Shown here: positions 1 to 36,010 of the stretch, piece by piece | How the letters are laid out: every line of letters begins with the position of its first letter | Position numbering within the stretch: position 1 is the first letter of the stretch | Source of the DNA: an uncultured Thermotogaceae bacterium | GTDB lineage: Bacteria > Thermotogota > Thermotogae > MWEM01 | DNA: 36,010 nt | Direction of reading: 5' to 3' | Assembly: GCA_964629135.1 (NCBI GenBank) | Contig: CAZVPY010000001.1 | Coordinates: forward strand, 1-36,010 | Notes under the pieces: generated by a model | Databases searched by the model: none | Told to the model about the DNA's origin: nothing | Seen by the model: the letters and a program-made list of their open reading frames with translations, nothing else | Position numbers and translations under genes: made by a program

Positions 1-19
1 CGCAACCCCTTTATTTTAT

Positions 20-211
20 TCATACCCGTACATCAAGTACCGCTCCGAGACCATCTTGTTTTGGCAATGTCTGTAACAGCTGTGTGTTTTCCTCAAGAGC
101 CTGGTCCATAACTTGCTTCATGACCGCGGTACCCATTTCAGCAGATATCTGCAAATTTTTCAGTTGCATAGCTGATTGGGTAATACCGGATGAAATACCA
201 TCTACACCCAT
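20..211 (-). CDS. YjfB-family putative motility protein (63 aa)
   Basis: Small ORF with the YjfB_motility-like pattern: S/Q-rich N-terminus, 'AVMKQVMDQALE' core and a C-terminal 'LGAVLDVRV'. An AGGAGCG RBS sits 8 nt upstream of the ATG on the minus strand, and a sigma-28-like promoter lies upstream. Confidence 0.6.
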   Translation of the reverse strand: MGVDGISSGITQSAMQLKNLQISAEMGTAVMKQVMDQALEENTQLLQTLPKQDGLGAVLDVRV

Positions 212-246
212 TTAACCACGCTCCTTTCATTAAAGGGTACATAGAT

Positions 247-273
247 TTATCGACGAAAAAAAGACAAACTTAA
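247..273 (-). promoter_or_regulatory. Sigma-28 (FliA/SigD)-type promoter for the yjfB-like gene
   Basis: The minus strand reads TTAAGTTT-N11-GTCGATAA. The FliA consensus is TAAAGTTT-N11-GCCGATAA, so each box matches 7/8 and the spacer is exact. It lies about 35 nt upstream of the ATG at 211. Confidence 0.55.
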
Positions 274-290
274 TTACCCATGACTTCTCT

Positions 291-319
291 TTGGCAAATT
301 TTTCGCTTAATGGTAAAAT
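291..319 (+). promoter_or_regulatory. Sigma-70-type promoter with extended -10, for the radical SAM operon
   Basis: TTGGCA (291-296), a 17-nt spacer, then TGgTAAAAT (311-319). AAAGAGG RBS (336-342) and ATG at 349 follow. The promoter lies inside the N-terminal extension of the ORF-track call (280), which argues for the 349 start. Confidence 0.5.
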
Positions 320-348
320 ATACTAGTATCTATAAAAGAGGTTTACTC

Positions 349-1854
349 ATGTCTGATAAAATTGTGATAATCGATGGATATATAGATGAACCTGCTCAAT
401 TTGGTGTACCTCCTTATATTTCACCAACTTGTCGTTATGCTTTTGGTTGCTATATGTTCTATGGTGTTACTCCTGAATATTATACCATTGACCAAATTAG
501 AGAACATGAACTTTGGAATTACCTAAACAATTTTGACCATCTTGTTTTGATCGGTGGTGTTAGTGTTCCCGGTAAATACATTGGGGGTAATCCCTTAAAA
601 TACACAGAATTGGAAAAAATTTCTCAATATGCACCACATCCCCTGAAAATCTATAAAGGCCCTTATTCTTTGGGTTATACAAGTAAAGGGGGAAGAGATG
701 CTCAAGTTATTGAACATCTGAGTAGTTTATATGATTGCCCTGTGACCGGCAATTTAGAAACCTTTTTATTTTACCTATTAAAGGGGGATCTTCCTGCAGA
801 ATCCATAGAGAAAGAAGAGGCTATTCTTGAAAAGATTATTCCATATGGCGCATCCGTCATTAAACAACATCCAAATTTTCCTGATCTAATCTGCGAGATT
901 GAAGTCTCTACAGGATGCGAAAGAAATACCCATTGTTCTTTTTGTACAGAACCACTTTTTTACGGTAAATACCATGAAAGGATGCCCGATAAGATACTCA
1001 AAGAAATTGAAGAACTTGTCAAAAATGGTGCTAGATACTTCAGGTTGGGACGTGCAGCAAATATATTGGCATATGGATATACAGAAAAAGATAAAGATGG
1101 TTTATTTTTAAATCAATTATATACCGGCATTAGAGAAAAATGCCCAAAATTAGGTATGCTTCACACCGACAATGCAAATCCCGGATTTATACAAAACAAT
1201 CCAATGATTTCAGAAAAAGCCATAAAAATAATTTCGCAACATAACACCACTGGCGATAGTCTATCTTTTGGCGTAGAAAGTTTTGACCAAACAGTCATTC
1301 ATCAAAACAATTTGGCTATAGAACCCGATGGTATTATTTCCGCTTGTGAGACAGTTAATCACATCGGTGGTTTTTTAAAAGATGGCGTACCGGCATTACT
1401 CCCTGGAATTAATCTTTTATTTGGATTAATAGGTGAGAGTATCAAAACATTTGATATCAATTTTAATTACTTGAAGAAAATCATGGAAAAAGGCATTTTA
1501 TTGCGGAGAATAAATATTAGAAAAGCTATGGTTTTTCCAGAAACTCCGCTTTACCGTTATACACAAAAACATAAAATCAAGTCCCATTCACGTGAATTCA
1601 GGAAATTCAAAGAAAAAGTTAGAGAAGAAATCGACAGGCCAATGCTAAAGAAAGTCTATCCCGCTGGAACATTAATAAATGATGTGATTGTGGAGTACAA
1701 CAAAGGAAATATATCTTTCGGTAGAAAACTTGGTACATATGCAATTTTGATCGGTATTAGGAAAAAAATTAAACCAGGAACAAAAATAAACGTCAGGATT
1801 ACCGAACACGGTTATCGATCACTTACTGGCGTCATTGAAAATGAGGATGGATGA
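349..1854 (+). CDS. Radical SAM enzyme with a non-canonical CX5CX2C cluster motif and a possible TRAM-like C-terminal domain
   Basis: 'STGCERNTHCSFCTEP' gives Cys190/196/199 counted from the 349 start. A Rossmann-like N-terminal region ('KIVIIDGY...HLVLIGGVSVPG') is present, and the C-terminus ('GTKINVRITEHGYRSLTGV') looks TRAM-like. The 349 start has an RBS and a promoter. Confidence 0.7.
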   Translation: MSDKIVIIDGYIDEPAQFGVPPYISPTCRYAFGCYMFYGVTPEYYTIDQIREHELWNYLNNFDHLVLIGGVSVPGKYIGGNPLKYTELEKISQYAPHPLKIYKGPYSLGYTSKGGRDAQVIEHLSSLYDCPVTGNLETFLFYLLKGDLPAESIEKEEAILEKIIPYGASVIKQHPNFPDLICEIEVSTGCERNTHCSFCTEPLFYGKYHERMPDKILKEIEELVKNGARYFRLGRAANILAYGYTEKDKDGLFLNQLYTGIREKCPKLGMLHTDNANPGFIQNNPMISEKAIKIISQHNTTGDSLSFGVESFDQTVIHQNNLAIEPDGIISACETVNHIGGFLKDGVPALLPGINLLFGLIGESIKTFDINFNYLKKIMEKGILLRRINIRKAMVFPETPLYRYTQKHKIKSHSREFRKFKEKVREEIDRPMLKKVYPAGTLINDVIVEYNKGNISFGRKLGTYAILIGIRKKIKPGTKINVRITEHGYRSLTGVIENEDG

Positions 1855-2921
1855 TTATGACCGAAGAAATTATCAACGAATTTGATATTTTCGCAATTCA
1901 CATCAAAATCAAATGTATTTCACTTGATGAAGTGATTGTTGGCTATTTTTTCGGTAAAAAAAACACGAATTTGGAATACACTTTTCTTAATTTCCCTGCC
2001 TCTATACGGCAAAAATTACCAGATATCAACAATAACCCGCACCTTAATTTTAAAGAAGAGCTTAATGAAATATCGAATAAATTGATTCCCGACCATCCAG
2101 AAATCGTTGAGAGAAGTGCCAAATTAATGGATTACATTAATATTCAATTCAGGAAAATCGGAGGGCTAGAACGTTTCTCAAAGAGGCTTTCCTATTTATC
2201 TGAAGTGGACGAAAAAGATGAAATCAGCATGGAGTTATTGGGATTATTCGATAATTGGGTCGAAAAGAAGGAACTGCAATACACTGTCGAGTACTTTTCT
2301 GCTGAAAACTACACAAAACAAGTACTCGAAAGTGCGGAATTTTTTCCTGAAAAGGATAATATATCCAACTATCTTGATTTAACAAAAATGCCTGAATTTT
2401 ACCCTCTGATTGACCCCATCCAAGGGATCTCTATTGATGCCTTTGAAGTTGGCATGTCATTAAAAATCACAATCCTTTCATATCCTGATGAAGAAACTGA
2501 GAAAATTATTAAAGAACACTATCATGATCATATTGACACCAAAGAGGGTTATTTAAAAACAATCGAAGCTGATATTGTATCAAAGGAATTGCTTTCAGGA
2601 AAAAATGACACTTATGTACTTGTAAAGGTTCGCTTATGTGAGGATATCTGCGCTTATTCGATCATGCTCAAATCTTTAAAACTCAGTCGAGACAGGATTT
2701 TTAAACGTAACTTATTACCACCTATACAAGATGAAGAGGAGAGTATCCCCTCTGGAGAAGAAAAGATTTTCCCAGGAAAAATAAAAAAGGAAACCAAAGT
2801 ATTTTCAGCATTGAAAGAAAAAGCCAAATTTAAAATAACAGATTTGATTTTAGTTTTAATTATTGTAGGGGGGAGTATCGCATTAATCGCGTTATTAATA
2901 GACTTAATCTCAAAAAGATGA
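1851..2921 (+). CDS. Hypothetical acidic protein with a C-terminal transmembrane anchor (paralog 1 of the 7607-8632 product)
   Basis: The ATG overlaps the stop of the upstream gene (ATGA at 1851-1854). The C-terminal hydrophobic helix is 'ITDLILVLIIVGGSIALIALLIDLI'. It shares several sequence blocks with the 7607-8632 ORF. I recognise no family. Confidence 0.6.
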   Translation: MIMTEEIINEFDIFAIHIKIKCISLDEVIVGYFFGKKNTNLEYTFLNFPASIRQKLPDINNNPHLNFKEELNEISNKLIPDHPEIVERSAKLMDYINIQFRKIGGLERFSKRLSYLSEVDEKDEISMELLGLFDNWVEKKELQYTVEYFSAENYTKQVLESAEFFPEKDNISNYLDLTKMPEFYPLIDPIQGISIDAFEVGMSLKITILSYPDEETEKIIKEHYHDHIDTKEGYLKTIEADIVSKELLSGKNDTYVLVKVRLCEDICAYSIMLKSLKLSRDRIFKRNLLPPIQDEEESIPSGEEKIFPGKIKKETKVFSALKEKAKFKITDLILVLIIVGGSIALIALLIDLISKR

Positions 2922-2940
2922 AACAAAAGGAAGTGTGATC

Positions 2941-3876
2941 ATGAATAATGTCTATGGAATAGTACCTTCAAGAAGATTAGGAAGATCATTAGGGTTAAGT
3001 ACCATTCCCGCAAGCACGTGTAGCTATTCATGTGTTTATTGCCAGCTGGGCAGGACTAGAAACATGACCATCGAACGCGAGAATTTCTTTAAAATCGATG
3101 ATCTTGTTGTGCAGTTAGAAGAATATCTGGATAAAAAAGATGAATTTGATGTAATAACCCTTGTGGGAGAAGGTGAACCAACCCTATACGCGCAAACAGG
3201 GGAACTGATAAGAAGAATAAAACAGCTTTTTGATAAGCCTGTAGCAATCATTACAAATGGTTCCTTGTTTTTTTTGGACGAAGTCCGAAAGGACTGTATG
3301 CATGCGGATATTGTCATGCCAACATTAGATGCGTGGGATGATGATAGTTTCAGAACTTTAAACAGGCCATTTAAAAGCATCACCTTTGAAAAGATGTACA
3401 ACGGCTTGCTGGAATTCAGAAGAGAATATAAAGGTGACTTTTATCTGGAAATCATGTGTGTAAAAGGAATCACTGACCAAGGGAATAACATGGTGTTGTT
3501 AACCGAAAAAATCAATGATTTAAAGCCTGACAAGGTATTTGTCAATACACCCGTCAGACCACCTGCCGAAGAATGGGTTGAAAGATGTACAAAAGAATTT
3601 GTAGAGAAACTACAAAAACAATTCAAAACAAACACAGATGTAGAAATACCTAATACAAATTTGTACAGTCATAATCCTGACCTTTATCAAGCGATAATCG
3701 AAATCATTAAACGCCACCCACTTGATCAATCAGGTATAGAAAAGTTCTGTAAAATTCGGGAAGAAGATTCTAAACAAATCGTAGGAAGACTATCTGAAGA
3801 TACGAATGTAGAAAAAATTAAGTACGAGAATAAGGTGTTTTATAGAATTAAATCAAAAAAAGAGGTGAATCAGTGA
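2941..3876 (+). CDS. Radical SAM protein (COG0731-like, canonical CX3CX2C)
   Basis: 'YGIVPSRRLGRSLGLSTIPASTCSYSCVYCQLGRT' gives Cys27/31/34. 'LVGEGEPTL' is a SAM-binding GGE-like motif. AAGGAAG RBS lies 7 nt before the ATG at 2941; the ORF-track GTG at 2935 is too close to the RBS. Confidence 0.75.
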   Translation: MNNVYGIVPSRRLGRSLGLSTIPASTCSYSCVYCQLGRTRNMTIERENFFKIDDLVVQLEEYLDKKDEFDVITLVGEGEPTLYAQTGELIRRIKQLFDKPVAIITNGSLFFLDEVRKDCMHADIVMPTLDAWDDDSFRTLNRPFKSITFEKMYNGLLEFRREYKGDFYLEIMCVKGITDQGNNMVLLTEKINDLKPDKVFVNTPVRPPAEEWVERCTKEFVEKLQKQFKTNTDVEIPNTNLYSHNPDLYQAIIEIIKRHPLDQSGIEKFCKIREEDSKQIVGRLSEDTNVEKIKYENKVFYRIKSKKEVNQ

Positions 3877-4463
3877 AAGAAATCAACAACAACTTAATTT
3901 TGGAGGATAAATCCTCCAATCCTGCACCATTGGGTCTTTTAGGATTTGGGATGACTACGGTATTATTGAACTTACACAACATCGGTCTATTTCCGCTTGA
4001 TAGTGTTATTATCGCCATGGGTATCTTTGTAGGCGGAATGGCGCAGGTATTTGCGGGATTGTTGGAATGGAAAAAAGGGAATACTTTTGGCAATGTTGCT
4101 TTTACAGCCTATGGTTTGTTTTGGTTGTCATTGGTTGGGATCTGGTTATTACCAAAGTTTGAAGGCATCGCTGCTCCGTCTGATATCTCAATGGGTTTTT
4201 ACCTCTTATTATGGGGTATTTTTACTTTAGGAATGTTCTTTGGTACTTTTAAAACCAATAAGATCCTTCAGGCTGTCTTTTTGTCATTAGCACTACTCTT
4301 CTTTCTATTAAGTCTCTCTGACTTTCTCACTAGCACATTGATAAGAACGATAGGTGGATTTGTAGGCATCCTTTGCGGTAGCCTGGCCATCTATTTAGCG
4401 TTGGCTGAAGTTTTAAACGAAGCCAACAAACGAACAATCTTACCGATTTTTCCCGGAGAATAA
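3873..4463 (+). CDS. GPR1/FUN34/YaaH (SatP/AceTr) family acetate/succinate channel
   Basis: Contains the family signature 'NPAPLGLLGFGMTTVLLNLHN' and six predicted TM helices. The GTG start overlaps the upstream stop (GTGA), with AGAGGTG RBS 5 nt upstream. Confidence 0.85.
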   Translation: MKEINNNLILEDKSSNPAPLGLLGFGMTTVLLNLHNIGLFPLDSVIIAMGIFVGGMAQVFAGLLEWKKGNTFGNVAFTAYGLFWLSLVGIWLLPKFEGIAAPSDISMGFYLLLWGIFTLGMFFGTFKTNKILQAVFLSLALLFFLLSLSDFLTSTLIRTIGGFVGILCGSLAIYLALAEVLNEANKRTILPIFPGE

Positions 4464-4524
4464 TCCATTCGGTATTCAATTCAGTAATTAAAAACGTTTA
4501 AAAAAGAAGAGGAGAGTGAATACC

Positions 4525-6045
4525 ATGAAAAAAAAGGTGATGATGAACTTATTGATTTTGGTTATTACCGTGACAATTTGTTTTTCCCAGACCTTCATCA
4601 ATAAAGAATATGAATTTGTTCAATGGAGTATGCCGGATAACTGGCCAGCCTATGAAGGTAGTTTTATGCCTGGTGTTGCATATTATAATGGAAAATTGGG
4701 AGCCGGGAATGAAATCATTGAAGGCGCTGTTTTCTCAGTAGTTACACAACAAGGATTTGCAAGCAATATTATCTCTGAAATGAAAAATGACCCCTCGACT
4801 GATTTGCAAATTGAAGCAGAAAATTTTTTAAACGGTATGAAGAGAAACTACTATGAGGGCTTGATTGATGACAACGGTAAATCGATCTGGTTTACTTTAA
4901 GCTTTTTCCCTGCTACAAACCAATATTCGGAATTCATGATTTTTGCCATAGCCAATGGACCTGACATGAATAGAGATAAGGCTATTTTAAACCATATCAT
5001 TGCATCTGTGGATGTTGTTGAAAAAGATACAGTAGTTCCTGATTCTGAGTCTGAAAAACCGTTGATGACACTTCTTAACTCAGAAAATAACATTTATTTA
5101 CCAGCTTCCACTATTGAATTTGAATATGAAGTTCAGGAAGACCTTTTAAAGGGAAGTCCTTGGATTGGAATTGTTCCCTCAAATATTCAACACGGGAATG
5201 AAACTGTAAATGACAAACACGATTTAAGTTTTGTTTATATCAACTCAGGTAAGGATAGTATTTCGCTAACGGCCCCCTCAGAAGAAGGCTTTTACGATTT
5301 GAGATTACACGATTCAGATTTTGGCGGAAAGGAACTGGGATACATTTCATTTGAAGTAAAAAAAGAAATTAAGACGTTACCCGTCATAACAACTAATAAG
5401 AATGTTTATAGACCTGGAGAAGAAATAAAAGCTACTTTTAAAAATGCCCCGGCAAAAACAACAAGGGATTGGATAGGTGTTTACAAAGAATCATCGGATG
5501 AATCCGGTTATTTGTCTTGGCAATATCTTGATGGGAATTCAGAAGGTGAATTGAGTTTCATTGCACCTCGCGATGAGGGTGATTATAATCTTCGCATGTT
5601 TGATGATGACAGCTATAATACCATCGCTATGAGTGAATCAATTAGAGTTAGCAAAGAGGAGAGTACAAGTTCTATTGGTGACAAAGAAGTGCTCTTTATA
5701 AGCGATTATGCTTTTTGCTCAGAAATAAGTGATGGTAAACCAGTTGACAGCAAACAAAGATTCTCAAAAAAAGATGAAAAAATCTACATTCACCTTACGA
5801 TTGAGGAATATCAAAAAGAACATACATTGTCTTGGGAATGGGTACAACCGAATGGTGAACTGTTTGATACACTTAATCTTGATTTAGAAGCAGCTGCTGA
5901 TTTAGGTTACAAAACCATTCGAGATTACTTTGTTTGGTCCTGGTTAAATACTTCATCTTTGGATGATTCAATGAAAGGTATTTGGATAATAAACGTTTAC
6001 GTTGATGATAAGATTGTTCTGACAAGACAGTTTGTGTTTGATTGA
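4525..6045 (+). CDS. Secreted hypothetical protein with an internally duplicated domain
   Basis: Signal peptide 'MKKKVMMNLLILVITVTICFSQ'. GGAGAG RBS lies 9 nt before the ATG at 4525; the ORF-track GTG at 4516 abuts the RBS. Two tandem ~90-aa repeats share WIG[IV]...AP..EG.Y[DN]LR[LM].D.D. Confidence 0.6.
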   Translation: MKKKVMMNLLILVITVTICFSQTFINKEYEFVQWSMPDNWPAYEGSFMPGVAYYNGKLGAGNEIIEGAVFSVVTQQGFASNIISEMKNDPSTDLQIEAENFLNGMKRNYYEGLIDDNGKSIWFTLSFFPATNQYSEFMIFAIANGPDMNRDKAILNHIIASVDVVEKDTVVPDSESEKPLMTLLNSENNIYLPASTIEFEYEVQEDLLKGSPWIGIVPSNIQHGNETVNDKHDLSFVYINSGKDSISLTAPSEEGFYDLRLHDSDFGGKELGYISFEVKKEIKTLPVITTNKNVYRPGEEIKATFKNAPAKTTRDWIGVYKESSDESGYLSWQYLDGNSEGELSFIAPRDEGDYNLRMFDDDSYNTIAMSESIRVSKEESTSSIGDKEVLFISDYAFCSEISDGKPVDSKQRFSKKDEKIYIHLTIEEYQKEHTLSWEWVQPNGELFDTLNLDLEAAADLGYKTIRDYFVWSWLNTSSLDDSMKGIWIINVYVDDKIVLTRQFVFD

Positions 6046-6070
6046 TTTGAAATTTTGAGTAAAATAAAAA

Positions 6071-6098
6071 GGGCTGAGTCAATCCAGCCCTTTTTATT
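6071..6098. terminator. Bidirectional rho-independent terminator between convergent genes
   Basis: GGGCTG (6071-6076), an 8-nt loop, then CAGCCC (6085-6090). An A-run lies upstream and a T-run downstream. It sits between the stop at 6045 (+) and the stop at 6116 (-). Confidence 0.8.
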
Positions 6099-6115
6099 TT
6101 TTTGATTTATTGAAA

Positions 6116-7471
6116 TCAATGAAGACTTTCCACCACATTCTTCAACCAAGAGCCCTTTTTATACCGTTTAATCAGCACAAAAAATTTCGTTGTTTCTTCA
6201 ACCATACACAATGAATAAACTACCGGGAAAGGCCAATTTAAAACAAGACCTGCAATAGCTGTCACTGGAATACCGATAAGCCAAAGACAACCGGCTTCAA
6301 CATAAAAGGAAAACTTAGTATCCCCTCCAGCCCTCAGGATTCCTACAATAAATAATCCATTAAGAATTTTTATCGGTGAATAAAGCATGGACAATCTTAG
6401 GAGAAGGATAGCCAGCTTTTTTACCTCTTCACTTACAGAAAAAAGGTTAACAAATTGAGGGGCAAAAACAATCATTGGAATTACAAAAAGAACAACTAAA
6501 AATAGATCGAGATAAATGATCTTCTTTGATATTTCTTTAGCTTTTTTAAAAGATGATTTCCCTAATTCTTGTCCTATAATTACTGCGGCTGCGTTTGACA
6601 ACGCCATTAATACTGCAAACGAAAACCGTTCTATACTGTTCATAATCCTGTTAGCAGCCAAAAGGCTTGTCCCCATATAGCTGTAAATGATGGTGTACAT
6701 GGAAAAACCTGTAGACCAAAACAATTCGTTTAATACTGTTGGGGTTGTATATTTTAAGAAGCGTTGAAAGAAAGATTTTGATAAGCTTTTAAAATGCTCA
6801 ATATGCACTCTCCCGGGATATTTCTTCCCATAGATAATGCATAAAATCAACACCATTTCAAATAATCTAGACAATAATGTACCAATACCTGCTCCCTGGA
6901 TTCCCATTTCTGGAAAGCCAAAATTACCGAATATCAGTGAGTAATTAAGGAGAACATTTAAACCGATTCCAATCATACTGACCATCATAGGAATAACAGC
7001 TTTTTCGGTATTTCTTAAGACAAAAGCATAGGTCATGGTAATCCCGAAAGTAATAAAGCTGAAACTGATGGCGGATAAATACTTTGTTCCTTCAGTGATA
7101 ACAGCTTGGTCTGGAGAAAATATCCTTAAAGTACTTTCAGGAAAGAAAAAGGCTAACACAAAAAAAACAGCTGAGAGGATCAGGGAACAGGAAATCATTA
7201 AAGCGGTAGTACGAGAAATATTAAATTCCTGCTTTGTCCCCCAAAATTGCGCGATAAAAATAGAACCACCCGAAACAAGCCCAAACATAACTACGTTGAA
7301 AATAAAGAAAAATTGATTAGATAAACCAACAGCAGATATGGAAACTTCCCCAAGTTGCCCAATCATTAGCATGTCCACAAAGTTCATACTACTTAAGATA
7401 ATTTGTTGAATCGCTATTGGTAATGCTACGCTAAAGAGTCTTCTATAAACATTCATGCTGGATTTTAACAT
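6116..7471 (-). CDS. MATE family multidrug/toxin efflux transporter
   Basis: 451-aa polytopic membrane protein with about 12 TM helices. Typical MATE N-terminus ('LFSVALPIAIQQIILSSMNFVDMLMIGQLG') and an internal duplication. Confidence 0.85.
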   Translation of the reverse strand: MLKSSMNVYRRLFSVALPIAIQQIILSSMNFVDMLMIGQLGEVSISAVGLSNQFFFIFNVVMFGLVSGGSIFIAQFWGTKQEFNISRTTALMISCSLILSAVFFVLAFFFPESTLRIFSPDQAVITEGTKYLSAISFSFITFGITMTYAFVLRNTEKAVIPMMVSMIGIGLNVLLNYSLIFGNFGFPEMGIQGAGIGTLLSRLFEMVLILCIIYGKKYPGRVHIEHFKSLSKSFFQRFLKYTTPTVLNELFWSTGFSMYTIIYSYMGTSLLAANRIMNSIERFSFAVLMALSNAAAVIIGQELGKSSFKKAKEISKKIIYLDLFLVVLFVIPMIVFAPQFVNLFSVSEEVKKLAILLLRLSMLYSPIKILNGLFIVGILRAGGDTKFSFYVEAGCLWLIGIPVTAIAGLVLNWPFPVVYSLCMVEETTKFFVLIKRYKKGSWLKNVVESLH

Positions 7472-7560
7472 AAAACAAGGAATATAATAAAAAGGTTATG
7501 TTATTTGTTCGTAAACAAAAATAATTTTAGGCATCTGCATCAATTAAGTTCTGCTCTTCG

Positions 7561-7569
7561 TGATATAAT
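7561..7569 (+). promoter_or_regulatory. Extended -10 promoter element (TGaTATAAT) upstream of the paralog-2/met operon
   Basis: A perfect TGnTATAAT lies 38 nt upstream of the ATG at 7607. No good -35 is present. AAGGTG RBS sits at 7594-7599. Confidence 0.4.
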
Positions 7570-7606
7570 TGGTAATAAGCTTATATTTTGGTGAAAAGGT
7601 GTGTCA

Positions 7607-8632
7607 ATGGAGTTTGATTTTTTTTCAATTAAAGTACTTGCAGAAAGTCAGTCATCAGACGAAATTATTTTAGGTTTTTTCTTTGGCAAAGTGGAAGGTC
7701 GTTTGGAATTCCAATTTATCAATTTTGCCAGAAGATTTAAAGATTTGGCAAAAATAGATCTCAAAGAAGATCTTAACGATTTTAAAACTGACCTTAACCA
7801 GATCTATAGAAAACTTATTGCCAGAAGTGGTGACATCATTTCAAAAACAAATGATTTTTCCAATTACTTAAAAACTTATATCAATAAAAACGGCGGAAGA
7901 CTCGCTTTCAGCAATAAACTCAGTGTTATTATTGAGAATAAAGATTCTGAAACGGTAAGAACTTTACTCAGAGAACTATTTGATGAGTGGACGAGTGATG
8001 TAAAAATCAGATTTAACTGGGGTTGCTCAACCTATAATGAGATGAGTTTGGAAGAGTCATCGAAAACTGAACAATCACTGGATATCCAGAGTGCCATTGA
8101 AAATACAAAAGACAGAAAAGATCTTTTAGATATGGCGGATTTTTATCCAATCGTTGACCCCATGGAGGGCAATCCTGTAGCAAGTCTTAAGGTTGGCGAC
8201 TCAGTTTACCTGACGGTTGTAAATTTCAACGATGAAGGCGAAGAAAAGAGGCTCATTAGCAGCTATCCAGATAAATTTAATGAAAAAGGAAAAAACATTA
8301 AACCATTTGAAGGATATATTACTGCTATGGAGTATTGTTCAACGGAAAAAGGAACTGTATTACTGAAGGTACTAATTGATGAATGGTTTGTGGCAAAGGC
8401 AATTATTATGTCCAATATACGAATAATGCAGAAAAACCGTAAGAAAAATTTGTTAAAACAGAATGCAGTGAATCAGGATAATATACCTGATAATTTAGTC
8501 AAAAAGTCCGAGAAAAAAAATGAACACGAAGATGGCATTACCAGAGAAACAATAATTGACCGTCTTATCATATCATCTTTAATCGCTCTCATCGTCATCG
8601 TTGTTTTAATCATTGTATTCATTTTTTTATGA
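7607..8632 (+). CDS. Hypothetical acidic protein with a C-terminal transmembrane anchor (paralog 2 of the 1851-2921 product)
   Basis: Shares blocks with paralog 1: 'EFDFFSIK', 'DEIILGFFFGK', 'LEFQFINF' and 'ADFYPIVDPMEGNPVASLKVGDSVYLTVVNF'. The C-terminal helix is 'LIISSLIALIVIVVLIIVFIFL'. ATG 7607 is preferred over GTG 7601 on RBS spacing. Confidence 0.6.
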   Translation: MEFDFFSIKVLAESQSSDEIILGFFFGKVEGRLEFQFINFARRFKDLAKIDLKEDLNDFKTDLNQIYRKLIARSGDIISKTNDFSNYLKTYINKNGGRLAFSNKLSVIIENKDSETVRTLLRELFDEWTSDVKIRFNWGCSTYNEMSLEESSKTEQSLDIQSAIENTKDRKDLLDMADFYPIVDPMEGNPVASLKVGDSVYLTVVNFNDEGEEKRLISSYPDKFNEKGKNIKPFEGYITAMEYCSTEKGTVLLKVLIDEWFVAKAIIMSNIRIMQKNRKKNLLKQNAVNQDNIPDNLVKKSEKKNEHEDGITRETIIDRLIISSLIALIVIVVLIIVFIFL

Positions 8633-8641
8633 GGTGAGCAA

Positions 8642-9202
8642 ATGGCAAAAATTTTTCACCCTCACAAGGCTGATTATTTACCTTCAAAAAAACATTATTT
8701 GTTAAGAGCGGGTTTTAAAGGTATTCAAAATGAACTTGATCGAACAATGCTAAATCTTACAAATGAAATCTATCTTGAAGCTATACCTTTGGTTGAAGCT
8801 CAAATTGCTCATCTAACAATACCTGTTGTTAATGTTAGCAAAATAAAAATACCTAAAAAATTCAAAGGGATAAACCAAATCACCTATTTTATTTCTACCA
8901 TTGGAAGAAAGATTGAAGAACGTATTGAAAGATACAGCTATCTGGGAGAAACAACGAAAGCTGCTCTATTAGATGCATGGGCTTCAGAATCATTGGAAGA
9001 GTTAAATGAAAATTTTGATAAAGCTCTTCGAAAAAAACACCATAAAGGTACTATGCGCTTTTCTCCTGGCTATTCTGATTTAAACCTGACTGAAAACAAA
9101 AAAATCATTGATTTACTTGAATGTCAACTTGTTAGCGCACACCCAATTTCCGGTATGCTCTCACCACAAAAAAGCACGGTATGTATGATAGGATGGTATT
9201 AG
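8642..9202 (+). CDS. Stand-alone methionine synthase activation (AdoMet-binding, Met_synt_B12-like) domain protein
   Basis: 'MRFSPGYSDLNLTENKKIIDLL...GMLSPQKSTVCMIGW' resembles the C-terminal reactivation module of MetH. The gene lies directly upstream of metF and of a metH that lacks this module. Confidence 0.65.
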   Translation: MAKIFHPHKADYLPSKKHYLLRAGFKGIQNELDRTMLNLTNEIYLEAIPLVEAQIAHLTIPVVNVSKIKIPKKFKGINQITYFISTIGRKIEERIERYSYLGETTKAALLDAWASESLEELNENFDKALRKKHHKGTMRFSPGYSDLNLTENKKIIDLLECQLVSAHPISGMLSPQKSTVCMIGWY

Positions 9203-9232
9203 CAAATACCATATAAAGATAAAGGAGTTTAT

Positions 9233-10132
9233 ATGAAAGTAATCAAAAAAGAAAACCAAACAGAATTTATCAGTGATCTTTTAAATTCCCGTGAAAACAC
9301 CGTTTCTTTTGAGGTTTATCCACCTAAAAAAGGACAAAAAAAGCAATTTGAAATCATCAAAAACACAATCAATCGTTTACAGGACCTCCACCCTGATTTT
9401 ATTAGCGTCACTTATGGTCCTGGTGGAACAAACAAGGGCAAAGCGGTGGATATTTCAGAATACATTAAACAACACGATGTCAAACCGTTGGCTCACCTGA
9501 CGTCAGTGGGCTACACAAAAGAAGATATTCCACCTCTATTAGAGAAATTGCATTCCATAGGGGTTAAAAACATATTGGCTTTAAGAGGCGATGTTCCACA
9601 AAATGTGGTTTTTCCTCACGGTGCTTGGTGTGATTTTCGATATGCCAAAGACTTGATCAATATGATAAAAAAGGATGGTAGATTTTGTATAGGAGCTGCT
9701 GCCTATCCTGAGGGACATCCTGACTGTAAAGAATTAAGAATTAGCATCAATCATATGAAAGAAAAAATTGAAGCCGGAGCAGATTTTTTTATTTCACAGA
9801 TGTTTTTCGACAACCAAATCTATTTTGACTTTCTTGATCGCGTTAAGAATGCAGGCATTCATAAACCTATCATACCCGGTATTATGCCGGTTTTAAGGGC
9901 AAAGCAAATTAGTAAAATCCTCAGCTTATCTGATGCCTATGTTCCTAAAAAAATGGCAGAGGCCATCAAACTTTACAGTGATAATCCACAATCCATGGAA
10001 GCTTACGGAATTGAGTATGCATTGAGACAAATTGACGGATTAAAGCGCCAGGGTATCCGGCGATTTCATATTTATTCAATGAATCGTTGGGAACAAGTTA
10101 CTAAAATTGTCAAATTAGCTCAGCTAAAATAG
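9233..10132 (+). CDS. metF: Methylenetetrahydrofolate reductase
   Basis: 'VSFEVYPPK', 'ISVTYGPGG', 'LALRGD' and 'FFISQMFFD' are present, and the length (299 aa) is typical of MetF. Confidence 0.9.
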   Translation: MKVIKKENQTEFISDLLNSRENTVSFEVYPPKKGQKKQFEIIKNTINRLQDLHPDFISVTYGPGGTNKGKAVDISEYIKQHDVKPLAHLTSVGYTKEDIPPLLEKLHSIGVKNILALRGDVPQNVVFPHGAWCDFRYAKDLINMIKKDGRFCIGAAAYPEGHPDCKELRISINHMKEKIEAGADFFISQMFFDNQIYFDFLDRVKNAGIHKPIIPGIMPVLRAKQISKILSLSDAYVPKKMAEAIKLYSDNPQSMEAYGIEYALRQIDGLKRQGIRRFHIYSMNRWEQVTKIVKLAQLK

Positions 10133-10137
10133 GGGGA

Positions 10138-12525
10138 ATGTCAATGACGAGAATGGAATTTTTAAAACGACTTGAGGATGGTCCTTTATACTTGGACGGA
10201 TCATACGGTGCTCAGTTTTTCAAAGCTGGTTATACTGATATTCCCGGCGAAATGTTGAATTTAAAAAAACCCGAAGTAGTATATAATTTGCAAAAAAAAT
10301 ACATTCAAGCAGGTAGCAATATTTTACTTACCAATACTTTTAGTGCTAATCGTATAAAACTTGCCTCATTAAAAATTGAAGAATACATTGAGGAAATTAA
10401 CAAACAAGGGGTTTTGTTGGCCAAAAAAGCGGCAAGCAACAAGGCTTTTGTTTTTGGCGATATTTCCTCAACAGGAGAATTTCCACAACCGGTCGGAAAT
10501 TTATCTTCAAGAAAGATCTATGAAGCCTTTTACGAGCAAGCTAAAATATTGGATCAATTTGGTGTTGACGGATTTATTGTTGAAACGATATCTGATCTAA
10601 AAGAATTGAAATTGGCAATTCTTGCTATTCGTGAAGTTAACAGCGAAAAACCTTTAATCGCTCAAATGACATTCGAAAAAGCCGATCACCACTTACAATC
10701 TACAAGAAGCGTTACAGGAACACCCGTTGAAGTCTTTGGAAATTTGATGAATGATTTGGATGTAGATGTGGTAGGAATTAACTGTACTTTGGGGCCAAAA
10801 GAAATCTATTCTGTATTTGAAAAACTTACACAAATCACCGAAAAACCACTGAGTGTTGAACCGAATGCAGGTGATCCTGATCTCGTGAATGGTCGTCTCA
10901 TGTATCGTATGACCCCTGATGAATTTAGTGTTTACGCAGCAGATATGGTCTTTCAAGGCGCTTCAGTTATTGGGGGGTGTTGCGGAACCGGCCCTGAACA
11001 CATAAAAGCATTAAAAATCCTTGTGGATAAAAATCCTGATTTTGTTTATCATGAAGGTAAAAAAAGAGCCCAAGGCACTTACCAGTTGAAGGATCAAAAA
11101 AGTTATCTTTCATCAAGGACTCAATTGATTTCTGTTGAACCCTTCACTCCAATAGGGGAAAGAATTAATCCAGCATCACAGAAAACATTTCAAGATGAAA
11201 TCGAAAAGTATGATTTTAAACGGATATTAGACTTGGCAAAAGAACAAGAATTGGAAGGGGCAAAATTATTAGATATTAATTTTGGCATAGAAAAAATTTT
11301 GTCTCCCAAGCACTTTCAACAAATTGTTATTGATTTGGATAAAATTTCCTCACTCCCACTATCATTCGATATTCAAACAAATAAATATTTAGAAGAGGCG
11401 CTTTTTGAATACCCTGCAAGGCCTCTCATTAATTCCGCCAGAGTAACTGAAAAAAGTCTCAAACGTAAAGCATCACTCTTAAAAAGGCATGGCGGCATGT
11501 TAATCCTGCTTGCTATGGGGAAAAAGATACCCGAAACAGCTGAAGGACGTTTTCTTCAGATCATGGAAGGTATCAAAGAACTTGAACTCCTTTCCATTTC
11601 CAGATCAAGAATATTAGCTGATCCGCTGGTACTTTCCCTTGGTGCTGATAATAATCCAGCAATTACTCTAAAAACCGTTGAAATGCTTCATCAAGAGGGC
11701 ATAAAAACAACAATGGGTTTATCGAATCTTAGTTTTGGAATGCCTGAGCGTAAAGCAATTAACGCAGCTTTTCTTGCACAATCCATTAACAGGGGACTAG
11801 ATAGCGCCATCATGAACACGGGCGACAAACAACTATTCTCAATTATGAAAGGATCACTAAAATTAAGAGGACAAGATTTGATAGAGCCTCAAAAGGTTGA
11901 TACCAAAAATCCATTTGTCAGTTCTCTTTTAAACGGTGAAATTAAAAAACTTCATCATTTAATTGATGAAGAATTAAAATCAAAAAGCCCTTTAGAAATA
12001 AGTCAACAGGTATTGGCAAAAGCCATGAATGAAATTGGTGAACTATATGCAGATAAAAAAATATATCTTCCCCATTTAATACTGGCTGCTGAAACCTCGA
12101 AACCAATATTCGAGCGGTTGAACGCTCTTTCTGATACAGCCATTCAATTTGTTGGAAGGGTTATTTTAGCAACTGTTGAAGGGGATGTACACGATATTGG
12201 GAAAAAGATAGTTGGTACTGTGTTATCCAGCGGAGGTTTTGAAATAATAGATATTGGAAAAGATAGAACTTCTAATGAAATATTAGATGCTGTGAAGAAA
12301 CATCAACCGGATATACTGGGTTTATCAGCAATGATGACAACGACTGTGGAAAAAGTAAAAGAGGCATCTGACCTTCTCAAAAAAGAGGGGATTGATGTAA
12401 AAATTATTTCAGGTGGTGCCTCTATGAATAAACGATTAGCCAAAGAATTTGGTTGCCAAGGATATTCAGATGATGCTTCGGGAGCTTTAAAACTATGCAG
12501 AGAGTTATTAAAAATCGAATCATAA
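10138..12525 (+). CDS. metH: Cobalamin-dependent methionine synthase (Hcy-binding + pterin-binding + B12 cap/binding modules; no activation module)
   Basis: Homocysteine S-methyltransferase domain ('GGCCGTGPEHI'), pterin-binding domain ('GLSNLSFG') and the B12-binding motif 'GDVHDIGKKIV' (12181-12207). The protein ends after the B12 domain. ATG 10144 is an alternative start with better spacing from the GGGGGA RBS. Confidence 0.9.
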   Translation: MSMTRMEFLKRLEDGPLYLDGSYGAQFFKAGYTDIPGEMLNLKKPEVVYNLQKKYIQAGSNILLTNTFSANRIKLASLKIEEYIEEINKQGVLLAKKAASNKAFVFGDISSTGEFPQPVGNLSSRKIYEAFYEQAKILDQFGVDGFIVETISDLKELKLAILAIREVNSEKPLIAQMTFEKADHHLQSTRSVTGTPVEVFGNLMNDLDVDVVGINCTLGPKEIYSVFEKLTQITEKPLSVEPNAGDPDLVNGRLMYRMTPDEFSVYAADMVFQGASVIGGCCGTGPEHIKALKILVDKNPDFVYHEGKKRAQGTYQLKDQKSYLSSRTQLISVEPFTPIGERINPASQKTFQDEIEKYDFKRILDLAKEQELEGAKLLDINFGIEKILSPKHFQQIVIDLDKISSLPLSFDIQTNKYLEEALFEYPARPLINSARVTEKSLKRKASLLKRHGGMLILLAMGKKIPETAEGRFLQIMEGIKELELLSISRSRILADPLVLSLGADNNPAITLKTVEMLHQEGIKTTMGLSNLSFGMPERKAINAAFLAQSINRGLDSAIMNTGDKQLFSIMKGSLKLRGQDLIEPQKVDTKNPFVSSLLNGEIKKLHHLIDEELKSKSPLEISQQVLAKAMNEIGELYADKKIYLPHLILAAETSKPIFERLNALSDTAIQFVGRVILATVEGDVHDIGKKIVGTVLSSGGFEIIDIGKDRTSNEILDAVKKHQPDILGLSAMMTTTVEKVKEASDLLKKEGIDVKIISGGASMNKRLAKEFGCQGYSDDASGALKLCRELLKIES

Positions 12526-12563
12526 GTCGATAATACTTTAGAAAATCATCCGTTTCCCGATAA

Positions 12564-12572
12564 TGTTATAAT
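12564..12572 (+). promoter_or_regulatory. Extended -10 element (TGtTATAAT) upstream of the yaaR-like gene
   Basis: A perfect TGnTATAAT lies 75 nt upstream of the ATG at 12647. No convincing -35 is present. Confidence 0.35.
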
Positions 12573-12646
12573 GATAATGTGTAGAATAACAAAGGAAATA
12601 ATTTGATTCTGTGTTATTCCGTATAGATTGAATATGAGGCGATTTA

Positions 12647-13120
12647 ATGAGGGTCAATCCTCCAAATAGTTCTATCGATAAAGATAAAAAAGCCGAAAAA
12701 GCAAAAAAGAAAAAGTTAAAAGGTTCCTCTTCAAAAACTGAAAACACTGATACTTGGTCAGGCTTTATTGATATGTTGGGAGAGGTAAAGCTCGATCAGA
12801 TTGAGGAAGAGGCCAAAAAATATCTTCAATATGTCTTAAGTGCTGGAAATAGATTTTCCAGATCCCCTACACATAGGCATTTTCAAGGTTATCGCGATGC
12901 GTTAAAAAAATTTTTACAGTTTATAGAAAAAGGACTCTATAAAGTTAAAGAAGACATGGGAATGGATGTTGATTATCCAAAATTGTATATGGTAGCGGAA
13001 AAAGTTGACGAGAAAATACATCATCTGGCGGGACTTCTTATGGACAATGAAAAAAACACCATGAATTTTGCAGGAAAGGTCGAAGAGATTAACGGTCTCG
13101 TTTTAGATTTATACAGATGA
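12647..13120 (+). CDS. DUF327/YaaR-family protein
   Basis: 157-aa protein in the conserved position directly upstream of holB and overlapping it (ATGA at 13117-13120). GAGG RBS lies 7 nt upstream. The call rests on this position and on the size and charge pattern. Confidence 0.55.
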   Translation: MRVNPPNSSIDKDKKAEKAKKKKLKGSSSKTENTDTWSGFIDMLGEVKLDQIEEEAKKYLQYVLSAGNRFSRSPTHRHFQGYRDALKKFLQFIEKGLYKVKEDMGMDVDYPKLYMVAEKVDEKIHHLAGLLMDNEKNTMNFAGKVEEINGLVLDLYR

Positions 13121-14253
13121 TAAACTCAACGATTATAGTAGATATCATAAAAGAAAAATATAAACCAGAGTTAAAAAAGCTCCGTTCATTGGCTGATTCC
13201 AATCTGATCCCCGCAATTTGCATAAGTGGAACTGATGAAAAACTATTAAGATTTATTATGGAGTTGTTTTTAACTGAATATGAGAAAAAGACTTATAGCG
13301 AAATTTCCAACAGTAATGATTTCTATGAAATTGTATCAGATTCCGGAACAATAAAAATTGATGATATTCGAAAACTGATTAGATTTTCAACACTGAAAAA
13401 AGAAAAACTTAAGCATAAATACACCGTTATAGGAAACATAGAAAAAGCCAATATATATGCACAAAACTCTCTTTTAAAGGTCATTGAAGAACCCGGAAAT
13501 GATACGTTGTTTCTTTGTTCTACTTGTTTTTATACTACTTTGTTAAATACAATTAGAAGCCGTTTGTTCCGTATTAATATTCCAAACAAGCCTTTAAAGG
13601 ATTTAGAACCCTATTTTTGCGATGAAATCAGGTGGTTGGCAAATATTTCTTTTGATGTTTTGATTGAATTTTCCCAATTGCCAAAAGAGAAACAAAAAGG
13701 TTTAATTGCCTCCCTCAGAAACAAAAATTTAGCTGAAATAACTGAGGATTTCATAAGAAGTTGTGGTGAATACGAATTGGAAATTGAAAAAGGTGTTTGT
13801 TTAAAAAACACAGCATTAAAAAGACTATACGGCTTAATTTTCTTTGAAAGATTATTAAAGGATATCTTGCTTCACTCATCAGAAGAAGTCAAGCAGCTGT
13901 CGCTTTCTTTTAAATCAATCATCAACAAAAAAAGTCTGTATAAGGGGATTAAAGAAAACAATACAACTACAAATTTTAATAACGCCTTTTTTAAAGAGCT
14001 TTTTTCATTAACTGAAAAAATCCTATATATCATGCTGAACTTTCAGGAGGGGGCTTTATTAGGCTCTCTTAGTTATACCCAACTGACAACACTTTGTCTT
14101 AAAAAAAACTTGGTATTAAAAAAAACTAAGATGCAAAGGTATATTGCTTTTTTAGAGGAAATTAAAAACTCTACACAAATATCGTTAAACAGTGAACTAC
14201 TAATGATTAATTACATCATATTGACACAGAAAATATTTAAAGAAAGCGAGTGA
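13117..14253 (+). CDS. holB: DNA polymerase III delta-prime subunit (divergent)
   Basis: 'AQNSLLKVIEEPGNDTLFLCST' matches the clamp-loader sensor-1 region ('LLKTLEEPP...FIL'). The P-loop is degenerate ('ISGTDEK'), as expected for delta-prime. Synteny with the PSP1 gene supports the call. Confidence 0.7.
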   Translation: MINSTIIVDIIKEKYKPELKKLRSLADSNLIPAICISGTDEKLLRFIMELFLTEYEKKTYSEISNSNDFYEIVSDSGTIKIDDIRKLIRFSTLKKEKLKHKYTVIGNIEKANIYAQNSLLKVIEEPGNDTLFLCSTCFYTTLLNTIRSRLFRINIPNKPLKDLEPYFCDEIRWLANISFDVLIEFSQLPKEKQKGLIASLRNKNLAEITEDFIRSCGEYELEIEKGVCLKNTALKRLYGLIFFERLLKDILLHSSEEVKQLSLSFKSIINKKSLYKGIKENNTTTNFNNAFFKELFSLTEKILYIMLNFQEGALLGSLSYTQLTTLCLKKNLVLKKTKMQRYIAFLEEIKNSTQISLNSELLMINYIILTQKIFKESE

Positions 14254-14257
14254 AAAG

Positions 14258-15133
14258 ATGGGAATGATTGCAAAGATTTACGAGGTGGAATTCCTTGAAT
14301 TTGGAAAAAAATATTACTTCTCATATGAAGGACAATTAGAAAGAGGTACAAAGATTTTGGGTATGAGTTTCTTTGGACTTGATGTGGGAAAAATTATAAA
14401 GGGACCTGAAGAAGTCGATGTAGAAAAGTTAAATTTCGAAGTTAAGCCTCTCCTCAGACCTTTAACAAAAGAAGATCTTGAAACTGAACAAAAAAATAAA
14501 ATAGATTCGGACAAAGCTTACAATATCTGTCAAGAAAAAATCCACTCCCTTAAGCTGCCCATGAAATTGTTAAAAGCTCAGTATATGTTTGATCGCTCAA
14601 AACTCCTTTTTTACTTTAGTGCAGAAGGCAGGGTCGATTTTAGAGAATTGGTCAAAGAGCTTGCGCATTGCTTTAAAACACGTATAGAACTTAGACAAGT
14701 GGGAGTGCGTGATGAATTAAAGTTTATCGGAAGCATCGGCATGTGCGGACAACCAGTTTGTTGCAGAAGATTCAAGCGAGAATTTGATAAAATTACCCTT
14801 AGAGATGCAAAAAGGCAGCAAATGATGATTAATCCTGCAAAGATTTCTGGGCAATGTAAACGGCTACTATGTTGTTTGAAATATGAACTAGATAACTATG
14901 AAGAGATATTGGCTGATATACCGGATCCGGGAAGTGTTATTCAATATAACGAAGAGGTTTGTAAAGTTATGGGATGTAATATATTCAAAGAAATTGTTTC
15001 TGCTTCAACAGATGACGGTAACAAACGAGAGATTCCTTTTGACTATTTTAGAGAAAGAAAGGATTCTGTTATATCAAAACCAGTTTCATCTGATGATGAC
15101 CTTGAAGAATTACCTGATGAAGATGAGGAATGA
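14258..15133 (+). CDS. PSP1 domain protein (YaaT/RicT-like)
   Basis: 'RIELRQVGVRDELKFIGSIGMCGQPVCCRRF' and 'GQCKRLLCCLKYE' are PSP1 C-terminal domain Cys motifs. Confidence 0.85.
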   Translation: MGMIAKIYEVEFLEFGKKYYFSYEGQLERGTKILGMSFFGLDVGKIIKGPEEVDVEKLNFEVKPLLRPLTKEDLETEQKNKIDSDKAYNICQEKIHSLKLPMKLLKAQYMFDRSKLLFYFSAEGRVDFRELVKELAHCFKTRIELRQVGVRDELKFIGSIGMCGQPVCCRRFKREFDKITLRDAKRQQMMINPAKISGQCKRLLCCLKYELDNYEEILADIPDPGSVIQYNEEVCKVMGCNIFKEIVSASTDDGNKREIPFDYFRERKDSVISKPVSSDDDLEELPDEDEE

Positions 15134-15136
15134 TAG

Positions 15137-15751
15137 ATGTCTGAAATAAAAAACGACCATTATTATTCTAAATCACCTAAATCAAAATTAAAGGTCAAAC
15201 ATACAACCATTCAGTTGAAAAATGGTCACAGTTACAAATTTAAAAGTCCATCTGGGGTTTTCGCTTACGGAAAAGCAAACAGAGCCACAGAATGCTTTTT
15301 AAACAACGTTAAAATGACGGGAAAGGATTTACTGGATCTCGGGTGTGGGTATGGAACAGTAGGAATAGTCACGAGAAAAGAAAACCCCTTCATTCGTTTA
15401 TTTATGAGCGATATCAACGAAAGGGCTGTTAGGTTTGCGAAAGAAAACGCTTTAAACTACAATCTTGATGCTGAAATTAAGTGGGGTAATCTATTTGAAC
15501 CCTGGAAGGATTACATGTTTGATATGATATTTTTTAACCCACCACTGGCAGCTGGAAAAGAAGTTTGGATGGATGCAGTCAAACATTCTTATAATCATAT
15601 TAGAGAAAACGGAACTATTCAAATTGTAGCTTACCATAATAAAGGCGGAAAGAGAATCATGTTGTATATGAAAGAAGTCTTTTCAAATGTAAAAACCCTC
15701 GTTAAAAGTGGTGGCATAAGAGTCTATTTATCTGTAAGGTTAAACCAATGA
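15137..15751 (+). CDS. Class I SAM-dependent methyltransferase (MTS / RsmC-like small-domain family)
   Basis: SAM motif I 'LLDLGCGYGTVGIV' and motif IV 'IFFNPPL'; about 200 aa. Confidence 0.7.
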   Translation: MSEIKNDHYYSKSPKSKLKVKHTTIQLKNGHSYKFKSPSGVFAYGKANRATECFLNNVKMTGKDLLDLGCGYGTVGIVTRKENPFIRLFMSDINERAVRFAKENALNYNLDAEIKWGNLFEPWKDYMFDMIFFNPPLAAGKEVWMDAVKHSYNHIRENGTIQIVAYHNKGGKRIMLYMKEVFSNVKTLVKSGGIRVYLSVRLNQ

Positions 15752-16794
15752 AGAAAACGGTCGTCTTCTTTTACGTATTATTGGGAATCATTCTCACTGG
15801 AATCCTTTTATTTCTTCTGTTAGAAAGAGAAGAAAAGCTAAAAATAAGCTATTCGATTCAAAACACAAATAGCATTCAAAACCTTGAAAATAATGCTACC
15901 ATATACGAAGGGATTCTAAACGATACTCGTTTATCCATGAGCCGTTTAGATTATGAGATTAATTATTTTGAGACTCACACAGATTTTGAAAAACTTTTAA
16001 ATAATACAGTAAAATCCCGGGCATCAAATGTAGTAATATGCGATTTTGAAAAACAAGAGACCTATGAGGCGTTTTTAAGGACAAATAATTATACTTCACC
16101 ATTATATATTACAACTTATGTTGGTGATAGGATTATTGATAATCAGCAGAAGGACATACTTTATCTTTTTCCGACTTCAGAAGTAATAGCGAATGCCATT
16201 AATCATTTGTTTGGTTTAAATGATAATCACAAAATTCTGTTAATCAACAATCAAGTAAATACACAAAGAAATGCCGTTTTTCAAGAACAGTTAAAGGGTC
16301 AAAAAACAACTGTAAAAGTTATAGAAGAAAATAAATTTCAAGAAACCATTAACACAATTGGTGATACTCTTTCCCAAGCAAATCCTGACTATATTTTAAT
16401 TGACCTGAATGAAAAATCAACCATAGCATTATTAGAAAAGATTGTCGGCTTTCCAAGGGATAAAATCATCTTAATGTTTGAAAACACCAGTGATCGAGTT
16501 GCATATTATACTGGATCTAATTCTTATGGTGTAAATGGTATCACTTTTAAAAATCCTACTCAAATAAAGAAGTTTGATAACAAAACGAGTCTTTTAAAAA
16601 TGGTCACTCAAACAATTACTGATTGTTTTATAGAATACAAAAAAACCGACATAAAACATTTAAAAGAATATTTGTATGAGAACCCTAACACACCGTTTCA
16701 ACTTAAGGATCAATCCATAAGTACACCTATTTATAAAGTGACTTTTACGGATCAAGGGTTAAGGGTTATAGATAAAATGGATGCTTTGAAATGA
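15748..16794 (+). CDS. Hypothetical membrane-anchored exported protein
   Basis: The ATG overlaps the upstream stop (ATGA). An N-terminal TM/signal anchor 'VVFFYVLLGIILTGILLFLLL' is present. I recognise no family; the periplasmic-binding-protein-like idea is only a guess. Confidence 0.5.
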   Translation: MKKTVVFFYVLLGIILTGILLFLLLEREEKLKISYSIQNTNSIQNLENNATIYEGILNDTRLSMSRLDYEINYFETHTDFEKLLNNTVKSRASNVVICDFEKQETYEAFLRTNNYTSPLYITTYVGDRIIDNQQKDILYLFPTSEVIANAINHLFGLNDNHKILLINNQVNTQRNAVFQEQLKGQKTTVKVIEENKFQETINTIGDTLSQANPDYILIDLNEKSTIALLEKIVGFPRDKIILMFENTSDRVAYYTGSNSYGVNGITFKNPTQIKKFDNKTSLLKMVTQTITDCFIEYKKTDIKHLKEYLYENPNTPFQLKDQSISTPIYKVTFTDQGLRVIDKMDALK

Positions 16795-16806
16795 CAAGGG
16801 AGAAAA

Positions 16807-18579
16807 ATGAAAGACAAAAAAAGATTTGTGAAACTAACGTATAATAGTCTAAGAATCATTTGGATCTTAATATATTTGGTTTATATGTTTTTCTACGGTT
16901 TTACGAGTTATAAATCTATCAATGAAAAACTATACGATCGAACAACCTACCTTGTGAATCTATTCAACACATTATATAATCAAAATGCTATACAAATGGT
17001 CTCTAATCCCGAAAATTTTAAAAGAGTCTTAGTTTCAGATATTGAAGGTGAAGTGCTACTTCAATATGGCGAACTCATACCGGCATTAACAAATTTAGAG
17101 TACAATGTTTTATTTAGACAATTGAAAACTGACAAGATTGCACTTTCAGACTTTTATTATGATCCCATCATTGACCAACCTTGCTTTGATATGGGTATTA
17201 TTGAAAAAAACAGAATATACATTGGAACCCTTTCTGCTGAACAATTTCTACGTGATAATCTAGAAAATTTAGAATTGGATGATTTTCTGATTTTTGATTC
17301 TCAATTCAACGGGTATATTTACAAAAGCGGAAATATATCATCGGTTAATTACTTTAATAAAGCACAACTTAACTGGATTAATAATTCTTTTTTCTTAACC
17401 GATAATACCCTTTATTTAAGTCATTTGGAGAGACTGAATAATTATCAATTCATCACATATATTCCTTTCATGAAAAGCGTGTTCCCTTTATTTATTTATT
17501 CTGTCATTCCATTTATATTAGGGCTCATGACAATATTTTGGATAGAAATTTTGGAAAAAAGAGAAAGCAAGAGGAAACGATATGAGATGGAAAGACTAAT
17601 CTCTCTGATTATTAAAGACAATAAAGTTCCAAAAATGCTACAAAAAGGCCATGATGACTTTAACAGTGATTTATTTAAAGAGCTAAATGATAAATTCGTC
17701 AATGCTGAAAAACAAAAAAAAGATATGAAAAGATATGTGGAGAGGCTTTCAACAAACTCTGAACAGTTATTGGAAGTAAAAAACGATTTGGAGTATCTGG
17801 AAAAATTCTTCTATAATCTGATGAATCAAGATCAGTTTGATTTTCAAGAAGCGATAAAAACACTTTTTAGAATCTCATTTGAAAAAACGGGAAGTTATAG
17901 TTCATTAAAATTGATGATCAATAATCAAACAGTCTTCAATCAAGAAAGAGAAAATGATTTATCCCCACCCTCGGGATCTAATGAAAATGCATTTAAAAGC
18001 TTGGAATTGGGAAAACATACCATCAAGTATTATTTTGATTCAGATCCCAAAAAAACTGGTGAATATTCAGATATTCGGAAGAGTATATTTGAAATCCTCT
18101 CCAGATATATTTCTCTGATCTATTCAGTAAAAAGAGGGTTAAATCCAGCTGAATTGAGCCTAACTAAAAACTTTTCAATTTTCATCGAAATGGTAAATCG
18201 TGAAATTGAAAAGGTCAAACGTTATCATGAAAAGGGTATATTGTTTTATTTAGATATAATCAATTATTCTCGAATCAAAGGAAAATACGGAATATCAGTC
18301 GCTAAGATTCTTCTAAAAAGAATATCAGAGATTATTATATCAAAAGTTAGAACAAGTGATATTGTTGGTATATACCGAGAAGGTACATTTTTGGTCTATT
18401 TTTGCAATTTGGATAAAAGTGATGCAAATATTAAAATCGAAAAAATCTGTAACACCATCTACAATGATGAGAAAATTAAACAAATAGGAATCAATTTGGA
18501 GATGAAGAGTTCAATTGTACCTGTTGAAATGGATATCCAAGAGTTTGACGATTTACTATTAAAGTGTCTAAAAACATAG
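16807..18579 (+). CDS. Membrane sensor protein with a degenerate C-terminal GGDEF-like domain
   Basis: Two TM helices ('IIWILIYLVYMFFYGF' and 'VFPLFIYSVIPFILGLMTIFWI') flank a ~190-aa extracytoplasmic domain. The C-terminus 'FYLDIINYSRIKGKYG...DIVGIYREGTFLVYF' aligns with 'D.F+.iND.yGH...D.vaRyGGDEFaill', with REGTF in place of GGDEF. Confidence 0.6.
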   Translation: MKDKKRFVKLTYNSLRIIWILIYLVYMFFYGFTSYKSINEKLYDRTTYLVNLFNTLYNQNAIQMVSNPENFKRVLVSDIEGEVLLQYGELIPALTNLEYNVLFRQLKTDKIALSDFYYDPIIDQPCFDMGIIEKNRIYIGTLSAEQFLRDNLENLELDDFLIFDSQFNGYIYKSGNISSVNYFNKAQLNWINNSFFLTDNTLYLSHLERLNNYQFITYIPFMKSVFPLFIYSVIPFILGLMTIFWIEILEKRESKRKRYEMERLISLIIKDNKVPKMLQKGHDDFNSDLFKELNDKFVNAEKQKKDMKRYVERLSTNSEQLLEVKNDLEYLEKFFYNLMNQDQFDFQEAIKTLFRISFEKTGSYSSLKLMINNQTVFNQERENDLSPPSGSNENAFKSLELGKHTIKYYFDSDPKKTGEYSDIRKSIFEILSRYISLIYSVKRGLNPAELSLTKNFSIFIEMVNREIEKVKRYHEKGILFYLDIINYSRIKGKYGISVAKILLKRISEIIISKVRTSDIVGIYREGTFLVYFCNLDKSDANIKIEKICNTIYNDEKIKQIGINLEMKSSIVPVEMDIQEFDDLLLKCLKT

Positions 18580-18583
18580 AAAA

Positions 18584-18613
18584 AACGAAAAAGGAGCTTG
18601 CTCCTTTTTCGTT
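18584..18613. terminator. Bidirectional rho-independent terminator
   Basis: Perfect hairpin AACGAAAAAGGAGC-TT-GCTCCTTTTTCGTT between convergent genes. Its arms are A-rich and T-rich respectively, and its 3' edge touches the stop codon of the minus-strand glutaredoxin-like gene. Confidence 0.8.
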
Positions 18614-18848
18614 ATACATTCAGCATTTTATCTATTCTACCTCTGTTAAAACCTACCATAACTTGGTTACCAATTTCAATAACGGGCACACCCATTTGTC
18701 CGGTTTTCTTAACCATTTTTTCAGCTGCAGACCTGTCTTTGGAAACATCGTAGTTTTTAAAAGGAATACCCAGTTCTTTAAAATAGCGCTTTGCCGATGT
18801 ACAGTGAGGACAACTGGGAGTTGAATAAATGACAATCTTTTTGTGCAT
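18612..18848 (-). CDS. Glutaredoxin-like protein (YruB-type, CPHC active site)
   Basis: 'KIVIYSTPSCPHCTSAKRYF...GVPVIEIG' is a thioredoxin fold. GGAGGTG RBS lies 7 nt before the ATG at 18848. The ORF-track start at 18863 contains that RBS and is rejected. Confidence 0.8.
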   Translation of the reverse strand: MHKKIVIYSTPSCPHCTSAKRYFKELGIPFKNYDVSKDRSAAEKMVKKTGQMGVPVIEIGNQVMVGFNRGRIDKMLNV

Positions 18849-18933
18849 AAAAAACACCTCCATATATATACCCCCTAAGGGTATAATATTTGACGAAGTT
18901 TCTTAAAAAATATTTCAATATCGAGGAGAAAAA

Positions 18934-20196
18934 ATGTCATATTCTGTCACAGAAATCCTTCAAAAAGCCAAAGCAATAATTGAGACAAATGACGAAATTG
19001 GTGGATATATTCAAATAAAAGGAGAAGTCGGAACATTTAAAGTCTACGGAAAACACGCCTACTTAAACTTGAAAGAAGAAAGCGCCTTATTAAAATGTGT
19101 ATATTTTATGGTTCCAAAAGAAATTTCAACGACCATTAAAGAGGGAAGTATCGTTGAGGCTTATGGTTTTCTTTCCATATATGAAATGAGGGGCGAATTT
19201 CAGTTTTACATCAAATCTATGCGCGAAATATCCAAAGCAGGTTTCTTGATGATGGAATATGAAAAGATTAGAAATCAATTAATATCTGAAAAAGTCATTC
19301 CTAAATCCCCAGAAGAAAAAAAGTCTTTACCAAAATTCCCGCGTACAATTGGTGTAATCACTTCAAAAAATGGAGCTGCCATACAGGATGTGATTAAAAC
19401 CATCGAAAGCCGATATCCTGAATGCTTAATTCAAATCTTTCATACAGGGGTGCAAGGAAATGTTGAAGAAGAAATAGTTGCTTCCATAAATAATGCCAAT
19501 CGATCAAAATCTGATGTCTTATTGTTGGTTAGGGGCGGCGGTTCAATTGAAGACCTTTGGTGTTTCAATCTTCCTTCTGTAGTCAGAACAGTTCGTAATA
19601 GTTCTAAACCAATCATTGTGGGTGTAGGTCATGAAACAGATCACACGCTTTGTGAATATGCAGCAGATTATATTGGCTCAACTCCTACTTCAGCAGCTAT
19701 GATTGCGACACCAGATATTGAATCCATCATCATAGCACAAAAAAGCGAACTCGAAAAGATTTCACTCTTGATTAAAAGAAAAAAAGCAGAACGGGAAACA
19801 GACCTGAATCAAACCATGAAGTTAGTACATCGATTGGACCCAGCAAAAGTCATTTCAAACAGACTGAGCAAAATAAATACACACTTAGAACGAATTACAA
19901 ACGTCATTTATAGAAAAATAAACGAAAAATCCAATCAATTAATGCTCTTAAAAAAAAGCCTTCAACAACCGATAACCTCATTGAAATTCAAAAAAATGGA
20001 AACAGAGTTGATTATCAATCTTGAAAAAATAAAATCTAACGATCCAAAAAGACATCTAAAAAAAGGCTATTCCAGAATCGAAAAGGACGGAATTATTGTA
20101 AATAGTGTGGTACAATTGAAAACGGGAGATTCAATACAAATCTTTTTAAAAGATGGGAAGGCCCGTTCAGAAATACAAGAACTGATAAAAAAATAG
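18934..20196 (+). CDS. xseA: Exodeoxyribonuclease VII large subunit
   Basis: N-terminal OB fold and 'VRGGGSIEDLWCFN'; the xseB gene lies directly downstream. Confidence 0.9.
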   Translation: MSYSVTEILQKAKAIIETNDEIGGYIQIKGEVGTFKVYGKHAYLNLKEESALLKCVYFMVPKEISTTIKEGSIVEAYGFLSIYEMRGEFQFYIKSMREISKAGFLMMEYEKIRNQLISEKVIPKSPEEKKSLPKFPRTIGVITSKNGAAIQDVIKTIESRYPECLIQIFHTGVQGNVEEEIVASINNANRSKSDVLLLVRGGGSIEDLWCFNLPSVVRTVRNSSKPIIVGVGHETDHTLCEYAADYIGSTPTSAAMIATPDIESIIIAQKSELEKISLLIKRKKAERETDLNQTMKLVHRLDPAKVISNRLSKINTHLERITNVIYRKINEKSNQLMLLKKSLQQPITSLKFKKMETELIINLEKIKSNDPKRHLKKGYSRIEKDGIIVNSVVQLKTGDSIQIFLKDGKARSEIQELIKK

Positions 20197-20210
20197 ATAA
20201 AGGGGATAAA

Positions 20211-20411
20211 ATGGCAACGAAAAAAAAGATTGAAGAACTACTTGACGAGCTGGCATATATAACGAAAGAACTTGAACAAGATGATATTTCTTTGGAAGAA
20301 TCAATAAAAAAATACCAATATGCTGTTGAATTGTACAAAAAAGCCCAAAAGCAACTAAAAGAATCGGAAATAAAAATAGAAGAAATCAGAGGAAGTCTTG
20401 AAGATGTATGA
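20211..20411 (+). CDS. xseB: Exodeoxyribonuclease VII small subunit
   Basis: 66-aa helical protein with 'LEESIKKYQYAVELYKKAQKQLKESEIKIEEI', immediately after xseA. Confidence 0.85.
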   Translation: MATKKKIEELLDELAYITKELEQDDISLEESIKKYQYAVELYKKAQKQLKESEIKIEEIRGSLEDV

Positions 20412-22356
20412 AAAAAAATCCGATCTATTTCTTAGACAGAACTTACTGGATGAAATCAAGGGTATGGATATATCTGAGTTACAAGACTATGCTTCTATAA
20501 TTCGAAATGTTATCGTTGAAACTGTTAATCAAAATGGGGGACATCTTTCCTCGAATTTGGGAACTGTAGAATTGACTTTAGCACTGTATCGCGTATTTGA
20601 TTTTCCTAAGAAAGACATGTTGGTATGGGATACCGGGCATCAAACATATACACACAAAATTCTCACAGGAAGAGCACCGTCATTTCAAACCATTAGAAAA
20701 AAGGGTGGATTAAGTGGATTTACAAATGTTTTTGAAAGTCCATATGATTCTTTTGGAGCAGGGCATGTTGGTACATCGATAGCAGCTGCTTTAGGATTTG
20801 AAAAAGCTAAAAAACTCTCCGGAGAACCAGGTGAAGTGATCGCGGTCATAGGAGACGGCGCTTTAACTTCTGGTAATGCATTGGAATCCTTAAATCAAGT
20901 TGTGGGACAGAAAAGTAATCTAAAGATCATCATTAATGACAACGGCATGTCCATTTCCGATAATGTGGGGTCTTTTGCCAATAATTTTTCCCTTATCAGA
21001 ACGGGAAAAGGGTACAATACATTTAAAAAGCAATTGAAGACTTTCTTACATGAAACACATTTAACGGGTATAGAATCTATTCTTGAATGGATTCGAGATA
21101 ACATGAAACATAATCTTTTACCGGATTCAATTTTTGAAGCCATGGGTTTTAAATATCTTGGTCCAATCGATGGTCATGACCTTGAAACATTAATCAGAGT
21201 CTTAAGCAATATTAAAGAGGGTTATAAAAAGCCCGTTGTTTTACACATTCACACCAAAAAAGGGTGTGGAATAGAATACGCTGAAAAAAAGCCTAATATT
21301 TTTCATGGAGTCAGTCCTCAAGAAAAAATCTTTGATGGTAAAAAAAATACCACACAACAACTTTCATTCAGCGATGCCTTTGGTTACACATTGGCAAAAA
21401 TTGCAGATTATGACGAAAAATTAGTTACCATTACTTCAGCAATGGATATCGGTACAGGACTTTATCATTTTAAAGAGAGTTGTGAAGAAAGATTTTTTGA
21501 TTTAGGAATCACTGAACAAAGTTCCTTGGTTTTTGCCGCTGGTCTGGCATTAAAAGGGTTTCATCCGGTATATGCAGTTTATTCAACCTTTCTTCAAAGA
21601 GCATACGATCAAATCATTCATGATATCGCCTTGCAAAAAATCCCAATGATAATTGGTGTTGACAGAGCGGGTCTTGTTGGAAGTGATGGACCAACTCATC
21701 ACGGAGCATTTGATATTGTTATGCTGAATCCCATACCAAACATCAAACTCTACTCTCCTGATTCTATACAAAGCCTTATTAAAATTATGAATTATCTTTC
21801 ACGTGACGGTTGGAACATTCAATCTCCTGTTTTTATACGCTATCCCCGCGAAAAGGAAACAATCACGTACGCAGACATCGACAACTTGATTATTCATAAT
21901 GTAAAAATGAATCCTGAAAGTTGGGAACTTATTTATTCAAGTGAAAAAGAAAATGATTGTGAAATCATCATTTTTACCGTAGGAACAACTTATAAATACT
22001 GTCAAAAGGTAATCGATCTGGTGGATTTCCCGGTGAATTTGGTGAAGGTTACATCCGTCAAACCAATGGATTATCAACTGATTCATAAATTATTTGAATC
22101 AGAAAAACAAAAAATTGTGATAACGATGGAAGAAGGAATAAGAACTGGAGGCTTTGGACAAAGTCTTGTCAATTATATCAGAAATAGATACAATCATCAG
22201 ATCAAAGCGGTTAAAATCCTTGGGATGGATGATTTTATTCCGCACGGAAAAAGAATGGAGTTACTGGATGATATAGGTTTAAGCGCCAAAGCAATTTTAA
22301 ACATACTTAACGGTGAAATCAAACAAATTAAACAAAATCACAAGTACATTATATAA
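20404..22356 (+). CDS. dxs: 1-deoxy-D-xylulose-5-phosphate synthase
   Basis: 'GGHLSSNLGTVELTLALY', TPP motif 'GDGALTSGNALESLN' and 'GSDGPTHHGAFD' are present. ATG 20404 follows an AGAGGAAG RBS and overlaps xseB by 8 nt. The ORF-track TTG at 20398 is also possible. Confidence 0.9.
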   Translation: MYEKKSDLFLRQNLLDEIKGMDISELQDYASIIRNVIVETVNQNGGHLSSNLGTVELTLALYRVFDFPKKDMLVWDTGHQTYTHKILTGRAPSFQTIRKKGGLSGFTNVFESPYDSFGAGHVGTSIAAALGFEKAKKLSGEPGEVIAVIGDGALTSGNALESLNQVVGQKSNLKIIINDNGMSISDNVGSFANNFSLIRTGKGYNTFKKQLKTFLHETHLTGIESILEWIRDNMKHNLLPDSIFEAMGFKYLGPIDGHDLETLIRVLSNIKEGYKKPVVLHIHTKKGCGIEYAEKKPNIFHGVSPQEKIFDGKKNTTQQLSFSDAFGYTLAKIADYDEKLVTITSAMDIGTGLYHFKESCEERFFDLGITEQSSLVFAAGLALKGFHPVYAVYSTFLQRAYDQIIHDIALQKIPMIIGVDRAGLVGSDGPTHHGAFDIVMLNPIPNIKLYSPDSIQSLIKIMNYLSRDGWNIQSPVFIRYPREKETITYADIDNLIIHNVKMNPESWELIYSSEKENDCEIIIFTVGTTYKYCQKVIDLVDFPVNLVKVTSVKPMDYQLIHKLFESEKQKIVITMEEGIRTGGFGQSLVNYIRNRYNHQIKAVKILGMDDFIPHGKRMELLDDIGLSAKAILNILNGEIKQIKQNHKYII

Positions 22357-22402
22357 ATCAAACTGAAAAATCTTTTTTAACAGCCTGAAAGGAGAAAAAA
22401 TA

Positions 22403-23224
22403 TTGAGTTACAAAACAGTAGTTCTTGATATTGACGGGACGGTATTAGATGATAAATTGAGAATTTCCGACAAAACTGTCAATCTATTGAGAAAGATCAA
22501 CAAGAAAGGGATAACTATCATTTTTTGCACAGGAAGAATGCTGGGATCGGCTAAGCATATTATTGAAAAATATTTCGAAAGTGATAAATTTCCAATAGTA
22601 AGTTATAATGGCAGCTTAATAACGCTACCCGATAGAGAAACCCCCATCTTTCACCATTTTATTGAGGGAATTACTGCAATAAAAATAATTGAATACCTCA
22701 GAAGAAAGAAATGTCACCGTCAAGTTTATATTAACAATCAATTGATTGTTGAAGAAGATAATGATCAAATTAAGAATTATGCTGTACATGCAGGTATGGA
22801 TTATCACGTAGTTGATAATCTCACTGACCTAATCAAAAGCGGTGAAAAAGTTGATAAAATACTAGCTATCGGAAAACCTGATTTCCTCGCTGATATTGAA
22901 AAAGAAAGTCAGTCCCTTTTTTCTAATAAAGCGAATATTTTCAAATCTTTTTCCATCTATCTTGATTACATACCGAAAACTACAAACAAAGGCATTGCCG
23001 TTTTGGAACTTCTAAATTATCTTCATTTAGATCCAAAAAAGGCTATTATGATAGGAGACGGTGATAATGATATTTTTGCATTTGAAGTGGTGGGTTATTC
23101 CATTGCTATGGCCAATGCAACCGAAAAACTCAAGCAAACTGCAGATCTTTGCCTTGAAAAAACCAACAATGAAGAAGGCGTTTACCACATTCTCGATCAT
23201 ATTTTTTCTGATCTGCTCAATTAG
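22403..23224 (+). CDS. Cof-type HAD-IIB family hydrolase
   Basis: 'VVLDIDGTVLD' (DxDGT motif I), 'GIGDGDNDI' motif IV ('MIGDGDNDIFAF') and a cap domain. The start is TTG, with AAAGGAG RBS 8 nt upstream. Confidence 0.85.
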   Translation: MSYKTVVLDIDGTVLDDKLRISDKTVNLLRKINKKGITIIFCTGRMLGSAKHIIEKYFESDKFPIVSYNGSLITLPDRETPIFHHFIEGITAIKIIEYLRRKKCHRQVYINNQLIVEEDNDQIKNYAVHAGMDYHVVDNLTDLIKSGEKVDKILAIGKPDFLADIEKESQSLFSNKANIFKSFSIYLDYIPKTTNKGIAVLELLNYLHLDPKKAIMIGDGDNDIFAFEVVGYSIAMANATEKLKQTADLCLEKTNNEEGVYHILDHIFSDLLN

Positions 23225-24041
23225 TTTCTCAGAAAACATTATCATAACCGATACCGGTTATTCAATCTATTACCCCGATTCACCGTATTTTTTAGAGAAT
23301 GTTTCTTCCTTCTCTTTGGGAAGCGTTACCGATCCGGAGCTCTTGTTTGAATTTGGTTTATTACTGGCACAAAGGGCAAAGAAAGCAAATGCTCATGCAT
23401 GCGTAATTGGCTATTCCCAATTGCTCCCTAAAGAAATCGATTCCATAAAGGGACATTTTGATGAGTCAATAGCACCTTTTTTTTCAATAAACCCTTTTAA
23501 AGCATCGCAAGTCATTGAATGGATAACCAACGGGTTAACCGCGGGGGGAATTTTCCCGGTTTTAAGTGCAAAATTCGGATTAAACGATTCTCTCATTCAA
23601 AATTTAAAATATCGGAAGATCTTTCCCGCCATCTTGCTTGAATCTCATAGCGGTAACGAACAAACACTAAAAGAATTAAAACTGGCTATTATAGAAGATT
23701 CCGGTCATATTTCTTATTATCCCAATCTGTTAAAAAAACTTGATTGGGCATGGCATCAACAACTACAAGATGAGGAAGGGTTGAGAAGAAAATTATTGAT
23801 AGCGTCAATCATCCGATTAAAAAAAAGATTTACTTTAAAGGCTTTCGAAATTTTCCATACACACTTAGGCTCTGCAATAACAGATCGATCTGTTGTTTTT
23901 GTCAAGGATCCAAGAATTATTAATATGAACAAATTTTCCACCGGTTATCTGATTCACTCAACAGAAGATTTTATGTTGGAAAGAATCCGTTTAATTTGCA
24001 CAGAAATTTATTATGCCAGGGGGAGCATAAATTGGAGATGA
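23169..24041 (+). CDS. Hypothetical secreted protein
   Basis: The first in-frame ATG with a signal peptide ('MKKAFTTFSIIFFLICSISFS') is at 23169, 56 nt inside the HAD gene. 'SLGSVTDPELLFEFGLLLAQRAKKAN' has a weak GH3/NagZ-like flavour, too weak to call. The stop overlaps the rsuA start (ATGA). Confidence 0.45.
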   Translation: MKKAFTTFSIIFFLICSISFSENIIITDTGYSIYYPDSPYFLENVSSFSLGSVTDPELLFEFGLLLAQRAKKANAHACVIGYSQLLPKEIDSIKGHFDESIAPFFSINPFKASQVIEWITNGLTAGGIFPVLSAKFGLNDSLIQNLKYRKIFPAILLESHSGNEQTLKELKLAIIEDSGHISYYPNLLKKLDWAWHQQLQDEEGLRRKLLIASIIRLKKRFTLKAFEIFHTHLGSAITDRSVVFVKDPRIINMNKFSTGYLIHSTEDFMLERIRLICTEIYYARGSINWR

Positions 24042-24742
24042 GACTTGATAAACACCTTTCTAATTCAGGTTATGGTACAAGAAGTGAAATTAAAAGGCTG
24101 ATAAAAAAAGGTGTTGTATCTGTGAATGGAGAGGTTTGCAAGAACCCTTCATATAAAGTATCATTAACTTCACCGATCGCCCTTTTTTCAAAGCAAATAA
24201 CTTCCAAACCGATAAGTACCATTATGCTCAATAAACCAAAAGATTATGTCTCTTCAAATGAAAACGAAGCTGGTTATCCATCAGTTTTTGAATTAATCCA
24301 ACCACCACACCCCAAATACGCCATTGCCGGTAGGTTGGATGTTGACACCACCGGTTTATTGATTCTTAGTACCCAAGGAAATTTGATACATTCCATTATC
24401 TCGCCGTCAAAAGACATTACGAAAACATACATAGCAAAGGTCATTCATTTCAAAACAGAATCTATTTCAGCTTTTTATGAAGGTATGTCTATTGCAGAAG
24501 ATTTTGTAACCAAGCCAGTCACACATCTTCGCGTTTTAGAAGAAAAAAATGAAATGACAACACTTAGTATTGGTATAACCGAAGGTAAATTTCATCAGGT
24601 GAAAAGAATGTTCCAATTTGTCCAGGCGAAAGTGATTGATCTAAAAAGAGTCGCTATTGGTTCTCTTCAGTTAGATCCTTCTCTTGAGTACGGAGATTAC
24701 AAAGAACTTGCTCCAAATGAAATCCGGCTTATCTTTCAATAA
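24038..24742 (+). CDS. rsuA: Pseudouridine synthase, RsuA/RluB family (S4 domain + catalytic domain)
   Basis: S4 domain 'MRLDKHLSNSGYGTRSEIKRLIKKGVVSVNGE', catalytic 'GRLDVDTTGLLILS' and 'GKFHQVKRM' are present. ATG 24038 overlaps the upstream stop. Confidence 0.85.
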   Translation: MRLDKHLSNSGYGTRSEIKRLIKKGVVSVNGEVCKNPSYKVSLTSPIALFSKQITSKPISTIMLNKPKDYVSSNENEAGYPSVFELIQPPHPKYAIAGRLDVDTTGLLILSTQGNLIHSIISPSKDITKTYIAKVIHFKTESISAFYEGMSIAEDFVTKPVTHLRVLEEKNEMTTLSIGITEGKFHQVKRMFQFVQAKVIDLKRVAIGSLQLDPSLEYGDYKELAPNEIRLIFQ

Positions 24743-24813
24743 TCGAAAAGCTAAAATGCTTTCATATGTTAAAATAGTAAAAATGATTCAAAATTAATGC
24801 GTTGGAGGACAAG

Positions 24814-25902
24814 ATGGCTCACGAACAATTACTTGATGATATAAAAAAAATGCATAACGATTATTTAAGGCTAAGCGAGCAACAAACGCATTTTCTTTCC
24901 ACTAGACTTAAGACTAGAATAGAACTCCGTTTTAAAAAAGACTTTTTAAAAAAAATCAACGATAAAAAGAAGCTTGAAAAGGCCGTTCACAGAAATATCA
25001 ACTCAACTTATCAAGTTTCTTGGTCGAGAATAAACAGTTTGCCATATGATAAAGAAAAAGATTCGATGGAGCTTTACCGTTCTTGGCTTTTCAATATTAG
25101 TCTTGACATTTTGTTATTAAAGCTTATAAACGGACATAAAGAATCCGGTATGAAAGAATTTTATAGAATTTATAACCTTCCGGTTAAATCCTATATTGCA
25201 AAAAATCTTTATGGGAAAAAGGGAACGGAATATTTTAATACTAAATGTCATGATTTGATGATGGAGAGTTTCCAGAGATTTGAACGTTACATAACGAATT
25301 TTTCACCTTTCAAAGGAACGCTTTTTAGTTATTTGATATCCATTGCGGATCATTTAATCAAAGATCAAACTACACAACCTGAAACTCTCATCTCGGAATT
25401 TAATGAACAAGACGAAGAAGAAAGGGGCAGTGTGTTCTGGGCTGTCTCATCTGATCCCTCTCCCGATAAGCTTCAAGAGAAATTTGCTTTTGAACGATAC
25501 TTGCTGGAACAAATTATAGCCGAGGGTGGATACCCTTGGCAAGTATTAGTGGTGTTGTTTACCAAAACGACGAACGATAGGACTGATATAACAAAATTGG
25601 AAGATTTAACCTTATCAGAACTTTATCAGAAGATGACACAAGAGTTTACAATTTGTTCTTTCCATGATGAAAAAGAATTAGCTGAGCTTTTCAAACCTTT
25701 AAAAGCCCAACTAAACCAACATTTAAGTGAAATTATTCCAACTAAAGACCATCGATCAAGAATACATGTTGAAAACTATCTAACCTACAGATTGGGAGAA
25801 TTGCCATTGAAAGTTTTTTTCGGGAAAGACCCTTTAAAAAACATACGTGACTGGAATCACCGACTTTTTAAAAGGGTTAGAAAAAAAGTTCTTGAAGATT
25901 AA
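24814..25902 (+). CDS. Divergent sigma-70/ECF-like protein (region-2-like core, ~100-aa N-terminal extension, long C-terminal part)
   Basis: 'LLKLINGHKESGMKEFYRIYNLPVKSYIAKNL...CHDLMMESFQRFERYITNFSPFKGTLFSYLISIADHLIKD' follows the ECF region 2 pattern (GD..AF.ELY..Y...V..Y......AEDL.QE.F........F......F..WL..IA.N...D). The C-terminal 'NIRDWNHRLFKRVRKKV' resembles the end of region 4. GGAGG RBS lies 5 nt before the ATG at 24814. Region 4 is not confidently identified. Confidence 0.5.
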   Translation: MAHEQLLDDIKKMHNDYLRLSEQQTHFLSTRLKTRIELRFKKDFLKKINDKKKLEKAVHRNINSTYQVSWSRINSLPYDKEKDSMELYRSWLFNISLDILLLKLINGHKESGMKEFYRIYNLPVKSYIAKNLYGKKGTEYFNTKCHDLMMESFQRFERYITNFSPFKGTLFSYLISIADHLIKDQTTQPETLISEFNEQDEEERGSVFWAVSSDPSPDKLQEKFAFERYLLEQIIAEGGYPWQVLVVLFTKTTNDRTDITKLEDLTLSELYQKMTQEFTICSFHDEKELAELFKPLKAQLNQHLSEIIPTKDHRSRIHVENYLTYRLGELPLKVFFGKDPLKNIRDWNHRLFKRVRKKVLED

Positions 25903-25972
25903 TACTTCACGCGACATATTAAAAATAACGGAGTATTAACTTTTGATTAGAAAAAAACTGCGAGGTGTTAAC

Positions 25973-26749
25973 ATGAACAAACACTTAACTGGGGAAGAAA
26001 TAGAACAATATATTGATTCAGAATATCTTCACGTACTAAAAGAGGTAGAATTGTCTGAAGATGATGAAAATCTTCATCTTTCAACCTTGAAAACTGAAGA
26101 GATCCTCAAAATTGAAGAACATCTTCTTAAGTGTGATACGTGTCTTGAAAAAGTAACGAAAGCATTAGATTTCTCACTTTCTTTTTATCAATGGTTAGAA
26201 GAGAGTCCCAGTGCAGAACAAAAAATGTTGTTAAGAATCCTTAAAGCGTCTCAGTCTGAAGAAAGTGATGTGAAAAAACGGATCCTAAATTGGATGAAGG
26301 ATTGGCAAACCTTTGTTGACAATACGGTAGATGTTTTTTTGGATACAACATATAAGGGTCTATCAAATATAACAAAACTGATTGCAAAAGACACGATGAC
26401 AAAAGAAACAAAATGGTCTTTTAAATATCCAATCGAGTCATTTGCAATGAGAGGAAATCCTAATCTCAATTTTGAAAAAAAAGTTGAAAATAAGCTCTAT
26501 GGACAAATTGGAGGAAAAGATATTCTTGAAATAAAAGCGCAATCGAAGGATAAAAAGATAACTATCAACTGTAAAAATATTGATAATACCGATTCGTCTC
26601 CAATATTCTTGCTTTTACCATTAACCGGGGGAGATCCAATCATAAAATTAGCACGACAGATAAAAAATGAAGATGATTATGAAATTTCAATCGAAGGAAT
26701 ACATCCAGGACATTATCTATTGGCCATTGAACCTGATCACAACCAATAA
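25973..26749 (+). CDS. Soluble zinc-anti-sigma (ZAS, zf-HC2)-like protein
   Basis: 'LTGEEIEQYIDSEY...IEEHLLKCDTCLEKV' contains H50-X3-C54-X2-C57, the HX3CX2C anti-sigma motif. No TM helix is present. GAGGTG RBS precedes the ATG at 25973. The gene lies immediately downstream of the sigma-like gene. Confidence 0.5.
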   Translation: MNKHLTGEEIEQYIDSEYLHVLKEVELSEDDENLHLSTLKTEEILKIEEHLLKCDTCLEKVTKALDFSLSFYQWLEESPSAEQKMLLRILKASQSEESDVKKRILNWMKDWQTFVDNTVDVFLDTTYKGLSNITKLIAKDTMTKETKWSFKYPIESFAMRGNPNLNFEKKVENKLYGQIGGKDILEIKAQSKDKKITINCKNIDNTDSSPIFLLLPLTGGDPIIKLARQIKNEDDYEISIEGIHPGHYLLAIEPDHNQ

Positions 26750-26760
26750 AAGGGAGCATT

Positions 26761-29721
26761 ATGGAAAACGCTCACATTGGAAAAATCATTAAAAAGATGC
26801 AAGACTTCGCAAAAAACAAAGATTTGAACGGTTTTAAAGAATTTACAAAACGAGTGATCCAAAAAAATCTTTTAAATAATCAGCTTAATTATTCTTCAAA
26901 AAGAGCGCTTATTAAAGCGATCAATGAAATCAACCTGTTTTTCGCTGATTTTAACAAAAACGAAGAAATCTTGTTGCATCTAATTGAACAAGAAAAGAAA
27001 GGCCAGAATGAAAATCAAGATTACATTGCTTTCCTAACCAATCTCGTTGGAGAATTATACTACTTCAAAGGACAATACCAACTTGCACTGGAAAATTATC
27101 AAAAATCCTTGGAAATTAGATATCAACTCTATGGAGACTCTCATCCTGATACCGTTGAATGTTATTCAAATCTGGCTTTTTTATATACGGAAATGGGTCG
27201 TTTAAGAGAAGCTGAGGACCTTTTTATGCTGGCGTTAAAAGCATATGAAAGCAAAATCAGTGGACATATTCAGGAATATGTTACCACCATTTGGAATGCG
27301 GGCTTAATGTACCAATATTGGGGCAAATATTCTTTAGCAATGGAAAAATATTTAACCGCAATGGAAATTTCTCAATTAAACGACACAAGTGAATTAACAG
27401 ACAGCATAGAGAATAATCTTGGTGTCCTTTATCTTGAAACTGGTAATTATCAAGCAGCTGAACAATATCTTCAAAAATCAACTAAATTGACATTACAGCA
27501 TTATGGAATAAATCATCCAAAGACCATTATTACTCTTAACACCCTTGTTTCCGCACAGATGAATTTAGAAAAACTTGAAAAGGCTGAAAAGGGATTCTTA
27601 CAGTTACAACAAACAAAAAAAACAAACATGCCAATCATTTCCATAAAGATTAAGATCAATTATGCAGTCTTCTTAATAAAAACTGGAAAGACACAAGAAG
27701 CCTTGGTTTTACTCAAAGAATGTCTTGCAAAAAAATCAACGCCTGAAACGCGGATTAAAATCTTTTCGCATATAGCAAAAATACAAGTTATTCATAAGGA
27801 AGAAGATAAAGCCTTTGAAACTGTTAAAAAGGCACTCTTTTATCAGAAAAAAGTGATTGGTAGAAGGCATATACAATACACAAAACTTTTAGGATTGTTA
27901 GGACTAATATTAATTAATCAGAACAAAAAAGAAGAAGCTTTTAAAACACTTATTGAATCTACCCAATTACAAAATGAAATCTTACTGCAGGTTTCCACCT
28001 CATTTTCAAAGGATTATGCTTGGAATTTTCTTCAAAAAATTAAAAGTGAAATGAACGAACTTCTGAGCTTATTTCATATTTTACAGAAAGAAAGTACCCC
28101 TGAGAACCCGATAACTCAACAATACATACAGGAAGTTTATGAAATTTTACTCAAAAGAAAAGCGGTCGTTTTTGACGCGGGGGTTGAGCGTTATCATCAA
28201 ATCTTAAAAAAAAGAGACCCCGACTTAAAAAGGCTTTTTGAAAAACTTGTGAAAATGAAAGAAGAAATCGTGCTGAGAACAACAAAAGGCTATTTTTCTG
28301 AAAGTCCAGAGGAAAACCAAATAAAGCTGAACGAATTAATTTCTAAAACCGAAATCTTGGAAAACAGGATATCAACGGTAGTCCCTATTTATACACATGA
28401 GTTAAAAACCAAACAGGCAACATTGCAGCTTTTAAAAAGCAAAATTCATGAAAAGACTTTATTTGTTGATATACATAAGTTTCATTTTTCTGATTTTTTC
28501 ATTCAGGAAGAAAACCAACAAAAAGAAGGTTATATCATATTCTATCTTCAAAAAAACAAAACTGAATTTCTCTTTGTTGAAGATGCAGAAGAAATAGACA
28601 AACTTATAAAAAAAACAGATTCAACAAACGATATCCAGAATAGGGGTGTTATCAACAATTCTTATAGCAATGGTCAGGAATTAAAACCTGAATCAGCCCT
28701 CAGTAAACTTTGGCATGTGCTTTTTGGAGCTCAAGATATTTTCAATAATTCAGATTTAGACTCTATTTGTTTTTCTCCAGATGGTGAATTCTTCAATCTC
28801 CCATTTGAATCCTTAATTTGCGAAAATGGGGCATATTTGATAGAAAATTACACAGTACAATATATTAATTCCGGGAGACAATTAATATATGAAACGTTCA
28901 ATCAAAACAATAATGATACATTTATGATTTTTGCAGATCCACTTTTTGAAATAAAAAATAATGTGAAAACTTCAAATAAGAAAAGCAATCATAGAAGCAA
29001 CCACACGCTACTCAGGAATGATTTAGGTAATTTTCCTCAATTACCAGGAACTGCGTCTGAAGCAGAAGAAATTATTAAAGTTTTGAAAAAAAATCATATC
29101 AGCTCAACCTCGTTATCCACTCATGAATCAGTTAATGACCGTGAACTAAAAAAAATAGACTCTCCGAAAATCTTACATTTTGCTACTCATGGATTTTACC
29201 TTGAAAACCAAGTAGATATTCATCCATTTTATCGGTGCGGTATCGCCTTAAGTGGCATTAACAATGTTTTAAAAGGAGAACAGATACCCTCTATTTATGA
29301 AGATGGTATGCTTACGGGTATGGACATTTTATCTCTAAACCTGGTTGACACGGAAATCGTTGTGCTTTCTGCTTGCAAAACAGGACGTGGGCAAATAGCC
29401 GCTGGAGAAGGTGTAATGGGGTTATGCTCAGCGTTAATTGCTTCAGGCGTATCATCAGTTATGGTGAGTCTTTGGAATGTACCGGATATTTTCACAGTAC
29501 GTTTAATGTCATCTTTTTATGAGAATCTCGTTGCTGGAATGAAAAAGTCTGAAGCTTTGAAAACTTCGAAACAAAAATTGATTCAATCATTAAGATCCCA
29601 ATGGGGAGAAGCGCCTTCTTGGATTTGGGGTGGATTCATACTGTATGGTGATGATTCATCATTAAAGGACATTTCTACTCTTTCTAACATTGATACAGTT
29701 GCTCATGGTGAAAAGAATTGA
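26761..29721 (+). CDS. TPR-repeat + CHAT-domain (caspase-fold) protease
   Basis: N-terminal TPR_12-type repeats ('YYFKGQYQLALENYQKSLEIRYQLYGDSHPDTVECYSNLAFLYTEMGRLREAEDLF'). C-terminal CHAT domain with the catalytic dyad context 'ILHFATHGFY' (His810) and 'VVLSACKTGRG' (Cys872). Confidence 0.85.
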   Translation: MENAHIGKIIKKMQDFAKNKDLNGFKEFTKRVIQKNLLNNQLNYSSKRALIKAINEINLFFADFNKNEEILLHLIEQEKKGQNENQDYIAFLTNLVGELYYFKGQYQLALENYQKSLEIRYQLYGDSHPDTVECYSNLAFLYTEMGRLREAEDLFMLALKAYESKISGHIQEYVTTIWNAGLMYQYWGKYSLAMEKYLTAMEISQLNDTSELTDSIENNLGVLYLETGNYQAAEQYLQKSTKLTLQHYGINHPKTIITLNTLVSAQMNLEKLEKAEKGFLQLQQTKKTNMPIISIKIKINYAVFLIKTGKTQEALVLLKECLAKKSTPETRIKIFSHIAKIQVIHKEEDKAFETVKKALFYQKKVIGRRHIQYTKLLGLLGLILINQNKKEEAFKTLIESTQLQNEILLQVSTSFSKDYAWNFLQKIKSEMNELLSLFHILQKESTPENPITQQYIQEVYEILLKRKAVVFDAGVERYHQILKKRDPDLKRLFEKLVKMKEEIVLRTTKGYFSESPEENQIKLNELISKTEILENRISTVVPIYTHELKTKQATLQLLKSKIHEKTLFVDIHKFHFSDFFIQEENQQKEGYIIFYLQKNKTEFLFVEDAEEIDKLIKKTDSTNDIQNRGVINNSYSNGQELKPESALSKLWHVLFGAQDIFNNSDLDSICFSPDGEFFNLPFESLICENGAYLIENYTVQYINSGRQLIYETFNQNNNDTFMIFADPLFEIKNNVKTSNKKSNHRSNHTLLRNDLGNFPQLPGTASEAEEIIKVLKKNHISSTSLSTHESVNDRELKKIDSPKILHFATHGFYLENQVDIHPFYRCGIALSGINNVLKGEQIPSIYEDGMLTGMDILSLNLVDTEIVVLSACKTGRGQIAAGEGVMGLCSALIASGVSSVMVSLWNVPDIFTVRLMSSFYENLVAGMKKSEALKTSKQKLIQSLRSQWGEAPSWIWGGFILYGDDSSLKDISTLSNIDTVAHGEKN

Positions 29722-32072
29722 TTAAAGAACATTCAATTTCTGTAAGAGACCTGATAGGTTTCCTATACAGATCTGGTAATCTTGATAATAGATTCAATGC
29801 CCCAGATCTCTCAGAAAGAGGAAAAATTGGAGTAAAAGCACATAAAAAGATACAACAGCAATATGAAGAAAATTTCCCCGGACAATTTGAAAGTGAAGTC
29901 TATCTCAGTTGCTCTTTTGAAGAAAAGGACCTATTAATATCCATTTTTGGAAGAGCTGATGGTATTCACAGAAATGGTAATGAAGTAACCGTTGATGAGA
30001 TAAAAACCACTCGTGTTTCTTTAGAAGATATCTCGGAACTTTTGGACCAAAATCATCTCAGGCAATGTATGTGCTATGGTTACATGGTTTTAAAAAAGGA
30101 AAAACTGAAAAAAATAAACTTGAGAATTACATATTATAATATAGACAACGATAAAATGAAACACCTTTCATTCAGCTATTCAAAAGAACAACTTACACAG
30201 TTTATCCTTGAACTTAAAGAACAATACAGTCAATGGCTATCAATAAAAGATGAGTGGCTTAATGAAAGAAATCAATCTATCAAAACTCTTCATTTTCCAT
30301 TTGAACAATTCAGAGATGGGCAAAGAAAATTTTCTGTTATGGTATACCACGCCATTAAAGACCAAAAAAAACTTTTTGCTCAAGCTCCAACAGGAACCGG
30401 TAAAACCTTAGCAACACTGTTTCCAGCTTTAAAAGCAATTGGAAAAGAGCTTGCCGGACCGATCTTTTATCTCACATCCAAAACAATCACCAGACAAGCT
30501 GTTGAAAATACCTTAAATCTCTTGAGATCAAAGGGGTTGAAGCTTAAGTCTATTATCATAACCGCTAAAGAAAAGATGTGTATTAACAATGAGTTTAAAT
30601 GCAATCCTTACAACTGTCCATTTGCAAAGGGCCATTTTGATAGAATAAATAATGCTTTAAAAGATTTTGTTGCCTTAGATGGACATTTTAATGTTGATAG
30701 AATTCAAGAACACGCCCAACTTCACCAAGTTTGTCCCTATGAACTTGCATTGGATTTGTCAGAATTTACAGATTGTATTATCTGCGATTATAACTATTTG
30801 TTTGATCCAAGAGCATATTTCAGAAGGTATTTTGAAGAAAAGGGAAAATATATATTCCTTGTGGATGAGGCTCACAATCTTCCAGATAGGGCCAGAGATA
30901 TGTATTCCTCTCAATTATCACTAAAAACACTTAGAGAATTGAAGGGTTTTGCGAAAAAAAGTGATTCAAAAATTGCTAAATGCACAAGAAAATTGGATAC
31001 TGAAGCTTCCTTTTATTTCCTTAATGAAAAACCGGAAGAAAAATGGTCTGTAAAAGATTCTCCTCAAGATCTCAAAGAACCTTTGGAAGATCTGTTAAGA
31101 GAAATAGCAGCATATCTGATGACTCCGGGTTATGATTCTTCGAAGGAACAATTAACTAATTATTTTTTTGACTTAAACGCCTTTAACAGTAACATGGAAA
31201 GATATAACGACCATTATATTTCTATCTTTGATGCAAAAAACGAATTAATGACTTTATATTGTGTTGATCCATCCAATCATATCAAAGATATGTTGGAAAA
31301 AGGCAAGTCTTGTGTGCTTTTTTCTGCCACTTTATCTCCTTTAGATTATTATAAGCAACTTTTTGGTGCCACAAAAGATGATTATTCACTGATTTTAAAA
31401 TCTCCCTTTAATCAACAAAAGCTATGTATGCTTGTAAATCCAAAGATTTCAACCAAATACAACGCAAGAAAATACTCTGCTGAGGCTATTGTTCGGAATA
31501 TCCATTTAACTACAAGGCATCGCGGCAATTACATGGTCTTTTTTCCATCATATCAATATATGGAATTGATCTATAATGCCTTCGTTAAAAAACACCCTAC
31601 TATTCAAACCAGCAAACAAACCCCCTATATGAGTGAAAGACAACGTGAATCCTTTTTAGAATCCTTCAAACACTCTCCTGAAAAAACATTTGTGGGATTT
31701 GTGCTGATGGGAGGAATTTTTGGAGAGGGCATTGATTTAATTGGAAGTCGGTTAAGCGGAGCTATCATTGTTGGTGTGGGATTACCGCAAATTGGTTTTG
31801 ATAGAGATATTATCAAAGACTATTATCAGAAAAAAATTGGAAAAGGCTGGGAATATGCCTACATCATTCCAGGTGCCAATAAAGTAATGCAAGCTGTGGG
31901 AAGAGTCATTCGTTCACATGAAGATAAAGGAGTAGTTATGCTCATTGATGAAAGGTTTATTCATAAACCTTATCCTTCTATATTTCCTGCAGACTGGGCG
32001 CATGCAATAAGCGTAAGAAATGAAGGAGAGATAAAAAGGATTCTAAAAGACTTTTGGAACCAAGCCTTTTAA
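29718..32072 (+). CDS. PD-(D/E)XK (RecB/Cas4-type) nuclease domain fused to an XPD/DinG-family Fe-S superfamily-2 helicase
   Basis: N-terminal domain: 'GRADGI' (D81), 'VDEIKTT' (D93-E94-x-K96) and Q116xxxY120. Helicase domain: Walker A 'APTGTGKT' (223-230), four Cys (288, 295, 300, 339) between Walker A and DEAH (383-386), and C-terminal 'QAVGRVIRS'. The TTG start overlaps the CHAT stop (TTGA). Confidence 0.8.
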   Translation: MIKEHSISVRDLIGFLYRSGNLDNRFNAPDLSERGKIGVKAHKKIQQQYEENFPGQFESEVYLSCSFEEKDLLISIFGRADGIHRNGNEVTVDEIKTTRVSLEDISELLDQNHLRQCMCYGYMVLKKEKLKKINLRITYYNIDNDKMKHLSFSYSKEQLTQFILELKEQYSQWLSIKDEWLNERNQSIKTLHFPFEQFRDGQRKFSVMVYHAIKDQKKLFAQAPTGTGKTLATLFPALKAIGKELAGPIFYLTSKTITRQAVENTLNLLRSKGLKLKSIIITAKEKMCINNEFKCNPYNCPFAKGHFDRINNALKDFVALDGHFNVDRIQEHAQLHQVCPYELALDLSEFTDCIICDYNYLFDPRAYFRRYFEEKGKYIFLVDEAHNLPDRARDMYSSQLSLKTLRELKGFAKKSDSKIAKCTRKLDTEASFYFLNEKPEEKWSVKDSPQDLKEPLEDLLREIAAYLMTPGYDSSKEQLTNYFFDLNAFNSNMERYNDHYISIFDAKNELMTLYCVDPSNHIKDMLEKGKSCVLFSATLSPLDYYKQLFGATKDDYSLILKSPFNQQKLCMLVNPKISTKYNARKYSAEAIVRNIHLTTRHRGNYMVFFPSYQYMELIYNAFVKKHPTIQTSKQTPYMSERQRESFLESFKHSPEKTFVGFVLMGGIFGEGIDLIGSRLSGAIIVGVGLPQIGFDRDIIKDYYQKKIGKGWEYAYIIPGANKVMQAVGRVIRSHEDKGVVMLIDERFIHKPYPSIFPADWAHAISVRNEGEIKRILKDFWNQAF

Positions 32073-32143
32073 TACTCTAACGTTGCTTTGCTCTTGTAAA
32101 ATAGAATTTAGTTAAATAACGAAATCGCCAGAAAGGAGTCAAA

Positions 32144-32926
32144 ATGAAAATTTTCATATTAGGTGCGGGAAAAATGGGTAAATGGTTTGCAGAGGAATTA
32201 AACCATGATCATGAAGTTGCTATTTTTGATTGGGATTCAAAACAGATGAAACATCTCTTTAATGTGAAACGATTTAAAGAAATTCAAGAGATAAAGGTTT
32301 ATAACCCTGAACTTGTCATCAATTGTGTAAGTCTTAATAATACGGTCAAAGCCTTCCAAGAAATTGAGCCCTTTATCTCTGATTCAACGATACTTTCTGA
32401 CATAACATCAGTAAAATACGGTTTAGAAGATTATTATAAAAAAAACAGTCAACATCCTTTCGTTTCAACTCACCCAATGTTTGGCCCTACATTTGCAAAT
32501 ATCAACAATTTAACCTCAGAAAATGCGGTTATTATAAAAGAATCGGATGAATTTGGGAAAAAGTTTTTCACAAAATTTTTCTCCTCTCTAAAATTGAATA
32601 TCTATGAATACTCATTTGAAGAACATGATAAAACCATGGCATATTCTCTGGCAACACCCTTTATCTCATCATTGGTTTTTGGTGGGTGCTTAGAAGAAAA
32701 GGCAGTTCCGGGTACAACATTTAAAAAACAAATGCACATCACCCAGAATCTTATGCGTGAAGACGATTATTTACTTTCTGAAATTCTCTTCAATCCATAT
32801 ACTGTAAAGCAAATTGAACGCATACATTTACAATTGTCATCCCTAGCAGAAATTATTGAAAAAAGAGACTTTAAAGCTATGAAAAAATACTTGGATAACG
32901 TTCGTAGAAATATCAATAACACTTAA
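32144..32926 (+). CDS. tyrA: Prephenate dehydrogenase family protein
   Basis: N-terminal 'MKIFILGAGKMGKWF' dinucleotide fold, plus 'DITSVK' and 'FVSTHPMFGP', which are characteristic of prephenate/arogenate dehydrogenases. Confidence 0.7.
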   Translation: MKIFILGAGKMGKWFAEELNHDHEVAIFDWDSKQMKHLFNVKRFKEIQEIKVYNPELVINCVSLNNTVKAFQEIEPFISDSTILSDITSVKYGLEDYYKKNSQHPFVSTHPMFGPTFANINNLTSENAVIIKESDEFGKKFFTKFFSSLKLNIYEYSFEEHDKTMAYSLATPFISSLVFGGCLEEKAVPGTTFKKQMHITQNLMREDDYLLSEILFNPYTVKQIERIHLQLSSLAEIIEKRDFKAMKKYLDNVRRNINNT

Positions 32927-32954
32927 AATAGTAAAAGTTTAAGGAGGAAGGTTC

Positions 32955-33938
32955 ATGAAAATCACTGTACTTGGATTTGGAAGTTGGGGCACCTCTATAT
33001 CTAAACTCTTGGCACAAAAAGGGTACGAACTCATCGTATGGACCAAGGATGAACGGGTAATTGAAAGTATGCGTTGGTCTGAAAACCCTTATTATTTTCC
33101 AAATGTAAAACTTCCTAAAAATATATATGTAACAAATAATTTGAAAAAAGCCGTATCATCAGCCGAGTTCATTGTGATTGCCGTACCTACGCAGGTCATA
33201 AGAAAGGTGTTAAAAGAAATAGATCTATCCGGAAAAACCATTATCAACTTGTCAAAAGGAATCGAAATCGAAACGGGTAAATTCATTCATCAAATATTCC
33301 AAGATTTTTTTGGAAATGAGATAAACTACTGTTCCCTTTCCGGTCCCACTCACGCTGAAGAAGTAATGCGTGAAATACCTACCAACATTGTTGCAGCAAG
33401 TAAAGACGATATTACACAAAAAACCGTACAGAATATTTTCAATACCAATTATTTCAGAGTCTATACCAATCAGGACATCTTGGGTGTTGAGCTTTCAGCT
33501 GCACTTAAAAACATCTATGCCATCGCAGCAGGCATTATTGATGGTTTAGGCCCATGGGATAATACCAAAGCGGCATTGATTACAAGGGCTTTAATGGAAA
33601 TGAGACGATTTGGAGAGGAAATCGGAGCAAAAAGAGAAACTTTTATGGGGCTTTCCGGCATAGGAGATATGATCGTAACTTGTACAAGTCAACACAGTAG
33701 AAACAGATTTGTAGGCGAAGAAATTGGTAGGGGAAAGAAGGTAAAAGAAATCTTGGGGAACATGCATATGATAGCTGAAGGGGTCTATACAGTCAAAGCT
33801 TTAATGCAATTTATAAATGGAAAACAAACTGAAATGCCAATTGCGGAAAAGATCTATCATGTGATTTACGAGAATCATGACCCCTTAAAATGTATCGAAG
33901 AACTAATGGAGAGGGAACTTAAACCAGAATTCTGGTAA
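32955..33938 (+). CDS. gpsA: NAD(P)H-dependent glycerol-3-phosphate dehydrogenase
   Basis: 'KITVLGFGSWGTS', 'GPTHAEEV' and 'ALKNIYAIAAGI' are present. AAGGAGGA RBS lies upstream. Confidence 0.9.
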   Translation: MKITVLGFGSWGTSISKLLAQKGYELIVWTKDERVIESMRWSENPYYFPNVKLPKNIYVTNNLKKAVSSAEFIVIAVPTQVIRKVLKEIDLSGKTIINLSKGIEIETGKFIHQIFQDFFGNEINYCSLSGPTHAEEVMREIPTNIVAASKDDITQKTVQNIFNTNYFRVYTNQDILGVELSAALKNIYAIAAGIIDGLGPWDNTKAALITRALMEMRRFGEEIGAKRETFMGLSGIGDMIVTCTSQHSRNRFVGEEIGRGKKVKEILGNMHMIAEGVYTVKALMQFINGKQTEMPIAEKIYHVIYENHDPLKCIEELMERELKPEFW

Positions 33939-33968
33939 AATGAGCAGAAATAGACGTAAAAAAAATTG

Positions 33969-34709
33969 TTAGTTCTTTCTTAGCTGATCTAATGTTATCT
34001 GCATCCTTTGATGTATTGCTGACTCATACAGTTCATAAGTCTCAAATTCCTCAGGGTGAATCGGATTCAGAATGATGGCATGTACCTTAGCCGGCCGAAC
34101 AATCCAACTTTTTCTGGGCATGGCCTTACCCGTTCCGTCCACAACCACCGGAATAAGTTGTTTTTTGCTTTTATACGCAATTTTTAGACTTCCAGGAGCA
34201 AAAGGAGCAATTAATCCATCTGTTGTTCTCGTTCCCTCGGGAAAGATACCAATGCATTCTCCTTTTTTCATATACTCCAAAATTTTTCTTAATGCTTTAA
34301 CAGCGTTTTTCGGATCCTCTCGATCGATAGTGATACAAAACAACTGCATAGCCTCTTTGAAAAATGGTGCACTATTCAATTCCTCTTTTGCCAATAAAAA
34401 TATATGTTCTGAAATATAACCCAAAACCAACATGGGATCGAGATAACTCTGATGATTCATACAGATGATGTAATTCTCCTCATGTGGTACCTTTTCAAGG
34501 TTTTCTATCTTAGGATGAATACCACACCAGGTGAATAATTTCCTGGAAAAGGAAGGAGACCTCTTTCGTATATAACTTTGAGCAGCTTCTTTACCATCTT
34601 TTTCTTTAATTTTAAGTGCTTTTTTCAATTGAATGTAACCGTATAAAAGGAGTATCACAGCTGCCACAAAATAATAAATAGTATAGAAAAAAAAGGCAAT
34701 TCTTTTCAT
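33969..34709 (-). CDS. plsC: 1-acyl-sn-glycerol-3-phosphate acyltransferase
   Basis: HX4D motif 'NHQSYLDP', 'IFPEGTRT' and an N-terminal TM helix. GAGGAG RBS lies upstream. Confidence 0.85.
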   Translation of the reverse strand: MKRIAFFFYTIYYFVAAVILLLYGYIQLKKALKIKEKDGKEAAQSYIRKRSPSFSRKLFTWCGIHPKIENLEKVPHEENYIICMNHQSYLDPMLVLGYISEHIFLLAKEELNSAPFFKEAMQLFCITIDREDPKNAVKALRKILEYMKKGECIGIFPEGTRTTDGLIAPFAPGSLKIAYKSKKQLIPVVVDGTGKAMPRKSWIVRPAKVHAIILNPIHPEEFETYELYESAIHQRMQITLDQLRKN

Positions 34710-34744
34710 TTTTCTATCTTCTCCTCTAAGTGGGTTTTAAGCAA

Positions 34745-34778
34745 AATAACAGAAAAGGGGCAACGAAATCATTGCCCC
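34745..34778 (-). terminator. Rho-independent terminator after argF
   Basis: The minus strand reads GGGGCAA-(8 nt loop)-TTGCCCC, followed by TTTTCTGTTATT. It lies 22 nt downstream of the argF stop. Confidence 0.75.
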
Positions 34779-34799
34779 CAATTTTCCACGTAAAAAGTT

Positions 34800-35741
34800 C
34801 TACGGTGTTACTAATGCTAAGATTGCTTTGATTGAATGCATTCTATTTGCTGCCTCATCGAAGATAACACTTCTGGGGCTATGAGCAACTTCATGCGTAC
34901 ATTCTTCACCATAGTGAGCAGGCAGACAGTGCATAAAAATAGCCGTTGGTTTTGCTTTGTTAAACTTCTCTATATCAACCTGATAAGCCATGAATTTCTT
35001 TTTCTTTTCTTCTGCTTCTGCTTCCTGTCCCATACTTGCCCATACATCGGTATAGACTATATCGGCATCAATGATTCCTTCATTGACATCATTTGTAACC
35101 TTTATTTCAGATCCTGTATCATATCTCTTGACGATTTGTTTGGCATCCTTGATGACATCTTCAGTCGGTTCAAATCCCGGAGCGGTGATAGCAGTTATAT
35201 GTGTCCCCATAAGTGCTGCAGAGAATATTGTTGAATTGCATACGTTGTTTCCATCACCGATATAAGCAATTTTTAACCCTTCAAAGCATCTAAATTTTTC
35301 ATAAATCGTCAAAAAATCTCCCAAAGCCTGTGTTGGATGTTCGTAATCGCAAAGACCGTTTATTACCGGCACAGTTGCATATTCTGCAAGTTCCTTAACG
35401 GTTTTGTTTTCAAATACACGAGCCATAATCACATCCACCATTCCTGAAAGAACTTTAGCGATATCTTCCGTAGTTTCTCTCTGGCCTAATTTGATGTCGT
35501 CTGGCCCCAAATAAATCCCATGGCCACCCAAATGGGTCATAGATGACTCAAAGGATACCCTTGTCCTGAGTGACGGTTTCTGAAAAATCTCAGCAAGCGT
35601 TTTGTTCTTTAAAATTTCCGGTCTTTGGCCCATATTCAAGCCTGTTTTCAATGAAATAGCCGTTTCAATAAACTGGAAGAATTCCTCCGGTGTTAAATCT
35701 TTGATACTAATCAGGTCTCTTCCCTTAAGGTTTACTGACAT
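34800..35741 (-). CDS. argF: Ornithine carbamoyltransferase
   Basis: 'SLRTRVSFE' (carbamoyl-phosphate site), 'HPTQALGD', 'DVWASMGQE' and 'HCLPA' are present. GGAGGTG RBS lies upstream. Anabolic versus catabolic role (argF or arcB) cannot be decided from sequence. Confidence 0.9.
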   Translation of the reverse strand: MSVNLKGRDLISIKDLTPEEFFQFIETAISLKTGLNMGQRPEILKNKTLAEIFQKPSLRTRVSFESSMTHLGGHGIYLGPDDIKLGQRETTEDIAKVLSGMVDVIMARVFENKTVKELAEYATVPVINGLCDYEHPTQALGDFLTIYEKFRCFEGLKIAYIGDGNNVCNSTIFSAALMGTHITAITAPGFEPTEDVIKDAKQIVKRYDTGSEIKVTNDVNEGIIDADIVYTDVWASMGQEAEAEEKKKKFMAYQVDIEKFNKAKPTAIFMHCLPAHYGEECTHEVAHSPRSVIFDEAANRMHSIKAILALVTP

Positions 35742-35766
35742 ACCACACCTCCGTAGTTAAATTAAA

Positions 35767-36010
35767 TTATTTGGTTCTCTCTAAGGCAACCGAGGCAGCT
35801 CCGAGGATAGCCCCTTTTTCCTTTAATTCGCTGATGATTATATCATAAGAATGGGATAAAGATGGATAGGTATGCTCATGAGCAACTTGTTTGACCTCTT
35901 CAAGAAAAATATCGCTGGCTCTTGATATACCTCCGGATAGGATAATCAAATCGGGATTAAATATATTAACCATAGAACCAATTCCTATTCCAAGACCCCA
36001 GTTAAATTTT
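35767..36010 (-). CDS. ROK family protein, C-terminal part (partial, runs off the window)
   Basis: The reading frame stays open upstream of the listed Met to the window edge ('..NWGLGIGIGSMVNIFNPDLIILSGGIS...GAILGAASVAL'), which is typical of a ROK sugar kinase or regulator C-terminus. Confidence 0.7.
   Translation of the reverse strand, partial: KFNWGLGIGIGSMVNIFNPDLIILSGGISRASDIFLEEVKQVAHEHTYPSLSHSYDIIISELKEKGAILGAASVALERTK

What the first reader, a model, noticed from the sequence alone, without database searches (positions are those of the whole stretch)
24767..32072. Four-gene cassette: sigma-like factor, soluble ZAS-like partner, TPR-CHAT protease and nuclease-helicase; a possible CRISPR-independent protease-to-sigma signalling or defence module
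Seen in the sequence: four consecutive + strand genes with almost no spacing.
- Sigma-like ORF at 24814-25902, followed by a 70-nt gap.
- HX3CX2C protein at 25973-26749, followed by an 11-nt gap.
- A 986-aa TPR+CHAT protein at 26761-29721.
- A 784-aa nuclease-helicase whose TTG start (29718) overlaps the CHAT stop (TTGA).
- The block is bracketed by unrelated housekeeping genes: rsuA upstream, and the tyrA-like gene and gpsA downstream.

Established knowledge: CHAT domains are caspase-fold His/Cys proteases. In type III-E CRISPR loci a TPR-CHAT protease (Csx29), bound to Cas7-11/gRAMP, cleaves Csx30. Csx30 sequesters an ECF sigma factor (RpoE), so RNA sensing is converted into a transcriptional response.

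Inference: this cassette has the same logical parts, namely a sigma factor, a sigma-partner-type protein and a TPR-CHAT protease. It has no Cas7-11 and no array, and a nuclease-helicase sits where a nucleic-acid sensor or effector would be. I propose that the CHAT protease cleaves the ZAS-like protein and so releases the sigma-like factor. The analogy is architectural. I cannot show sequence homology to Csx30 or RpoE by eye.
Basis: partly seen in the sequence, partly recalled or inferred. Interest (0 to 1): 0.85.

Follow-up and report, generated by a model that had tools for sequence, protein, structure and literature searches.

The report
Protease-gated sigma/anti-sigma switch, CRISPR-free
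Three adjacent genes encode a divergent sigma factor, a soluble zinc-finger anti-sigma protein and a caspase-like TPR-CHAT protease; they stay together across distant relatives and look like an undescribed, CRISPR-independent "cut the inhibitor, free the sigma" switch, while the fourth gene is a known DNA nuclease-helicase that joins them only in this lineage.

Summary
The first is a very divergent ECF-like sigma factor. Its own sequence misses Pfam, but 20 of 24 family members hit Sigma70_r2, the family profile matches RpoE by hhalign (97.5%), and its AF2 model retrieves almost only ECF sigmas. The second is a soluble protein with invariant H4/H50/C54/C57 (ZAS-type HX3CX2C) and a C-terminal beta-sandwich. 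The third is a cytoplasmic TPR-CHAT protease with an invariant His810/Cys872 dyad. This order (sigma, ZAS, TPR-CHAT) recurs in orthologues from 9 GTDB species. It also recurs in nearly all of 21 metagenomic loci that are only 25-38% identical and sit in unrelated contexts, so the trio is a real module. The fourth gene is an EndoDinG (PDB 9KQH, E 3e-150). It follows the trio only in the window's own sub-lineage and is absent from every more distant trio. There are no cas genes, no array and no defence island; the surroundings are core housekeeping genes. The best model is that CHAT cleaves the anti-sigma, possibly at an invariant Arg160 in a disordered loop, and so releases the sigma. The closest known systems are Craspase/Csx30/CASP-sigma and DdvS/DdvA. 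I rate it a new variant of a known kind. Mechanism, trigger and regulon are inferred, not shown.

The parts
24767..24775 (+). Extended -10-like box TGTTAAAAT, about 40 nt upstream of the sigma gene; probably the housekeeping-type promoter of the operon.
   Evidence: The box TATGTTAAAATAGTAA occurs once in the window, with 0 expected by chance. A TGnTAnAAT box lies at the same place in 10 of the 11 orthologous upstream regions shown, including those with a different upstream gene (L013 has TGATAGAAT). A GGAGGA ribosome-binding site sits at 24803-24808.
24814..25902 (+). Divergent ECF-like sigma factor, 362 aa. Proposed layout: N-terminal extension about 1-94, sigma2 about 95-186, acidic disordered linker 190-214, sigma4-like helices about 217-281, C-terminal extension 282-362 ending in a basic helix KNIRDWNHRLFKRVRKK.
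   Evidence: The window copy has no Pfam hit. Sixteen of 17 orthologues and 20 of 24 wider family members hit Sigma70_r2, best E 9.4e-10. hhalign of the family profile against E. coli RpoE gives 97.5% probability, E 8e-12. The AF2 model has pLDDT 76.6, and its Foldseek PDB hits are almost all ECF sigmas, e.g. sigmaE region 2, 4lup, TM 0.79, rmsd 1.8 A.
25973..26749 (+). Soluble ZAS-type anti-sigma candidate, 258 aa. The N-terminal helical domain carries H4...H50-X3-C54-X2-C57. A variable insert covers residues 19-40. The C-terminal half is a beta-sandwich (about 118-254).
   Evidence: H4, H50, C54 and C57 are invariant in 21 sequences down to about 25% identity. zf-HC2 is hit by 7 of 12 N-terminal domains, best E 1.9e-4; the window copy scores E 0.12. 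There is no hydrophobic segment (maximum KD19 1.19). The AF2 model has pLDDT 60.9 and Foldseek gives only generic Ig/FN3/CBM-like hits.
26420..26455 (+). Conserved linear motif F150-x-Y-P-x-E-S-F-A-M-R160-G161 in the ZAS protein. R160 (26450-26452) is the candidate P1 residue of a CHAT cleavage site.
   Evidence: R160 is invariant in all 21 ZAS proteins, and F150 is nearly so (leucine in one sequence, L024). The segment 151-172 has pLDDT below 50. The role as a cleavage site is inference only.
26761..29721 (+). Cytoplasmic TPR-CHAT caspase-like protease, 986 aa. TPR array about 76-400, helical middle region 400-645, CHAT domain 646-964 (nt 28696-29652). Catalytic H810 is at nt 29188-29190 and C872 at nt 29374-29376.
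   Evidence: PF12770 at E 1.9e-56; TPR_12 at 2.3e-33. The ATHG and SAC motifs are invariant in 9 orthologues. The N-terminus is hydrophilic and no TM segment lies outside the CHAT core.
29718..32072 (+). EndoDinG: an N-terminal PD-(D/E)XK nuclease fused to an XPD/DinG-type Fe-S 5'-3' helicase, 784 aa. It is a neighbour specific to this lineage and probably co-transcribed. It is not part of the conserved trio.
   Evidence: Full-length match to Finegoldia magna FmaDinG, PDB 9kqh, E 3e-150, residues 2-760 against 2-747. GRADG...DEIK, the four Fe-S cysteines, GTGKT and DEAH are all present in the alignment. The family is described in PMC13650095. The gene is absent after CHAT in L005/L014 and in all distant trios.

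Best explanation
The functional unit is three genes, not four.

The parts:
- A divergent ECF-like sigma factor.
- Its cognate cytoplasmic anti-sigma factor. This has an N-terminal zinc-binding ZAS-type domain, which would clamp the sigma, and a C-terminal beta-sandwich.
- A cytoplasmic TPR-CHAT (caspase/separase-fold) protease.

Proposed mechanism:
1. In the resting state the anti-sigma holds the sigma inactive, and the CHAT dyad is inactive.
2. An unknown signal, probably a protein ligand or a conformational cue read by the roughly 640-residue TPR/helical region, activates the CHAT domain.
3. CHAT cuts the anti-sigma. The most likely site is the invariant Arg160 in the conserved but disordered loop between the ZAS domain and the beta-sandwich.
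4. The cut anti-sigma is destabilised and the sigma is freed to redirect RNA polymerase.

The operon itself is read from a housekeeping-type extended -10 promoter. The EndoDinG nuclease-helicase downstream is a DNA-processing enzyme that became operonic with the trio in this sub-lineage. It may be a passenger or a local output, but it is not a conserved component.

Shown here: the identities of the domains, the invariant catalytic and metal-binding residues, the soluble topology, the co-conservation of the trio, and the non-conservation of the helicase. Inferred: sigma/anti-sigma binding, cleavage and its site, the trigger, and the regulon.
For: Sigma fold:
- Family-level Sigma70_r2 hits.
- hhalign against RpoE at 97.5% probability.
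- Foldseek hits almost exclusively to ECF sigmas, several in complex with their anti-sigmas.

Anti-sigma:
- H4/H50/C54/C57 are invariant.
- zf-HC2 is hit by 7 of 12 N-terminal domains.
- The gene lies directly downstream of the sigma gene in every locus.

Protease:
- CHAT at E 1.9e-56 with the dyad invariant.

Co-conservation:
- The same gene order occurs in 9 GTDB species.
- It also occurs in 21 metagenome loci whose three proteins are only about 25-38% identical to the window's (26%, 25% and 27%). These loci sit in unrelated contexts and their GC content ranges from 35 to 53%.

Candidate cleavage site:
- An invariant Arg lies in a low-confidence loop.
- Separases, which are CHAT-type proteases, cut after Arg, as reviewed in PMC11506125.

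Precedents:
- Csx29 cleaves Csx30 and so releases CASP-sigma (PMC10028731).
- DdvA fuses a ZAS domain to a TPR-CHAT domain (PMC11506125).
- CalpL/CalpT/CalpS, and PCaspase with PCc-sigma.
Against: - No interaction or cleavage was tested. No multimer modelling was available.
- The window's own sigma and ZAS sequences are below Pfam thresholds. A profile of the ZAS domain finds no anti-sigma in the PDB.
- The ZAS model is of low confidence (pLDDT 60.9).
- No Sigma70_r4 hit was found, so the -35-binding element is ambiguous.
- No ECF-type autoregulated promoter was found.
- ZAS domains can release their sigma through thiol oxidation alone, so the protease may not be the releasing step.
- The tight coupling of CHAT and helicase in 8 species is not explained by a passenger model.
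Confidence: 0.55

Rival explanations
1. Pro-sigma processing. The CHAT protease cuts the sigma itself, removing the roughly 94-residue N-terminal extension or the C-terminal extension. The ZAS protein would then be an independent input, for example a redox sensor, or an adaptor.
For: The sigma carries conserved N- and C-terminal extensions that canonical ECF sigmas lack. PCaspase cleaves a predicted sigma factor in a type III-B system. ECF54 sigmas are proposed to be controlled by neighbouring CHAT or other proteases without any anti-sigma (PMC8999054).
Against: No invariant basic residue or conserved linear motif was seen in the sigma's disordered linker across the wide family; only P217 of the SPD motif is invariant there. 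About 270-300-aa relatives that lack the N-terminal extension exist, and members with a shortened N-terminal region (348 aa, L028 and L029) still keep the ZAS gene next to them. The best conserved disordered motif lies in the ZAS protein.
Confidence: 0.13
2. A redox (thiol/zinc) switch with the protease as output or reset. Oxidation of the HX3CX2C site releases the sigma, as in RsrA/SigR. The TPR-CHAT protein would then be a co-expressed effector, or would clear damaged anti-sigma. In this anaerobe lineage the Fe-S EndoDinG downstream would be a DNA-repair output.
For: The ZAS ligands are invariant. The hosts are MAGs from anaerobic habitats, and EndoDinG hosts are mostly anaerobes with an oxidation-sensitive Fe-S cluster (PMC13650095). 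The helicase start is tightly coupled to the CHAT stop in 8 species. A two-pronged ZAS plus CHAT mechanism was proposed for DdvA.
Against: This does not explain why a large TPR-CHAT protease, rather than any other gene, is kept next to the sigma/ZAS pair in nearly all distant loci that lack a helicase. Many ZAS anti-sigmas are not redox-responsive (established knowledge). The invariant Arg loop is left unexplained.
Confidence: 0.15
3. One reading: the nuclease-helicase is the nucleic-acid sensor or effector of a defence system and activates, or is activated by, the CHAT protease.
For: The stop and start overlap or lie within 20 nt in all 8 helicase-bearing orthologous loci. This holds even where both flanks have been rearranged (L001, L012, L013). 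DinG-family helicases do serve in type IV CRISPR and other defence systems.
Against: The helicase is absent after the trio in the most divergent orthologue (L005/L014, where a transketolase follows) and in all distant trios. It evolves like the housekeeping neighbours: 60-92% identity, against 34-92% for ZAS and 40-83% for CHAT. It is a full-length EndoDinG with intact Fe-S, nuclease and ATPase motifs, a family spread over orders that lack this trio. PADLOC finds no defence hits for genes 1-3, and the genomic position is core and syntenic.
Confidence: 0.12
4. Chance adjacency of unrelated genes, with a mis-called 'sigma'.
For: The window copies of genes 1 and 2 have no significant Pfam hit on their own.
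Against: The trio order is kept at 25-38% identity in unrelated contexts. Family-level and fold evidence supports the sigma assignment.
Confidence: 0.02

Closest known systems
Type III-E Craspase: Cas7-11/gRAMP + Csx29 (TPR-CHAT) + Csx30 + CASP-sigma/RpoE (PMC10028731)
   Same: A cytoplasmic TPR-CHAT protease is encoded next to an ECF-type sigma and a soluble sigma-binding inhibitor. Cleavage of the inhibitor, in a flexible loop of its C-terminal part, relieves inhibition of the sigma.
   Different: No Cas7-11, no CRISPR array and no Csx31 are present. The inhibitor here is a ZAS-type zinc-finger protein of about 250 aa, and no match to any CRISPR-associated model, Csx30 included, was found. 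The trigger cannot be crRNA-guided RNA binding. The sigma has N- and C-terminal extensions.
DdvS/DdvA of Myxococcus xanthus (PMC11506125)
   Same: An ECF sigma, a CHCC/ZAS-type zinc-binding anti-sigma domain and a separase/craspase-type TPR-CHAT domain with a His-Cys dyad. Proteolysis of the anti-sigma by CHAT is proposed there too.
   Different: In DdvA the ZAS and TPR-CHAT parts are one transmembrane polypeptide. The CHAT domain is periplasmic and release needs RseP intramembrane proteolysis. Here they are two soluble cytoplasmic proteins with no TM segment. That paper reports DdvA-like fusions only in Myxococcota and one Comamonas. DdvS/DdvA controls a CBASS-CRISPR island, whereas here no defence genes are nearby.
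CalpL/CalpT/CalpS and SAVED-CHAT/PCaspase/PCc-sigma (type III CRISPR ancillary modules)
   Same: [quoted passage not shown]
   Different: Those proteases are activated by cyclic oligoadenylate through SAVED domains and are encoded in CRISPR loci. Here the sensor part is a TPR array and no cyclase or SAVED domain was detected.
ECF54 group, sigma genes with CHAT, subtilase or carboxypeptidase genes in their context (PMC8999054)
   Same: A predicted genomic association between an ECF sigma and a CHAT-domain protein, with proteolytic control proposed.
   Different: ECF54 is described as lacking an anti-sigma factor. Here a ZAS-type protein is always interposed. Membership in ECF54 could not be tested because no ECF Hub models were available.
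EndoDinG (FmaDinG, PDB 9KQH; PMC13650095), for gene 4 only
   Same: Full-length homology at E 3e-150: PD-(D/E)XK nuclease plus an XPD/DinG core with a 4-Cys Fe-S domain.
   Different: Nothing of note. The gene here is simply operonic with a TPR-CHAT gene, an arrangement not mentioned in the passages of that paper that I read.

Membership tests
ECF (group 4) sigma-70 family | Sigma2 domain (Sigma70_r2) | tested here: met
   The window copy is below threshold. However, 16 of 17 orthologues and 20 of 24 wider family members hit PF04542, best E 9.4e-10. hhalign against RpoE gives 97.5% probability. Foldseek aligns the model to sigmaE region 2 at TM 0.79, rmsd 1.8 A.
ECF (group 4) sigma-70 family | Sigma4 domain (Sigma70_r4/r4_2) with a -35-binding helix-turn-helix | tested here: inconclusive
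   No member hits Sigma70_r4 in Pfam. The hhalign alignment stops at the start of RpoE sigma4. Foldseek alignments of 190-210 columns to whole ECF sigmas, together with four helices at 217-281, are compatible with a sigma4-like domain.
ECF (group 4) sigma-70 family | Only sigma2 + sigma4, with no regions 1.1 or 3; about 170-200 aa | tested here: not met
   The protein is 362 aa, with a conserved extension of about 94 aa at the N-terminus and about 80 aa at the C-terminus. It is therefore ECF-like with extensions, not a minimal ECF.
ECF (group 4) sigma-70 family | Binds RNA polymerase core and directs promoter-specific initiation | not testable with these tools
   Needs biochemistry. No candidate target promoter motif was found.
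ZAS (zinc-binding anti-sigma) family | H-X3-C-X2-C motif plus an upstream His/Cys ligand in an N-terminal helical anti-sigma domain | tested here: met
   H4, H50, C54 and C57 are invariant in 21 sequences. Helices are predicted at 7-17, 41-53 and 55-65.
ZAS (zinc-binding anti-sigma) family | Profile match to zf-HC2 (PF13490) or to solved anti-sigma domains | tested here: inconclusive
   zf-HC2 is hit by 7 of 12 N-terminal domains, best E 1.9e-4; the window copy scores E 0.12, and all are below the gathering score. The profile search against the PDB finds no anti-sigma. Foldseek on the low-confidence model gives only beta-sandwich hits.
ZAS (zinc-binding anti-sigma) family | Encoded next to, and binds, its cognate sigma | tested here: inconclusive
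   Adjacency is met wherever there is enough downstream DNA, except the orphan sigma in L026. Binding is not testable here.
Type III-E CRISPR Craspase (Csx29 system) | TPR-CHAT protease with a His/Cys dyad | tested here: met
Type III-E CRISPR Craspase (Csx29 system) | Cas7-11/gRAMP effector, CRISPR array, and csx30/csx31 in the locus | tested here: not met
   PADLOC gives no CRISPR-associated match for genes 1-2 and only a non-significant Csx1 match (E 0.034) for the CHAT protein. The window has no spaced or tandem repeats of CRISPR type. All other ORFs that received a Pfam hit have ordinary housekeeping, metabolic or transport domains, and four ORFs got no hit.
DdvA-type anti-sigma | A single polypeptide: cytoplasmic ZAS domain, TM helix, periplasmic TPR-CHAT | tested here: not met
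   There are two separate ORFs with an 11-nt gap. The ZAS protein has no hydrophobic segment and the CHAT protein has no signal peptide.
EndoDinG (gene 4) | N-terminal PD-(D/E)XK nuclease fused to an XPD/DinG helicase core with a 4-Cys Fe-S domain | tested here: met
   E 3e-150 over the full length to 9kqh. GRADG/DEIK, CX6CX4C...C, GTGKT and DEAH are conserved in the alignment. PDDEXK_1, DEAD_2 and Helicase_C_2 are hit in Pfam.
Type IV CRISPR CasDinG (Csf4) (gene 4) | Meets the Csf4 model cut-off, lies in a csf locus, and has a degenerate Fe-S module | tested here: not met
   TIGR03117 scores 37 bits against a cut-off of 400. The strong PADLOC hit PDLC01439 (E 6e-127) covers only the generic DinG core. 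The Fe-S cysteines are intact, and there are no csf genes and no array.
ECF54 (sigma with CHAT in its context, no anti-sigma) | Match to the ECF54 group model; absence of an anti-sigma | not testable with these tools
   No ECF Hub models were available. The presence of a ZAS gene argues against it (for the group definition).

The most novel reading that the evidence does not exclude
The trio is the founding example of a free-standing, fully cytoplasmic caspase-like signalling pathway. A TPR-CHAT protease senses a protein cue and cuts a ZAS anti-sigma after an invariant arginine. This releases a previously unclassified sigma family with extensions at both ends. That sigma in turn switches on exported caspase (C14)-PEGA-FGE-sulfatase proteins in most lineages, and a nuclease-helicase in this one. 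This would be a protease-to-sigma-to-protease cascade independent of CRISPR or cyclic nucleotides. It may be ancestral to, or a split form of, both the Craspase and DdvA arrangements.
Probability: 0.15. Interest if true: 0.8.

Novelty: new variant of a known kind. Interest (0 to 1): 0.6.

Why it matters
Release of a sigma factor by a caspase-fold protease has so far been shown, or proposed from structure, only in two settings: inside CRISPR loci (Craspase, CalpL, PCaspase) and for the membrane-spanning DdvA fusion.

A soluble three-protein version with no CRISPR, no cyclic-nucleotide sensor and no membrane step would show that TPR-CHAT control of an anti-sigma is a general bacterial signalling design. 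It would also give a small, tractable system of three soluble proteins, with an obvious catalytic mutant and a candidate P1 residue. Such a system could be used to ask what activates a stand-alone TPR-CHAT protease.

It also flags a sigma family that standard Pfam thresholds miss: about 135 clusters at 50% identity. All of the few named members checked come from uncultured MAGs labelled Thermotogota.

Tried and rejected
- Single-sequence Pfam, NCBIfam and PDB searches of genes 1 and 2 gave nothing significant. An A1 profile against the PDB gave only a weak BldN hit at E 0.18.
- A ZAS-domain profile against the PDB gave no anti-sigma hit; the top matches were Mediator Med26 and Erv1, taken as chance.
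- Foldseek on the ZAS model gave only generic beta-sandwich matches, and the model is too poor to use for the N-terminal domain.
- PADLOC found no defence family for genes 1-3. I judged the CasDinG hit for gene 4 to be a generic DinG-core match.
- The consensus promoter/terminator scan of 24500-32300 found no more than chance.
- I looked by eye for a shared ECF-type promoter motif upstream of the sigma genes and the flanking caspase genes in distant loci. Only extended -10 boxes of housekeeping type were seen.
It was repeated with A5.
- Literature searches for a stand-alone sigma/ZAS/TPR-CHAT module returned only the CRISPR-linked systems, DdvA and the ECF54 remark.
- A CRISPR or type IV reading, and a mobile-island reading, were both rejected. 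There are no repeats, tRNA or integrase, and the core synteny is conserved.

Full report
**Observation**

The four + strand ORFs are exactly as described:
- 24814-25902, 362 aa. The mechanical ORF begins at TTG 24802, but 16 of the 17 homologues begin at the position of the ATG.
- 25973-26749, 258 aa.
- 26761-29721, 986 aa.
- 29718-32072, 784 aa, with a TTG start inside the TTGA stop of the CHAT gene.

The gaps are 70 nt, 11 nt and -4 nt. Base composition is flat at 31-37% GC. The window holds no tRNA, no tandem array and no CRISPR-like repeats. ORFs that received a Pfam hit elsewhere in the window have ordinary housekeeping, metabolic or transport domains: radical SAM, DUF4899, MatE, metF, metH, holB-like, PSP1, a methyltransferase, GGDEF, xseA, dxs, a HAD hydrolase, rsuA, a PDH_N/tyrA-like gene, gpsA, plsC and argF. 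Four ORFs (4516-6045, 8642-9202, 15748-16794, 23061-24041) got no hit.

**Gene 4 is a known enzyme**

The 784-aa protein matches the crystal-structure sequence of Finegoldia magna FmaDinG (PDB 9KQH) over its full length, at E 3e-150. The following are all conserved in the alignment: the nuclease motif GRADG...DEIK, the four Fe-S cysteines, Walker A GTGKT and DEAH. The PDB chain is the D75A mutant, which explains GRAAG in the target.

The paper that defines this subgroup, EndoDinG (PMC13650095), reports:
- a Mn-preferring endonuclease together with a 5'-3' helicase activity;
- a distribution over Bdellovibrionales, Eubacteriales, Tissierellales and other, mostly anaerobic, lineages.

The strong PADLOC "typeIV_DinG" hit covers only the generic DinG core. 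The curated Csf4 model scores 37 bits against a cut-off of 400.

**Gene 3**

CHAT (PF12770) scores E 1.9e-56 at residues 646-964, preceded by TPR_12 and TPR_10 repeats. H810 (in ATHG) and C872 (in SAC) are invariant in nine orthologues that go down to 35% identity. There is no signal peptide and no TM segment. A sequence search of the PDB finds only TPR proteins, with no Csx29, DdvA or separase match.

**Gene 1**

On its own the window protein misses every Pfam model. It gives only E 0.015 to two ECF NCBIfam models. At family level the evidence is clear:
- 16 of 17 close homologues hit Sigma70_r2.
- 20 of 24 members of a wider family hit it too, best E 9.4e-10.
- hhalign of that family profile against E. 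coli RpoE gives 97.5% probability and E 8e-12. The alignment runs from region 2 to the start of region 4.
- The AF2 model (pLDDT 76.6) retrieves almost only ECF sigma structures from the PDB, several of them in complex with anti-sigmas. The sigma2 superpositions reach TM 0.79 and rmsd 1.8 A.

Region 4 is not detected by sequence. From the hhalign register and the predicted helices, I place a sigma4-like four-helix unit at about 217-281. That leaves a conserved N-terminal extension (1-94) and a C-terminal extension (282-362) ending in a basic helix. This layout is inference.

**Gene 2**

H50-X3-C54-X2-C57 and an upstream H4 are invariant in 13 orthologues. They are also invariant in 21 sequences once distant relatives are added. 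zf-HC2 is hit weakly by 7 of 12 N-terminal domains, best E 1.9e-4; the window copy scores 0.12. A profile search of the PDB finds no anti-sigma.

The protein has no hydrophobic segment. Its C-terminal half is predicted as a beta-sandwich with only generic structural neighbours.

The best conserved stretch outside the zinc site is F150-x-Y-P-x-E-S-F-A-M-R160-G. It lies in a segment with pLDDT below 50. R160 is invariant in all 21 sequences, while the residues around it vary between lineages. A conserved residue in a disordered loop is what a docking or cleavage site would look like. Separase, a CHAT-type protease, cuts after Arg. This is a lead, not a result.

**Is the adjacency meaningful?**

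The sigma-like family is small. There are 17 clusters at 90% identity among 5.8 billion proteins. Nine species in the GTDB genome set carry it, and all are MAGs deposited as Thermotogota or Thermotogaceae.

In those nine species the order sigma, ZAS, CHAT is always kept. In three species (L001, L012, L013) the upstream flank is different and two aromatic amino-acid genes are inserted before tyrA.

A full HMMER scan of 1.84 billion representatives with the sigma profile found 135 clusters, 15 of them at E below 1e-30. The closest CHAT relative outside the orthologous group is P0037, at 30% identity. It also lies behind a 361-aa sigma-like gene and a 248-aa HLSECDTC gene, in a different context near infC-rpmI-rplT.

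A metagenome scan with an alignment of distant family members returned 21 loci. My own HMMs built from the three families give sigma, then ZAS with HxxxCxxC, then TPR-CHAT, in every locus with enough DNA except two:
- L026 has the sigma alone, next to type I R-M genes.
- L029 has sigma and ZAS followed by a 154-aa exported protein and a 2082-aa exported C14 caspase in place of CHAT.

The three proteins of the distant trio compared directly (L015) are 26%, 25% and 27% identical to the window's; the sigma matches across the 21 loci were 27-70% identical to the distant query P0095. The loci have GC from 35% to 53%. The trio is therefore a conserved module.

**The helicase is not part of that module**

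- It follows CHAT only in the window's own sub-lineage: 8 of 9 GTDB species, plus L031, L032 and L034.
- In the most divergent orthologue (L005/L014) a transketolase follows instead.
- None of the distant trios has it.
- It is conserved like the housekeeping neighbours. In L001, for example, identities are helicase 60% and tyrA 72%, against sigma 50%, CHAT 40% and ZAS 34%.

Against a pure passenger reading, the helicase start overlaps or lies within about 20 nt of the CHAT stop in all eight species, and this survives rearrangements on both sides. The helicase is therefore very probably co-transcribed, and it could be a local output.

**Promoter**

A TGnTAnAAT extended -10 box is conserved about 40 nt upstream of the sigma gene in 10 of the 11 orthologous upstream regions shown, including those with a different upstream gene (L013 has TGATAGAAT); in the window it is TGTTAAAAT at 24767-24775. 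Similar boxes precede several of the sigma genes and flanking genes in the distant loci. I found no ECF-type motif, so the regulon is unknown.

**Mechanism**

The best-supported model is a cytoplasmic sigma/anti-sigma pair gated by a caspase-like protease. The ZAS domain sequesters the sigma. The TPR-CHAT protein is activated by an unknown cue and cuts the anti-sigma, perhaps after R160. The sigma is then released.

Shown here: the domain identities, the invariant catalytic and metal ligands, the soluble topology and the co-conservation. Inferred: the binding, the cleavage, the trigger and the output.

The rivals are:
- cleavage of the sigma's own extensions (pro-sigma processing);
- a ZAS redox switch, with CHAT as effector or reset and EndoDinG as a repair output;

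**Comparison with known systems**

In terms of how it works, the closest systems are:
- Craspase, in which Csx29 cleaves Csx30 and frees CASP-sigma (PMC10028731);
- DdvS/DdvA, in which a ZAS domain and a TPR-CHAT domain are fused across the membrane (PMC11506125);
- CalpL/T/S and PCaspase/PCc-sigma.

It is a member of neither of the two closest, Craspase and DdvS/DdvA. There is no Cas7-11, array or Csx30, and it is not a single transmembrane polypeptide. Nor was any SAVED domain or cyclase, as in the CalpL and PCaspase systems, detected.

The ECF literature notes CHAT genes near ECF54 sigmas that lack anti-sigmas. [quoted passage not shown] Seven literature searches found no description of a stand-alone soluble sigma/ZAS/TPR-CHAT trio. 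The library does not hold all journals.

**Verdict**

The trio stands, the helicase does not belong to the conserved module, and the defence label is unsupported.
- Novelty: a new variant of a known kind.
- Interest: moderate to high for people working on bacterial signalling and caspase-like proteases.

Noticed in passing
L019 664-3654 and 8762-10536; L025 4982-7837 and 14791-16008; L028 1938-4649 (-); L035 3732-6947; L029 7405-13653; L015 11041-11517 (-): Distant sigma-ZAS-CHAT trios are repeatedly flanked by large exported Peptidase_C14 (caspase) proteins. These carry PEGA, FGE-sulfatase, WD40, PPC or fn3 domains, and all have signal-peptide-like N-termini. They may be the regulon or partners of this sigma family. 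Nothing of this kind lies near the window's trio.
   Followed up: partly
L029 4967-13653: A variant locus: sigma and ZAS are followed by a 154-aa exported protein and a 2082-aa exported protein (C14 caspase, seven PEGA domains, FGE-sulfatase) in the position where TPR-CHAT normally sits.
   Followed up: partly
L026 4445-11363: An orphan member of the sigma family with no ZAS or CHAT gene. It lies next to what look like type I restriction-modification genes (an HsdR-like 890-aa ORF and an HsdM-like 481-aa ORF), judged from the sequences only.
   Followed up: no
window 29718-32072: The PADLOC model PDLC01439 ('typeIV_DinG, CAS-IV-A associated') hits this EndoDinG at E 6e-127, although there is no type IV CRISPR context and the Fe-S cysteines are intact. 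This model could produce false CasDinG calls in automated defence annotation.
   Followed up: partly
window 23061-24041 (overlaps the HAD gene at 22403-23224): A conserved 326-aa ORF with no Pfam hit. Its real start is probably the internal MKKAFTTFSIIFFLICSISF, which looks like a signal peptide. It is syntenic between the HAD hydrolase and rsuA in the seven distinct orthologous loci that share this upstream flank (55-89% identity); L001/L012/L013 and L005/L014 have other upstream genes.
   Followed up: no
window 280-4463 and 7601-8632: Two DUF4899 paralogues lie at 1851-2921 and 7601-8632. The first sits between two radical-SAM genes (280-1854 and 2935-3876) and near a GPR1/FUN34/YaaH transporter gene. 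Their function is unknown.
   Followed up: no
window 24814-25902 and proteins P0092-P0225: The sigma-like family (135 clusters at 50% identity) is largely invisible to Pfam at curated thresholds. All of the few named members checked come from MAGs labelled Thermotogota, and only one cluster carries the name 'sigma factor'. Shorter relatives of about 270-300 aa lack the N-terminal extension.
   Followed up: partly
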